From the NCBI RefSeq assembly GCF_056712565.1, contig NZ_CM160072.1: 64,000 nucleotides of DNA. One strand, 5' to 3'. The notes beneath the pieces were generated by a model. The model did not search any database and was not told the origin of the DNA. It worked only from the letters and a program-made list of their open reading frames with translations. Below, in pieces: positions 1 to 64,000 of this stretch. Position 1 is the first letter of the stretch. Each line of letters starts with the position of its first letter. The position numbers were made by a program, and so were the translations under genes.

Positions 1-1875
1 ATTGCAACCTCCTGGGAGAGATGCAATAAGCTGATGAAACGGGAGACATGGAACGTACCACACCAGGCCCAGGGCGTGACATTTGCTTCTATTTATCGGC
101 GTAAGAAAGCGATGCTGACGCTCGGGCAGGCTGCGCTGGAAGATGCCTGGGAATATATGGCATCGCGAGAGTGTGCGTTGCTTATCCTCGATGAAACCGC
201 CTGCATTCTCAGCCGTAATGGCGATCCGCAAACCTTGCAGCAACTAAGTACACTGGGATTCAATGACGGCACGTATTGCGCCGAGGGAATTATTGGTACT
301 TGTGCGCTATCGTTAGCGGCTATCTCTGGTCAGGCCGTGAAAACGATGGCCGATCAACATTTCAAACAGGCACTCTGGAACTGGGCCTTTTGCGCAACGC
401 CGTTGTTTGACAGCAAGGGCCGATTGACGGGAACAATAGCGCTGGCGTGTCCGGTTGAGCAAACTACCGCAGCTGATTTGCCGTTGACGTTGGCAATCGC
501 ACGCGAGGTCGGAAATTTACTGCTGACGGACAGTTTGCTCGCTGAAACTAACCGTCATTTAAATCAACTTAATGCCCTGTTAGAAAGTATGGATGATGGC
601 GTGATTAGCTGGGACGAGCAGGGTAATTTGCAATTTATCAATGCCCAGGCGGCGCGGGTCTTGCGCCTTGACGCGACGGCAAGTCAGGGACGAGCAATCA
701 CTGAACTCTTAACGTTACCCGCCGTATTGCAACAAGCAATAAAACAGTCACATCCGCTCAAACACGTAGAAGCCACCTTTGAAAGTCAGCATCAGTTTAT
801 TGATGCGGTGATAACCCTTAAACCGATAATAGAAACGCAGGGAACCAGCTTTATTTTATTGCTCCATCCTGTGGAACAGATGCGGCAGTTAATGACCAGT
901 CAATTAGGAAAAGTCAGCCATACCTTCGCTCATATGCCACAGGACGATCCGCAAACCCGCCGCTTGATTCATTTTGGTCGCCAGGCGGCACGCAGTAGCT
1001 TTCCTGTCCTGCTTTGTGGAGAAGAGGGCGTGGGCAAGGCACTGCTAAGTCAGGCAATTCATAATGAAAGCGAGCGTGCAGCGGGGCCTTATATCGCCGT
1101 CAATTGTGAGTTATATGGTGATGCGGCGCTGGCGGAAGAATTTATTGGTGGCGATCGCACGGATAGTGAAAATGGCCGTCTGAGTCGGCTGGAACTGGCG
1201 CACGGCGGCACGCTGTTTCTTGAAAAGATTGAATATCTGGCGGTGGAGTTACAGTCTGCCTTGCTTCAGGTTATCAAGCAGGGGGTTATCACGCGACTGG
1301 ATGCGCGGCGTTTAATACCCATTGATGTCAAAGTGATTGCCACAACGACCGCGGACCTCGCAATGCTGGTGGAACAAAATCGTTTTAGTCGCCAGCTGTA
1401 TTACGCGCTGCATGCATTTGAAATTACCATCCCGCCACTGCGTATGCGGCGTGGCAGCATTCCGGCGCTGGTGAATAACAAATTACGCAGCCTTGAAAAA
1501 CGCTTCTCTACGCGGCTGAAAATTGATGACGATGCCCTCGCTCGCCTGGTTTCCTGTGCATGGCCTGGCAACGATTTTGAACTTTACAGCGTCATCGAGA
1601 ATCTTGCTCTGAGTAGTGATAATGGGCGCATTCGCGTCAGTGATTTGCCGGAACATCTGTTTACCGAGCAGGCGACAGATGATGTCAGCGCCACCCGCCT
1701 TTCCACCAGTCTGTCATTTGCGGAAGTTGAAAAAGAGGCAATTATTAACGCAGCCCAGGTCACAGGCGGTCGCATTCAGGAAATGTCGGCTTTACTTGGA
1801 ATCGGCCGCACCACGCTGTGGCGGAAAATGAAGCAACATGGCATTGATGTGAGTCAGTTTAAGCGCCGTGGATAG
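1..1875 (+). CDS. dhaR: DhaR, sigma54-type (AAA+/Fis-HTH) transcriptional activator of the dihydroxyacetone kinase operon; 5' end cut by window edge (frame stays open back to position 1)
   Basis: ORF 34..1875 translation has GAF/PAS-like N-terminus, a sigma54-activator-like AAA+ core (GEEGVGK, GGTLFL) and C-terminal HTH; in-frame codons 1-33 have no stop (..IATSWERCNKL MKRETW..), matching remembered DhaR sequence. Confidence 0.85.
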   Translation: MATSWERCNKLMKRETWNVPHQAQGVTFASIYRRKKAMLTLGQAALEDAWEYMASRECALLILDETACILSRNGDPQTLQQLSTLGFNDGTYCAEGIIGTCALSLAAISGQAVKTMADQHFKQALWNWAFCATPLFDSKGRLTGTIALACPVEQTTAADLPLTLAIAREVGNLLLTDSLLAETNRHLNQLNALLESMDDGVISWDEQGNLQFINAQAARVLRLDATASQGRAITELLTLPAVLQQAIKQSHPLKHVEATFESQHQFIDAVITLKPIIETQGTSFILLLHPVEQMRQLMTSQLGKVSHTFAHMPQDDPQTRRLIHFGRQAARSSFPVLLCGEEGVGKALLSQAIHNESERAAGPYIAVNCELYGDAALAEEFIGGDRTDSENGRLSRLELAHGGTLFLEKIEYLAVELQSALLQVIKQGVITRLDARRLIPIDVKVIATTTADLAMLVEQNRFSRQLYYALHAFEITIPPLRMRRGSIPALVNNKLRSLEKRFSTRLKIDDDALARLVSCAWPGNDFELYSVIENLALSSDNGRIRVSDLPEHLFTEQATDDVSATRLSTSLSFAEVEKEAIINAAQVTGGRIQEMSALLGIGRTTLWRKMKQHGIDVSQFKRRG

Positions 1876-1900
1876 CGGGAGAGTATGCACTCTCCCGCGT
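1876..1900. terminator. Inverted repeat gcgggagag-N7-ctctcccgc between convergent dhaR and the small lipoprotein gene; possible bidirectional terminator (no clear U-run)
   Basis: Perfect 9-bp inverted repeat read directly in sequence. Confidence 0.3.
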
Positions 1901-1912
1901 ATGACTTGCTAA

Positions 1913-2089
1913 TTAATAGCGACCATGACTGCCATGATTTGGCCCACCATTTGAAGGTGGCATTGGCTTACCGGAAGCCGCAGGACCACGCGGGCCATCG
2001 TTGTGGCGGTGATGATGGTGAGGAACACAAGCACTTAACAGGCTCGCGAAGACAATTGCTAACAGGCTGAAGATAAATGTTTTTTTCAT
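1913..2089 (-). CDS. Small (58 aa) His-rich putative lipoprotein: MKKTFIFSLLAIVFASLLSAC-VPHHHHRHNDGPRGP...; possible periplasmic metal-binding peptide
   Basis: ATG at 2089-2087 preceded by AAGAG Shine-Dalgarno-like sequence; signal peptide with lipobox-like LSAC; HHHHRH cluster plus more His near C-terminus; ORF track lists it as 1913..2143 with upstream extension. Confidence 0.5.
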   Translation of the reverse strand: MKKTFIFSLLAIVFASLLSACVPHHHHRHNDGPRGPAASGKPMPPSNGGPNHGSHGRY

Positions 2090-2107
2090 GACAAACTCTT
2101 GAACGGT

Positions 2108-2123
2108 TAATGCACTGTGATTG
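2108..2123. promoter_or_regulatory. CRP-consensus-like palindrome TGTGA-N6-TCACA located about 20-35 bp upstream of the small lipoprotein start codon
   Basis: tgtgattgttatcaca read directly; matches both CRP consensus half-sites. Confidence 0.35.
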
Positions 2124-2213
2124 TTATCACATAAAAGCCGCATTGTTAATATTGCCAGGAGTCTGATTATGACTTTCGGTAACTCAGAATTGAAAGAAGC
2201 AGCGTAGCAGGCG

Positions 2214-2246
2214 TAAAAAAGCCATTATGTGCGACTCACATAATGG
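2214..2246 (-). terminator. Rho-independent terminator downstream of ychF (11-bp stem gccattatgtg/cacataatggc, U-run on minus strand)
   Basis: aaaaaa + perfect hairpin on plus strand = hairpin + TTTTTT on minus strand, just 3' of ychF stop. Confidence 0.6.
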
Positions 2247-2278
2247 CTCGTTATTAACCGCCAGGATATTACGCGGAA

Positions 2279-3370
2279 TTAGACGTTGAACAGGAAGTTC
2301 ATCACATCGCCATCTTTAACGATGTAATCTTTGCCTTCTGCACGCATTTTGCCTGCTTCTTTCGCGCCTTGTTCACCTTTGTAAGTGATGAAATCTTCAA
2401 ACGAGATGGTTTGTGCACGGATAAAGCCTTTTTCAAAATCAGTATGGATTTTGCCCGCTGCCTGCGGCGCGGTTGCACCAACCGGAATGGTCCATGCACG
2501 CACTTCTTTCACCCCAGCGGTGAAGTAAGTTTGCAGGTTCAGCAGCTTATAACCGGCACGGATCACACGGTTCAGGCCCGGCTCTTCCAGCCCAAGCTCC
2601 TGCATAAACTCGTCACGCTCTTCGTCGTCCAGTTCGGCAATGTCTGCTTCAACAGCAGCACAAACCGGAACTACAACAGAACCTTCTTTCGCTGCGATTT
2701 CACGCACCTGGTCAAGATACGGGTTGTTTTCAAAACCGTCTTCGTTGACGTTGGCGATGTACATTGTTGGTTTTAGCGTCAGGAAGCTCAGGTAACGAAC
2801 AGCCGCTTTCTCTTCAGCGCTTAAATCCAGCGCACGCAGCATACCTGCGTTTTCCAGCTGGGGCAGGCATTTTTCCAGTACCGCCAGCTCGGCTTTCGCG
2901 TCTTTATCGCCACCTTTGGCTTTCTTCTGTACGCGATGAATCGCACGTTCACAGGTGTCGAGATCCGCCAGCGCCAGTTCGGTGTTGATAACTTCAATAT
3001 CATCCGCCGGGTTAACTTTGCCGGAAACGTGAATGATGTTGTCATTTTCAAAGCAGCGAACAACGTGACCGATCGCTTCGGTTTCACGGATGTTGGTCAG
3101 GAACTGGTTACCCAGACCTTCGCCTTTCGATGCGCCTTTTACCAGACCGGCGATATCGACAAATTCCATGGTCGTGGGAAGTGTACGCTGCGGTTTCACG
3201 ATTTCAGCCAGTTGATCCAGGCGAGGGTCAGGCATTGGTACGACGCCAGTGTTCGGCTCGATGGTGCAGAATGGAAAGTTGGCCGCTTCAATACCGGCTT
3301 TGGTCAGCGCGTTGAACAGGGTAGATTTCCCGACGTTGGGCAAACCGACGATACCGCATTTGAATCCCAT
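2279..3370 (-). CDS. ychF: Ribosome-binding ATPase YchF (Obg-family GTPase/ATPase)
   Basis: 363-aa ORF; P-loop [12 protein letters not shown] domain; length and sequence match E. coli YchF. Confidence 0.95.
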
Positions 3371-3486
3371 GATTTAAATCACCTTAATATCTTAATAATC
3401 AACCTGTTATTGCTAACAGATTGCAGAAATGGAAATAACTTTGCCTATTATACACGGCACTCGGCAAAAATGCCGCAGACAACGAC

Positions 3487-4071
3487 TTATTGCGCTTTAA
3501 AGGCGTGCAATCGGTTCGTTGCTTTGGTCAAGCCATCTGTAAACCACATTTCAGTACAACGCGCCGCTTCGTCGATGGCTTCATCAATTAACTTCTGTTC
3601 ACTAACAGGCGGTTTGCCTAACACAAAACCGACAACTTTATTTTTATCGCCCGGATGACCGATTCCGATGCGTAAACGGTGAAAGTTAGGGTTATTACCC
3701 AATTTACTGATGATGTCTTTCAGTCCATTGTGACCACCATGACCGCCACCCAACTTAAATTTGGCGACGCCAGGAGGCAGATCCAGTTCGTCGTGGGCCA
3801 CCAGAATTTCGTCCGGATTAATGCGGAAAAAACTGGCCATCGCCGCAACGGCTTTGCCGCTGAGATTCATAAATGTAGTCGGGACTAACAGGCGGACATC
3901 TTCGCCTCCAAGGGTGACTCGCGAAGTATAACCAAAGAATTTAGCCTCTTCGCGCAGCGGAGCGCGCAATCGCTCTGCCAGTAAGTCAACGAACCAGGCA
4001 CCAGCATTATGTCGCGTTGCGGCGTATTCAGCACCGGGGTTCGCCAGGCCGACAATCAATTTAATCGTCAC
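3487..4071 (-). CDS. pth: Peptidyl-tRNA hydrolase
   Basis: 194-aa [16 protein letters not shown]...; canonical Pth. Confidence 0.95.
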
Positions 4072-4348
4072 GTTTTTTTGTCCTGAGTGTGTACATAACT
4101 GGCGCGTAGTTTACTGGTTGCGGCCCCGCTTGACAAAAAACTGCGTATCAAATGCAGATAATGCAATTATTGCCTGAGTGGACTATTAGAAAGTCAAGGT
4201 GTTCAGGCGTTTATTTGTAAAGTTTTGTTGAAATAAGGGTTGTAATTGTGATCACACCCGCACATAACCTACAGGGTGTTGTCTATACTTTACACATAAG
4301 GAAGAGGGGTATACCCTGTTACAACCCAGAAAGTTCCGGAGGTGACAT

Positions 4349-4627
4349 ATGAAACGCAAAAACGCTTCGTTACTCGGTAACGTGCTCATGGGGTTGGGTC
4401 TGGTGGTAATGGTGGTCGGCGTGGGGTATTCAATCCTCAACCAGTTACCACAGTTTAATATGCCCCAGTATTTCGCACATGGTGCAGTGCTAAGTATTTT
4501 CGTCGGTGCGATTCTCTGGCTGGCAGGTGCCCGTGTTGGCGGGCATGAACAGGTGTGCGACCGTTACTGGTGGGTTCGCCACTATGACAAACGTTGCCGC
4601 CGTAGCGATAATCGCCGTCATAGCTAA
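4349..4627 (+). CDS. ychH: Small inner-membrane protein YchH
   Basis: 92-aa ORF with two hydrophobic segments; position between pth and dauA as in E. coli. Confidence 0.85.
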   Translation: MKRKNASLLGNVLMGLGLVVMVVGVGYSILNQLPQFNMPQYFAHGAVLSIFVGAILWLAGARVGGHEQVCDRYWWVRHYDKRCRRSDNRRHS

Positions 4628-4644
4628 CAAATAATGCAGTTTGC

Positions 4645-4672
4645 TGACCAGTCAGTTTGCGCTGACTGGTCA
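4645..4672. terminator. 11-bp-stem hairpin (tgaccagtcag...ctgactggtca) between convergent ychH and dauA; likely bidirectional terminator
   Basis: Perfect inverted repeat read in sequence; weak U-run. Confidence 0.4.
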
Positions 4673-4681
4673 ATCTCGTAC

Positions 4682-6361
4682 TTATAAATCCGCCATCGCC
4701 GCGCGACGATTCGGGAAGAATGCGAGGCGTCCCGGGATCGGTTGAATGCCTGCGCGAGCCATAGTGCGCAGTGGCTGGAATTCCAGGTTGCACACGCGCA
4801 GTTCACATCCTTCGGGCAGACGCTTCACAAAACGCTGGAACGCATCAAGACCACCAGCATCAAGTACCGGAACGGCATCCCACTTCAGAATCACAATCCG
4901 TTTACCTTCAAGACGTGACTCCAGGTCCGTGAATAAGCCTTCTGCGGCAGCAAAAAACAGCGGGCCAATAACGCGCAGAACCAGGACATCGTCTGGAACG
5001 TCTACGACTACCGGTGCCAGGCGAGTCATACGTGCGATACGACGCATAAACAGCAGCGATGCCAGCACGATCCCCACGCTGATGGCAATAACCATATCGA
5101 ACAGCACGGTCAGCGACATGCACAGCAGCATGACGATGATGTCATCTTTCGGTGCATGACGCAGCAAGTCGACCACTTTGTGCGCTTCACTCATGTTCCA
5201 CGCCACCATCAACAGCAGGGCTGCCATGGCGGAAAGCGGCAGCCAGGAGAGCAGCGGTGCCAGTACCAGCAGGGCAAGAATAACCAGAATAGAGTGGATC
5301 ACCGCCGAGATAGGGGAAGTTGCCCCGGCACGGACGTTAGCGGCAGAACGCGCGATGGCAGCTGTAGCGGTAATACCACCAAAGAACGGAGCGATAATAT
5401 TCCCCAGTCCCTGTCCAACCAGTTCGCTGTTCGCCTTGTGTTTCGTCCCGGTCATACCATCCAGCACCACGGCGCAGAGCAGAGATTCGATTGCGCCGAG
5501 CATTGCCATTGAGAATGCCGCAGGCAGCAGGGTGCGAATAGAATCCCAGGTTAGCGTGAATTCTGAATTAGGCAGATCCCACGGCAGCACCAGTTGCGGC
5601 AGCAGTTGCGGAATACCGTTACCCTGAGAACCATCGGCCAGGACGTAGTGGAATTGCGAACCGATGGTAGCAACATGTCCGCCGAGCAGGTTAACAATCC
5701 CCATCACCGCGCAACCAGCCAGCAAGGCCGGAAGGTGGCCGGGTAAACGTATGCCCAGACGCGGCCAGAAAACCAGAATGCCAAGCGTCACAATGCCAAT
5801 GGCTGCATCACCCACATTAATGGTCGGCAGCGCCATAAATAATGCGCCGACTTTTTGTAGATAATGTTCCGGGACATGGGCCATTTGCAGACCGAGAAAA
5901 TCTTTAATCTGCATGGTACCGATGGTGATCCCGATACCCGAGGTGAAACCTAAGGTGACGGAAACCGGAATATACTCAATCAGGCGCCCAAAGCGTGCCA
6001 GCCCCATCAGAATCAAAAAGATCCCCGACAGCAAGGTCGCAACCAGCAGTCCTGCCAGTCCAAACTGTTGCGAAACGGGATAGAGAATTACCACAAATGC
6101 CGCAGTCGGACCGGAAACGCTAAAGCGTGACCCCCCCGTCAGAGCAATGACAATCCCCGCAACAGCTGCGGTATATAAACCGTACTGGGGGGCCACACCA
6201 CTACCAATAGCCAACGCCATCGCCAGCGGGATAGCAATAATCCCGACGGTTATCCCGGCAATCAGGTCACGGGTAAACCGTGCGGCAGTATATTTTTCTT
6301 TCCAGCAAGCGTCGATCAGAGCGCGGAAAGGCATCACATGTGAGGAAAATATTTTGTTCAC
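4682..6361 (-). CDS. dauA: SulP-family C4-dicarboxylic acid transporter DauA (YchM) with C-terminal STAS domain
   Basis: 559-aa polytopic membrane ORF; matches E. coli DauA length and sequence. Confidence 0.92.
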
Positions 6362-6444
6362 AATAATGTTTCATCCGTGAGCGCATCATCTGTCAACTAA
6401 ATGGCAGGTGAAGGAGGCATAGGTCATACAAATGGATATTACAG

Positions 6445-6467
6445 ACAAAAAAACCCGCCGCAGCGGG
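6445..6467 (-). terminator. Rho-independent terminator of prs (cccgc-cgca-gcggg hairpin with U-run on minus strand)
   Basis: A-run + GC hairpin on plus strand immediately 3' of prs stop. Confidence 0.6.
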
Positions 6468-6485
6468 TCTTTGAGCCGGGTTCGA

Positions 6486-7559
<1,074 letters not shown>

Positions 7560-7583
7560 TCACCGAAACTCAGCTTGCCCGGC

Positions 7584-8434
7584 TTAAAGCATGGCTCTGT
7601 GCAATGGGGAAAGATTAACGCCTTTCGCCACAAAGCCATTGAGCCATTCCGGGGCTTGCTCTAGCACCTGGCGGGCTTCAGACTCTGTATCAAATTCAGC
7701 AAAGACACAGGCCCCTGTCCCAGTCAGGCGCGACGGGGCGTATTCTAACAGCCAGGAAAGCACCGCATCAACCTCGCGAAAACGTTTTCTTGCGATAACC
7801 TCGCAATCATTGCTGAATTCACATTTTAGCAACGTTTCTATTGACCTTTTTGGCGTATTGCGCGGGAGTTCAGGATCTTTAAAAATCACCGGCGTCGGAA
7901 TACTCACGCCAGGGTGTGCGACCAGATACCATTTCTCTGGCGGGTCTACCGGCGTTAATATTTCGCCAACACCTTCGGCAAAGGCGGCATGACCACGGAC
8001 AAAGACAGGAACATCTGCGCCCAGCGTCAGCCCCATTTCCGCCAGCTCATCCATGCTTAGTCCGCATTGCCAGAGATGATTTAACGCCACCAGAACCGTC
8101 GCGGCATTGGATGAACCACCGCCGAGACCGCCGCCCATCGGCAAACGCTTGTCAATGCTGATATTCGCACCGCTTCCCGTCGAAAGACGCCCGCTGTCTG
8201 CCGCAGTTTTCATCAACAACCTCGCTGCGCGAACGATCAGGTTATCTTCATGTTCCACGCCTTCAACGGGCGTTAACAGACGAATATCCCCATCGTCACG
8301 AAGCTCAATGCTGATGGTGTCGCCGTAATCAAGAAACTGAAACAGCGTTTGCAGCGTGTGGTAACCATCCGCACGCTGACCGGTAATGTATAAAAACAGA
8401 TTAAGTTTTGCCGGAGAGGGCCACTGTGTCCGCA

Positions 8435-8435
<1 letters not shown>
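7584..8435 (-). CDS. ispE: 4-diphosphocytidyl-2-C-methyl-D-erythritol kinase
   Basis: 283-aa GHMP-kinase ORF; matches IspE. Confidence 0.95.
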
Positions 8436-9127
<692 letters not shown>

Positions 9128-9271
9128 CTATGTTCACGTTGTCTTAATTGCCAGAATCTAACGGCTTTCGGCAATTACTCCAAAAGGGGGCGCTCTCTTT
9201 TATTGATCTTACGCATCCTGTATGATGCAAGCAGACTAACCCTATCAACGTTGGTATTATTTCCCGCAGAC

Positions 9272-10528
9272 ATGACCCTTTTAGCACTCGGTATCAACCA
9301 TAAAACGGCACCTGTATCGCTGCGAGAACGTGTATCGTTTTCGCCGGATAAGCTCGATCAGGCGCTTGACAGCCTGCTTGCGCAGCCGATGGTGCAGGGC
9401 GGTGTGGTGCTGTCGACGTGTAACCGCACAGAACTTTATCTCAGCGTTGAAGAACGGGATGACCTGCAAGAGGCGCTCATTCGCTGGTTGTGTGATTACC
9501 ATAATCTCAACGAAGACGATCTGCGTAATAGCCTCTACTGGCATCAGGATAACGATGCGGTCAGTCATTTAATGCGCGTTGCCAGTGGGCTTGATTCTCT
9601 CGTCCTTGGCGAGCCGCAGATCCTCGGTCAGGTTAAAAAAGCGTTTGCCGATTCGCAAAAAGGTCATATGAAGGCCAGCGAACTGGAACGCATGTTTCAG
9701 AAATCTTTCTCTGTGGCGAAACGCGTTCGCACTGAAACAGATATCGGTGCCAGTGCTGTGTCTGTCGCTTTTGCGGCTTGTACGCTGGCGCGGCAGATCT
9801 TTGAATCGCTCTCTACGGTGACGGTACTGCTGGTTGGCGCGGGCGAAACCATCGAGCTGGTGACACGTCATCTGCGCGAACACAAAGTACAGAAGATGAT
9901 TATCGCCAATCGCACTCGCGAACGTGCCCAAATTCTGGCAGATGAGGTTGGCGCGGAAGTGATTGCCCTGAGTGATATCGACGAACGTCTGCGCGAAGCC
10001 GATATCATCATCAGTTCCACCGCCAGCCCGTTGCCGATTATCGGTAAAGGCATGGTGGAGCGCGCATTAAAAAGCCGTCGCAATCAACCAATGCTGCTGG
10101 TGGATATTGCCGTTCCGCGCGATGTTGAGCCGGAAGTTGGTAAACTGGCGAATGCTTATCTTTATAGCGTTGACGATCTGCAAAGCATTATTTCGCACAA
10201 CCTGGCGCAACGGAAAGCTGCTGCTGTGGAGGCGGAAACTATCGTCGCCCAGGAGGCCAGTGAATTTATGGCATGGCTTCGAGCACAAAGCGCCAGCGAA
10301 ACTATTCGCGATTATCGTAGCCAGGCAGAGCAGGTTCGTGATGAGTTAACTGCTAAAGCGTTAGCGGCCCTTGAACAGGGCGGCGATGCGCAAACCATTA
10401 TGCAGGATCTGGCATGGAAACTGACTAACCGCCTGATCCATGCACCAACAAAATCACTTCAACAGGCCGCCCGTGACGGGGATAACGAACGCCTGAATAT
10501 TCTGCGCGACAGCCTCGGGCTGGAGTAG
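9272..10528 (+). CDS. hemA: Glutamyl-tRNA reductase
   Basis: ORF 9074..10528; start placed at ATG 9272 ([15 protein letters not shown]...), 418 aa. Confidence 0.93.
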
Positions 10529-10569
10529 CAGTACATCATTTTCTTTTTTTACAGGGTGCATTTACGCCT

Positions 10570-11652
10570 ATGAAGCCTTCTATCGTTGCCAAACTGGAAG
10601 CCCTGCATGAACGCCATGAAGAAGTTCAGGCGCTGCTGGGTGATGCGCAAACCATCGCTGACCAGGAACGTTTTCGCGCATTATCTCGTGAATATGCGCA
10701 GTTAAGTGATGTTTCGCGCTGTTTTACCGACTGGCAACAGGTTCAGGAAGATATCGAAACCGCACAGATGATGCTCGACGATCCTGAAATGCGTGAGATG
10801 GCGCAGGATGAACTGCGCGAAGCTAAAGAAAAAAGCGAGCAACTGGAACAGCAATTACAGGTTCTGTTACTACCAAAAGATCCTGATGACGAACGTAACG
10901 CCTTCCTCGAAGTCCGTGCCGGAACCGGCGGCGACGAAGCGGCGCTGTTCGCTGGCGATCTGTTCCGTATGTACAGCCGTTACGCCGAAGCCCGCCGCTG
11001 GCGTGTAGAAATCATGAGCGCCAGCGAAGGTGAACATGGTGGTTATAAAGAGATCATCGCCAAAATTAGCGGTGATGGTGTATATGGTCGTTTGAAATTC
11101 GAATCTGGCGGTCATCGCGTGCAGCGTGTTCCTGCTACGGAATCGCAGGGTCGTATTCATACTTCTGCTTGTACCGTTGCGGTAATGCCAGAACTGCCTG
11201 ATGCAGAACTGCCGGACATCAACCCAGCAGATTTACGCATTGATACTTTCCGCTCGTCAGGGGCGGGTGGTCAGCACGTTAACACCACCGATTCGGCAAT
11301 TCGTATTACTCACTTGCCGACCGGGATTGTTGTTGAATGTCAGGACGAACGTTCACAACATAAAAACAAAGCTAAAGCACTTTCTGTACTCGGTGCTCGC
11401 ATCCACGCTGCTGAAATGGCAAAACGGCAACAGGCCGAAGCGTCTACCCGTCGTAACCTGCTGGGGAGTGGCGATCGCAGCGACCGTAACCGTACTTACA
11501 ACTTCCCGCAGGGGCGCGTTACCGATCACCGCATCAACCTGACGCTCTACCGCCTGGATGAAGTGATGGAAGGTAAGCTGGATATGCTGATTGAACCGAT
11601 TATCCAGGAACATCAGGCCGACCAACTGGCGGCGTTGTCCGAGCAGGAATAA
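10570..11652 (+). CDS. prfA: Peptide chain release factor 1
   Basis: 360-aa ORF with GGQ motif ([11 protein letters not shown]). Confidence 0.95.
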
Positions 11653-12485
11653 TGGAATATCAACACTGGTTACGTGAAGCAATAAGCCAACTTCAGGCGA
11701 GCGAAAGCCCGCGGCGTGATGCTGAAATCCTGCTGGAGCATGTTACCGGCAGAGGGCGTACTTTTATTCTCGCCTTTGGTGAAACGCAGCTGACTGACGA
11801 ACAATGTCAGCAACTTGATGCGCTACTGACGCGTCGTCGCGATGGTGAACCCATTGCTCATTTAACCGGGGTGCGAGAATTCTGGTCGTTGCCGTTATTT
11901 GTTTCGCCAGCGACCTTAATTCCGCGCCCGGATACGGAGTGTCTGGTGGAGCAGGCACTGGCGCGGTTGCCTGAACAACCTTGCCGTATTCTCGATCTCG
12001 GGACGGGTACCGGGGCGATTGCGCTGGCGCTGGCCAGCGAGCGTCCGGACTGCGAAATTACCGCTGTAGATCGTATGCCAGATGCTGTCTCTCTGGCGCA
12101 ACGTAATGCCCAGCATCTGGCTATCAAAAATATCCACATTCTGCAAAGCGACTGGTTTAGCGCGCTAGCCGGGCAGCAGTTTGCGATGATTGTCAGCAAT
12201 CCGCCGTATATTGACGAGCAGGACCCACATCTTCAACAAGGCGATGTCCGCTTTGAGCCGCTCACTGCGCTGGTTGCGGCAGACAGTGGAATGGCAGACA
12301 TCGTGCATATCATCGAACAGTCGCGTAACGCGCTGGTATCCGGCGGCTTTCTGCTTCTGGAGCATGGCTGGCAGCAGGGTGAAGCGGTGCGACAGGCATT
12401 TATCTTCGCGGGGTATCATGACGTCGAAACCTGCCGTGACTATGGGGATAACGAGCGCGTAACGCTCGGCCGCTATTATCAATGA
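11652..12485 (+). CDS. prmC: Release factor glutamine N5-methyltransferase (HemK/PrmC)
   Basis: 277-aa ORF with NPPY motif (VSNPPYI); start overlaps prfA stop. Confidence 0.93.
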   Translation: MEYQHWLREAISQLQASESPRRDAEILLEHVTGRGRTFILAFGETQLTDEQCQQLDALLTRRRDGEPIAHLTGVREFWSLPLFVSPATLIPRPDTECLVEQALARLPEQPCRILDLGTGTGAIALALASERPDCEITAVDRMPDAVSLAQRNAQHLAIKNIHILQSDWFSALAGQQFAMIVSNPPYIDEQDPHLQQGDVRFEPLTALVAADSGMADIVHIIEQSRNALVSGGFLLLEHGWQQGEAVRQAFIFAGYHDVETCRDYGDNERVTLGRYYQ

Positions 12486-12874
12486 CAAGTTTTTCTACGT
12501 TGCTTAGCGTTCATCTCATTAGTATCGCGCTTTCTGTTGGGCTATTGACCTTACGTTTCTGGCTACGTTATCAGAAGCATCCACAGGCATTTGCTCGCTG
12601 GACGCGCATTGTGCCGCCGGTTGTCGATACGCTGTTATTGTTAAGCGGCATTGCGTTGATGGCTAAAGCGCACATCCAGCCATTTTCCGGGCAGGCACAG
12701 TGGCTGACTGAAAAGCTGTTTGGAGTTATCATTTATATTGTTTTGGGTTTTATTGCACTCGATTATCGTCGTATGCACAGTCAGCAGGCGCGCATTATTG
12801 CCTTCCCGCTGGCGTTGGTGGTGCTGTACATCATCATTAAACTCGCCACCACAAAAGTACCGTTACTGGGGTAA
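12482..12874 (+). CDS. ychQ: Invasion-gene-expression up-regulator SirB2-like membrane protein
   Basis: 130-aa hydrophobic ORF overlapping prmC stop by 4 bp. Confidence 0.85.
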   Translation: MTSFSTLLSVHLISIALSVGLLTLRFWLRYQKHPQAFARWTRIVPPVVDTLLLLSGIALMAKAHIQPFSGQAQWLTEKLFGVIIYIVLGFIALDYRRMHSQQARIIAFPLALVVLYIIIKLATTKVPLLG

Positions 12875-12877
12875 GTC

Positions 12878-13687
12878 ATGAGATCGTTAGCTGATTTCGA
12901 ATTTAATAAAGCGCCATTGTGCGAAGGCATGATCCTGGCTTGCGAAGCAATCCGCCGCGATTTTCCCTCGCAAGATGTTTACGACGAACTGGAGCGTCTC
13001 GTTAGTCTGGCGAAGGAAGAAATTAGCCAGCTTCTGCCATTAGAAGAGCAGCTAGAAAAATTAATCGCGCTGTTTTACGGCGAATGGGGGTTTAAAGCCT
13101 CACGCGGCGTTTATCGTCTTTCCGATGCATTATGGCTGGACCAGGTGTTAAAGAATCGACAGGGCAGTGCGGTATCATTAGGTGCGGTTTTATTATGGGT
13201 CGCGAATCGTCTCGATTTGCCGCTGCTGCCGGTGATTTTCCCTACGCAGCTGATATTGCGCATTGAATGTCCGGATGGCGAAATTTGGCTGATTAATCCT
13301 TTTAACGGTGAATCGTTAAGCGAACATATGCTGGATGTGTGGTTAAAGGGAAATATCAGCCCGTCGGCGGAACTGTTTTATGAAGACCTTGATGAAGCTG
13401 ATAACATTGAGGTAATCCGCAAATTGCTGGATACACTCAAAGCTTCGTTGATGGAAGAAAATCAGATGGAGCTGGCGTTACGCACCAGCGAAGCTTTATT
13501 ACAATTCAACCCGGAAGATCCCTATGAAATTCGCGATCGCGGGTTGATTTATGCGCAACTGGATTGCGAACACGTTGCGTTGAACGATTTAAGTTATTTC
13601 GTTGAACAGTGTCCGGAAGACCCGATCAGCGAAATGATCCGTGCGCAAATAAATAACATCGCGCATAAACATATTGTGCTGCATTAA
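12878..13687 (+). CDS. ychA: SirB1-like transglutaminase-like/TPR protein
   Basis: 269-aa ORF, conserved position upstream of kdsA. Confidence 0.85.
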   Translation: MRSLADFEFNKAPLCEGMILACEAIRRDFPSQDVYDELERLVSLAKEEISQLLPLEEQLEKLIALFYGEWGFKASRGVYRLSDALWLDQVLKNRQGSAVSLGAVLLWVANRLDLPLLPVIFPTQLILRIECPDGEIWLINPFNGESLSEHMLDVWLKGNISPSAELFYEDLDEADNIEVIRKLLDTLKASLMEENQMELALRTSEALLQFNPEDPYEIRDRGLIYAQLDCEHVALNDLSYFVEQCPEDPISEMIRAQINNIAHKHIVLH

Positions 13688-13713
13688 TTAATCGACATTT
13701 TACTCAAGATTAA

Positions 13714-14577
<864 letters not shown>

Positions 14578-14599
14578 TCTTTTTGTTTGAAAAATAAAG

Positions 14600-14628
14600 T
14601 CTTAGCGTTCTGCGTTAAGACTTTTTTT
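14600..14628 (+). terminator. Probable kdsA terminator (imperfect hairpin gtcttagcg..cgttaagac followed by TTTTTTT)
   Basis: Hairpin + U-run 20 bp after kdsA stop. Confidence 0.5.
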
Positions 14629-14643
14629 ATGGGTGCCGGATAC

Positions 14644-14675
14644 AAAAAAGGCCGCAGGCTGTTACCCCTGCGGCC
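14644..14675 (-). terminator. Rho-independent terminator downstream of ldr (ggccgcagg...ctgcggcc hairpin, U-run on minus strand)
   Basis: aaaaaa + GC hairpin on plus strand = hairpin + TTTTTT on minus strand, 3' of ldr. Confidence 0.5.
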
Positions 14676-14724
14676 GGTTTCGGGCGCATATTGCCATCAC
14701 GGCAGCCTGACGCCCGTTTTCACC

Positions 14725-14832
14725 TTACTTCCGGTTACGCCACCAGCCGACAATCGCTGCGGTAATAATTCCCGCCAGGATCGGTGCTGCCAGGTCGTGC
14801 CAGAAAATCATGGCAAACTGCGCGAGCGTCAT
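14725..14832 (-). CDS. ldrA: Ldr type-I toxin peptide (35 aa: MTLAQFAMIFWHDLAAPILAGIITAAIVGWWRNRK)
   Basis: Hand translation of minus strand; below the 60-aa cutoff of the ORF track; sequence matches Ldr family toxins; symbol is by position and copy identity is uncertain. Confidence 0.85.
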   Translation of the reverse strand: MTLAQFAMIFWHDLAAPILAGIITAAIVGWWRNRK

Positions 14833-14884
14833 ATAGCCGCCTTGTTGTAATGACAACATTTTGCGGCTATTCTTGAATTGTTGA

Positions 14885-14950
14885 TGGTTCAAGATTAGCC
14901 CCCGTTCTGTTGTCAGGTTTTACCTCTCAACGTGCGGGGGTTTTCTCTTT
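14885..14950 (+). ncRNA. Candidate Rdl antisense RNA of the ldr locus (approximate)
   Basis: Plus-strand hairpin (cccccg...cggggg) followed by T-rich run at about 14895-14950, antisense to the ldr 5' leader; placement inferred from known LDR organisation, coordinates approximate. Confidence 0.3.
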
Positions 14951-15237
14951 CCAGCAACCAATGCCACCAGGGATAAAGCCCCCGCAACATTGCGCCTCAC
15001 CGGATAACGCCGGCTTGGTGTGGATACTACGTCGCAATTCATCTTCACTTCATCCCTGAAATGTTTGCATTGAAGAGTACATTCCGGCTTTTCAACAGCT
15101 GTTGCAGTGGTTTCGTGCAGGTTGTGGTACAGGCTCGCAATTCTGATTAACGACCTGTCCAGGTAGTATGAAGAAATACAATAAGCAGGAATTTATATTA
15201 TCTCCCCCGATTTCCGTCATCGGAGGAGATATAACTG

Positions 15238-16338
15238 TCAGGCAAATATCGTCATCAAATAGGCGGCAAACAGTGCCAGATGCGCTGCGCCATTGAGCAC
15301 GTTAGTACGTCCGGTGGAGAAGGAGATATGGCACAGCACTAAAGAGGCCACCATCACCACCATTTCTGGCGCACCAAGTGCAAACTGCAATTCGTTACCC
15401 GTCATAAAGGCAATTAGCGTGACGACAGGTACGGTAAGCGAAATGGTTGCTAACACTGAACCAAAGAACAGATTCATCGCGCGCTGGACCTGGTTGTTCA
15501 ACACTGCTTTTAACGCACCTAAACCTTCCGGCGACAGAATCAACAGAGCCACCAGGAAGCCAGTAAAGGCGACAGGGGCATTCATGCTGTCGAGCAATGT
15601 CTCCAGCGGGCTGGCGTTCATTTTGGTCACCGCAATAACGGCAATCAGATGGACAATCAACCAGATAGCATGCCACAGGCTGCTATGGGCAGACGGTTTA
15701 CCGTGGTGCGGGTCGTCATCATCACTGTCATCTTCGTGCTCGTAGACAAATAAACTTTGATGCGTTTTGGTCTGGATCAGCAAAAATACGCCATACATTG
15801 CCGCAGAAATTAATGCTACCAGTAACGCCTGACCTGTTGAAAAATTCGCCGCAGGCAGAGCCATTGGAAATACCAGTACGATTATCGCCAGGGGGAACAG
15901 CGCAATTAAATACTGCTTGATACCAAACAGATTCATATATTGGGTGGCAAACTTGCGTCCGCCCAACAATAATGAAAAGCCAACCAGCCCACCGGTAACA
16001 ATCATAATGATTGAATAGAGCGTATCACGCATTAGCGTTGGCGCGGCGTCGCCGGTTGCCATTAAAGCTGAAATCAAACTGACTTCAAGAATAACCACTG
16101 AAAGGCTAAGAATAAGCGAACCGTAAGGTTCTCCCAGGCGATGGGCTAATACGTCCGCATGACGGACAACACTAAAGGCGCTACTTAAAATACCAATAAG
16201 CGCAAGAAGATTGATGGCAATGACCACTGGTAGTGTCTGGCTGCCTCCCCACAGGAACAGCACTACCAGCGCCAGAACCGGGAAAATAAGCGAAGTCTCC
16301 TTGTGGCGGGTTTTTACCGCCTCTTGAGCATTTGACAT
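15238..16338 (-). CDS. chaA: Na+(K+)/H+ and Ca2+/H+ antiporter ChaA
   Basis: ORF 15238..16425; start placed at ATG 16338 (MSNAQEAVKTRHKETS...), 366 aa. Confidence 0.92.
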   Translation of the reverse strand: MSNAQEAVKTRHKETSLIFPVLALVVLFLWGGSQTLPVVIAINLLALIGILSSAFSVVRHADVLAHRLGEPYGSLILSLSVVILEVSLISALMATGDAAPTLMRDTLYSIIMIVTGGLVGFSLLLGGRKFATQYMNLFGIKQYLIALFPLAIIVLVFPMALPAANFSTGQALLVALISAAMYGVFLLIQTKTHQSLFVYEHEDDSDDDDPHHGKPSAHSSLWHAIWLIVHLIAVIAVTKMNASPLETLLDSMNAPVAFTGFLVALLILSPEGLGALKAVLNNQVQRAMNLFFGSVLATISLTVPVVTLIAFMTGNELQFALGAPEMVVMVASLVLCHISFSTGRTNVLNGAAHLALFAAYLMTIFA

Positions 16339-16607
16339 TATGGTTATCCCTTTGCAGATGAATTTATCGAAAATGTAAAAAATAGGTAGGAAAAATAACA
16401 GAAATTGTCTGGATATCGGTAACATTTTACGAATTTTTACCCCGCTGTCGATTTTTTACTCATTTGGGCATAAAAATAAGTAATACGTTTAGACAATGTT
16501 TGTTTTAGCACTTCTTAAGAAGAGTCTGACATGAAAATTCTTATGTTTTGGCAAGAGTAGATATTGTTGACCACACTTAATGTTCAACTTTGTAAAAGGA
16601 GTCAACG

Positions 16608-16838
16608 ATGCCGTATAAAACGAAAAGCGATCTGCCGGAAAGCGTAAAGCACGTGCTTCCGTCTCATGCCCAGGATATCTATAAAGAAGCGTTCAACAGC
16701 GCATGGGATCAATATAAAGATAAAGAAGATCGGCGTGATGACGCCAGTCGCGAAGAAACAGCGCATAAAGTGGCCTGGGCTGCTGTGAAGCATGAATATG
16801 CCAAAGGGGATGATGATAAATGGCATAAAAAATCGTAA
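16608..16838 (+). CDS. chaB: Cation transport regulator ChaB
   Basis: 76-aa ORF MPYKTKSDLPESVKHVLPSHAQDIYKEAFN... Confidence 0.9.
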   Translation: MPYKTKSDLPESVKHVLPSHAQDIYKEAFNSAWDQYKDKEDRRDDASREETAHKVAWAAVKHEYAKGDDDKWHKKS

Positions 16839-16995
16839 AACTGGTAGCTTAGTTAAAGCTATTCGTGCGGTGTTGCCTTGCAAGTGGTCCGTGGATTGCA
16901 TATTGTCCCGTTAGTGGTTTCAAAATGAGCAGTAAAAATGTCCGGAAGACACCAAAAAGTTGTCGCAGGGAAGTATGCAGTGGCGGAGGTGTAAG

Positions 16996-17691
16996 GTGAT
17001 AACGCGTGATTTCTTGATGAATGCCGATTGTAAAACGGCATTTGGTGCCATTGAAGAATCACTCTTATGGTCAGCAGAACAACGGGCGGCTTCGCTGGCG
17101 GCGACGCTGGCTTGTCGACCTGATGAGGGACCGGTGTGGATCTTCGGTTATGGATCGTTGATGTGGAATCCGGCACTGGAGTTTACCGAGTCGTGCACCG
17201 GTACACTGGTTGGATGGCATCGCGCGTTTTGCCTGCGCCTGACCGCCGGGCGCGGGACTGCGCACCAGCCGGGACGAATGCTTGCACTGAAAGAGGGCGG
17301 ACGCACCACAGGCGTCGCCTATCGACTGCCAGAAGAGACGCTGGAGCAGGAACTAACCCTGCTGTGGAAGCGCGAGATGATTACCGGCTGTTATCTGCCA
17401 ACCTGGTGTCAGCTTGATCTTGATGATGGACGCACAGTAAACGCCATTGTGTTTATTATGGACCCGCGACATCCAGAATATGAATCTGACACTCGCGCTC
17501 AGGTCATAGCGCCGTTGATTGCGGCGGCGAGCGGTCCGCTGGGAACCAATGCACAATACCTGTTTTCACTGGAACAGGAGCTTATCAAACTGGGAATGCA
17601 GGACGATGGGCTGAATGAATTGCTGGTATCGGTAAAAAAACTGCTGGCGGAGAATTATCCGGATGGTGTGTTACGGCCGGGATTCGCCTGA
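16996..17691 (+). CDS. chaC: Gamma-glutamylcyclotransferase ChaC (glutathione-specific); GTG start
   Basis: ORF 16960..17691; GTG at 16996 preceded by GGAGGTG Shine-Dalgarno gives 231 aa (MITRDFLMNADCK...). Confidence 0.9.
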   Translation: MITRDFLMNADCKTAFGAIEESLLWSAEQRAASLAATLACRPDEGPVWIFGYGSLMWNPALEFTESCTGTLVGWHRAFCLRLTAGRGTAHQPGRMLALKEGGRTTGVAYRLPEETLEQELTLLWKREMITGCYLPTWCQLDLDDGRTVNAIVFIMDPRHPEYESDTRAQVIAPLIAAASGPLGTNAQYLFSLEQELIKLGMQDDGLNELLVSVKKLLAENYPDGVLRPGFA

Positions 17692-17710
17692 GTAAACTTT
17701 CCTCATAGTG

Positions 17711-17726
17711 GGGCGTCAGACGCCCC
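17711..17726. terminator. GC hairpin (gggcgtc-aga-cgcccc) between convergent chaC and ychN
   Basis: Perfect short inverted repeat; U-run weak. Confidence 0.4.
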
Positions 17727-17734
17727 CTCAAACA

Positions 17735-18088
17735 TTAAAATGTGAGCACTTTATCGGCTGACAGCGTCCATTGCGCCAGTTCAACAAGAGTACCGATTTC
17801 CACCCCATCAATCAGAGGAAGTGTACTAATTCCGCGCCCGTCGGTACAGATTTTGCACAATTTCACCGGTACATTCTGAGCGGTAAGGATCTCCAGCATT
17901 TGCTGAATGTTGTAGCCTTCCCCTGGTTTTTGCCCGCGCAACCCGGCTGTGACCGCATCAGACATCAGGAACAGACGCAGATCCAGATTGTTCTCCTGCT
18001 CTCGTAACGCAATGGCCAGCCGCAAGCTGTTAAACAAGGATTCGCTCCCGTAAGGTGCGCCATTGGCAACGATCACGATTTTTTGCAT
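17735..18088 (-). CDS. ychN: DsrE/DsrF-like sulfur-relay family protein YchN
   Basis: 117-aa ORF MQKIVIVANGAPYGSES... Confidence 0.9.
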   Translation of the reverse strand: MQKIVIVANGAPYGSESLFNSLRLAIALREQENNLDLRLFLMSDAVTAGLRGQKPGEGYNIQQMLEILTAQNVPVKLCKICTDGRGISTLPLIDGVEIGTLVELAQWTLSADKVLTF

Positions 18089-18105
18089 TATTTACTCCTG
18101 TATTC

Positions 18106-18263
<158 letters not shown>

Positions 18264-18272
18264 ACCGACGTT

Positions 18273-19667
18273 TTGAGCCGTTTCGTTCCTCGCATTATTC
18301 CGTTTTATTTACTCTTGCTGGCGGCAGGCGGTACAGCTAACGCACAATCTACCTTCGAGCAAAAAGCGGCAAATCCCTTTGATAATAACAATGATGGTCT
18401 GCCGGATTTAGGCATGGCACCTGAAAATCATGATGGGGAAAAACACTTTGCTGAAATTGTGAAAGATTTCGGCGAAACCAGTATGAATGATAACGGGCTG
18501 GATACTGGCGAGCAGGCAAAAGCTTTCGCATTGGGAAAGGTCCGCGACGCGCTTAGTCAACAGGTTAATCAGCACGTAGAGTCCTGGCTATCACCGTGGG
18601 GAAATGCCAGTGTTGACGTCAAAGTGGATAACGAAGGACATTTCACCGGCAGTCGTGGAAGCTGGTTTGTGCCGTTACAAGATAATGATCGTTATCTCAC
18701 CTGGAGCCAGCTTGGTCTTACTCAGCAGGATGATGGGCTGGTGAGCAATGTGGGCGTTGGGCAACGCTGGGCGCGCGGCAGCTGGCTGGTGGGTTATAAC
18801 ACTTTTTATGACAACTTGCTGGACGAAAATCTTCAGCGAGCGGGCTTTGGCGCTGAAGCGTGGGGCGAATATTTGCGACTATCGGCAAACTTTTATCAGC
18901 CGTTTGCTGCATGGCATGAACAGACAGCCACGCAGGAACAACGGATGGCGCGCGGGTACGACCTGACAGCCCGGATGCGCATGCCGTTCTATCAACACCT
19001 CAATACCAGTGTCAGCGTAGAACAGTATTTTGGTGATCGTGTCGATTTGTTTAACTCTGGTACGGGTTATCACAATCCCGTCGCGTTGAGTCTGGGATTA
19101 AATTACACCCCTGTGCCCTTAGTCACTGTGACGGCCCAGCATAAACAGGGTGAAAGTGGCGAGAATCAAAATAACCTCGGGCTGAATCTTAACTACCGCT
19201 TTGGTGTACCGCTCAAAAAACAACTTTCTGCGGGCGAGGTTGCCGAAAGTCAGTCGTTACGTGGTAGTCGCTATGACAATCCGCAGCGAAATAATCTGCC
19301 GACTCTTGAGTACCGACAGCGAAAAACGTTAACGGTGTTTCTGGCGACACCTCCGTGGGATCTAAAACCTGGCGAAACAGTGCCGCTGAAATTACAAATC
19401 CGCAGTCGTTACGGTATTCGGCAACTGATTTGGCAGGGCGATACGCAGATATTAAGTTTGACGCCGGGCGCACAAGCCAACAGTGAGGAGGGCTGGACGC
19501 TGATCATGCCTGACTGGCAAAACGGGGAAGGCGCAAGCAATCACTGGCGATTGTCAGTGGTGGTGGAAGATAACCAGGGGCAGCGTGTCTCCTCCAATGA
19601 GATCACGCTAACGCTTGTCGAACCGTTCGACGCATTGTCAAACGACGAACTGCGCTGGGAACCGTAA
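18273..19667 (+). CDS. ychO: Invasin/intimin-family beta-domain protein YchO (start codon uncertain)
   Basis: 464-aa ORF with N-terminal signal-like segment. Confidence 0.85.
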   Translation: MSRFVPRIIPFYLLLLAAGGTANAQSTFEQKAANPFDNNNDGLPDLGMAPENHDGEKHFAEIVKDFGETSMNDNGLDTGEQAKAFALGKVRDALSQQVNQHVESWLSPWGNASVDVKVDNEGHFTGSRGSWFVPLQDNDRYLTWSQLGLTQQDDGLVSNVGVGQRWARGSWLVGYNTFYDNLLDENLQRAGFGAEAWGEYLRLSANFYQPFAAWHEQTATQEQRMARGYDLTARMRMPFYQHLNTSVSVEQYFGDRVDLFNSGTGYHNPVALSLGLNYTPVPLVTVTAQHKQGESGENQNNLGLNLNYRFGVPLKKQLSAGEVAESQSLRGSRYDNPQRNNLPTLEYRQRKTLTVFLATPPWDLKPGETVPLKLQIRSRYGIRQLIWQGDTQILSLTPGAQANSEEGWTLIMPDWQNGEGASNHWRLSVVVEDNQGQRVSSNEITLTLVEPFDALSNDELRWEP

Positions 19668-20318
19668 TCAGAAAATGCGCTCCTGATGCACCCATACCGC
19701 AGCTTCCACGCGAGACTTTAGCTTCATTTTCTTCAGCATGTGCTTGACGTGAACTTTTACTGTGCTTTCGGTGATGTCCAGGCGGCGGGCAATCATCTTG
19801 TTCGGCAAACCCTGGGCAATTAGCTTGAGAATATCGCGCTCGCGTGGGGTTAACTGGTTAACATCGCGCTCAGTAGTGGCACGGTTAGCGCGCAAGCTGG
19901 CGGCCAGAACAGGCGTTAATGCTTCGCTTAATACCATTTCGCCAGCAGCTGCCTGATGTAACGCTTTCAGCAGATCTTCCGGTTCCATATCTTTTAACAG
20001 ATAGCCATCCGCGCCGCGTTTCAGTGCGGTGACCACATCTTCTTCATGGTTAGAGACGCTGAATACCACAATGCGCCCGGAGAGGGACTTTTCGCGCAGT
20101 TTATCCAGCGTTTCCAGACCGTTCATGCCGGGCATATTGAGATCTAACAGGATCAGATCGGGATCAAGAGACTCCGCCAGTTCAATACCCTGTTCGCCAT
20201 TACTCGCTTCGCCAACCACGGTGATATCTGGTGCCATACTGATAAGCTGTTTTACGCCAGTTCGCAACATCGGGTGATCGTCGATCAGCAGGATAGTAGC
20301 CGGTTCCTGATTACTCAT
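19668..20318 (-). CDS. narL: Nitrate/nitrite response regulator NarL
   Basis: ORF 19668..20432; start placed at ATG 20318 ([19 protein letters not shown]...), 216 aa; overlaps narX stop by 8 bp. Confidence 0.95.
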
Positions 20319-22107
20319 GGGTATCTCCTTGGACGTCTGTGAAAGTTTTTTCGGGAATAAAGGTGACCACCACTTCGGTGCCACCTGATTCACGACGGCG
20401 GACGCGGCAATCGCCTCGTAAACTTTGCGCACGGTCGCGCATTATTATCATGCCGTAGTGATTGCTGCGGATGGCATTTTCAGGCACGCCGCAGCCGTTA
20501 TCCTGGACGGTCAGTTTGACCTGATTATCGTTTTGCGCCACCGTCACCACGACCTCACTCGCTTGCGAATGTTTGAGGGCGTTACTTAATGCCTCACGGG
20601 CAATTTGCAACAAGTGGATTGCCTGATGCGAAGGCACCAGACGAGGCGGCAATTGATAATCCAGCTTCACCGGGAAGCCAAATTTGGCGCTGTACTCTTC
20701 GCAACTCGCCTCCAGCGCCGGACGTAATCCAGGCTCGGTGAGCTGCAAACGGAATGTGGTGAGCAATTCACGCAACTGCACCCAGGATGCATTCAGTTCG
20801 TTACGGATCTGACTTAACAGTTCGCGGCTGCTTTCTGGCAGCGCATCGCCCTGCATCTGTAAGCAACTCACCTGCATCTTCATGCAAGAGAGAGATTGGG
20901 CAATAGAATCATGCAGTTCGCGCGCAATGGTGGCACGCTCTTCCATCACGATCAACTGTTGCTGACGTTCCTGATGGCGATCCAGCGCCAGCGTGGCGGT
21001 GAGTTGTTCAACCAGGGTATCCACCAGTTGTTGTTGATCATGGCTAAGATGACGCCCCTGCGGCAGGGTCGCCAGCAAAATACCGTACTGCGTATGAGTG
21101 TCAGCCAGCCGCCACTTCAGGGTTGTGCCGCGATCGCCAACGGGTAATACGCCGCGCGGGCAGAGCTGGCAGCCTTTATCATCACAAGTCATATCTGGCT
21201 GGCAGGTAAACTCCTGATGATTCTCTTCATCATCAGTGTCATACACCCGCAGTTCGATATCACGTAGCAGGGTTAAATTCTGTAATCCGTTGAGTACAGG
21301 TGACAGGCGTTCACACAGCGGGGCGCGGGAATGCAATCGGCGGTTGGCCTGCCATAAAAAAGAGAGGATCTGATTTTTATGCTCCAGCCCGGCGGTTTTC
21401 TCCTGAACCCGCTGCTCAAGTACGGCATAACTTTCGGCCAGTTCTGCAGACATATTGTTCAACGCAGTTCCAAGCATCGCCATTTCGTTGCGCCCGCTGA
21501 TGTTTGCGCGTTGGGTAAAATCGCGATGGCTGACGGCACTCGCCATTGCCAGCAGTTGCCGCCACGGTTGTAGCAATCTCGCCCGCAACCAGATAATAGT
21601 GAATACCAGTAAAAGTGCCATAAATACCGCCATTACCCGATGGACCAGCACCACTGTCTCAATGCGCATTTCCGTGGTGCGATCAAAACCAGATACCAGC
21701 TGATCAAGCCCGGCAACAAACTGGCTGACATCCGCTGACACCGTTTCGCGGTTTTGTGCACGCATCAGTGCAGGGATCAGTTCATTACGCCAGTAATCTT
21801 GTAAACCCTGTAATTGCGCCAGTTGCCCGTCTCGTTCTGCTGCTCGAGTCAACTCGGCGCTAAATGCTGTTTGTTCCATCTCTTTAATTAAGGGCTTGTC
21901 TTTCTCGCTTAATGGCACTGCTGCCAACAGACGGTAACTTTGCATGCGCAGCGATCCCGCTTTGTTGATCGCATGGGCGCTGCCCTGAACGCCTTGCACC
22001 AGCCAGCCAGAAACCGCCATCCCTGCCAGTCCAATAGCAGTAGAAAGCAACACAATAAGCGCAACCTGATTAACCAGGGTGAGCGGAGAGAGACAACGTT
22101 TAAGCAT
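20311..22107 (-). CDS. narX: Nitrate/nitrite sensor histidine kinase NarX
   Basis: 598-aa ORF with HAMP and H-box (ELHDSIAQ). Confidence 0.95.
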
Positions 22108-22372
22108 GTAAACCTCTTCCTTCAGGCTTTAAATGAGCAATAACCTTAATGAATGTGACGATACATTCTGGAATGGCAGTATTCTCGGCTATTGGCTGAA
22201 GTATACCCATACCCGGAAAGAGTTACTCCTTATTTGCCGTGTGGTTAGTCGCTTTACATCGGTAAGGGTAGGGATTTTACAGCACCGTGAAAAATCTCAT
22301 AATTTTTATGAAATCACTGTACTCACTATGGATAATGATAAATATCAATGATAGATAAAGTTATCTTATCGT

Positions 22373-22386
22373 TTGATTTACATCAA
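22373..22386. promoter_or_regulatory. FNR box (TTGAT-TTAC-ATCAA) in the narK promoter region
   Basis: Perfect FNR consensus read in sequence about 60 bp upstream of narK start codon. Confidence 0.8.
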
Positions 22387-22445
22387 ATTGCCTTTAGCTA
22401 CAGACACTAAGGTGGCAGACATCGAAACGAGTATCAGAGGTGTCT

Positions 22446-23837
22446 ATGAGTCACTCATCCGCCCCCGAAAGGGCTACTGGAGCTGTCATTACAGATTGGC
22501 GACCGGAAGATCCTGCGTTCTGGCAACAACGCGGTCAACGTATTGCCAGCCGCAACCTGTGGATTTCCGTTCCCTGTCTGCTGCTGGCGTTTTGCGTATG
22601 GATGTTGTTCAGCGCTGTTGCGGTGAACTTACCGAAAGTCGGTTTTAATTTTACGACCGATCAGCTATTTATGTTGACTGCGCTGCCTTCGGTTTCTGGC
22701 GCGTTATTACGTGTTCCATACTCCTTTATGGTTCCTATCTTCGGTGGTCGTCGCTGGACGGCGTTCAGCACCGGTATTCTGATTATTCCTTGCGTCTGGC
22801 TGGGTTTTGCCGTGCAGGATACCTCCACGCCTTATAGCGTCTTCATCATCATTTCTCTGCTGTGCGGCTTTGCTGGCGCGAACTTCGCATCCAGTATGGC
22901 AAACATCAGCTTCTTCTTTCCGAAACAGAAGCAGGGTGGCGCGCTGGGTCTGAATGGTGGTCTGGGCAACATGGGCGTCAGCGTCATGCAGTTGGTTGCT
23001 CCGCTGGTGGTATCACTGTCGATTTTCGCAGTATTTGGTAGCCAGGGCGTCAAACAGCCGGATGGGACTGAGCTGTATCTGGCGAATGCGTCCTGGATAT
23101 GGGTGCCGTTCCTTGCCATCTTCACCATTGCGGCGTGGTTTGGCATGAACGATCTTGCTACCTCGAAAGCCTCCATCAAGGAGCAGTTGCCGGTACTCAA
23201 ACGGGGTCATCTGTGGATTATGAGCCTGCTGTATCTGGCAACCTTCGGCTCCTTCATCGGCTTCTCCGCGGGCTTTGCGATGCTGTCAAAAACGCAGTTC
23301 CCGGATGTTCAGATTCTGCAATACGCTTTCTTCGGGCCGTTTATTGGTGCGCTGGCGCGTTCTGCAGGTGGTGCATTATCTGACCGTCTGGGCGGAACTC
23401 GTGTCACTCTGGTGAACTTTATCCTGATGGCGATTTTCAGCGGCCTGCTGTTCCTGACCTTACCGACTGACGGACAGGGCGGAAGCTTCATGGCGTTCTT
23501 CGCAGTCTTCCTGGCGCTGTTCCTGACCGCTGGGCTGGGTAGTGGTTCCACTTTCCAGATGATTTCCGTGATCTTCCGTAAACTGACAATGGATCGTGTG
23601 AAAGCAGAAGGGGGTTCTGACGAACGTGCGATGCGTGAAGCGGCAACCGACACGGCGGCGGCGCTGGGTTTCATCTCTGCGATTGGCGCGATTGGTGGCT
23701 TCTTTATCCCGAAAGCGTTTGGTAGCTCGCTGGCATTAACGGGTTCGCCAGTCGGCGCAATGAAAGTATTTTTGATTTTCTATATCGCCTGCGTGGTGAT
23801 TACCTGGGCGGTATATGGTCGGCATTCTAAAAAATAA
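22446..23837 (+). CDS. narK: Nitrate/nitrite antiporter NarK (MFS)
   Basis: ORF 22440..23837; ATG at 22446 gives MSHSSAPERATGAVITDW..., 463 aa. Confidence 0.95.
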   Translation: MSHSSAPERATGAVITDWRPEDPAFWQQRGQRIASRNLWISVPCLLLAFCVWMLFSAVAVNLPKVGFNFTTDQLFMLTALPSVSGALLRVPYSFMVPIFGGRRWTAFSTGILIIPCVWLGFAVQDTSTPYSVFIIISLLCGFAGANFASSMANISFFFPKQKQGGALGLNGGLGNMGVSVMQLVAPLVVSLSIFAVFGSQGVKQPDGTELYLANASWIWVPFLAIFTIAAWFGMNDLATSKASIKEQLPVLKRGHLWIMSLLYLATFGSFIGFSAGFAMLSKTQFPDVQILQYAFFGPFIGALARSAGGALSDRLGGTRVTLVNFILMAIFSGLLFLTLPTDGQGGSFMAFFAVFLALFLTAGLGSGSTFQMISVIFRKLTMDRVKAEGGSDERAMREAATDTAAALGFISAIGAIGGFFIPKAFGSSLALTGSPVGAMKVFLIFYIACVVITWAVYGRHSKK

Positions 23838-23961
23838 ATCGTAATATTTGATTATCCTTTGCGCGGCATGATGTCGCGCTTTTTTTATGCGTCATTTAGT
23901 TACAACATACTAATGTTGTATGGCTTATTTCGCTGGATTTCATTAAGAGTCATTAATATGT

Positions 23962-23991
23962 TACCCATGGGGAATACTCCTTAATACCCAT
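23962..23991. promoter_or_regulatory. NarL heptamer cluster (TACCCAT / TACTCCT / TACCCAT) about 200 bp upstream of the narG transcription start
   Basis: Three TACYYMT heptamers read in sequence at the expected distance from the FNR site. Confidence 0.7.
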
Positions 23992-24124
23992 CTGCATAAA
24001 AATCTTAATGGTTTAAATAACTACAGGTGTAAAATGTCTTAATTTACAGTCTGTTATGCTATAAATGTTAATTATCCTAAAGGGGTATTCCAGGAATTTA
24101 CTTTATTTTTCATCCCCATCACTC

Positions 24125-24138
24125 TTGATCGTTATCAA
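24125..24138. promoter_or_regulatory. FNR box (TTGAT-CGTT-ATCAA) of the narG promoter
   Basis: Perfect FNR consensus about 90 bp upstream of narG ATG. Confidence 0.85.
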
Positions 24139-24229
24139 TTCCCACGCTGTTTCAGAGCGTTACCTTGCCCTTAAACATTAGCAATGTCGATTTATCAGAG
24201 GGCCGACAGGCTCCCACAGGAGAAAACCG

Positions 24230-27200
24230 ATGAGTAAATTCCTGGACCGGTTTCGCTACTTCAAACAGAAGGGTGAAACCTTTGCCGATGGGCATGGCCA
24301 GCTTCTCAATACCAACCGTGACTGGGAGGATGGATATCGCCAGCGTTGGCAGCATGACAAAATCGTCCGCTCTACCCACGGGGTAAACTGCACCGGCTCC
24401 TGCAGCTGGAAAATCTACGTCAAAAACGGTCTGGTCACCTGGGAAACCCAGCAGACTGACTATCCGCGAACTCGCCCGGACCTGCCAAACCATGAACCTC
24501 GCGGCTGCCCGCGCGGTGCCAGCTACTCCTGGTATCTTTACAGCGCTAACCGCCTGAAATACCCGATGATGCGCAAACGCCTGATGAAAATGTGGCGTGA
24601 AGCGAAGGCGCTGCATAGCGATCCGGTTGAGGCATGGGCTTCTATCATTGAAGACGCCGATAAAGCGAAAAGCTTTAAGCAGGCGCGTGGACGCGGTGGT
24701 TTTGTTCGTTCTTCCTGGCAGGAAGTGAACGAACTGATCGCCGCATCTAACGTTTACACCATCAAAAATTACGGCCCGGACCGTGTCGCTGGCTTCTCGC
24801 CAATTCCGGCAATGTCGATGGTTTCTTACGCATCGGGTGCGCGCTATCTCTCGCTGATTGGCGGTACTTGCTTAAGCTTCTACGACTGGTACTGCGACCT
24901 GCCTCCTGCGTCTCCGCAAACCTGGGGTGAGCAAACTGACGTACCGGAATCTGCTGACTGGTACAACTCCAGCTACATCATCGCCTGGGGTTCAAACGTG
25001 CCGCAGACGCGTACCCCGGATGCTCACTTCTTTACTGAAGTGCGTTACAAAGGGACCAAAACTGTTGCCGTCACACCAGACTACGCTGAAATCGCCAAAC
25101 TGTGCGATCTGTGGCTGGCACCGAAACAGGGCACCGATGCGGCAATGGCGCTGGCAATGGGTCACGTAATGCTGCGTGAATTCCACCTCGACAACCCAAG
25201 CCAGTATTTCACCGACTATGTGCGCCGCTACACCGACATGCCGATGCTGGTGATGCTGGAAGAGCGCGACGGTTACTACGCTGCGGGTCGTATGCTGCGC
25301 GCTGCTGATCTGGTGGATGCACTGGGCCAGGAAAACAATCCGGAATGGAAAACTGTCGCCTTTAATACCAATGGTGAAATGGTTGCGCCGAACGGTTCTA
25401 TTGGCTTCCGCTGGGGCGAGAAGGGCAAATGGAATCTTGAGCAGCGCGACGGCAAAACTGGCGAAGAAACCGAGCTGCAACTGAGCCTGCTGGGTAGCCA
25501 GGATGAGATCGCTGAGGTGGGCTTCCCGTACTTTGGTGGCGATGGCACGGAACACTTCAACAAAGTGGAACTGGAAAACGTGCTGCTGCATAAGCTGCCG
25601 GTGAAACGCCTGCAACTGGCTGATGGCAGCACCGCCCTGGTGACCACCGTTTATGATCTGACGCTGGCAAACTACGGTCTGGAACGTGGCCTGAACGACG
25701 TTAACTGTGCAACCAGCTATGACGATGTGAAAGCTTACACCCCTGCCTGGGCCGAGCAGATTACCGGCGTTTCTCGCAGCCAGATTATTCGCATCGCCCG
25801 TGAATTTGCCGATAACGCTGATAAAACGCACGGTCGTTCGATGATTATCGTCGGCGCTGGGCTGAACCACTGGTATCACCTGGACATGAACTATCGTGGT
25901 CTGATCAACATGCTGATTTTCTGCGGCTGTGTCGGTCAGAGCGGCGGTGGCTGGGCGCACTATGTAGGTCAGGAAAAACTGCGTCCGCAAACCGGCTGGC
26001 AGCCGCTGGCGTTTGCCCTCGACTGGCAGCGTCCGGCGCGTCACATGAACAGTACCTCTTATTTCTATAACCACTCCAGCCAGTGGCGTTATGAAACCGT
26101 GACTGCGGAAGAACTGCTGTCGCCGATGGCGGATAAATCTCGCTATACTGGACACCTGATCGACTTTAACGTCCGTGCAGAACGCATGGGCTGGCTGCCG
26201 TCTGCGCCGCAGTTAGGCACTAACCCGCTGACTATCGCTCGCGAAGCAGAAAAAGCTGGGATGAATCCGGTGGACTATACGGTTAAATCCCTGAAAGAGG
26301 GTTCTATCCGTTTCGCTGCGGAACAGCCGGAAAACGGTAAAAACCACCCGCGTAATCTGTTCATCTGGCGTTCTAACCTGCTCGGTTCTTCCGGTAAAGG
26401 TCATGAGTTTATGCTCAAGTACCTGCTGGGGACGGAGCACGGTATCCAGGGCAAAGACCTGGGGCAGCAGGGCGGCGTGAAGCCGGAAGAAGTGGACTGG
26501 CAGGACAACGGTCTGGAAGGCAAGCTGGATCTGGTGGTGACGCTGGACTTCCGTCTGTCGAGCACCTGTCTCTATTCCGACATCATTTTGCCGACGGCGA
26601 CCTGGTACGAAAAAGACGACATGAATACTTCGGATATGCATCCGTTTATTCACCCGCTGTCTGCGGCGGTCGATCCGGCCTGGGAAGCGAAAAGCGACTG
26701 GGAAATCTACAAAGCCATCGCGAAGAAATTCTCCGAAGTGTGCGTTGGTCATCTGGGTAAAGAAACTGACATCGTCACGCTGCCTATCCAGCACGACTCT
26801 GCCGCTGAACTGGCGCAACCGCTGGATGTGAAAGACTGGAAAAAAGGCGAATGCGACCTGATCCCAGGTAAAACTGCACCGCACATTATGGTCGTAGAGC
26901 GCGATTATCCAGCAACTTACGAACGCTTTACCTCTATCGGCCCGCTGATGGAGAAAATCGGTAACGGCGGTAAAGGGATTGCCTGGAACACCCAGAGCGA
27001 GATGGATCTGCTGCGTAAGCTCAACTACACCAAAGCGGAAGGTCCGGCAAAAGGCCAGCCGATGCTCAATACCGCAATTGATGCGGCAGAGATGATCCTG
27101 ACGCTGGCACCGGAAACCAATGGTCAGGTAGCTGTAAAAGCCTGGGCTGCCCTGAGCGAGTTTACCGGCCGTGACCATACGCATCTGGCGCTGAATAAAG

Positions 27201-27973
27201 AAGACGAGAAGATTCGCTTCCGCGATATTCAGGCACAGCCGCGCAAAATCATCTCCAGCCCGACATGGTCTGGCCTTGAAGATGAACACGTTTCTTACAA
27301 CGCCGGTTACACCAACGTTCACGAGCTGATCCCGTGGCGTACGCTCTCTGGTCGTCAGCAACTGTATCAGGATCACCAGTGGATGCGTGATTTCGGTGAA
27401 AGCCTGCTGGTTTATCGTCCGCCGATCGACACCCGTTCGGTGAAAGAAGTGATGGGGCAGAAATCCAACGGCAACCCGGAAAAAGCGCTCAACTTCCTGA
27501 CGCCGCACCAGAAGTGGGGTATCCACTCCACCTACAGCGACAACCTGCTGATGCTGACTTTAGGTCGCGGTGGTCCGGTGGTCTGGCTGAGTGAAGCCGA
27601 TGCCAAAGAGCTGGGTATCGCCGATAACGACTGGATTGAAGTCTTCAACAGCAACGGTGCACTGACTGCCCGTGCGGTTGTCAGCCAGCGTGTTCCGGCA
27701 GGGATGACCATGATGTACCACGCGCAGGAACGTATCGTTAACCTGCCTGGTTCGGAAATTACCCAACAGCGTGGTGGTATCCATAACTCGGTCACCCGTA
27801 TCACGCCGAAACCGACGCATATGATCGGCGGCTATGCCCATCTGGCATATGGCTTTAACTACTACGGCACCGTAGGTTCTAACCGCGATGAGTTTGTTGT
27901 AGTGCGTAAGATGAAGAACATTGACTGGTTAGATGGCGAAGGCAATGACCAGGTACAGGAGAGCGTAAAATGA
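24230..27973 (+). CDS. narG: Respiratory nitrate reductase A alpha subunit (molybdopterin)
   Basis: 1247-aa ORF, conserved NarG. Confidence 0.97.
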   Translation: MSKFLDRFRYFKQKGETFADGHGQLLNTNRDWEDGYRQRWQHDKIVRSTHGVNCTGSCSWKIYVKNGLVTWETQQTDYPRTRPDLPNHEPRGCPRGASYSWYLYSANRLKYPMMRKRLMKMWREAKALHSDPVEAWASIIEDADKAKSFKQARGRGGFVRSSWQEVNELIAASNVYTIKNYGPDRVAGFSPIPAMSMVSYASGARYLSLIGGTCLSFYDWYCDLPPASPQTWGEQTDVPESADWYNSSYIIAWGSNVPQTRTPDAHFFTEVRYKGTKTVAVTPDYAEIAKLCDLWLAPKQGTDAAMALAMGHVMLREFHLDNPSQYFTDYVRRYTDMPMLVMLEERDGYYAAGRMLRAADLVDALGQENNPEWKTVAFNTNGEMVAPNGSIGFRWGEKGKWNLEQRDGKTGEETELQLSLLGSQDEIAEVGFPYFGGDGTEHFNKVELENVLLHKLPVKRLQLADGSTALVTTVYDLTLANYGLERGLNDVNCATSYDDVKAYTPAWAEQITGVSRSQIIRIAREFADNADKTHGRSMIIVGAGLNHWYHLDMNYRGLINMLIFCGCVGQSGGGWAHYVGQEKLRPQTGWQPLAFALDWQRPARHMNSTSYFYNHSSQWRYETVTAEELLSPMADKSRYTGHLIDFNVRAERMGWLPSAPQLGTNPLTIAREAEKAGMNPVDYTVKSLKEGSIRFAAEQPENGKNHPRNLFIWRSNLLGSSGKGHEFMLKYLLGTEHGIQGKDLGQQGGVKPEEVDWQDNGLEGKLDLVVTLDFRLSSTCLYSDIILPTATWYEKDDMNTSDMHPFIHPLSAAVDPAWEAKSDWEIYKAIAKKFSEVCVGHLGKETDIVTLPIQHDSAAELAQPLDVKDWKKGECDLIPGKTAPHIMVVERDYPATYERFTSIGPLMEKIGNGGKGIAWNTQSEMDLLRKLNYTKAEGPAKGQPMLNTAIDAAEMILTLAPETNGQVAVKAWAALSEFTGRDHTHLALNKEDEKIRFRDIQAQPRKIISSPTWSGLEDEHVSYNAGYTNVHELIPWRTLSGRQQLYQDHQWMRDFGESLLVYRPPIDTRSVKEVMGQKSNGNPEKALNFLTPHQKWGIHSTYSDNLLMLTLGRGGPVVWLSEADAKELGIADNDWIEVFNSNGALTARAVVSQRVPAGMTMMYHAQERIVNLPGSEITQQRGGIHNSVTRITPKPTHMIGGYAHLAYGFNYYGTVGSNRDEFVVVRKMKNIDWLDGEGNDQVQESVK

Positions 27974-29508
27974 AAATTCGTTCACAAGTCGGCATGGTGC
28001 TGAATCTCGATAAGTGCATCGGCTGCCACACCTGTTCAGTGACCTGTAAAAACGTCTGGACCAGCCGTGAAGGCGTGGAATACGCGTGGTTCAACAACGT
28101 GGAAACCAAGCCGGGCCAGGGCTTCCCGACTGACTGGGAAAACCAGGAAAAATACAAAGGCGGCTGGATCCGTAAAATCAACGGCAAACTTCAGCCGCGC
28201 ATGGGTAACCGTGCCATGCTGCTGGGTAAAATCTTCGCTAACCCGCATCTGCCGGGGATCGACGATTATTACGAGCCATTCGATTTTGATTATCAGAACC
28301 TGCATACCGCGCCGGAAGGCAGCAAATCACAGCCGATTGCCCGTCCGCGTTCACTGATTACCGGCGAACGGATGGCGAAAATCGAAAAAGGGCCGAACTG
28401 GGAAGATGACCTGGGCGGTGAGTTTGACAAGCTGGCGAAAGACAAGAACTTCGACAACATCCAGAAGGCGATGTATAGCCAGTTCGAAAACACCTTCATG
28501 ATGTATTTGCCGCGCCTGTGCGAACACTGTCTGAACCCGGCATGTGTGGCGACCTGCCCGAGCGGTGCGATTTACAAGCGTGAAGAAGATGGCATCGTCC
28601 TGATCGACCAGGATAAATGCCGTGGCTGGCGTATGTGCATCACCGGATGCCCGTACAAAAAAATCTACTTCAACTGGAAGAGCGGTAAGTCTGAGAAGTG
28701 CATCTTCTGCTATCCGCGTATTGAAGCCGGCCAGCCGACAATATGTTCAGAAACCTGTGTCGGTCGTATCCGTTATCTTGGCGTGCTGCTGTACGATGCC
28801 GACGCGATTGAACGTGCGGCAAGTACCGAGAACGAGAAAGATCTCTACCAGCGTCAGCTGGATGTGTTCCTCGATCCGAACGATCCGAAAGTCATCGAGC
28901 AGGCGATTAAAGACGGTATTCCGCTGAGCGTTATTGAGGCTGCACAGCAGTCGCCAGTTTATAAAATGGCGATGGAATGGAAACTGGCGCTGCCGCTGCA
29001 TCCGGAATATCGCACACTGCCGATGGTCTGGTACGTGCCGCCTCTGTCGCCGATTCAGTCTGCGGCAGACGCGGGTGAACTGGGCAGCAACGGCATTCTG
29101 CCAGACGTCGAAAGCCTGCGTATTCCGGTACAGTATCTGGCGAATCTGCTGACCGCCGGTGATACCAAACCGGTACTGCGCGCGCTGAAACGTATGCTGG
29201 CGATGCGTCATTACAAACGTGCTGAAACCGTTGACGGTAAAGTCGATACCCGTGCGCTGGAAGAGGTCGGTCTGACCGAAGCCCAGGCACAGGAGATGTA
29301 TCGTTATCTGGCTATTGCCAACTACGAAGATCGCTTTGTGGTGCCGAGCAGTCATCGTGAACTGGCGCGGGAAGCCTTCCCGGAGAAAAATGGCTGCGGC
29401 TTTACCTTTGGTGATGGCTGCCACGGTTCAGATACCAAATTCAATCTGTTCAACAGCCGCCGTATCGATGCCATCGACGTAACCAGCAAAACGGAGCCGC
29501 ACCCATGA
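27970..29508 (+). CDS. narH: Nitrate reductase A beta subunit (Fe-S)
   Basis: 512-aa ORF with multiple CxxCxxC clusters; overlaps narG stop. Confidence 0.97.
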   Translation: MKIRSQVGMVLNLDKCIGCHTCSVTCKNVWTSREGVEYAWFNNVETKPGQGFPTDWENQEKYKGGWIRKINGKLQPRMGNRAMLLGKIFANPHLPGIDDYYEPFDFDYQNLHTAPEGSKSQPIARPRSLITGERMAKIEKGPNWEDDLGGEFDKLAKDKNFDNIQKAMYSQFENTFMMYLPRLCEHCLNPACVATCPSGAIYKREEDGIVLIDQDKCRGWRMCITGCPYKKIYFNWKSGKSEKCIFCYPRIEAGQPTICSETCVGRIRYLGVLLYDADAIERAASTENEKDLYQRQLDVFLDPNDPKVIEQAIKDGIPLSVIEAAQQSPVYKMAMEWKLALPLHPEYRTLPMVWYVPPLSPIQSAADAGELGSNGILPDVESLRIPVQYLANLLTAGDTKPVLRALKRMLAMRHYKRAETVDGKVDTRALEEVGLTEAQAQEMYRYLAIANYEDRFVVPSSHRELAREAFPEKNGCGFTFGDGCHGSDTKFNLFNSRRIDAIDVTSKTEPHP

Positions 29509-30215
29509 TCGAACTCGTGATTGTATCGCGTCTCCTTGAATATCCGGATGCTGCCTTATGGCAGCATCAACAAGAGATGTTTGAGGCGATTGCCGCGTCG
29601 AAAAATCTGCCAAAAGAGGATGCCCATGCGCTGGGCATTTTCCTGCGCGATTTAACGACGATGGATCCGCTCGATGCCCAGGCGCAGTACAGCGAACTGT
29701 TCGACCGTGGCCGCGCCACGTCACTGTTGCTATTTGAACATGTTCACGGTGAATCCCGTGACCGCGGCCAGGCGATGGTGGATCTGCTGGCGCAGTACGA
29801 GCAGCACGGCTTGCAGTTAAACAGCCGCGAATTGCCCGACCATCTGCCGCTGTATCTGGAGTACCTGGCGCAGCTGCCGCAAAGCGAAGCCGTGGAGGGT
29901 TTGAAAGATATTGCGCCGATTCTGGCATTGCTGAGCGCGCGTCTGCAACAGCGTGAAAGCCGTTATGCCGTGCTGTTTGATCTGCTGCTGAAACTGGCGA
30001 ATACCGCAATCGACAGCGACAAAGTGGCGGAAAAAATTGCCGACGAAGCGCGCGACGATACGCCGCAGGCGCTGGATGCAGTCTGGGAAGAAGAGCAGGT
30101 TAAATTCTTTGCTGACAAAGGCTGCGGTGATTCAGCAATCACTGCTCATCAGCGTCGCTTTGCCGGTGCCGTCGCGCCGCAATATCTGAATATCACCACC
30201 GGAGGACAGCACTAA
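29505..30215 (+). CDS. narJ: Nitrate reductase assembly chaperone NarJ
   Basis: 236-aa ORF; overlapping start. Confidence 0.95.
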
Positions 30216-30892
30216 TGCAATTCCTGAATATGTTCTTCTTTGATATCTACCCGTACATAGCCGGGGCGGTCTTCCTGATTGGTAGCTGGCTGCGTTATGA
30301 CTACGGGCAGTACACATGGCGTGCGGCGTCCAGCCAGATGCTGGATCGCAAAGGGATGAACCTCGCGTCGAACCTGTTCCATATCGGTATTCTGGGGATT
30401 TTTGTCGGTCACTTCTTCGGTATGCTGACGCCGCACTGGATGTATGAAGCCTGGCTGCCGATTGAAGTGAAACAGAAAATGGCGATGTTTGCTGGTGGTG
30501 CCAGCGGCGTACTGTGTCTGATTGGTGGCGTGCTGTTGCTGAAGCGTCGTCTGTTCAGCCCACGCGTGCGTGCAACCACTACCGGAGCGGATATCCTGAT
30601 CCTGTCGCTGCTCGTTATCCAGTGCGCGCTGGGCTTGCTGACCATTCCGTTCTCAGCCCAGCATATGGACGGTAGCGAGATGATGAAACTGGTTGGCTGG
30701 GCGCAGTCGGTAGTGACCTTCCACGGTGGTGCTTCTCAACACCTTGATGGTGTGGCGTTTATCTTCCGTCTGCACCTGGTGTTGGGGATGACGTTATTCC
30801 TGCTGTTCCCGTTCTCGCGTCTGGTGCACATCTGGAGCGTCCCGGTGGAGTATCTGACGCGTAAGTATCAGCTGGTGCGCGCTCGTCACTAA
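30215..30892 (+). CDS. narI: Nitrate reductase A gamma subunit (cytochrome b)
   Basis: 225-aa membrane ORF; start overlaps narJ stop. Confidence 0.95.
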
Positions 30893-30920
30893 GCGAATTT
30901 TAGTTCACATAGACCCTGCT

Positions 30921-32245
30921 TCGGCGCTGAGGGATCCCCATAAATCAGCGATAATAAACCAACACCATATTCTGGTAGGTTCTGGTGAGGTGATTAAGAA
31001 TGGTGCTTAGCACCGTTCGTTTTAAAATTAGCGGGGAGTGTCGTAAGACATTCTCCGCTAACGTCAGATACGAGATTACCCGCCGCGTTTTAATGCTGTT
31101 GGCCTGATATCTAAGATGTAACCCTTGATTTTCAGCGTGATAGCCAATAAGCCACAGCACTATTGTGCTCAGTGTTGCCAGCAGGCTCAGTACCAGCATT
31201 CTTCCTGCCGAACAGCTGTAACTGGCTCGCAGACCGAACCCAAAACGCTCACTTTTTTCATCCCTGAAGTTTTGCTCAATCTGCATTCGGCGGCTGTATA
31301 ACTTCATGATTTCTCGCGGTTTAAAGTCATCTGTGCTGCTGAATATTAACCATGGTTCTTTTGCCGCCGACCTGGCATCTTTTATCTGTGATGGTCTGGC
31401 TATACCACAACGCGAACGTTTATTTCTCCGGCCTTTCGGCTCTTTTTTGTGCAAATAAAAATGACCATCGCAACGGGCGTATTCCGCCCGGGAAAGCGTC
31501 CCCGGCCCCAGATATTCAGGTTTGTTACTGGCCTGTAATTCCTGACGCCTGAACCAGCATTCCCCTTTTCTCGCCAGATGCAGTTGTTTATTGCCTCGTA
31601 TCCGGCCAATAAAATCCCAGCCGAGTGATTTTATGTGCCGAAACCAGGCATTCTGGAACCCTGCATCCGTGACGATGATTACCCTTGCTTTTGGGTTTAC
31701 CGCTTCGGAAAGAGTATTAAGAAAGGCTTGCTGTATCTTTGCATTTTGCTGTTTTTCCGAAGGAACTATCCAACTCAGCAATGGAATCGAATGTCCATAG
31801 CAAATCAGGCTGGCGCGGAGTACGTGATACTCCTGAGAGGGGTATCCACTCCAGTCAACGGCGATGACACACAGTGACAGCTTGCTCGTCAGCATGGAAA
31901 TAATGTTTCTGAAAATCAGGGGGATGTCGTGATGAAGAGACTCATTACCGAGCAGACGATCAACACGTTTTATTTTATTTTTGACCTGAGCATTACCGGG
32001 TAAATAACGTCCGATGCTGGTCAGCGTCAGAGATGCGCCATTGATTAGTGCGATAGTGGCATCCAACAAAGCATTTTGTCGGTATTTGTGAAATGGTGCT
32101 AAAGCACCGCGGAAAAAATTCTGACATACTTGGCGAGCAGGCATAGAGGAGATCTCATTGAATTGGTTGCACAAGTCAGTAGATCACAAAACTCTATGCC
32201 TGTCTTTTTTTACCCGCCCATTACTGGGGATTCCTCAGCGCTCCG
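30921..32245 (-). mobile_element. IS186-like insertion sequence (IS4 family), about 1.32 kb; boundaries approximate (+/- 15 bp)
   Basis: Single DDE-transposase ORF flanked by near-perfect 17-bp inverted repeats GCGCTGAGG(G/A)ATCCCCA at 30924-30940 and 32226-32242; size fits IS186 (about 1.34 kb). Confidence 0.65.
30945..32174 (-). CDS. IS4-family (IS186-like) DDE transposase
   Basis: 409-aa ORF; DDE-type features (VIIVTDAGF) and YREK-like signature (YSRRMQIEQNFRDEK); stop codon 5 bp inside the left IR. Confidence 0.75.
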   Translation of the reverse strand: MCNQFNEISSMPARQVCQNFFRGALAPFHKYRQNALLDATIALINGASLTLTSIGRYLPGNAQVKNKIKRVDRLLGNESLHHDIPLIFRNIISMLTSKLSLCVIAVDWSGYPSQEYHVLRASLICYGHSIPLLSWIVPSEKQQNAKIQQAFLNTLSEAVNPKARVIIVTDAGFQNAWFRHIKSLGWDFIGRIRGNKQLHLARKGECWFRRQELQASNKPEYLGPGTLSRAEYARCDGHFYLHKKEPKGRRNKRSRCGIARPSQIKDARSAAKEPWLIFSSTDDFKPREIMKLYSRRMQIEQNFRDEKSERFGFGLRASYSCSAGRMLVLSLLATLSTIVLWLIGYHAENQGLHLRYQANSIKTRRVISYLTLAENVLRHSPLILKRTVLSTILNHLTRTYQNMVLVYYR

Positions 32246-32256
32246 GCGGGTTTTTT

Positions 32257-32574
32257 TTATGGGCACGGTGCGGGGGGAGTTGTCGGATGCGCTTCGCTTA
32301 TCCGACCTACAGGGGAGGATATTTTAGGTCCGGTAAACGCGGTGCCATTGGGCAGAATTAGCTCGGAGTAACAGGTTTTGAGTATTTCAGGAAGAAATGG
32401 TGGTGGGGGAAGGATTACTCAGCGCTGCGCGCTTCGCCCTACGGGTCGTTGCCTGCGGCAACGCTCTCTCGCTGGCCTCGAGTCGAACCTTGGTCGAAGC
32501 TTCTCATCCTTCCCCGCATGGGCAGAATATTTAATTGCGGATTCGTTTGAGAATTCAGGGGCTTTTGTAAGCGA
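32257..32574 (-). repeat. tyrT-distal repeat region (rtT/tpr-like); diverged about 178-bp units each beginning with a tRNA-Tyr 3'-end-like segment
   Basis: tggtggtgggggaaggatt (tRNA 3' end) recurs at 32396-32416 as ggtggtgggggaaggatta; a minus-strand reading frame ends ..[19 protein letters not shown] (arginine-rich, protamine-like tpr-type tail). Confidence 0.5.
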
Positions 32575-32659
<85 letters not shown>

Positions 32660-32692
32660 AGGGGTAATTCATATTGTAGGTAATGCTTGAGA

Positions 32693-32777
<85 letters not shown>

Positions 32778-32827
32778 ACGGGGTAATGCTTTTTACTGGC
32801 CTGCTCCCTTATCGGGAAGCGGGGCGC

Positions 32828-32856
32828 ATCATATCAAATGACGCGCCGCTGTAAAG
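32828..32856 (-). promoter_or_regulatory. tyrT promoter (-35 TTTACA, -10 TATGATG, GC-rich discriminator GCGCCCCGC)
   Basis: Minus strand reads ...ACACTTTACAGCGGCGCGTCATTTGATATGATGCGCCCCGCTTCCC..., the classical stringently controlled tyrT promoter, about 41 nt upstream of the tRNA 5' end. Confidence 0.85.
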
Positions 32857-32936
32857 TGTTACGTTGAGAAAAATGAACTGGTTGCGTGATTTTCATCCGT
32901 AACGGATTAAAGCTAACCAGTTATTTTGGCTGACGA

Positions 32937-33779
32937 TTAAAGAATAATCGTCCGATTACCGTAAACAAAGACGCGCTGCGCCAGTACTTTGTATAGCGCA
33001 CGACTTAAGACGTTTTTCTCGACGTCACGACCTGCGCGCATCATATCTTCAGCTGTGTAGGTATGATCGACATGAATAACGTCCTGCATGATGATTGGGC
33101 CTTCGTCCAGATTGTCATTCACATAGTGAGCGGTTGCGCCAATAATCTTCACGCCACGCTCATAGGCCTGGTGATAAGGACGTGCGCCGATAAACGCTGG
33201 CAGGAATGAATGGTGAATATTGATGATCTTATTCGGGAAGCGTGCCACAAATTCCGGCGTTAATACCCGCATATACTTCGCCAGCACCACATAGTCAGGT
33301 TGATAAGCATCAATGGCATCCGCCATCTTTTGATCGTGCTCGTTGCGGCTTAACCCTTCATGGCTTACCAGCTCAAACGGAATATCAAACCGCTCAACCA
33401 GAGAACGTAAAGTATCGTGGTTACCAATAACTGCCGCGATTTCGACATCCAGGCCGCCGTAATTGGCTTTCATCAACAAATCGCCAAGGCAATGCGCTTC
33501 TTTAGTGACCAGAATTACTATCCGGCGACGACCGGCAGGATTCAGCTCACGCACGGAGCCTTCTGGCAATGCGCTATCGAGATCCGCCAGCAGGGTGGAA
33601 TCATTAAAAATCCCTTCCAGTTCCGTGCGCATAAAAAAGCGCCCGGTACGATGATCTACAAATTCATTGTTCTGCACGATATTTAACTCGTGCTTGTAGC
33701 AAATATTGGTAATACGTGCGATCAGACCTTTTTGGTCCGGACAAATAGTACGCAGAACTTTACGTTGGAGTGAATGCAT
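32937..33779 (-). CDS. purU: Formyltetrahydrofolate deformylase
   Basis: 280-aa ORF with ACT domain and formyltransferase core. Confidence 0.95.
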   Translation of the reverse strand: MHSLQRKVLRTICPDQKGLIARITNICYKHELNIVQNNEFVDHRTGRFFMRTELEGIFNDSTLLADLDSALPEGSVRELNPAGRRRIVILVTKEAHCLGDLLMKANYGGLDVEIAAVIGNHDTLRSLVERFDIPFELVSHEGLSRNEHDQKMADAIDAYQPDYVVLAKYMRVLTPEFVARFPNKIINIHHSFLPAFIGARPYHQAYERGVKIIGATAHYVNDNLDEGPIIMQDVIHVDHTYTAEDMMRAGRDVEKNVLSRALYKVLAQRVFVYGNRTIIL

Positions 33780-33828
33780 TGCTGGAAAAACCTTGTTGAG
33801 AGTGTTTGCTAAACCGTACCGTCAACCA

Positions 33829-34287
33829 TTATTGGCCGCAGCACTTTTTAAATTTTTTACCTGAACCACAAGGGCAGGGATCGTTGCGGCCAAACTGCGG
33901 ACGTGTACCGTCAATATAGTACCATTGACCGTTTTCTTTCAAAAATCGCGAACGTTCAATTATTGCACCTGTTTTGCCACCCTCGGTAAATCGAGCAACA
34001 AAACTGACAAATCCGATATTGCCGCCGTCCTGCCAGCAATGTTCAAATACGGTCAATCCCAACCATTCAGTATGCGCAAATCCGGCAATCAATTCGGCTC
34101 GTAACGCCGCTGCTCCACAAGATGGATGCCAGGTCTTTATTAAATAATCTGCGTCTTGCATCACAAAAGCGCAGTAACGCGAACGCATGAGATGTTCTGG
34201 ATCAGGTGCAACCTTTTCACCAGACACATAAGGGTGGCAACATAGGCTATACTCGACAGTACTACCACAGGGACAAAGCTGAGACAC
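33829..34287 (-). CDS. ychJ: SEC-C metal-binding-motif protein YchJ; GTG start
   Basis: ORF 33829..34308; GTG at 34287 with AGGGAG Shine-Dalgarno gives 152 aa; CPCGS...[14 protein letters not shown] motifs. Confidence 0.85.
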
Positions 34288-34399
34288 AAATAATCTCCCT
34301 GGAAACAATAACGGCGTATTAACCGCCTGAGTAGCACTATGTTAACCGAGCAGTAGCGATGTGGCTACGATTGCATTCCAGGGGAATCTTGCGGGAATA

Positions 34400-35305
34400 A
34401 TGAGAAAGATAAAAATAGGGCTGGCGCTGGGATCTGGCGCGGCAAGAGGTTGGTCGCATATTGGCGTAATTAATGCGCTAAAAAAAGTGGGTATTGAAAT
34501 TGATATCGTTGCAGGATGTTCAATTGGTTCGCTGGTGGGCGCTGCCTATGCATGCGATCGATTATCTGCGCTGGAAGATTGGGTGACCTCTTTCAGTTAT
34601 TGGGATGTTTTACGCCTGATGGATCTCTCCTGGCAGCGCGGTGGGTTACTGCGCGGCGAGCGTGTCTTCAATCAATATCGCGAAATAATGCCGGAAACAG
34701 AGATCGAAAATTGTTCCCGTCGCTTCGCGGCTGTTGCCACCAATTTAAGTACTGGGCGTGAATTATGGTTTACTGAAGGCGATCTCCATCTTGCTATTCG
34801 TGCATCATGCAGTATTCCAGGACTAATGGCACCCGTTGCGCATAACGGCTACTGGCTGGTTGATGGCGCTGTAGTTAACCCAATTCCTATTTCCCTCACG
34901 CGTGCATTGGGGGCTGATATTGTGATAGCGGTCGACCTGCAGCACGATGCTCATTTGATGCAACAAGATTTGCTCTCCTTTAATGTCAGTGAAGAAAATA
35001 GCGAGAATGGTGATTCTCTGCCGTGGCATGCGCGTCTGAAAGAAAGGTTAGGCAGCATAACGACACGTCGGGCGGTGACAGCGCCAACGGCAACAGAGAT
35101 TATGACCACTTCTATCCAGGTGCTGGAGAACCGCCTTAAAAGGAACCGCATGGCAGGTGATCCGCCCGATATTCTGATTCAACCTGTTTGCCCGCAAATA
35201 TCTACGCTTGATTTCCATCGCGCGCACGCTGCCATTGCGGCCGGGCAGCTGGCAGTGGAAAAGAAAATGGACGAACTTTTGCCGTTGGTACGCACCAACA
35301 TTTGA
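34400..35305 (+). CDS. rssA: Patatin-like phospholipase RssA
   Basis: ORF 34361..35305; start placed at ATG 34400 (MRKIKIGLALGSGAARG...), 301 aa; GxSxG motif (GCSIG). Confidence 0.9.
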   Translation: MRKIKIGLALGSGAARGWSHIGVINALKKVGIEIDIVAGCSIGSLVGAAYACDRLSALEDWVTSFSYWDVLRLMDLSWQRGGLLRGERVFNQYREIMPETEIENCSRRFAAVATNLSTGRELWFTEGDLHLAIRASCSIPGLMAPVAHNGYWLVDGAVVNPIPISLTRALGADIVIAVDLQHDAHLMQQDLLSFNVSEENSENGDSLPWHARLKERLGSITTRRAVTAPTATEIMTTSIQVLENRLKRNRMAGDPPDILIQPVCPQISTLDFHRAHAAIAAGQLAVEKKMDELLPLVRTNI

Positions 35306-35396
35306 CCAGAATTTTTATCTACACTTAAGTTAATTCTGACAGGCGCAGGTGGCAATAGCATGCCACTATTGAGTAAAGCCAGTCAGGGGAGAGAAC

Positions 35397-36410
35397 ATGA
35401 CGCAGCCATTGGTCGGAAAACAGATTCTCATTGTTGAAGATGAGCAGGTATTTCGCTCGCTTCTGGATTCGTGGTTTTCCTCATTGGGAGCGACAACGGT
35501 ACTGGCGGCTGATGGGGTGGATGCCCTTGAGTTGCTGGGAGGTTTCACTCCAGACCTGATGATATGTGATATCGCGATGCCACGAATGAACGGGCTTAAA
35601 CTGCTGGAACATATACGCAACAGTGGTGACCAGACACCGGTTCTGGTGATATCTGCCACTGAAAATATGGCAGATATTGCCAAAGCGTTACGTCTGGGCG
35701 TTGAAGATGTTTTGCTGAAACCGGTTAAAGATCTGAATCGCTTGCGCGAGATGGTTTTTGCCTGTCTCTATCCCAGCATGTTTAATTCCCGCGTTGAGGA
35801 AGAGGAAAGGCTTTTTCGCGACTGGGATGCAATGGTTGATAACCCTGCTGCAGCGGCGAAATTATTACAGGAACTACAACCGCCAGTTCAGCAGGTGATT
35901 TCCCAATGCCGGGTTAATTATCGTCAATTAGTTGCCGCGGACAAACCCGGCCTGGTGCTTGATATTGCCGCACTTTCGGAAAACGATCTGGCATTTTATT
36001 GCCTTGATGTCACCCGAGCTGGACATAATGGCGTACTTGCTGCCTTGTTATTACGCGCATTGTTTAACGGATTATTACAGGAACAGCTTGCACACCAAAA
36101 TCAACGGTTGCCAGAGTTGGGCGCGTTATTGAAGCAGGTAAACCATTTACTCCGTCAGGCCAATCTGCCGGGGCAGTTTCCGCTATTAGTTGGCTATTAT
36201 CATCGCGAACTGAAAAATCTCATTCTGGTTTCTGCGGGTCTGAATGCGACGTTAAATACCGGCGAACATCAGGTGCAAATCAGTAATGGTGTTCCGTTAG
36301 GCACTTTAGGTAACGCTTATTTGAATCAATTGAGCCAGCGATGCGATGCCTGGCAATGCCAAATATGGGGAACCGGTGGTCGGCTGCGCTTGATGTTGTC
36401 TGCAGAATGA
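35397..36410 (+). CDS. rssB: RpoS-degradation adaptor response regulator RssB (SprE)
   Basis: 337-aa ORF with receiver domain (ILIVEDEQVFR ... DLMICDIAMP). Confidence 0.95.
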   Translation: MTQPLVGKQILIVEDEQVFRSLLDSWFSSLGATTVLAADGVDALELLGGFTPDLMICDIAMPRMNGLKLLEHIRNSGDQTPVLVISATENMADIAKALRLGVEDVLLKPVKDLNRLREMVFACLYPSMFNSRVEEEERLFRDWDAMVDNPAAAAKLLQELQPPVQQVISQCRVNYRQLVAADKPGLVLDIAALSENDLAFYCLDVTRAGHNGVLAALLLRALFNGLLQEQLAHQNQRLPELGALLKQVNHLLRQANLPGQFPLLVGYYHRELKNLILVSAGLNATLNTGEHQVQISNGVPLGTLGNAYLNQLSQRCDAWQCQIWGTGGRLRLMLSAE

Positions 36411-36611
36411 GCAAACGATAACACGGGCTAAATTTGCATTACCTGCTAATGTCGGCTGGTGGTACTATCGTCGCTATTCGTATAAGTAATTGTCTTAATT
36501 ATGCTAACTCGCCTCCTTTTCAGAACTTAGCCCCTTCGGGGTGCTGATATACTGGGATGCGATACAGAAATATGAACACGTTCAAAACACGAACAGTCCA
36601 GGAGAATTTAA

Positions 36612-37520
36612 ATGGCTGCCATTAATACGAAAGTCAAAAAAGCCGTTATCCCCGTAGCGGGATTAGGAACCAGGATGTTGCCGGCGACGAAAGCCATCCC
36701 GAAAGAGATGCTGCCACTTGTCGATAAGCCATTAATTCAATACGTCGTGAATGAATGTATTGCGGCTGGCATTACTGAAATTGTGCTGGTTACTCACTCA
36801 TCTAAAAACTCTATTGAAAACCACTTTGATACCAGTTTTGAACTGGAAGCAATGCTGGAAAAACGTGTAAAACGTCAACTGCTTGATGAAGTGCAGTCTA
36901 TTTGTCCGCCACACGTGACTATTATGCAAGTTCGTCAGGGGCTGGCGAAAGGCCTGGGACACGCGGTATTGTGTGCTCACCCGGTAGTGGGTGATGAACC
37001 GGTAGCTGTTATTTTGCCTGACGTTATTCTGGATGAATATGAATCCGATTTATCACAGGATAACCTGGCAGAGATGATCCGCCGCTTTGATGAAACGGGT
37101 CATAGCCAGATCATGGTTGAACCGGTTGCTGATGTGACCGCATATGGCGTTGTGGATTGCAAAGGCGTTGAATTAGCGCCGGGTGAAAGCGTACCGATGG
37201 TTGGCGTGGTTGAAAAACCAAAAGCGGATGTTGCGCCGTCTAATCTCGCTATTGTGGGTCGTTACGTACTTAGCGCGGATATTTGGCCGTTGCTGGCAAA
37301 AACCCCTCCTGGAGCTGGTGATGAAATTCAGCTCACTGACGCAATTGATATGCTGATCGAAAAAGAAACGGTTGAAGCCTATCATATGAAAGGGAAGAGC
37401 CATGACTGCGGTAATAAATTAGGTTACATGCAGGCCTTCGTTGAATACGGTATTCGTCATAACACCCTTGGCACGGAATTTAAAGCCTGGCTTGAAGAAG
37501 AGATGGGCATTAAGAAGTAA
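36612..37520 (+). CDS. galU: UTP-glucose-1-phosphate uridylyltransferase
   Basis: 302-aa [38 protein letters not shown]... Confidence 0.95.
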
Positions 37521-37544
37521 CATCCGTATCGGTGTTTTCCACGA

Positions 37545-37576
37545 AACGGCGTTGAGCAATCGACGCCGTTTTTTTA
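37545..37576 (+). terminator. galU Rho-independent terminator (aacggcgt...acgccgtt hairpin + TTTTTT)
   Basis: Hairpin + U-run 25 bp after galU stop. Confidence 0.7.
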
Positions 37577-37613
37577 TAGCTTATTCTTATTATATTGTCT
37601 TAAACCGGACAAT

Positions 37614-37641
37614 AAAAAATCCCGCCGATGGCGGGATTTTT
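37614..37641. terminator. Bidirectional terminator between galU and hns (cccgcc-gatg-gcggga hairpin flanked by A-run and T-run)
   Basis: aaaaaat-cccgccgatggcggga-ttttt read in sequence, directly 3' of the hns stop. Confidence 0.7.
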
Positions 37642-37663
37642 AGCATGTGCAATCTACAAAAGA

Positions 37664-38077
37664 TTATTGCTTGATCAGGAAATCGTCGAGGGATTTACCT
37701 TGCTCATCCATTGCTTTTTTGATTACAGCTGGAGTACGGCCCTGGCCAGTCCAGGTTTTAGTTTCGCCGTTTTCGTCAACGTAGCTATATTTTGCCGGAC
37801 GCTGAGCACGCTTAGCTTTGGTGCCAGATTTAACGGCAGCAAGGCTATTCAGCAGTTCGTTCGGGTCAATACCGTCAGCGATCAGCATTTCGCGATATTG
37901 CTGCAGTTTACGAGTGCGCTCTTCAACTTCAGCAGCAGCCGCGCTTTCTTCTTCGCGACGTTCGTTAACAACAACTTCTAATTTTTCCAGCATTTCTTCC
38001 AGCGTTTCAAGTGTACATTCTCTTGCCTGCGCACGAAGAGTACGGATGTTGTTCAGAATTTTAAGTGCTTCGCTCAT
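37664..38077 (-). CDS. hns: Nucleoid-associated protein H-NS
   Basis: 137-aa [44 protein letters not shown]..., canonical H-NS. Confidence 0.97.
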
Positions 38078-38680
38078 TGTAGTAATCTCAAACTTATATT
38101 GGGGTGGTTTGTTGAGGTAATAATAGAGCCTTAAATTCAGTTGTGCAATAGCCAGGAATGTAAGGAATTCAAAATTGTTCTTTATTTTGTGCCGCCAATA
38201 AATATCTTTTCATAAAATTAGCCAGAAAAGACGCGGCATATAGCCCTATTTGCACCGATGATTTCGCAGCACGTGAGGTTAAAACTTCCTGATTCATGTC
38301 ACATTTTATGGGGAGATAATCGTAGGCTGACGACCTTTCAGTCTTCTGTATTAGCCGTGTTTACGAGAATTCCCTATTAAGCGAATGATGAAAAGTAGAA
38401 CAGTCGCAATAAGAGCAGGGACTTAGTATTGCACTATCTCCTGGAGGTCAACAGAGGGCTATTACATGCGCAACAGGTTAAAGATTGTGAATAGTTACCG
38501 GCAGTCATTTACCCGCTTATAACAAGCGAGGCAGTTGTAATGATAGCTCAGAAGGATTATGCAAGGCTTCGTAAGGGAGAACGCATATACCACTTCTGTG
38601 CATACTGTTGAGCTGAAAAACTGACGAATTATGATAAACTCCAGCCAACTTTATTTCATATCATTGAGGGCCTGTGGCTG

Positions 38681-39298
38681 ATGGCACAGCTATATTTCTA
38701 CTATTCCGCAATGAATGCGGGTAAGTCTACAGCATTGTTGCAATCTTCATACAATTACCAGGAACGCGGCATGCGCACTGTCGTATATACGGCAGAAATT
38801 GATGATCGCTTTGGTGCCGGGAAAGTCAGTTCGCGTATAGGTTTGTCATCACCTGCAAAATTATTTAACCAAAATTCATCATTATTTGATGAGATTCGTG
38901 CGGAACATGAACAGCAGGCAATTCATTGCGTACTGGTTGATGAATGCCAGTTTTTAACCAGACAACAAGTATATGAATTATCGGAGGTTGTCGATCAACT
39001 CGATATACCCGTACTTTGTTATGGTTTACGTACCGATTTTCGAGGTGAATTATTTATTGGCAGTCAATACTTACTGGCATGGTCCGACAAACTGGTTGAA
39101 TTAAAAACCATCTGTTTTTGTGGCCGTAAAGCAAGCATGGTGCTGCGTCTTGATCAAGCAGGCAGACCTTATAACGAAGGTGAGCAGGTGGTTATTGGTG
39201 GTAATGAACGCTACGTTTCTGTATGCCGTAAACACTATAAAGAAGCGTTAGAAGTCGGCTCATTAACGGCTATTCAGGAAAGGCATCGCCACGATTAA
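38681..39298 (+). CDS. tdk: Thymidine kinase
   Basis: 205-aa [33 protein letters not shown]... Confidence 0.95.
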
Positions 39299-39424
39299 TA
39301 AGAATTTCTTTACTGACAGGGTGAGCAGGGCGCTTTTATCCTGTCAGTTCGTTTTACGCACTTCTTCCGGGCTATACACCCTTCTCGGCAGTTTTTTAAC
39401 GCCGCTATACGCCTCACAGAGCGC

Positions 39425-40630
39425 TTATACACCGACATTGACTTGTAACCTGTAAAGTACAATATCGCTGTGTGTAGGCGTTATACATCGTCGCAAATAT
39501 GATGAAGGACAATGCTGCCGGTTTATGGAAAAGTTGTTTTGGGAAAACAAAAAACGGCCCCAGAAGGGGTAATGCCAGTCAGTTAAGCAACTGACTGGCT
39601 CTTTTTCGGGGCTGTGGGGTATTTCCAGGGCCTCTCCTTTACCACTCTCGGGAAGGCCCTTTCCCTTCTTGTCGGTAATTTCACTGGTTGTCCCATACTT
39701 GCAAGATCGCGCATCAGCTCCGGTATACGTCCCGGTGAAGCGTATGGCGTCCGTCATCGACGTCAGCAGATGGCAGACTTTTCCTTTGCGCGTCACGGTC
39801 AGCAGGCGGGCTGTCACCTCATTTCCCAGTCCCGGCCACTTTTTTCGTGCCTGCGGGCTGATGTTCAGCTTCACCAGATGATCGCCTTTACCCAGTTTTC
39901 TGATCTCTTCATATTGCGCTCCCTTTCTGAGAGGGATCATCCAGTGGCGGTGTTCTCCCGCCAGGCTCCAGGCATTTAACAGTCCTGGTGAGTAATAACC
40001 TTTATCCATTAACGTCAGAGTGTTATCGCCGGTTTGTTCTATAAGTTGCTCAGCAAGCTCATTTTCGCTGTTCTTCATCGTGCCGAAGGCTGCAGTCGTC
40101 AGCAGATGGCTGGTCAGTTCCATCTGGCAGACCATTTTGACCTGCGGGTAGAGCGCCGGGTTCCCGGCATGTGTCTGGCGGGGGAAGGCTGCATCGTTCT
40201 CTGGTGTATCCGGTGTGCGCCAGAACACACCATCGATGGCCAGCAGGGTCAGGCCGCACCAGTGCGGATGCGGCGTGGCGTTATGCCAGAGCTGCGCTGT
40301 TTTCGTGAACACGCGGCGGACAGCCTCAATTCCCAGACGCTGGCGGGTCTGAATAACGGCACTGGGGGCAACGAAGGGGCGATTGCCCGGCAGCATGATG
40401 TCCAGGCGATTCACAATCTGGTGAAGAGGTTCTTTACGCTCAAGCGCCATGCCAACAATACACCAGACCATCATTTCGAGGGGAAGACGGCGCTTGCGTA
40501 GCGTTACAGTACCTGATTCGGCAAGGCAACGAGAGATGAGTTTGGGGGCGAGGTAATCCCCCAGAGAAGTCAGTGGGTTACGCAGAGAATCGTAACGGGA
40601 TACCAAATCAAGGGCCTGCCCAATGAGCAT
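39425..40630 (-). pseudogene. insZ: IS4 transposase, disrupted: N-terminal about 300 residues look intact, C-terminal part is out of frame and reads through the left IR
   Basis: 401-aa [29 protein letters not shown]... resembles IS4 transposase as I recall it; the reading frame does not stop inside the element (ends 130 bp beyond the IR), indicating deletion/frameshift; K-12 carries an insZ pseudogene at this tdk-adhE position. Confidence 0.6.
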
Positions 40631-40729
40631 ACAAAAATCCGGAAACGAGTGAGCGTTTCCGGATTCTTACACAGCCACTGGATCGGTCAACTGATCCTTA
40701 ACTGACTGGCATTACCCCAGAAGGGGCCG
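39555..40729 (-). mobile_element. IS4-derived element, internally deleted (about 1.18 kb versus about 1.43 kb for intact IS4)
   Basis: 31-bp terminal inverted repeats cggcccc(agaa/ttct)ggggtaatgccagtcagtta at 39555-39585 and 40699-40729 flank an IS4-type transposase ORF. Confidence 0.65.
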
Positions 40730-40755
40730 TTTATGTTGCCAGACAGCGCTACTGA

Positions 40756-43431
40756 TTAAGCGGATTTTTTCGCTTTTTTCTCAGCTTTAGCCGGAGCGGC
40801 TTCTTTCTTCGCTGCAGTTTCGCCTTCTACATAATCACGACCGTAGTAAGTATCCAGCAGAATCTGTTTCAGCTCGGAGATCAGCGGGTAACGCGGGTTA
40901 GCGCCGGTGCACTGGTCATCGAATGCATCTTCAGACAGTTTATCCACGTTCGCCAGGAAGTCTGCTTCCTGAACGCCAGCTTCACGGATAGATTTCGGAA
41001 TACCCAGTTCAGCTTTCAGCGTTTCCAGCCATGCCAGCAGTTTCTCGATCTTAGCTGCAGTACGGTCGCCCGGTGCGCTCAGACCCAGGTGGTCGGCAAT
41101 TTCAGCATAACGACGGCGAGCCTGCGGACGGTCATACTGGCTGAATGCAGTCTGCTTGGTCGGGTTGTCATTCGCGTTGTAGCGAATAACGTTACAAATC
41201 AGCAGGGCGTTTGCCAGACCGTGCGGAATATGGAACTGGGAACCCAGTTTGTGCGCCATTGAGTGACATACACCCAGGAAGGCGTTCGCAAACGCGATAC
41301 CCGCGATAGTCGCTGCACTGTGAACACGTTCACGCGCTACCGGATTTTTAGACCCTTCGTGGTAGGACGCTGGCAGATATTCTTTCAGTAGTTTCAGTGC
41401 CTGCAGAGCCTGACCATCAGAGAACTCAGATGCCAGTACAGAAACATAAGCTTCCATGGCGTGAGTTACTGCGTCCAGACCACCGAAAGCACACAGGGAC
41501 TTCGGCATGTCCATAACAAGGTTGGCGTCGACAATCGCCATATCCGGGGTCAGTGCATAGTCTGCCAGCGGATATTTCTGACCAGTAGTGTCGTCAGTTA
41601 CAACCGCAAACGGAGTGACTTCAGAACCTGTACCAGAAGTGGTGGTGACAGCGATCATTTTCGCTTTCACACCCATTTTCGGGAACTTGTAGATACGTTT
41701 ACGGATATCCATAAAGCGCAGCGCCAGTTCTTCGAAGTGAGTTTCCGGATGTTCGTACATAACCCACATGATCTTCGCAGCGTCCATCGGGGAACCACCA
41801 CCCAGCGCGATAATCACGTCTGGTTTGAAGGAGTTTGCCAGTTCTGCACCTTTACGAACGATGCTCAGGGTCGGGTCAGCTTCTACTTCGAAGAAGACTT
41901 CAGTTTCAACGCCTGCTGCTTTCAATACGGAAGTGATCTGATCAGCATAGCCATTGTTGAACAGGAAGCGGTCAGTCACGATGAGCGCACGTTTGTGGCC
42001 ATCAGTAATCACTTCATCCAGCGCGATTGGCAGGGAGCCACGGCGGAAGTAGATAGATTTCGGAAGTTTGTGCCACAACATGTTTTCAGCTCGCTTAGCA
42101 ACGGTTTTCTTGTTGATCAGGTGTTTCGGACCAACGTTTTCAGAGATGGAGTTACCACCCCAGGAACCACAACCCAGAGTCAGGGAAGGTGCGAGTTTGA
42201 AGTTATACAGGTCACCGATACCACCCTGAGAAGCCGGGGTGTTAATCAGGATACGAGCCGTTTTCATTTTCTGACCGAAGTAAGAAACGCGAGCCGGTTG
42301 GTTATCCTGGTCAGTGTACAGGCAAGAGGTATGACCGATACCGCCCATAGCAACCAGTTTCTCTGCTTTTTCTACCGCGTCTTCGAAATCTTTAGCACGG
42401 TACATTGCCAGAGTCGGGGACAGTTTTTCATGTGCGAACGGTTCGCTTTCATCAACAACGGTCACTTCACCGATCAGAATCTTGGTGTTTTCTGGTACAG
42501 AGAAGCCTGCCAGTTCAGCAATTTTATAGGCTGGCTGACCAACGATAGCCGCGTTCAGCGCACCGTTTTTCAGGATAACGTCCTGAACAGCTTTCAGCTC
42601 TTTACCCTGCAACAGATAGCCGCCGTGGGTTGCGAAACGTTCACGTACTGCGTCATAAACAGAGTCAACAACAACAACAGACTGTTCAGAAGCACAGATT
42701 ACACCGTTGTCGAAGGTTTTGGACATCAGTACAGATGCAACTGCACGTTTGATATCAGCAGTTTCATCGATAACAACCGGAGTGTTGCCCGCGCCTACGC
42801 CGATAGCTGGTTTACCGGAGCTGTATGCGGCTTTAACCATGCCCGGACCACCAGTCGCGAGGATCAGGTTGATGTCTGGGTGGTGCATCAGTGCGTTAGA
42901 CAGCTCAACAGAAGGTTGATCGATCCAGCCGATCAGATCTTTCGGAGCACCGGCAGCGATAGCAGCCTGTAGAACGATATCAGCCGCTTTGTTGGTTGCA
43001 TCTTTTGCACGCGGGTGCGGGGAGAAGATAATGGCGTTACGGGTCTTCAGGCTGATCAGCGATTTGAAGATAGCAGTTGAAGTCGGGTTAGTGGTCGGAA
43101 CGATACCGCAAATAATACCGATGGGTTCAGCGATAGTGATGGTACCAAAAGTGTCGTCTTCAGACAGAACACCACAGGTTTTTTCATCTTTATAGGCGTT
43201 GTAAATATATTCAGAAGCAAAGTGGTTTTTGATCACTTTATCTTCGACGATACCCATGCCGGATTCGGCAACGGCCATTTTCGCGAGTGGGATTCGAGCA
43301 TCTGCAGCAGCCAGAGCGGCGGCGCGGAAGATTTTGTCTACTTGCTCTTGAGTGAAACTGGCATATTCACGCTGGGCTTTTTTTACACGCTCTACGAGTG
43401 CGTTAAGTTCAGCGACATTAGTAACAGCCAT
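40756..43431 (-). CDS. adhE: Bifunctional acetaldehyde-CoA/alcohol dehydrogenase AdhE
   Basis: 891-aa [36 protein letters not shown]... Confidence 0.97.
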
Positions 43432-43907
43432 AATGCTCTCCTGATAATGTTAAACTTTTTTAGTAAATCATCTGCTCGAATACGAGAGTATAGTCAGTGC
43501 GGTGATGATTTGCTTAACCGATGGAAATCAAAAGCTTACTCGCGCTCACACTCACTGTGATTTACTAAAAGAGTTTAAACATTAGAGTTATTATCTCTAA
43601 TGCGTCACTTCCAGGTGGCGTAAGCAAGATTACTCACTTCTGGGTACTGATTACGTGATCCAAATCAAAATTTTGCAAAGCTGACACCTTTCAGCATGGC
43701 TTTTCGCCATTATAGCTAACAGTTAATAAATTGTAGTATGATTTGTTGGCTACATTAGCATGTTTTGCACAACTAGGTAACAATAACGAATGATAGCAAT
43801 TTTAAGTAGTTAGGAGGTGAAAAATGCTGTCAAAAGGCGTATTGTCAGCGCGTCTTTTCAACCTTATTTATGGCTAACATTATCCGGCTTTTGCTTCGGA
43901 GCTAACC

Positions 43908-44555
43908 GTGATTCAGACCCTTTTTGATTTTCCCGTTTACTTCAAATTTTTCATCGGGTTATTTGCGCTGGTCAACCCGGTAGGGATTATTCCCGTCTTT
44001 ATCAGCATGACCAGTTATCAGACAGCGGCAGCGCGAAACAAAACTAACCTTACAGCCAACCTGTCTGTGGCCATTATCTTGTGGATCTCGCTTTTTCTCG
44101 GCGACACGATTCTACAACTTTTTGGTATATCAATTGATTCATTCCGTATCGCCGGTGGCATCCTGGTGGTGACAATAGCGATGTCGATGATCAGCGGCAA
44201 GCTTGGTGAGGATAAACAGAACAAGCAAGAAAAATCAGAAACCGCGGTACGTGAAAGCATTGGTGTGGTGCCATTGGCGTTGCCGTTGATGGCGGGGCCA
44301 GGGGCGATCAGTTCTACCATCGTCTGGGGTACGCGTTATCACAGCATTAGCTATCTGTTTGGTTTCTTTGTGGCTATTGCATTGTTCGCTTTATGTTGCT
44401 GGGGATTGTTCCGCATGGCACCGTGGCTGGTACGAGTTTTACGCCAGACCGGCATCAACGTGATTACGCGTATTATGGGGCTATTGCTGATGGCGTTGGG
44501 GATTGAATTTATCGTTACTGGTATTAAGGGGATTTTCCCCGGCCTGCTTAATTAA
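43908..44555 (+). CDS. ychE: MarC-family inner membrane protein YchE
   Basis: 215-aa polytopic membrane ORF. Confidence 0.88.
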   Translation: MIQTLFDFPVYFKFFIGLFALVNPVGIIPVFISMTSYQTAAARNKTNLTANLSVAIILWISLFLGDTILQLFGISIDSFRIAGGILVVTIAMSMISGKLGEDKQNKQEKSETAVRESIGVVPLALPLMAGPGAISSTIVWGTRYHSISYLFGFFVAIALFALCCWGLFRMAPWLVRVLRQTGINVITRIMGLLLMALGIEFIVTGIKGIFPGLLN

Positions 44556-45292
44556 TTCCTTTCAAATGAAACGGAGCTGCCATGCTCCGTTTACTTCGTC
44601 ATTATTTTTACTTTGTTCCTGCGCAGTTATCAAAAGCAAAAGGAATAGGTAAAAATATTCTTCTCAAATTACAGTTAGTTATAGGGATTTCCTTAACTGC
44701 TTCTCCTCACCATCATGTTATTTTCGCCACATCATAATCCTGGGCTTGCTGAAGAATAATTGAAATGATATTAGTAATTCCACTGCCTTTGGTAGAGGAA
44801 AGTGCTAAATAATAATCAATTGTTAAATTATTGTGCATTTCACTACTGGAACTGTAATCAGAAAAGAGAGACATGCTTAACCAACCTCTATTTGATTGAA
44901 TTGAAAGATGTTTGTTAAGGCATGGATGCAAGCTATAGATTCTGATACGGTCAATAAAAGAGAATTGCTTAACAATTTTGCAAAATGTATTGGCGAGTAA
45001 GAACCGCATTTGGTACTTTCCGGGCAACCGCCAGGCGATTCTTTATTGGTAATGAGAATAATTAACAATTAAAGATCGTCGCGAAAGAATAATGTGTCTC
45101 GACAGGGGAGACACAGTACGAATCGACATAAGGTGATCGTCTGAATCACCAGAATAAATAAAGTCGGTGATAGTAATACGTAACGATAAAGTAACCTGAC
45201 AGCAGAAAGTCTCCGAGCCTGTGCAGGGTCCCAATCCGGGATTACACATGCTGGTTAATACCAGTAATTATAATGAGGGAGTCCAAAAAACA

Positions 45293-46924
45293 ATGACCAA
45301 CATCACCAAGAGAAGTTTAGTAGCAGCTGGCGTTTTGGCTGCGCTTATGGCAGGGAATGTCGCGCTGGCAGCTGATGTACCCGCAGGTGTCACACTGGCG
45401 GAAAAACAAACGCTGGTACGTAACAATGGTTCAGAAGTTCAGTCATTAGATCCGCACAAAATTGAAGGTGTTCCGGAGTCTAATATCAGCCGAGACCTGT
45501 TTGAAGGCTTACTGGTCAGCGATCTTGACGGTCATCCGGCACCTGGCGTCGCTGAATCATGGGATAATAAAGACGCGAAAGTCTGGACCTTCCATTTGCG
45601 TAAAGATGCGAAATGGTCTGATGGCACGCCAGTTACAGCACAAGACTTTGTGTATAGCTGGCAACGTTCTGTTGATCCAAACACTGCTTCTCCGTATGCC
45701 AGTTATCTGCAATATGGGCATATCGCCGGTATTGATGAAATTCTTGAAGGGAAAAAACCGATTACCGATCTCGGCGTGAAAGCTATTGATGATCACACAT
45801 TAGAAGTCACCTTAAGTGAACCTGTTCCGTACTTCTATAAATTACTTGTTCACCCATCAACTTCACCGGTGCCAAAAGCCGCTATCGAGAAATTCGGCGA
45901 AAAATGGACCCAGCCTGGTAATATCGTCACCAACGGTGCCTATACCTTAAAAGATTGGGTCGTAAACGAACGAATCGTTCTTGAACGCAGCCCGACCTAC
46001 TGGAACAACGCGAAAACCGTTATTAACCAGGTAACCTATTTGCCTATTGCTTCTGAAGTTACCGATGTCAACCGCTACCGTAGTGGTGAAATCGACATGA
46101 CTTATAACAACATGCCGATCGAATTGTTCCAGAAGCTGAAAAAAGAGATCCCGGACGAAGTTCACGTTGATCCATACCTGTGCACTTACTATTACGAAAT
46201 TAACAACCAGAAACCGCCATTTAATGACGTGCGTGTGCGTACCGCACTGAAATTGGGTATGGACCGCGATATCATTGTTAATAAAGTGAAAGCGCAGGGC
46301 GACATGCCCGCCTATGGTTACACTCCACCATATACTGATGGCGCAAAATTGACTCAGCCGGAATGGTTTGGCTGGAGCCAGGAAAAACGTAACGAAGAAG
46401 CGAAAAAACTGCTGGCTGAAGCGGGTTATACCGCAGACAAACCGTTGACCATCAACCTGTTGTATAACACCTCCGATCTGCATAAAAAGCTGGCGATTGC
46501 TGCCTCTTCATTGTGGAAGAAAAACATTGGTGTAAACGTCAAACTGGTTAACCAGGAGTGGAAAACGTTCCTCGACACCCGTCACCAGGGCACTTTTGAT
46601 GTGGCCCGTGCAGGCTGGTGTGCAGACTACAACGAACCAACTTCCTTCCTGAACACCATGCTGTCGAACAGCTCAATGAATACCGCGCATTATAAGAGCC
46701 CGGCCTTTGACAGCATTATGGCGGAAACGCTGAAAGTGACTGACGAGGCGCAGCGTACAGCTCTGTACACTAAAGCAGAACAACAGCTGGATAAGGATTC
46801 GGCCATTGTTCCTGTTTATTACTACGTGAATGCGCGTTTGGTGAAACCGTGGGTTGGTGGCTATACCGGCAAAGATCCGCTGGATAATACCTACACCCGG
46901 AATATGTACATTGTGAAGCACTAA
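45293..46924 (+). CDS. oppA: Periplasmic oligopeptide-binding protein OppA
   Basis: ORF 45221..46924; start placed at ATG 45293 (MTNITKRSLVAAGVLAALMAGNVALA signal), 543 aa. Confidence 0.95.
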   Translation: MTNITKRSLVAAGVLAALMAGNVALAADVPAGVTLAEKQTLVRNNGSEVQSLDPHKIEGVPESNISRDLFEGLLVSDLDGHPAPGVAESWDNKDAKVWTFHLRKDAKWSDGTPVTAQDFVYSWQRSVDPNTASPYASYLQYGHIAGIDEILEGKKPITDLGVKAIDDHTLEVTLSEPVPYFYKLLVHPSTSPVPKAAIEKFGEKWTQPGNIVTNGAYTLKDWVVNERIVLERSPTYWNNAKTVINQVTYLPIASEVTDVNRYRSGEIDMTYNNMPIELFQKLKKEIPDEVHVDPYLCTYYYEINNQKPPFNDVRVRTALKLGMDRDIIVNKVKAQGDMPAYGYTPPYTDGAKLTQPEWFGWSQEKRNEEAKKLLAEAGYTADKPLTINLLYNTSDLHKKLAIAASSLWKKNIGVNVKLVNQEWKTFLDTRHQGTFDVARAGWCADYNEPTSFLNTMLSNSSMNTAHYKSPAFDSIMAETLKVTDEAQRTALYTKAEQQLDKDSAIVPVYYYVNARLVKPWVGGYTGKDPLDNTYTRNMYIVKH

Positions 46925-47009
46925 TGGCAATACGTGGGGCAGGAGTGTCCTGCTCCACGGTGTCTGATTTTTATCGCATTACAGAAGGCACAGGCCAGAA
47001 GGTAGGGCA

Positions 47010-47930
47010 ATGTTAAAATTTATTCTACGTCGCTGTCTGGAAGCGATTCCGACGCTATTTATTCTTATTACTATTTCGTTCTTTATGATGCGCCTCGCTC
47101 CGGGCAGTCCTTTTACCGGCGAACGTACTTTACCACCGGAAGTGATGGCCAATATCGAAGCGAAATATCATCTTAATGATCCGATCATGACACAGTATTT
47201 CAGCTACCTGAAACAACTGGCGCATGGCGATTTCGGTCCATCGTTTAAATATAAAGATTATTCGGTCAATGACCTGGTTGCATCCAGTTTTCCCGTTTCT
47301 GCTAAACTGGGAGCCGCAGCATTTTTTCTTGCGGTAATACTGGGTGTTAGTGCTGGCGTTATTGCCGCATTAAAGCAAAACACCAAATGGGACTATACCG
47401 TGATGGGGCTGGCAATGACCGGGGTTGTTATCCCCAGTTTTGTGGTTGCGCCATTATTAGTCATGATATTTGCGATCATTTTGCATTGGCTGCCGGGCGG
47501 TGGCTGGAATGGTGGAGCGCTTAAATTCATGATATTGCCAATGGTGGCGTTATCACTCGCCTATATCGCCAGTATTGCGCGTATTTCCCGTGGCTCTATG
47601 ATTGAGGTTTTACACTCCAACTTTATTCGTACTGCCCGGGCGAAAGGGTTACCTATGCGGCGGATCATTTTACGCCACGCATTAAAACCTGCTCTGTTAC
47701 CCGTGCTCTCCTATATGGGGCCCGCATTTGTCGGCATTATTACCGGTTCGATGGTCATCGAAACCATTTATGGTTTACCGGGGATTGGGCAATTGTTCGT
47801 TAATGGCGCATTGAACCGTGACTATTCCTTAGTGTTAAGTCTGACCATTCTGGTTGGCGCGTTAACCATTTTGTTTAATGCCATTGTCGATGTGCTATAT
47901 GCGGTTATCGACCCGAAAATCCGTTACTGA
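47010..47930 (+). CDS. oppB: Oligopeptide ABC transporter permease OppB
   Basis: 306-aa membrane ORF. Confidence 0.95.
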   Translation: MLKFILRRCLEAIPTLFILITISFFMMRLAPGSPFTGERTLPPEVMANIEAKYHLNDPIMTQYFSYLKQLAHGDFGPSFKYKDYSVNDLVASSFPVSAKLGAAAFFLAVILGVSAGVIAALKQNTKWDYTVMGLAMTGVVIPSFVVAPLLVMIFAIILHWLPGGGWNGGALKFMILPMVALSLAYIASIARISRGSMIEVLHSNFIRTARAKGLPMRRIILRHALKPALLPVLSYMGPAFVGIITGSMVIETIYGLPGIGQLFVNGALNRDYSLVLSLTILVGALTILFNAIVDVLYAVIDPKIRY

Positions 47931-47944
47931 TACTGGAGCTCGCG

Positions 47945-48853
47945 ATGATGTTAAGTAAGAAAAACAGCGAGACGCTGGAAAATTTCAGTGAAAAGCTGGA
48001 GGTCGAAGGGCGCAGCTTGTGGCAGGACGCACGTCGACGTTTTATGCATAACCGTGCGGCGGTTGCCAGTCTGATAGTGCTGGTGCTGATCGCGTTATTT
48101 GTAATCCTGGCACCGATGCTTTCGCAGTTTGCCTATGACGATACTGACTGGGCGATGATGTCCAGCGCCCCGGATATGGAGTCCGGTCACTACTTTGGTA
48201 CTGACTCATCCGGTCGCGACCTGCTTGTGCGCGTTGCGATTGGCGGGCGTATCTCACTCATGGTCGGTGTTGCTGCGGCACTGGTGGCAGTGGTCGTGGG
48301 GACACTTTATGGTTCGCTTTCCGGTTATCTGGGCGGTAAAGTGGATTCGGTAATGATGCGTCTGCTGGAAATCCTCAACTCCTTCCCATTCATGTTCTTC
48401 GTCATTTTGCTGGTGACCTTTTTCGGTCAAAACATCCTGCTGATTTTCGTGGCGATTGGCATGGTTTCCTGGCTGGATATGGCTCGTATTGTGCGTGGGC
48501 AAACCCTGAGTCTGAAGCGCAAAGAGTTTATTGAGGCGGCACAAGTTGGCGGTGTATCGACGCCGGGCATTGTTATTCGCCACATTGTGCCGAACGTACT
48601 CGGTGTGGTGGTGGTCTATGCGTCGCTTCTGGTGCCCAGCATGATCCTCTTTGAATCTTTCCTTAGCTTCCTGGGATTAGGTACGCAAGAGCCGTTAAGC
48701 AGCTGGGGTGCATTGCTGAGTGATGGCGCGAACTCGATGGAAGTCTCTCCATGGTTACTGTTGTTCCCTGCGGGATTCCTCGTGGTAACGCTGTTTTGTT
48801 TCAACTTTATCGGCGATGGCTTGCGTGATGCCCTCGACCCGAAAGATCGTTAA
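47945..48853 (+). CDS. oppC: Oligopeptide ABC transporter permease OppC
   Basis: 302-aa membrane ORF. Confidence 0.95.
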   Translation: MMLSKKNSETLENFSEKLEVEGRSLWQDARRRFMHNRAAVASLIVLVLIALFVILAPMLSQFAYDDTDWAMMSSAPDMESGHYFGTDSSGRDLLVRVAIGGRISLMVGVAAALVAVVVGTLYGSLSGYLGGKVDSVMMRLLEILNSFPFMFFVILLVTFFGQNILLIFVAIGMVSWLDMARIVRGQTLSLKRKEFIEAAQVGGVSTPGIVIRHIVPNVLGVVVVYASLLVPSMILFESFLSFLGLGTQEPLSSWGALLSDGANSMEVSPWLLLFPAGFLVVTLFCFNFIGDGLRDALDPKDR

Positions 48854-48864
48854 GGAGTGCAGCC

Positions 48865-49878
48865 ATGAGCGTAATTGAAACTGCAACTGTGCCGCTCGCA
48901 CAACAACAGGCTGACGCACTGCTGAACGTGAAAGATTTGCGTGTCACCTTTAGTACCCCGGATGGCGACGTCACGGCGGTCAATGATTTGAATTTTTCGC
49001 TACGTGCCGGAGAAACGCTGGGCATCGTAGGTGAGTCTGGTTCGGGCAAATCGCAAACCGCATTTGCGTTGATGGGCCTGCTGGCTGCCAACGGACGTAT
49101 TGGCGGATCGGCAACCTTCAATGGGCGTGAAATCCTCAATTTGCCAGAGCGTGAACTCAATAAACTGCGAGCTGAACAAATCTCAATGATTTTTCAGGAC
49201 CCAATGACTTCGTTGAATCCCTATATGCGCGTCGGTGAGCAGTTGATGGAAGTGCTGATGCTGCATAAGAACATGAGCAAAGCTGAGGCGTTTGAAGAAT
49301 CGGTGCGGATGCTCGATGCGGTAAAAATGCCGGAAGCGCGTAAACGCATGAAAATGTACCCGCACGAATTTTCTGGCGGCATGCGTCAGCGAGTCATGAT
49401 TGCGATGGCATTGCTATGTCGACCTAAGCTGCTGATTGCGGATGAACCCACTACTGCGCTGGACGTCACCGTACAGGCGCAGATCATGACGCTATTGAAT
49501 GAACTGAAGCGGGAATTTAATACCGCCATCATTATGATTACCCACGATCTTGGCGTGGTAGCGGGGATCTGCGACAAAGTGCTGGTAATGTACGCCGGGC
49601 GCACGATGGAATATGGCAACGCGCGCGATGTCTTTTATCAACCCGTACATCCTTATTCTATCGGTTTGCTCAACGCGGTGCCGCGTCTCGATGCGGAAGG
49701 TGAAACAATGTTGACTATTCCGGGTAATCCGCCAAACCTGCTGCGATTACCGAAAGGTTGCCCGTTCCAGCCACGTTGTCCGCATGCGATGGACATTTGT
49801 AGTAGCGCACCGCCGCTGGAAGAGTTTACGCCTGGCCGTCTGCGTGCTTGCTTTAAACCAGTGGAGGAACTGTTATGA
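48865..49878 (+). CDS. oppD: Oligopeptide ABC transporter ATP-binding protein OppD
   Basis: 337-aa ORF with Walker A (GESGSGKS) and ABC signature. Confidence 0.95.
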   Translation: MSVIETATVPLAQQQADALLNVKDLRVTFSTPDGDVTAVNDLNFSLRAGETLGIVGESGSGKSQTAFALMGLLAANGRIGGSATFNGREILNLPERELNKLRAEQISMIFQDPMTSLNPYMRVGEQLMEVLMLHKNMSKAEAFEESVRMLDAVKMPEARKRMKMYPHEFSGGMRQRVMIAMALLCRPKLLIADEPTTALDVTVQAQIMTLLNELKREFNTAIIMITHDLGVVAGICDKVLVMYAGRTMEYGNARDVFYQPVHPYSIGLLNAVPRLDAEGETMLTIPGNPPNLLRLPKGCPFQPRCPHAMDICSSAPPLEEFTPGRLRACFKPVEELL

Positions 49879-50879
49879 ATGCTGTAACCGAAGGAAGAAA
49901 AGTCCTCCTCGAAATCGCCGATCTGAAAGTGCACTTTGAAATCAAAGATGGCAAACAGTGGTTCTGGCAACCGCCGAAAACGCTCAAAGCCGTCGATGGT
50001 GTAACTCTTCGCCTGTATGAAGGGGAAACATTAGGTGTGGTAGGGGAATCGGGATGCGGGAAGTCCACCTTTGCTCGCGCCATCATTGGCTTGGTTAAAG
50101 CGACCGACGGTCATGTGGCCTGGTTAGGTAAAGAGTTGCTGGGCATGAAGCCCGATGAATGGCGTGCCGTACGCAGTGATATTCAGATGATTTTCCAGGA
50201 TCCGTTGGCATCACTGAACCCGCGTATGACCATCGGCGAGATCATCGCTGAACCACTGCGTATTTATCATCCGAAAATGTCACGCCAGGAAGTTCGCGAG
50301 CGCGTGAAGGCGATGATGCTGAAAGTCGGTTTGTTGCCTAACCTGATTAACCGCTATCCGCATGAGTTCTCCGGTGGGCAGTGCCAGCGTATCGGGATTG
50401 CTCGTGCTCTTATTCTTGAACCGAAGCTGATTATCTGTGATGAGCCGGTGTCGGCGCTGGACGTGTCAATTCAGGCGCAGGTGGTCAACCTGCTCCAGCA
50501 GTTGCAACGTGAGATGGGATTGTCATTAATTTTTATCGCTCACGACCTGGCCGTGGTAAAACACATTTCCGATCGTGTGCTGGTGATGTATCTCGGCCAT
50601 GCGGTAGAACTGGGGACCTATGATGAGGTCTACCACAATCCGCTACATCCTTACACCAGGGCATTGATGTCGGCAGTCCCCATACCTGATCCGGATCTGG
50701 AGAAGAACAAAACCATCCAGTTACTGGAAGGGGAATTACCGTCGCCGATCAACCCGCCTTCCGGTTGTGTTTTCCGTACCCGTTGTCCGATTGCAGGTCC
50801 GGAGTGCGCCAAAACACGTCCTGTGCTGGAAGGGAGTTTCAGACACGCCGTTTCTTGCCTGAAAGTCGATCCGCTTTAA
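49875..50879 (+). CDS. oppF: Oligopeptide ABC transporter ATP-binding protein OppF
   Basis: 334-aa ORF with Walker A (GESGCGKST); overlaps oppD stop. Confidence 0.95.
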   Translation: MNAVTEGRKVLLEIADLKVHFEIKDGKQWFWQPPKTLKAVDGVTLRLYEGETLGVVGESGCGKSTFARAIIGLVKATDGHVAWLGKELLGMKPDEWRAVRSDIQMIFQDPLASLNPRMTIGEIIAEPLRIYHPKMSRQEVRERVKAMMLKVGLLPNLINRYPHEFSGGQCQRIGIARALILEPKLIICDEPVSALDVSIQAQVVNLLQQLQREMGLSLIFIAHDLAVVKHISDRVLVMYLGHAVELGTYDEVYHNPLHPYTRALMSAVPIPDPDLEKNKTIQLLEGELPSPINPPSGCVFRTRCPIAGPECAKTRPVLEGSFRHAVSCLKVDPL

Positions 50880-50888
50880 AAGCAATAA

Positions 50889-50913
50889 GGGCTGACAGTT
50901 GTCAGCCCTTTTT
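50889..50913. terminator. Terminator after oppF (gggctgaca-gt-tgtcagccc hairpin + TTTTT), also 3' of convergent yciU
   Basis: Perfect 9-bp stem and U-run read in sequence. Confidence 0.7.
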
Positions 50914-50931
50914 CACGCCAAAAGCGATTAT

Positions 50932-52756
<1,825 letters not shown>

Positions 52757-52898
52757 AGATTAGAAATCCTTTTGAAAGCGCATTGTTATGAGTTTACGCA
52801 TATGGATTCATCTGGCAAATAAAAACGCGGGAAAAGCACTGGTCAGCGTCAGGGGCGGGGGTATAATGACCATTCTGTTGTTGCATAGAGTAGTTAAC

Positions 52899-53072
52899 AT
52901 GAAGCGGAGTAGAACGGAAGTGGGGCGCTGGCGCATGCAGCGTCAGGCTAGCCGACGTAAATCGCGTTGGCTTGAGGGGCAGTCGCGCCGAAATATGCGT
53001 ATCCACAGCATCAGGAAGTGCATTCTAAACAAACAGCGTAACTCGTTATTGTTTGCGATCTACAATATCTAA
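52899..53072 (+). CDS. yciY: Small basic protein YciY-like (57 aa)
   Basis: ORF 52788..53072; start placed at ATG 52899 (MKRSRTEVGRWRMQRQASRRKSRW...); matches my recollection of K-12 YciY between cls and kch. Confidence 0.55.
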   Translation: MKRSRTEVGRWRMQRQASRRKSRWLEGQSRRNMRIHSIRKCILNKQRNSLLFAIYNI

Positions 53073-53126
53073 ATGTACTGGGCACCATTGCGGTGCCCAA
53101 TAAGTTTACTCTTCCGTCTTTAAACT

Positions 53127-54380
53127 CTATTTTTGCGCCGATTCTTTACTGTCAGCTTTCGTTTCTTGTTCATCGTTATCGCTGAAAATGCCATGACCGG
53201 AGTTCAACAACATTGAAACGAGCATATCATTATTAATCTCTTCACCATTTAAAACTCGCGCCAGAATTTCGCTGCCAAACAGTTGTGGTGAGAGAATGAT
53301 ATCCGGATGTACCATCTTAATCTTATTCAGGTTTTTGCTATCACTGACGGCGAGAACTGTTTTGACATCACTGCTCATATCTTTTGCCGAGAGTACAACA
53401 AACGCGTTATCTGCATCGTTATCACTCAGCGCCAGAATGGCCCGGCAACGATCGATTCCCGCTTTCTTTAACACTGAACTGTCATTACTGTCACCGGGGA
53501 TAACATCGGCGTTATCGCCTAAGCGTTGCTCAAGTTGCTTGATATCATCTTCAGGCAAGTTGCTGATAACCGTTACGTTTTGTCCGCGTTGATTCAGTTG
53601 CAGAATCGTATTGATGGCGAGAATCGAATGTCCGCAAACAATAAAATGATCTTTACGATGCATTGTATGATTGTTTCCTTTTACAAGTTTGTTGAATCCC
53701 CCGCGGATAAGCGGACCAAAAATTGAGGTCATAGATGTGGCAAAAACGGTAATGCCGGAAATAATGACCGAAATAGTGAACAATCGTGCTGATTCAGAAA
53801 CAGGGACAATATCGCCATAGCCGACGGTTGACATGGTTTCTATCGAAAAATAGAACGCGGTCATCAAACTTTCTATTCGCGGATTAAAACCTTCGCTTAA
53901 ATAAAGCGCACCGTAAGTGGAGTAAAATAGTAACGTCGTGAAACTAATAAATGCGAAAATTGTCCCGGCTGCTGCGCTACTGTGGGAGAAGTCTTTGCGC
54001 AGTATCAGCAAAAACACCAGCGTAAAAATGCAAAATCCAATACTAAATTTCAGCCAGGGATAAAAATGCAGAGTGTAAATTAGCGCTATCAACAACAAAA
54101 TGATACTGATTGCCCATGCGAGCTTTGCCCGGAACAGTAAGCCAATGGAGTTCAGGACAAGAAATACGCCGAGCATAAAGAGTGGGGCGTTTGCCAGCAA
54201 GGAGAGATCCAGCTCTGAAAATGCTTTGATATGGAAAATATCAAGCAAATTGACCGACATACCATAGATTGTTTTAAAAATAAGCAATCCATTTAAAAAG
54301 ACGGCCAGCGCGAGAATGTCGTGCCGTAGGGTCACCCATAACTTTGTTGCTGTTTGTTTGAATGTAGTCCAGTGACTCAC
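53127..54380 (-). CDS. kch: Voltage-gated potassium channel Kch; GTG start
   Basis: ORF 53127..54398; GTG at 54380 gives 417 aa; K-channel selectivity filter TVGYGD and TrkA-N/RCK domain. Confidence 0.92.
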   Translation of the reverse strand: MSHWTTFKQTATKLWVTLRHDILALAVFLNGLLIFKTIYGMSVNLLDIFHIKAFSELDLSLLANAPLFMLGVFLVLNSIGLLFRAKLAWAISIILLLIALIYTLHFYPWLKFSIGFCIFTLVFLLILRKDFSHSSAAAGTIFAFISFTTLLFYSTYGALYLSEGFNPRIESLMTAFYFSIETMSTVGYGDIVPVSESARLFTISVIISGITVFATSMTSIFGPLIRGGFNKLVKGNNHTMHRKDHFIVCGHSILAINTILQLNQRGQNVTVISNLPEDDIKQLEQRLGDNADVIPGDSNDSSVLKKAGIDRCRAILALSDNDADNAFVVLSAKDMSSDVKTVLAVSDSKNLNKIKMVHPDIILSPQLFGSEILARVLNGEEINNDMLVSMLLNSGHGIFSDNDEQETKADSKESAQK

Positions 54381-54679
54381 TGATACCTCTGTAACCACAA
54401 TTTTGTTTAATTATCTCAACGTGCACATTTTCTGAACATACATGCAGCGCGTGAATGTGTTAAACAATAGTAGATGACTTTATCCGCAGTAATCAAAGGT
54501 TTTGAGTGAGCAACTCTGCGTCAGGAAAGGGCATTTTCCTGAATATGTTCACATCATATAAAGAAATACAGATAAAGTTATTATCTGCTTGTGGTGGTGA
54601 ATGCACTGACCGACCTATAAGGAAAGGCCAAACAAGAACACGGTTGCAAAAACCGTGCCCTTAAATATTGAATTTCTAT

Positions 54680-54976
54680 TCAGAACACTTTCTTAAATGG
54701 TTTCACTGAAACGTGTTCATAGACTCCTGCCGCTACGTACGGGTCAGCATCGGCCCAGGCCTGAGCTGCTTCCAGCGACTCAAATTCAGCAATAACGGTT
54801 GAGCCAGTAAATCCCGCAGCCCCTGGATCGTTACTGTCTACCGCTGGCATTGGACCGGCGGTCAACAAACGACCTTCATCATGCAGTAACTGTAAACGTG
54901 CCAAATGTGCCGGACGAACGGAAAGGCGTTTTTCGAGGCTATCAGCTTTGTCTTGAGCGTAAATAACATACAACAC
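54680..54976 (-). CDS. yciI: YciI-like protein (98 aa, dimeric alpha/beta barrel family); GTG start
   Basis: ORF 54680..55072; start at GTG 54976 inferred from the conserved length. Confidence 0.8.
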
Positions 54977-55133
54977 AGGCACAACTCCTTGTTCGGGAAA
55001 GTTGTAAAGTACGTTATTTGAAAGGGCGAAGATCTGCAACGGAAAGATGATGTCTTTGTTAAGACCATGCATAAAGTAAGGTCAATTACGCCAAAAATGA
55101 CATTTTCACTGATCCTGATCGTCTTGCCTTATT

Positions 55134-55152
55134 GAATATGATTGCTATTTGC
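55134..55152. promoter_or_regulatory. Fur box overlapping the tonB promoter (GAATATGATTGCTATTTGC)
   Basis: Sequence matches the known tonB operator as I recall it; about 50 bp upstream of tonB ATG. Confidence 0.6.
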
Positions 55153-55199
55153 ATTTAAAATCGGGACCTGGTTTTTCTACTGAAATGATTATGACTTCA

Positions 55200-55916
55200 A
55201 TGACCCTTGATTTACCTCGCCGCTTCCCCTGGCCGACGTTACTTTCGGTCTGCATTCATGGTGCTGTTGTGGCGGGTTTGCTCTATACCTCGGTACATCA
55301 GGTTATTGAACTACCTGCGCCTGCGCAGCCGATTTCTGTCACGATGGTTGCGCCTGCTGATCTTGAACCGCCACAAGCCGTTCAGCCACCACCGGAGCCG
55401 GTGGTAGAGCCAGAACCGGAACCTGAGCCGATCCCTGAACCGCCAAAAGAAGCTCCGGTGGTCATTGAAAAGCCGAAGCCGAAACCTAAGCCAAAACCGA
55501 AGCCGGTGAAAAAGGTGGAGCAGCCAAAACGCGATGTCAAACCCGTAGAGTCGCGTCCGGCATCACCGTTTGAAAATACGGCACCCGCGCGCCCGACATC
55601 AAGTACGGCAACGGCTGCAACCAGCAAGCCGGTTACCAGTGTGGCTTCAGGACCACGCGCATTAAGCCGTAATCAGCCGCAGTATCCGGCACGAGCACAG
55701 GCATTGCGCATTGAAGGGCAGGTTAAAGTTAAATTTGATGTCACGCCAGATGGTCGCGTGGATAACGTACAAATCCTCTCAGCCAAGCCTGCAAACATGT
55801 TTGAGCGTGAGGTGAAAAATGCGATGCGCAGATGGCGTTATGAGCCGGGTAAGCCAGGCAGTGGGATTGTGGTGAATATCCTGTTTAAAATTAACGGCAC
55901 TACCGAAATTCAGTAA
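55200..55916 (+). CDS. tonB: Energy transducer TonB
   Basis: ORF 55149..55916; start placed at ATG 55200 ([17 protein letters not shown]...), 239 aa; Pro-rich EP/KP repeats. Confidence 0.95.
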
Positions 55917-55924
55917 GCATAAAG

Positions 55925-55950
55925 TCAAAAGCCTCCGACCGGAGGCTTTT
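55925..55950. terminator. Bidirectional terminator between tonB and yciA (gcctccg-ac-cggaggc hairpin flanked by A-run and T-run)
   Basis: aaaagcctccgaccggaggctttt read in sequence. Confidence 0.8.
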
Positions 55951-55955
55951 GATTA

Positions 55956-56354
55956 TTACTCAACGGGTAAGGCGCGAGGTTTTCCTTCGGGATCAACCGC
56001 GACATACTTAAATAATGCTTCTGTTGCTTTATAGCGTTGCCCGATTGGTTCAGACGCCACTTTTTTCACCCACACTTCAATATTAATGCTGACTGATGTC
56101 GTCCCTTTCTGGACACAGCGTGCATAGCAGCACACCACATCGCCGACCGCAACCGGCCGTAAGAAAGTCATTCCTTCAACCCGCACGGTCACTACACGAC
56201 CATGGGCAATTTCTTTCGCCAGAATAGCGCCGCCAATATCCATTTGTGACATTAACCAACCACCAAAGATGTCACCATTGGCATTGGTATCGGCGGGCAT
56301 GGCTAAAGTACGTAAAACAAGATCGCCCTGAGGGACGTTATGTGTTGTAGACAT
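55956..56354 (-). CDS. yciA: Acyl-CoA thioesterase YciA (hotdog fold)
   Basis: 132-aa ORF. Confidence 0.9.
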   Translation of the reverse strand: MSTTHNVPQGDLVLRTLAMPADTNANGDIFGGWLMSQMDIGGAILAKEIAHGRVVTVRVEGMTFLRPVAVGDVVCCYARCVQKGTTSVSINIEVWVKKVASEPIGQRYKATEALFKYVAVDPEGKPRALPVE

Positions 56355-56459
56355 GGTAAAACCGACTTAAAAGGAAAATCACAGGCGCGATGCTACTATG
56401 ATTTTCCTGAGGAGAACAGAGGAGATACAGCGCCAGCCCCTGAAGGACTGGCAGTCTGG

Positions 56460-56999
56460 TTAGGATTTATCTTCCTGCGGCATGTGGCGGTAGATATAGA
56501 TACCGCTTAACAATGTGAAGATTAAGGTAAGGGCGGTCAGGCCAAAGACTTTAAAGTTGACCCAAATATTTTGCGGCAGCCAGAATGCGATGTAGATGTT
56601 TGCCAGACCGCAAAGGATAAAGAAAACAGCCCAGGCCAGATTCAGCTTCGACCATACCGATTGCGGCAGGGTGAGTTCTTTACCCAGCATCCGCTGAATT
56701 AGCGGCTTTTTCATCACCCATTGGCTGACTAACAGGGCACCCGCAAACAGGGCATAAATGACAGTAACCTTCCATTTAATAAACTCATCATTGTGGAAGA
56801 ACAGCGTCAAGCCACCGAAGACGACCACCAGAACAAAAGTGATCAGGGCCATCTTCTCAACCTTACGAAAGCGAACCCAGCTATATATAAGCACAATCGC
56901 CGTGGCGACGATGAGCGCCGCAGTAGCCGCATAGATGTCATAAATCTTGTAAAACGCGAAAAAGACAACCAGCGGTAAAAAATCAAGAAACTGCTTCAT
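56460..56999 (-). CDS. yciB: Intracellular septation / inner-membrane protein YciB
   Basis: 179-aa hydrophobic ORF. Confidence 0.9.
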
Positions 57000-57028
57000 T
57001 TTACGATTCCGTAATCAAATGCTTAAGG

Positions 57029-57772
57029 TTATTGGCGAATCAACATATACAGGCGGAACAGATAGATGAGCAATACGGCTGAAATCAGGTTGCTCAAGGT
57101 GTTCGCCAGTACGGCACCAATTTCCGGGGTTAATGCGGCAAAAGAAGAGGCAAAAAGCAGCAACAGTGTTTTTGCCAGCAACCAGCTCAGTACTGCGGGT
57201 GCCACCAGACGCATATTCGCCCATGTCAGCCGCATACTGCTACGCATCGAGGCAAAAACGCCCATTTTGTCCTGTACCAGCATCACCGGTGCCAGAGCCA
57301 GTAAAATGGCCATGATAATTCCCGGAACGACCACCAGCATGATGCCAATCTGTACTAAAAGGGTAGTCAGAAAAATCAGAATAAATAACTTTGGTAATAT
57401 CGGCGCACTGGCACCAATAGCTCGCAGCGCACTGACTCTCTGACCCGCAGACACCAGCTGGATAATTAATATTACGCCCCCGGCGAGAATGGCGTTACCG
57501 ATTAATCCTGAAAAAGTGGACGCCGCTGAAGCCTGCAGCAAAATTTGTTGCTGTTCCGGTGACATATTCTGAACCAGGTCGAACAACCCACTACTGCCGC
57601 TAACGGGTACGCCGTCATTGAGCTGCGCAAGCTGTGCATCACTGGGTGAGAAAACATGCCCTAACACCACTGTGATAAACGCACATAGCAACGATACCAA
57701 CAGAATGGTCATAAATTGATTACGGAAAAAATTTCCGGTGTCACGGTATACGGACTGCGCCGTGATAGACAT
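57029..57772 (-). CDS. yciC: Inner membrane protein YciC (UPF0259)
   Basis: 247-aa hydrophobic ORF. Confidence 0.9.
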
Positions 57773-58127
57773 GCACTCTCCTTGAGTTTTATGCAGGTGT
57801 TAATTAGCGGGCAATTGTACCCTGGTTAAGCCCCGGGTGGCAGCATCAGGTCTTGTATGGAAAAGCATATCTTTGTAAAGCGGAGGTAATTGCTGGCCTT
57901 CAGGCGTGGGCAAACCGCTGAAAGTGGCGAGCGAGTTAATATTTGCGTAGCGAAATATATAAAAATTGATTTAAATCACATTAACCAGGATTTTCAATGC
58001 AACTTCTAAATTAATCCAGATCAATAAAGGGTGAATTACCATATGTAATGTGATCTGTGTAGGATCATTTGTTACCCCAATGTGGGTATATTCGTCACGT
58101 TTTTATAACCATAACGACGGAGCGGAT

Positions 58128-58766
58128 ATGAAAAAGTTAACAGTGGCGGCTTTGGCAGTAGCAACTCTTCTCTCTGGCAGTGCCTTTGCACATGAAGCCG
58201 GCGAATTTTTTATGCGTGCAGGTTCTGCAACCGTACGTCCAACAGAAGGTGCTGGTGGTACGTTAGGAAGTTTGGGTGGATTCAGCGTGACCAATAACAC
58301 TCAACTGGGCCTGACGTTTACTTATATGGCGACCGACAACATTGGTGTGGAATTACTGGCAGCAACGCCGTTCCGCCATAAAATCGGCACCCGGGCGACC
58401 GGCGATATTGCAACCGTTCATCATCTGCCGCCAACACTGATGGCGCAGTGGTATTTTGGTGATGCCAGCAGCAAATTCCGTCCTTACGTTGGTGCAGGTA
58501 TTAACTACACCACCTTCTTTGATAATGGATTTAACGATCATGGCAAAGAGGCGGGGCTTTCCGATCTCAGTCTGAAAGACTCTTGGGGAGCTGCCGGGCA
58601 GGTGGGGGTTGATTATCTGATTAACCGTGACTGGTTGGTTAACATGTCAGTGTGGTACATGGATATCGATACCACGGCTAAGTACAAATCTGGTGTTACT
58701 ACCGTAAAAGACTCGGTACGACTGGATCCGTGGGTGTTTATGTTCTCCGCAGGATATCGTTTTTAA
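58128..58766 (+). CDS. ompW: Outer membrane protein W
   Basis: ORF 58050..58766; start placed at ATG 58128 (MKKLTVAALAVATLLSGSAFA signal), 212 aa, C-terminal ..GYRF. Confidence 0.95.
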   Translation: MKKLTVAALAVATLLSGSAFAHEAGEFFMRAGSATVRPTEGAGGTLGSLGGFSVTNNTQLGLTFTYMATDNIGVELLAATPFRHKIGTRATGDIATVHHLPPTLMAQWYFGDASSKFRPYVGAGINYTTFFDNGFNDHGKEAGLSDLSLKDSWGAAGQVGVDYLINRDWLVNMSVWYMDIDTTAKYKSGVTTVKDSVRLDPWVFMFSAGYRF

Positions 58767-58770
58767 TTTT

Positions 58771-58803
58771 CTCTGCAAAACCTCTGCAAAACCCCTCTGC
58801 AAA
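58771..58803. repeat. Three tandem copies of an 11-bp unit CTCTGCAAAAC (third with a CC insertion) immediately 3' of ompW stop
   Basis: ctctgcaaaac ctctgcaaaac (cc)ctctgcaaaac read directly in sequence. Confidence 0.8.
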
Positions 58804-58804
58804 A

Positions 58805-58829
58805 CTGGTCATCAAATGACCAGTTTTTT
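58805..58829 (+). terminator. ompW Rho-independent terminator (ctggtcat-caa-atgaccag + TTTTTT); the integrase stop codon lies inside this hairpin
   Basis: Perfect 8-bp stem + U-run; integrase stop codon at 58812-58814. Confidence 0.75.
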
Positions 58830-59942
58830 CCATTCCTTACCGCGTGCGTCGTTGTAAATATCGGTCATTTTTTGATTCGAATGGCCCAGCAAAATTTTGG
58901 TATCAACCCCCTGCTCTCTGAACAATCGCTCTGATAAAGATCTCTGCTCATGGAAAGAGGGTGGGGTGCCATTAGCACGCCAGTTGTAATCCACAGAATC
59001 CCGGGCTTTTTTAAATGCAACGGTTAATGTTGCTGGCTTAACCATCCCGCCGCGCTTAGCTGTCCCTTTCGCGTGATGGTGGTGCAATAGCCACGGACTA
59101 AGAACGCAATCGCGGCAGGATGACACCACATCATCTAGGGTGAGATTTAATTTATCGCAACGCAGAGCCAGAGGGATGGCAATCCGGGTTCCTGTTTTTT
59201 GCTGTTCGACATGAAGATAACCATCCCGGATATCCGAAAATTGCATTTTGCAAATATCTGAAAGGCGCTGGCCTGTCATCAGTGCCAGCAGCATACCGCG
59301 CTGTAAAAAGTAACCATCCTTTTCCGCTGCGTTATAAATCATCATCCACTCATCAAAAGTCAGTCGCTGTCTTGATATCCGCACCTGCGGTTTTTTTGCC
59401 GATTCTGCAGGGTTAAAGCCTGGCGGGACATCGCCCGTTTGCTGAGCTTCCCGGAAAACATCGATCAGTACTTTCCTGAAAATTTGTCCCATTCTGTTAT
59501 GTCCTCTGGCCTTGTACTCTTCCAGTACTGATACCACATCTTTTACGGTTATGGCATCTAACGGTCTGGTGCCAAAACGTTCATCAAATACCCTGAGAGG
59601 GGCCGCTTTCTGTTTCAGCGTGTTGAGTTTGATCTCGCCGTTTTCATATCTTTCCTGTTGAATTTTTCTGTAATTATTCAGAAAAATGGTAACGGTTGAT
59701 GAACCGCCGGTGTCACTAATAATTTTCTCCTGCAGACTGAGCATTTGTTCCATTTGCTGCCGGGCAAGACGGCTGTTCGCTTCTGCTGCAATAGTTTCTG
59801 CCAGTTTCTGGTCAATACTGCCGAGACCGTGATTTTTGCCTGTTATGGGATGCCTGTAACGCCAGTAAACTTTGTTATTTCTTTTGTCAAAATACGGAGA
59901 TAATCCCGGAACATCGGTTTTATATTTTCGCGGGCGCGCCAT
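58812..59942 (-). CDS. int: Lambda-family tyrosine integrase
   Basis: 376-aa ORF; strong resemblance to lambda Int including GQRLSDICKMQFSDI..YLHVEQQKTGTRIAIP and PPSFHEQRSLSERL..LLGHS...IYND (catalytic R, H-x-x-R, Y). Confidence 0.92.
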   Translation of the reverse strand: MARPRKYKTDVPGLSPYFDKRNNKVYWRYRHPITGKNHGLGSIDQKLAETIAAEANSRLARQQMEQMLSLQEKIISDTGGSSTVTIFLNNYRKIQQERYENGEIKLNTLKQKAAPLRVFDERFGTRPLDAITVKDVVSVLEEYKARGHNRMGQIFRKVLIDVFREAQQTGDVPPGFNPAESAKKPQVRISRQRLTFDEWMMIYNAAEKDGYFLQRGMLLALMTGQRLSDICKMQFSDIRDGYLHVEQQKTGTRIAIPLALRCDKLNLTLDDVVSSCRDCVLSPWLLHHHHAKGTAKRGGMVKPATLTVAFKKARDSVDYNWRANGTPPSFHEQRSLSERLFREQGVDTKILLGHSNQKMTDIYNDARGKEWKKLVI

Positions 59943-60168
59943 CTTCCAGTATCCTCTTCAAAGCAGGGTGATCTGTGGCGATCACCTCCGGCTTGTTTAC
60001 CATTCCGACAAAGCGAGCTTGCGGATCCACTCGCCAGCGTCTTCCAACTTTTTTGGGGAGAGGAAATATCATTCCGGCTTTAGCGTATTTACTTAACGTA
60101 CTCGGAGTAGGGACCGGTTCACTGAATTCCTCCTTTGCCCACTCAGTGAGCAGAATAAGTCTTGCCAT
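59920..60168 (-). CDS. xis: Excisionase (lambda Xis-like)
   Basis: 82-aa ORF immediately upstream of and overlapping int; LLTEWAKEEF...IFPLPKKVGRRWRV parallels lambda Xis LTLQEWNARQ...IFPPPVKDGREYLF. Confidence 0.75.
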   Translation of the reverse strand: MARLILLTEWAKEEFSEPVPTPSTLSKYAKAGMIFPLPKKVGRRWRVDPQARFVGMVNKPEVIATDHPALKRILEDGAPAKI

Positions 60169-60232
60169 GAGCGTCGTTCGCTAATCATGGTCGCCGCCAC
60201 TATAGCTGGTGGGCAACGACCGGGGTTGAACA

Positions 60233-60775
60233 TTAAAAATCAGCCTGATTTGGGATCAGTTTTTGCCAGATAGCTGAAACGTATTTTGCCTGGTAACGGG
60301 CGTCATCAAGTGCATTATGGCGCTCACCTTCGAATGGAATAGCCGTTCTGGCATCGAAGTCTATGGCTTTCCCCAGCTCAACGATTGTGCGTACATCGCG
60401 ATCGTTGTAGTAACGCCACGGGCAGGGGATCCCCTGCCGTTCGTATGAACGGCGCAAAATCGTGTTGTCGAAGTTGGCTCCATTTCCCCAAACCTGAACA
60501 AAAAATTCACCGGAGTTTTCGTCGATAAATTCCCGCAATTGTAACAGTGCATCATCTAACGGGATTTCATCGGTCATAATGGCAGATTGCGCTTCGCGTG
60601 ATTGCTTAAGCCACCATTTAATGGTGTCCCGATCAATGACTCCGCCAGCAGTTTCCAGATCGATAGTCTTACTAAATTCCGGTCCCATATCTCCGGTTTG
60701 CGGATCGAAAAATATTGCACCTATTGAGATGATCGGGGCATCAGGATTTTTTCCCATGGTTTCAAGGTCGATCAT
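60233..60775 (-). CDS. Phage-encoded DnaQ-like (DEDDh) 3'-5' exonuclease
   Basis: 180-aa ORF with Exo I (MIDLETMG), Exo II (WGNGANFD) and Exo III (HNALDDARYQ) motifs. Confidence 0.7.
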   Translation of the reverse strand: MIDLETMGKNPDAPIISIGAIFFDPQTGDMGPEFSKTIDLETAGGVIDRDTIKWWLKQSREAQSAIMTDEIPLDDALLQLREFIDENSGEFFVQVWGNGANFDNTILRRSYERQGIPCPWRYYNDRDVRTIVELGKAIDFDARTAIPFEGERHNALDDARYQAKYVSAIWQKLIPNQADF

Positions 60776-60808
60776 TAGATGGTCACACGTCCTGCTGGTG
60801 GATGTGAT

Positions 60809-62704
60809 TTAGTGATGACCGTTCACCTTAATTGGGTGATCTGCCGTCTCGCCAGTTTCATTATCGCTATTGTGATGCTGATTGCCGCCAGTGTTCTCCT
60901 TGTGTGGATGTTCAGCGCCTTCCATTTCCTCCGGATCATCTTCCTGAACTTCAACCTGATACTCTTCATCGAATGTTTCTTGGTATGTTGCGTCGCCCAT
61001 CACCGCGCCACAATCAGGACAGTTGCCGCCGCCGGTCTGACCGCAGGCGGTGCAGGCTTTTTCCACTTCCTGGTGCGCCACTGGTTCAGGCTGTTTCGTT
61101 TCTGGCTCGTTTTGTAACGCATTTGGACTGTTTTGTTCCGCTTTTTGGTAGTTCCGTTCCGATTCATGCTGGTTCTGGCTCACAGAATCGCGGGTCTGGA
61201 TCCCCTTAATCCATTTCGGATCATTCGGGTCACTAATCCCTTCAACAAATTCACCACGTGATGCAGCAAGCAACTTATCGGCGTCAGGCTGGCTGATATT
61301 GGCTGCCTGCATAATTTTGTTTACTTCGTCAGCGGTAACTTTTATCGGCTCTGGTTGTTCTGAATCTTCAGCGGTATCTACATTTTGCGGTAAGCCCGTG
61401 TATGTGCCATTTTTTCGGGCAAAATATTCTTCTTTTGTGATTTCAGTGGCGCCAGCAGCCAGTGCCTTATCCAGACCAGAAAGTTTGTTTGCGCGACCGT
61501 ATTTTTCTCCGTCCTTATCTGCGAAGAGGAAATAGAACGGCCCCTCACGCTCTACAGATGGTTCAGCTTCCGGCGCGGTTTCATTTTTTGGGATATCAGA
61601 TACCTCAGTTTCCACTGCATCAGTTTGTGTTTCTGATGACTGGAGAACATCAACAGTGCCCAGGTCTGTTTCTTCATTCTCAAACACGCCCTTTGTCGTC
61701 AGGTATTCGCAGATATATTTGTTCAGTGCTACGGGATCTTTGTGAATGTCGATCGGACGCTCACGGACAAGGCCAAAAATAGTTTGGCGGTCGTAGCGAA
61801 GGGCATCAGGCTGTTTGCGCATTGATGCCGAGATACGCTTCCAGTCTTCGCGGTCGTTGTCGATAACTTCTTTTTTTGCCCAGCGATGGATGCTGCCGTC
61901 AATGTTTCCGGCATCCACATCACCAGGCCAGAGAGCGTAGGCCAGTTCGTCATCCAGTGTTTTCCATGTCTGCTTGTATTCGCGATGAATGGCAGCAATG
62001 ACCGGGCTGATTTTTCCTGTTGAATTTTCAGTGTACTGTTGATTGGCTCTGGCGCGGGCGAGATCAACAACAGACGTGTATTTTCCGGTTTCCTTGCGTT
62101 CACCTTCGCGACGTTTTTTCCAGATGCGCATCTCTGCCTGAATTTCGGGCCATTTAGCACCAGGAATACATTTATGCTTAACCCACCCAATGGCGTGCAA
62201 CTTAAGATCCGGATACATGGCGTTAACTTCTGGCATTTTCATCAACGCTTCAACGATATGTCCGTCGAATGTTGCCATGTCTTCCTGCAACAATTCCTGT
62301 GCGCTAATAACCATATCAACGGTGATGTTTTCACATGTGTCGAACTTAACCATGACAGCGTTCTGTACTTCAGGGGCCAGCTTGTCAAAAGTGACGTTCA
62401 TCGGATCGGATTCAGTCTCGACCGGAACAAAGGAAGCAGACGCCTCATCCCAGCGGTTTTCCTGCATATATTCAGCATCCCAGGAATCGAGGGCTGGGCG
62501 GGGTATACCGGGTTTATCCTCGCAAACAAGAAATTTATAAGCGCAGTCCTGAGCAGCCGGATAATGTTCCAGGAATTGCCAGTGAAATTTTGCGCGGGCG
62601 CGACGTTCATCACCGGCTTCAATGGCAGTGGCTACAGCGACGGCACCTTCTTCCTTTATTGCCTGTTCGTCCGGAATGGCGGCGCAAATAAAGACTTTAC
62701 TCAT
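60809..62704 (-). CDS. Large acidic hypothetical protein (631 aa) of prophage early region; C-terminal Cys4 zinc-ribbon-like motif (CTACGQ...CPDCG) and His-rich tail
   Basis: Long uninterrupted ORF co-oriented with int/xis/exo; GAGGT Shine-Dalgarno 8 nt upstream of ATG at 62704; no family recognised by eye. Confidence 0.7.
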   Translation of the reverse strand: MSKVFICAAIPDEQAIKEEGAVAVATAIEAGDERRARAKFHWQFLEHYPAAQDCAYKFLVCEDKPGIPRPALDSWDAEYMQENRWDEASASFVPVETESDPMNVTFDKLAPEVQNAVMVKFDTCENITVDMVISAQELLQEDMATFDGHIVEALMKMPEVNAMYPDLKLHAIGWVKHKCIPGAKWPEIQAEMRIWKKRREGERKETGKYTSVVDLARARANQQYTENSTGKISPVIAAIHREYKQTWKTLDDELAYALWPGDVDAGNIDGSIHRWAKKEVIDNDREDWKRISASMRKQPDALRYDRQTIFGLVRERPIDIHKDPVALNKYICEYLTTKGVFENEETDLGTVDVLQSSETQTDAVETEVSDIPKNETAPEAEPSVEREGPFYFLFADKDGEKYGRANKLSGLDKALAAGATEITKEEYFARKNGTYTGLPQNVDTAEDSEQPEPIKVTADEVNKIMQAANISQPDADKLLAASRGEFVEGISDPNDPKWIKGIQTRDSVSQNQHESERNYQKAEQNSPNALQNEPETKQPEPVAHQEVEKACTACGQTGGGNCPDCGAVMGDATYQETFDEEYQVEVQEDDPEEMEGAEHPHKENTGGNQHHNSDNETGETADHPIKVNGHH

Positions 62705-62796
62705 TTTGTTTTACCTCATTACAGATTTAAGGGTGAACAAATCCCTGCCATTGCTGGCATATAAGAATGAAATCGGATGTTTATTACGGAACTGTT

Positions 62797-62988
62797 TTAA
62801 AGACCTGCCGGGATTTCGTTATTATCCTGGTGAATAACTTTATCGACCGGGTAACAGTTACCGGGAATTTTCTGTTCGGTTGCTGCAGTCACACACTCCT
62901 GCATTGTCCTGTGAACACTGACTGCAGTATCAACTGGCTCTCCGGAAACAAGAAAAACTGTCAGAACAAGTGCAAATGCTGTATTCAT
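62797..62988 (-). CDS. Small secreted/membrane protein (63 aa, signal-peptide-like N-terminus MNTAFALVLTVFLVSG, two Cys)
   Basis: ORF 62797..63042; start placed at ATG 62988 with AGGA Shine-Dalgarno 9 nt upstream. Confidence 0.45.
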   Translation of the reverse strand: MNTAFALVLTVFLVSGEPVDTAVSVHRTMQECVTAATEQKIPGNCYPVDKVIHQDNNEIPAGL

Positions 62989-63738
62989 TGCCAGCATCCT
63001 TTTTGTATCGGACGTAAACGGGCCAACATTGAAAGAATGCATATTTTATTTAATAGCTCCCGTTCGTGTTTTCTCTTGTTAATGGCATCTTCAGTAAATA
63101 CAGGGTTACTGATAGTGACACCAATTTCAAAACAACCTTCAGACGTATTAACGTTTGGTAATAACGTTTCCATTATCGCGTCCTCAACAATGAATTTTGT
63201 GATGCGGTGCCTGGTGCTTCCAGGTGACGTTAACCAGTTAACAATTAACGCCGGATACAGAGAATCCACCCATAACACTGTTTTTGGTTTTAACTGTTCC
63301 GCGTGCGCTTAGCCGCATTCACCGCATCACAAAATTCACTTTAAAAAGGGCGGCAGAGCAGTCACGGAGTAAAACTGATACCGCCAAACGTCACCAGAAA
63401 ATTGATAACAGAGGGCGTTGCAGCGGGGTTGTCACTTAAGCGTATGGTCAACCTGACAACCCGGTGTCCTCAACGGTGGAAGGAATAACCCCGCCATACT
63501 TACCGCCGCGCCATTTCGCGGATTGCCACAACCGGAAGCGCACGGTCGACGAAAATTTAACGACAGGCTATCTATGAACCAGCTACCTCGCCGTGCGCTT
63601 TCGCGTTATGGTCTGACTTTTCAGGGAAATATCCTTTCAGTAAACTGTCAGTGCCGGATGCTCACCCGTGTCCGGCGCACGCACTCCACCTCACCCGTGG
63701 AGAACTCCTTAATTACCAACCTTAGCTTCGTTGGTTAG

Positions 63739-63960
63739 CTATTCACGCGGGTATGTAATCATTCTGGCAATGCTTAATGCCGCTGCTTTTTCCAGATTGG
63801 TGATATCCTGCTCCAGAGCGGACAGATTTTCAGCCTGCTTAGCCCTGGCTTCATTGGCCCATTTCAAATCCTGCGCTGCATTAATTTTCTGGCGCATCCA
63901 CTCATAAAGTTCATCATTGGTATAGTCTGGCGCGATGATGACGGGTTCTCGTTTCTGCAT
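63739..63960 (-). CDS. Hypothetical phage protein (73 aa, predicted helical, ..LSALEQDITNLEKAAA..)
   Basis: ORF with GAGGAA Shine-Dalgarno 7 nt upstream of ATG; co-oriented with prophage early genes. Confidence 0.5.
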   Translation of the reverse strand: MQKREPVIIAPDYTNDELYEWMRQKINAAQDLKWANEARAKQAENLSALEQDITNLEKAAALSIARMITYPRE

Positions 63961-64000
63961 ACTGATTCCTCGCGGTGCTGCTTCGCTTATCAGCCGTTAG

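Follow-up and report, generated by a model that had tools for sequence, protein, structure and literature searches.

The AT-rich ychE-oppA interval of Escherichia coli is most probably a non-coding control region of the oppABCDF operon

What does the long AT-rich interval between ychE and oppA do, and is the minus-strand open reading frame (ORF) that it contains a gene? The oppA locus is a textbook case of layered control of a transporter operon, with Lrp, GcvB, MicF, Hfq, RNase E and polyamines all taking part. It is an already known locus whose promoter and leader are well studied, and the K-12 promoter and 5' leader were reportedly described by Igarashi et al. in 1997. We addressed both questions in a window of 64,000 nucleotides, the whole stretch of DNA analysed here, which represents E. 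coli ATCC 11775 (NZ_CP033092.2, 100% identity) and in which the gene order at the locus is adhE-ychT-ychE-oppA. We conclude, with a probability of roughly 0.93, that the interval is a non-coding control region of the oppABCDF operon.

Composition of the interval and placement of the published leader map

The spacer spans positions 44556–45292 (737 bp) between ychE (43908–44555, plus strand) and the oppA start codon (ATG at 45293). Its GC content is 0.374, compared to 0.497 for the whole window, and no other GC trough in the 64 kb is deeper: equally low values are found in 0.12% of all 737-nt segments. The first-pass annotation had singled out this interval for its AT-richness, and these values bear it out. 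Coordinates, composition and conservation of length all mark it as the promoter and leader region of oppABCDF rather than as coding sequence. GC is 0.33–0.38 in the promoter half, and the AT-richness would reflect a high density of promoter, UP-like and nucleoid-protein sites together with an AU-rich leader RNA. When extended by 100 nt on each side (937 nt), the spacer is 98–100% identical across ~5,300 E. coli genomes. Thirteen of its 5,525 matching places lie in records labelled as plasmids, which may be mislabelled replicons or F-prime-like elements. Elsewhere in the window, GC falls to ≤0.40 over 737 nt at 43326–44156, which is the adhE-ychE divergent promoter spacer, at 16330–17068 and at 53978–54739. 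Just upstream of ychE, the gene for the 17-codon small protein YchT (43824–43877) carries the RefSeq gene name 'ychE', an apparent labelling slip.

Published K-12 data provide a detailed map of the leader. Transcription of oppA starts at P1 (+1) and P2 (+246), what used to be called 'P3' (+341) is a cleavage site of RNase E and not a start, and lead probing gave a MicF footprint at +372..+392 (Carrier, Lalaouna & Masse 2023, PMC9988348). The strains behind all transcript and binding data are K-12 or W3110, and these data were placed on the window via near-identical sequence. As the coordinate anchor we used primer EM4528 (T7, RNA from +341), which reads ATCGACATAAGG and corresponds to position 45122. 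All of the primers EM4528, EM5064, EM1320 and EM4516 from the same study (PMC9988348) map to the window and agree with the landmark map. With the published numbering and these primers, the P1 start is placed at 44782, which gives a 511-nt leader and puts the oppA ATG at +512, and the P2 start at 45027, which gives a 266-nt leader. The RNase E site falls at 45122 on the plus strand, based on both the text of PMC9988348 and primer EM4528.

Around these starts, putative promoter hexamers can be assigned. The P1 promoter (44746–44782, plus strand) would consist of a -35 element TTGCTG (44746–44751) and a -10 element TATTAG (44769–44774) upstream of the published start, an A at 44782, and its core, GAAATGATATTAGTAAT, is nearly invariant across genera. 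The P2 block (44950–45027, plus strand) contains a conserved upstream element, AAAAGAGAAtTGcTTAACAA, followed by a likely -35 element TTGGCG (44990–44995), a likely extended -10 element TGgTACTTT (45011–45019) and the start at 45027; TTGGCG-18-TACTTT is also the commonest hexamer pair at P2 across species. Further downstream, GAATCGAC around the RNase E site is invariant across genera, and the Shine-Dalgarno sequence GAGGGAG (45275–45281) lies 11 nt before the oppA ATG. The claim that the region holds the oppA promoter and a long 5' leader therefore stands, with the published P1, P2, RNase E and MicF landmarks all placed within the spacer. The K-12 5' UTR, which had been proposed as the comparison to make, is collinear with the window and differs at 12 of 937 positions once an IS5 copy is removed (98.7% identical); it is the same locus, with P1, P2, the RNase E, MicF and GcvB sites and the Shine-Dalgarno sequence all at corresponding positions.

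Conservation and RNA structure across the Enterobacteriaceae

We fetched oppA loci from 80 Enterobacteriaceae species, including 74 non-Escherichia species in which the locus includes ychE, and aligned the window with these 74 and with three sister Escherichia lineages (n = 78). The spacer is 713–878 bp long with a GC content of 0.34–0.44 in all 74 other species, and constrained and free segments alternate along the alignment. Identity to the window is 0.82 for P1 -37..-1, 0.84 for P1 +17..+54, 0.79 for P2 -77..-1 and 0.70 for the segment from the RNase E site to the MicF site (45116–45175), compared to 0.49 at third codon positions of oppA and 0.89 at first and second codon positions. Between these blocks, identity is 0.34–0.47 (including 44592–44725 and 44836–44949), and these stretches drift at or below the neutral rate. 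The block at +17..+54 (44798–44835, plus strand), which contains AATTGTTAA, is conserved to the level of a promoter (84% identity versus 49% at oppA third positions), yet it lies inside the P1 transcript; a literature search found no published function for it.

Three hairpins are conserved across the alignment. The first lies at the 3' end of ychE (44571–44590, plus strand) and is terminator-like with a weak T tail; RNAalifold identified it with compensatory AU/GC, GC/AU and CG/UA pairs (n = 78), and a simple terminator scan had missed it because its T-run is poor. The second is a leader hairpin at +312..+334 (45093–45115, plus strand), 7 nt upstream of the RNase E site. Joint alignment gave no consensus for it because of a one-column register shift, and it was assessed by folding each species singly: it is stable in all 78 sequences, with a mean minimum free energy of -13.2 kcal/mol and a mean z of -3.5 (below -2 in 75/78). 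Its stems are divergent yet compensating between species, its GACAGGG loop is conserved, and an excess of G:U over A:C pairs points to the plus strand. A terminator-like call on the minus strand at the same place (45115–45093) was rejected, as the plus-strand leader hairpin fits better given the G:U bias and an A-rich 5' flank that is unconserved. The third is small and lies shortly before the Shine-Dalgarno sequence (45251–45264, plus strand); it was identified by RNAalifold, is paired in 71–78 of the 78 sequences and alternates between CG/UA/UG and GC/GU/AU pairs. Taken together, the length, the promoter blocks, the +17..+54 block, the RNase E/MicF segment and the three hairpins are kept across the Enterobacteriaceae, and the architecture of the spacer is ancient.

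Other candidate structures were also considered. RNAalifold found no consensus structure for +1..+246. A hairpin enclosing P1 (CTGnnnn...nnnnCAG) looked compelling in a few species and was rejected, with ~0 kcal/mol by RNAalifold, 64.7% paired cells and inner pairs that are unpaired in 35–70%. A candidate long-range stem could join AATTGTTAA (44818–44826) to TTAACAATT (44969–44977); both arms are nearly invariant, with most species carrying TTAACAAAT. Many genera have a conserved GATGAGAAT followed by a variable hairpin, which is degenerate in E. coli. The P2 leader of the window also contains a six-codon mini-ORF, ATGAGAATAATTAACAATTAA (45052–45072), with an ATG in 69/78 sequences, the six-codon length in 40/78 and no Shine-Dalgarno sequence. 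Among the 78 sequences, no upstream ORF or leader peptide with conserved start and length was found on either strand, and this mini-ORF came closest.

Small RNAs, binding proteins and possible additional transcripts

To place the small RNA sites, we slid the 5' end of K-12 MicF and the R1 region of GcvB (GcvB nt 56–100) along the whole leader using RNAduplex. The best MicF duplex (45141–45175, +360..+394, plus strand; -24.8 kcal/mol) covers the published footprint, which corresponds to a core at 45153–45173. The best GcvB R1 duplex (45279–45317, +498..+536, plus strand; -27.4 kcal/mol) lies across the ribosome-binding site and start codon, and this predicted pairing region runs past the end of the interval into oppA. 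Binding of GcvB at the oppA ribosome-binding site is stated in the literature, and GcvB and Hfq act there in published K-12 experiments. The first-pass annotation was thus right to name GcvB as acting on this leader, with the best predicted site at the leader's 3' end; the far-upstream small RNA site is that of MicF, not of GcvB. This arrangement shows no notable difference from other GcvB-repressed ABC-transporter mRNAs (dppA and others), which resemble oppA in that the sequence at their ribosome-binding site and first codons is C/A-rich and complementary to the G/U-rich R1 (PMC12152304): the site is at or after the end of the interval and not deep in the leader. MicF, in turn, activates oppA translation in E. 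coli K-12 (PMC9988348), and its binding segment is conserved within the leader as part of the 45116–45175 segment (70% identity across genera). RNAalifold additionally pairs an invariant AUCGAC at the RNase E site (45122–45127) with GUCGGU within the MicF site (45163–45168); all six pairs are present in 77–78 of the 78 sequences, with zero covariation. A real pairing of this kind would link the binding of MicF to the access of RNase E.

Several proteins have been placed on the spacer experimentally. ChIP places Lrp at the oppA promoter in two peaks that are lost with leucine, and Lrp represses this promoter without leucine (PMC10127797; bioRxiv 10.1101/276808). The Lrp consensus gave an unconvincing match to the invariant GATATTAGTA core. 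For H-NS, the spacer appears as 'ychE > HNS > oppA' among those with an in vitro genomic-SELEX site (Shimada et al. 2014, PMC3946193 Table 3), and a literature search found no in vivo H-NS ChIP data for it; in vivo binding is better documented for Lrp than for H-NS. Genomic SELEX also shows binding of sigma-70 holoenzyme to the spacer (PMC3946193). The promoter predicted in that study, TTAACA-17-AAGAAT, corresponds to 45062–45090 and was also called by our consensus promoter scan. We rejected it as a general oppA promoter, since it is E. coli-specific (at least 8/12 consensus positions in only 13/78 species) and matches no mapped start. In its Lrp peaks, HNS mark, sigma-70 site and low GC, the oppA spacer resembles other Lrp-repressed, H-NS-marked AT-rich spacers of E. 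coli, whereas it differs from typical H-NS-silenced xenogeneic DNA in its ancestral origin and in the purifying selection that acts on it throughout the family.

Could the interval, besides serving as promoter and leader, also encode separate regulatory RNAs? These might be an OppX-like processed MicF sponge, an antisense RNA running from 44838–44809 into P1, or both, and we regard this as possible, if on the unlikely side. In Salmonella, the oppA leader is described as yielding OppX, a MicF sponge with forms of 410, 190 and 109 nt (Matera et al. 2022, as presented in PMC9988348), and the MicF-complementary segment, the flanking GAATCGAC and the covarying hairpin at +312..+334 are common to the window, Salmonella and all other genera. 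An Hfq-dependent 'ychE-oppA' small RNA in E. coli has also been attributed to RNA-seq data (Raghavan et al. 2011, as cited in PMC4070566). However, in E. coli K-12 Carrier et al. detected no stable fragment derived from the leader (PMC9988348), a difference from the stable Salmonella species as far as that account of it goes, and no Rfam family matches the interval. Searching Rfam at E ≤ 1 gave chance matches only (plant miR399, NrrF and SCARNA7), which were rejected because all fall far below their gathering scores.

The antisense part of this alternative draws on a promoter-like element that our consensus scan predicts on the minus strand at 44809–44838 (TGCACA/ATGCAC, a 17–18-nt spacer and TATTAT). 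At the aligned position, at least 8 of 12 consensus positions are present in 47 of the 78 species, which would favour a genuine site, but AT-rich conserved DNA is promoter-like by composition alone and the scan returned 4 sites versus 2.6 expected. That the +17..+54 block is itself a conserved minus-strand sigma-70 promoter (TTGCAC/TGCACA, 17–18 nt, TATTAT) rather than leader RNA, firing at ~44802 head-on into P1, seems improbable to us on this sequence pattern. If true, interference between convergent promoters, or a short antisense RNA, would govern oppA P1 throughout the Enterobacteriaceae. Such a promoter would be hidden in K-12, because an IS5 lies between its -10 element and its start and because the K-12 P1 carries an up-variant of its -10 element.

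The minus-strand reading frame and the peculiarities of K-12

The interval had been described as containing a 104-aa minus-strand ORF of low-complexity composition that was not believed to be a gene. The ORF itself is there (44713–45027, minus strand): it encodes 104 aa from a TTG start, 98 aa from an ATG at 45009 and 53 aa from an ATG at 44874, according to the ORF list and PGAP. The description as low-complexity did not hold, with 4.0 bits of residue entropy and a composition that shows the S/L/I/K/N/Y bias of translated AT-rich DNA. In the genome of the window, RefSeq/PGAP annotates the C-terminal 53 codons (44713–44874) as hypothetical protein WP_000051910.1. PGAP calls among near-identical E. 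coli genomes vary between 53 aa (WP_000051910.1 and WP_000021850.1), 98 aa (WP_001211521.1) and nothing.

We consider it very unlikely that this ORF, in its 53- or 98-aa form, represents a genuine small protein gene that is young, specific to E. coli and lies antisense over oppA P1. PGAP does annotate it in most RefSeq E. coli genomes, a GAGG is located 10 nt upstream of the ATG at 44874, and the frame is open in 8 of the 10 E. coli alleles examined, but the other two carry a natural nonsense allele (S42*), the annotation switches between two lengths and none, and in K-12 an IS5 sits inside the ORF and splits it. Within the species, the 10 alleles show 6 synonymous and 8 non-synonymous changes where 20% synonymous would be expected; these changes are few and confounded by regulatory constraint, and the few variable sites lie outside the regulatory blocks, which accounts for the frame's apparent constraint. 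Across species, a start codon followed by an uninterrupted frame at the aligned position is found in the window only (1/78 sequences). In the closest sister lineage (L007), the start codon of the 53-aa form reads ATA and the long form is interrupted by a stop at its codon 15; frameshifts are present in E. whittamii and a further sister lineage (L006), and all 74 other species have the frame shifted or stopped. These interruptions occur even where the DNA is 80–90% identical, and therefore the conservation ignores the minus-strand frame.

Searches with the ORF were similarly negative. No family was matched in Pfam, NCBIfam or PHROGs, and in a search of 5.8 billion proteins the relatives were exclusively Escherichia and Shigella copies of the same locus. 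The consensus scan gave no promoter-like site upstream of either minus-strand start, and a literature search found no published evidence of translation. We conclude that the ORF is almost certainly a chance frame, as the original doubt about it had anticipated from less: it is unconserved even within the genus, has a natural nonsense allele and matches no family. RefSeq has very probably called a false gene in placing a hypothetical protein inside the interval in thousands of E. coli genomes, and the ORF would be a by-product of an AT-rich frame that happens to lack stops in E. coli. Least credible of all is that the interval, instead of being a purpose-built leader, is a dead gene or the decayed remains of DNA gained by horizontal transfer, kept silent by H-NS. 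In favour of this are a GC content lower than in any other stretch of the window, a SELEX H-NS mark (PMC3946193), repeated insertion-sequence arrivals (IS5 in K-12, ISSen4 in NCTC122) and an ORF without known relatives. However, it has zero protein similarity in any frame, and 74 other species across the family have a spacer of the same length, with the same blocks in the same order, at the ychE-oppA junction; it is therefore ancestral, not acquired.

K-12 itself departs from this shared plan. In MG1655, IS5U (insH21; NC_000913.3 1299499–1300693) is inserted at CTAA 44805–44808, corresponding to +24..+27 of the P1 leader, and puts 1.2 kb between P1 and oppA, in contrast to ATCC 11775 and most E. 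coli, which are without IS5 in this leader. Strain NCTC122 (NZ_LT906474.1) has an IS3-family element, ISSen4, in the same spacer at ~44945. The spacer is split in ~1.6% of records, so that this AT-rich region is a recurrent target of insertion sequences. K-12 also differs from the window at position 44774 in the presumed P1 -10 element, with TATTAT (T) in place of TATTAG (G). TATTAG is found in 5,060 of 5,426 complete E. coli genomes, and each of the 77 sequences aligned with the window has it too. TATTAT, which is closer to the -10 consensus, occurs in 349 of the 5,426 and, among the matches listed, largely in K-12 laboratory strains and their derivatives. The strength or exact start of P1 could therefore differ from that in K-12, and P1 strength as measured in K-12 may not be representative of the species.

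Beyond an annotation error and these peculiarities of K-12, the finding is of minor importance. The family-wide alignment shows where constraint falls within the 737 bp, and K-12 is unrepresentative at the oppA leader, which is relevant when results on the K-12 leader are set against those from Salmonella.

Follow-up and report, generated by a model that had tools for sequence, protein, structure and literature searches.

In the 64,000-nt stretch of DNA analysed here, hereafter the window, two short open reading frames (ORFs) on the minus strand, at 62797-62988 and 63739-63960, are separated by 750 bp that a sequence-only reading had described as ORF-poor, with clustered short palindromes, and more like an operator/promoter or small-RNA region than like coding sequence. 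The question that this locus raises is what the gap contains and how it is used. As we argue in the following, the segment almost certainly belongs to the early-left operon of a lambdoid prophage lying beside ompW, of which it makes up the distal half; this is the dicBF operon of Escherichia coli. No feature of the sequence contradicts this explanation, and the ydfC–dicF–dicB–ydfD segment is an ordinary, well studied locus that was already known; it is a textbook dicBF locus, for which no new explanation is needed. What can be added concerns the 190-nt DicF species: its 5' body now seems to be a conserved domain with a pseudoknot, one that is shared with the leader of P1 ban and has no entry in Rfam.

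Alignment with the Qin prophage of E. coli K-12 gave 98% identity over 1,186 alignment columns (minus strand, 62780-63965), the sole indel being a single nucleotide in the non-coding spacer, and the K-12 annotation lists ydfC, the ncRNA dicF, dicB and ydfD with the order and spacing found here. The identity and the position of every part are demonstrated in the present sequence. By megablast, the segment 62700-63760 was matched in 4,751 of 5,426 complete E. coli genomes, with ydfC, dicB, ydfD and an exonuclease annotated beneath the matches, and its 1,061 queried bases are 100% identical in UTI89, S88, APEC O1, ATCC 11775 and others (20 complete genomes among the matches listed). In UTI89, S88 and ATCC 11775, the prophage that carries the match is adjacent to ompW. 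The neighbourhood in ATCC 11775 includes a Cro/CI-type regulator, a LexA-family repressor, ydfA, ydfB, ydfC, dicB, ydfD, the exonuclease, an excisionase, an integrase and ompW, a gene content that identifies the region as the early-left arm of a prophage of the lambdoid type. All genes across 60-64 kb of the window lie on the minus strand, while ydfA, ydfB and the promoter fall past the window end and were seen in a near-identical record, with 3 differences from the window in the 7.3 kb compared. According to the ATCC 11775 record, the repressor of this prophage is a LexA-family protein, as opposed to DicA in K-12, and the induction conditions may therefore differ from those of K-12.

Both flanking ORFs exist as reported. 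The upstream one is ydfC (63739-63960, minus strand; 73 aa), the last gene ahead of a long untranslated stretch, with ~98% nucleotide identity to K-12 ydfC (b1573). Records with full identity across the queried stretch name it 'protein YdfC', and neither Pfam nor NCBIfam has a family above cut-off for it. The downstream one is ydfD (62797-62988, minus strand; 63 aa), whose DUF1482 product matches Pfam PF07358 over profile positions 1-57 of 57 (84.9 bits, cut-off 25; E=3.6e-24). This second ORF had been taken to encode a small secreted protein; the ORF itself stands, and its product is to be identified as the lysis protein YdfD, given the annotation of K-12 b1576 as 'lysis protein' and PMC8835842, where YdfD is presented as a lysis protein of 63 aa that inhibits the IspG step.

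The gap between these two genes had been thought to hold no convincing ORF on the gene strand, a view that has to be abandoned. Inside it lies dicB (62985-63173, minus strand; 62 aa), encoding a cell-division inhibitor, which is recognised at full length by Pfam PF05358 (127.4 bits, cut-off 27; E=1.7e-37; 62 of 62 positions) and NCBIfam NF049927 (132.7 bits, cut-off 100), and is so annotated in the matched records. Its start codon is an internal ATG within a 97-aa GTG ORF, with GAGGA 8 nt 5' of it and a small predicted hairpin (63177-63160) covering it, and the gene shares a 4-nt overlap with the start of ydfD. With respect to K-12, DicB carries a few substitutions (K2E, Q36H, V47L and C-terminal residues). 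Conserved coding sequence, named beforehand by the sequence-only reading as a finding that would speak against it, is thus present for about one quarter of the gap, and the non-coding part is limited to 63174-63738, that is, 565 nt.

DicF, its probable processing stems and the dicB leader

DicF is among the earliest bacterial sRNAs described, and its 190-nt species has been known from gels since 1990. The suggestion of a small-RNA region proved correct: the ~565 nt are non-coding, processed RNA with DicF at 63348-63400 (minus strand). The present copy, 53 nt long and identical to K-12 dicF (b1574), consists of a single-stranded 5' seed and an intrinsic terminator. It matches Rfam RF00039 with 76.7 bits (gathering score 48; E=2.3e-16; model positions 1-52 of 52), the match spanning 63348-63399 on the minus strand and the 53-nt K-12 dicF mapping to 63348-63400, and it was recovered too by a scan of the whole window at Rfam gathering scores. 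Fold prediction places the terminator stem at 63385-63349, followed by UUUUU at 63347-63343 (minus strand); it escaped a simple terminator scan, whose 8-nt loop limit is probably too short for it. An ORF-based reading has its limits, as a gap that seemed 'empty' in fact contained a toxic gene of 62 aa and an sRNA of 53 nt.

Two long duplexes bracket this sRNA. On its 5' side, an imperfect duplex of ~22 bp with a variable apical loop (63526-63611, minus strand; arms 63611-63586 and 63551-63526) gave a fold z of -3.75, with 0 of 200 shuffles equally stable. Relatives keep the arms and replace the loop, and one of them (L029) shows a compensatory GCGUAC/GUACGC change. On the 3' side, the dicB leader (63174-63347, minus strand), which is STnc100-like, has a fold z of -5.85, again with 0 of 200 shuffles equally stable, and is predicted to form a 21-bp long-range outer stem (63340-20/63209-189) around three hairpins; among the predicted elements are a GTTAAC hairpin (arms 63252-43/63235-26), with the middle GTTAAC in its loop, and a CCUGG/CCAGG hairpin (63224-10). 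This structure is kept in 20 relatives with a double change in one pair only, homologues that are too similar to prove it by covariation. Over its full length the leader aligns with STnc100 (Rfam RF02076; alignment at 63141-63350, minus strand; E=7.8e-6). It is structurally related to STnc100, but its 37.7 bits fall short of the gathering score (47), so that by the curated rule of Rfam it is no member. The GTTAAC hairpin corresponds to a hairpin in the STnc100 covariance model.

Transcription of the K-12 operon comes from dicBp, a PL-like promoter that a CI-like repressor keeps silent; there, DicF is excised from the polycistronic RNA, and RNase E generates the 5' end of the 53-nt form (10.1101/2023.04.14.536235; PMC5069750; PMC9438474). 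The 5' end of the 190-nt species is due to RNase III, a dependence that has been shown (10.1101/2023.04.14.536235), whereas the 3' end of DicF arises either by intrinsic termination or by RNase III acting on read-through RNA, which yields a 72-nt form (PMC9438474; PMC5069750). We placed these ends by position, counting the published lengths along the present sequence. Counted back from the DicF 3' end at 63348, 190 nt lead to ~63537-8, within the 3' arm of the ~22-bp duplex, and the 3' end of 72-nt DicF, placed by its length, comes to ~63329, within the 5' arm of the long stem (21 bp) in the leader. To judge by position, both long duplexes would sit where RNase III sites are expected.

Given its 98-100% identity to K-12, the present copy probably shares the processing, the targets and the protein functions established there by experiment. 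A single transcript would start at the repressor-controlled PL-like promoter past the window end and follow the order ydfA-ydfB-ydfC-dicF-dicB-ydfD, running on into the exonuclease, xis and int, with the RNA downstream of ydfC serving as a long untranslated region. The majority of transcripts would end at the intrinsic terminator that forms the DicF 3' end, the ~22-bp stem would be cut by RNase III to give the 190-nt species, and this species would be trimmed by RNase E to 53-nt DicF. Together with Hfq, DicF would then pair with the mRNAs of ftsZ, manX, xylR and pykA, which it is known to repress (10.1101/2023.04.14.536235; PMC5069750; PMC9438474), blocking division and altering metabolism. 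Read-through transcripts, in turn, would enter the structured leader, where RNase III cleavage of the 21-bp stem would give the 72-nt DicF 3' end. The same RNA would encode YdfD, for lysis, and DicB, for MinC-dependent inhibition of FtsZ and protection from ManYZ-using phages, since DicB is reported to act with MinC against FtsZ and to block ManYZ-dependent phages (10.1101/2023.04.14.536235; PMC5069750; PMC9438474).

Palindromes, repeats and short reading frames

The palindromes on which the operator/promoter reading was built do occur in clusters: exact search confirmed two copies of GTTAAC (63229, 63237) near another TTAAC (63245), and two of AACGTT (63150, 63163). Read as binding sites for a repressor or for RNA polymerase, they would provide internal control between ydfC and ydfD, and an earlier study, cited in Ragunathan et al. 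(10.1101/2023.04.14.536235), once proposed a second promoter upstream of dicB. We nevertheless consider this most improbable. The GTTAAC units belong to a single RNA hairpin of the highly stable leader, where they supply both arms as well as the loop, and the AACGTT units are codons, the pair corresponding to dicB codons 2-8 (ATG GAA ACG TTA TTA CCA AAC GTT, M-E-T-L-L-P-N-V). A promoter scan of 62600-64000 returned no sigma-70-like site on the gene strand, its two matches being both on the plus strand and equal to the shuffle expectation, and in K-12 neither primer extension, Northern nor RT-PCR detected a promoter internal to the operon (Ragunathan et al., 10.1101/2023.04.14.536235). Operators for the repressor should rather be sought ~1 kb away, at the PL-like promoter that precedes ydfA; the repressor gene and the promoter that it targets are situated ~1 kb upstream of ydfC. 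The palindromes can thus be dropped as operator candidates. As a statistical signal, the hexamers were rejected as well: GTTAAC and AACGTT have 22 copies each in the window, versus ~15.8 expected from base composition, so that neither is notably enriched, and a second GTTAAC pair with the same 8-nt spacing occurs at 19849/19857 in unrelated sequence.

The non-coding stretch could also be hiding further small proteins, a reading that we find improbable and that concerns two ORFs. The longer, with 54 aa on the plus strand (63574-63738), is annotated by PGAP as WP_001331716.1 in ATCC 11775 and in two others among the genomes listed, and is a 'hypothetical protein' in some RefSeq records. It is, however, unannotated in K-12 and matches no Pfam or NCBIfam family, the RNA elements to which it runs antisense are conserved in their own right, and the variants listed in relatives all carry amino-acid replacements, with in-frame stops in two relatives. 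The shorter, a minus-strand mini-ORF of 10 codons (GUG at 63694 to UGA at 63662), follows a strong AAGGAG at 63710-63705, with the GUG 10 nt on, but in several relatives, for example, of the L012 type, the start reads GUC and is thus not conserved. A protein reading of the spacer was rejected on the grounds of the missing family match and of the stops and replacements found in relatives.

The direct repeat noted in the same part of the spacer is genuine: the 64-kb window contains two copies of CTCACCCGTG and no more, one at 63661 and the other at 63690. For a 10-mer repeated within 50 nt, we estimate ~0.04 expected occurrences per 942 nt, so the repeat is probably not due to chance. The copies had been described as flanking a hairpin; instead, each of them (RNA CACGGGUGAG) has a hairpin to itself, whose loop contains it or overlaps with it, the two hairpins being adjacent (63702-97/63689-84 and 63676-71/63658-53) and belonging, together with a stem at 63739-33/63721-15, to three small hairpins 3' of the ydfC stop (63653-63739, minus strand). 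The 100-nt segment containing the repeat folds no better than its shuffles (z -0.76), and the hairpin loops drift among relatives (GGGUCAG, GGAUAAG). One contig, L046, is without the sequence between the two copies, a gap that reads as a deletion via recombination between the repeats. The mini-ORF mentioned above begins in one CTCACCCGTG copy and ends in the other.

Module B, directly 5' of DicF

Between the RNase III stem and DicF lies the 5' body of the 190-nt species, which we refer to as module B (63417-63532, minus strand). These ~115 nt are predicted to form a four-helix, cloverleaf-like RNA domain with a pseudoknot, namely, the closing helix P0 (63532-25/63424-17), the hairpins P1 (63521-06), P2 (63493-74) and P3 (63462-54/63434-26), and a pseudoknot that joins the P1-P2 linker to the P3 loop (63499-94 with 63447-42). 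Homologues were fished by two pattern scans of viral contigs, with at least 120 loci each. In the resulting alignment of 61 distinct homologues, 95% of the cells are paired, and changes on both sides were found in 11 of 33 pairs, versus 4.9 ± 1.3 in shuffles that ignore relatedness, none of the 500 reaching 11; slid controls were all lower than the true pairing. One pseudoknot position that the fishing pattern had left free covaries with its partner (UA in 57, CG in 3 and UG in 1), and RNAalifold, which is unable to draw pseudoknots, independently picks the pseudoknot helix. The loops behave differently from each other. That of P3 (AGGUUGACCAURCGC) is near-invariant, even among the homologues fished with this loop unconstrained, whereas that of P2 is variable in sequence and, in the variants inspected, pyrimidine-rich with UCCU/CUCC, which resembles an anti-Shine-Dalgarno sequence.

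The same segment is found elsewhere. By blastn against phage genomes, spacer positions 207-330 (window ~63409-63532) recur at 77-90% identity in phages without DicF, which shows the spacer to be modular. These include Ayreon, where module B lies in the PL operon, Stx2c phages, Salmonella phage F1055, and P1 and its relatives; in P1 it is found ~50 nt downstream of the C1-controlled Pban promoters, overlapping an annotated 'dicF-like region'. No Rfam DicF match at E<=0.1 was obtained for the P1 and Ayreon loci. In every variant class examined, an intrinsic terminator follows within ~10-40 nt 3' of module B, and the linker between both varies, being the DicF seed here, other sequences elsewhere, and almost nothing in Ayreon. 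Taken at the level of sequence, module B and its terminator appear to travel together in repressor-controlled early operons of lambdoid phages and P1, with the linker swapped between phages.

Does module B have a function of its own? We consider it nearly an even bet, with the balance slightly against, that it acts as an RNA domain in its own right, in which structured RNA and terminator make up one mobile unit, serving either to build sRNAs or to control the terminator that comes next. Covariation in four helices and in the pseudoknot, loops that remain near-invariant where the fishing pattern left them unconstrained, recurrence without DicF in the P1 ban leader, the Ayreon PL operon and other phages, and the constant company of a terminator across a variable linker all argue for it, and such a function would be compatible with, and add to, the dicBF explanation. 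However, module B could be simply the stabilising or processing body of the 190-nt precursor, and the covariation has to be read with the sampling in mind: both fishing patterns lie inside module B, and all homologues come from enterobacterial phages, to which the sequence diversity is confined, so that many of the seemingly independent changes may be inherited. The similarity, at least, was evidently already known, as the P1 annotation 'dicF-like region' implies. Faubladier and Bouche (1994; J Bacteriol 176:1150; PMC205167) probably record it too. Among the papers covered by our literature search, which did not include that article, none describes the structure of module B. At E<=10, no Rfam 15 family matches module B, DicF and a chance snoRNA match being the only ones in 63340-63745. 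We propose, tentatively and with somewhat more doubt than belief, that module B may be an undescribed, independently mobile structured RNA.

Several known types of RNA were considered for module B. ARAGORN found no tRNA or tmRNA gene in 62700-64000, and no Rfam tRNA match was seen at E<=10. The Rfam model for phage antisense RNA of the C4 / P4-CI type gave no match at E<=10 in 63340-63745. With an antiterminator RNA of the put type (putL/putR of HK022) in mind, module B was compared with HK022 (20000-32000; blastn, word size 7), in whose record the put sites are unannotated; only chance matches of 11-14 nt were returned. An antiterminator pairing between the GGCGG of module B and the 3' arm of the terminator would amount to ~5 bp in the DicF type and is impossible in P1.

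If module B is functional, it is tempting to speculate on two roles. One would be that of a scaffold, with phages building different sRNAs from it; the other would be that of a cis element, which determines how much transcription continues beyond the terminator and reaches early genes such as dicB and ban. Once worked out, the role of module B could explain how phages balance sRNA output against read-through into toxic early genes.

Relation to known systems

The closest known system is the dicBF operon of the Qin prophage of K-12, with which the present locus shares the gene order, an identical DicF, the terminator, the positions of the RNase III stems, and intact dicB and ydfD. The present copy differs in residing in another prophage, next to ompW, and in retaining xis, int and a large exonuclease gene downstream, whereas in Qin the downstream ydfE is a pseudogene, followed by an IS2 insertion. 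As an sRNA cut from the 3' end of an mRNA at an intrinsic terminator, through termination and RNase E, DicF resembles CpxQ, SroC and SdhX (PMC9438474). Unlike these, DicF also uses RNase III at two long duplexes, and is followed by downstream genes that are reached via read-through.

The leader of dicB finds its counterpart in the prophage-encoded sRNAs STnc100 and its relative PasD. It aligns to the whole 206-position STnc100 model and has in common with it the outer stem, the GGUGAAU motif, a GUUAAC-type hairpin and the CACCnGGAnGCACCnGGCACC hairpin, and, like STnc100, it recurs as a cassette at several positions in phages of the lambdoid and P1 types. STnc100 is a free-standing sRNA, however, whereas here the element is the 5' leader of an mRNA, that of dicB, and of other ORFs in relatives. 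For module B, the comparison is with the ban-operon leader of P1 (AF234173, 68472-68573), in which a copy of module B with 77% identity and compensatory changes precedes an intrinsic terminator, and which also lies just downstream of a repressor-controlled early promoter. The P1 leader differs in having no DicF, another linker and no upstream RNase III stem, and in leading into tRNA genes and ban, where the present operon leads into dicB.

Small ORFs and repeats between ydfC and dicF

Two candidate small ORFs were considered in the ydfC-dicF spacer. The longer, a 54-aa ORF antisense to the spacer (63574-63738, plus strand), carries the RefSeq annotation 'hypothetical protein' in some genomes (WP_001331716.1). 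With replacements along its whole length and stops in two relatives, it varies in a way that suggests it is not a gene. The shorter, a 10-codon ORF on the minus strand, has a GUG start 10 nt after a strong Shine-Dalgarno-like AAGGAG (63662-63710 for the two together), and it begins in the first copy of the direct repeat CACGGGUGAG and ends at a UGA stop in the second. Since several relatives have GUC at the start position, this ORF is probably fortuitous.

The same repeats lie in or overlap the loops of two small hairpins. In an IMG/VR relative (L046), the region homologous to 63660-63700 lacks about 29 nt between the two copies of CACGGGUGAG, a natural variant which reads as a deletion caused by recombination between direct repeats. 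This variant also suggests that the two-hairpin arrangement is dispensable. Upstream of the hairpin region, many relatives (L007, L012, L026, L030 and others) carry an opposite-strand gene in place of ydfC, whose ribosome-binding site and ATG adjoin the hairpins (…CATTTCACCCTCCTGAGGG…). Therefore, in these phages the DicF unit may depend on a different upstream transcript or on a promoter of its own.

Other features of the window

The 823-aa 'exonuclease' gene of the same prophage (60233-62704, minus strand) is interrupted by a premature stop at 60809-60811. This change, E632* (GAA to TAA), is one base off ATCC 11775, from which the window differs at only three positions across 56700-64000, and it splits the gene into two ORFs, an N-terminal one of 631 aa and another of 180 aa that contains the Rv2179c-like 3'-5' exonuclease domain. 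Further Rfam matches comprise an RtT RNA beside two tRNA matches (32398-32777, minus strand), possibly the tyrT locus, and rdlD (14881-14946, plus strand), the antitoxin RNA in an ldr/rdl toxin-antitoxin pair. These are host features with no relation to the dicBF locus. A second GTTAAC-N2-GTTAAC pair occurs in unrelated sequence at 19849-19862 on the plus strand (GTTAACTGGTTAAC), and the leader hairpin has this 14-nt string on its minus strand.

Module B and the STnc100-like leader in other phages

Immediately 5' of DicF lies module B (63417-63532, minus strand), a cloverleaf-like RNA with a pseudoknot, a fold backed by covariation and without counterpart in Rfam 15. Homologues were found in phage P1 (L003, 1501-1595), phage Ayreon (L004, 1501-1623) and many IMG/VR loci among L006-L245. 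In all variant classes examined, module B is followed by a variable linker and an intrinsic terminator, and the P2 loops inspected are pyrimidine-rich, with UCCU or CUCC. In the P1 ban leader and in other phages, module B occurs without DicF.

The STnc100-like dicB leader (63174-63347, minus strand) is a mobile cassette. It recurs in other phage contigs (loci L012, L032, L036, L074 and L104), where ORFs unrelated to dicB lie downstream of the same leader. Another STnc100-like element, sub-threshold at 33.4 bits, precedes tciA in phage P1 (L003, 2842-2961).
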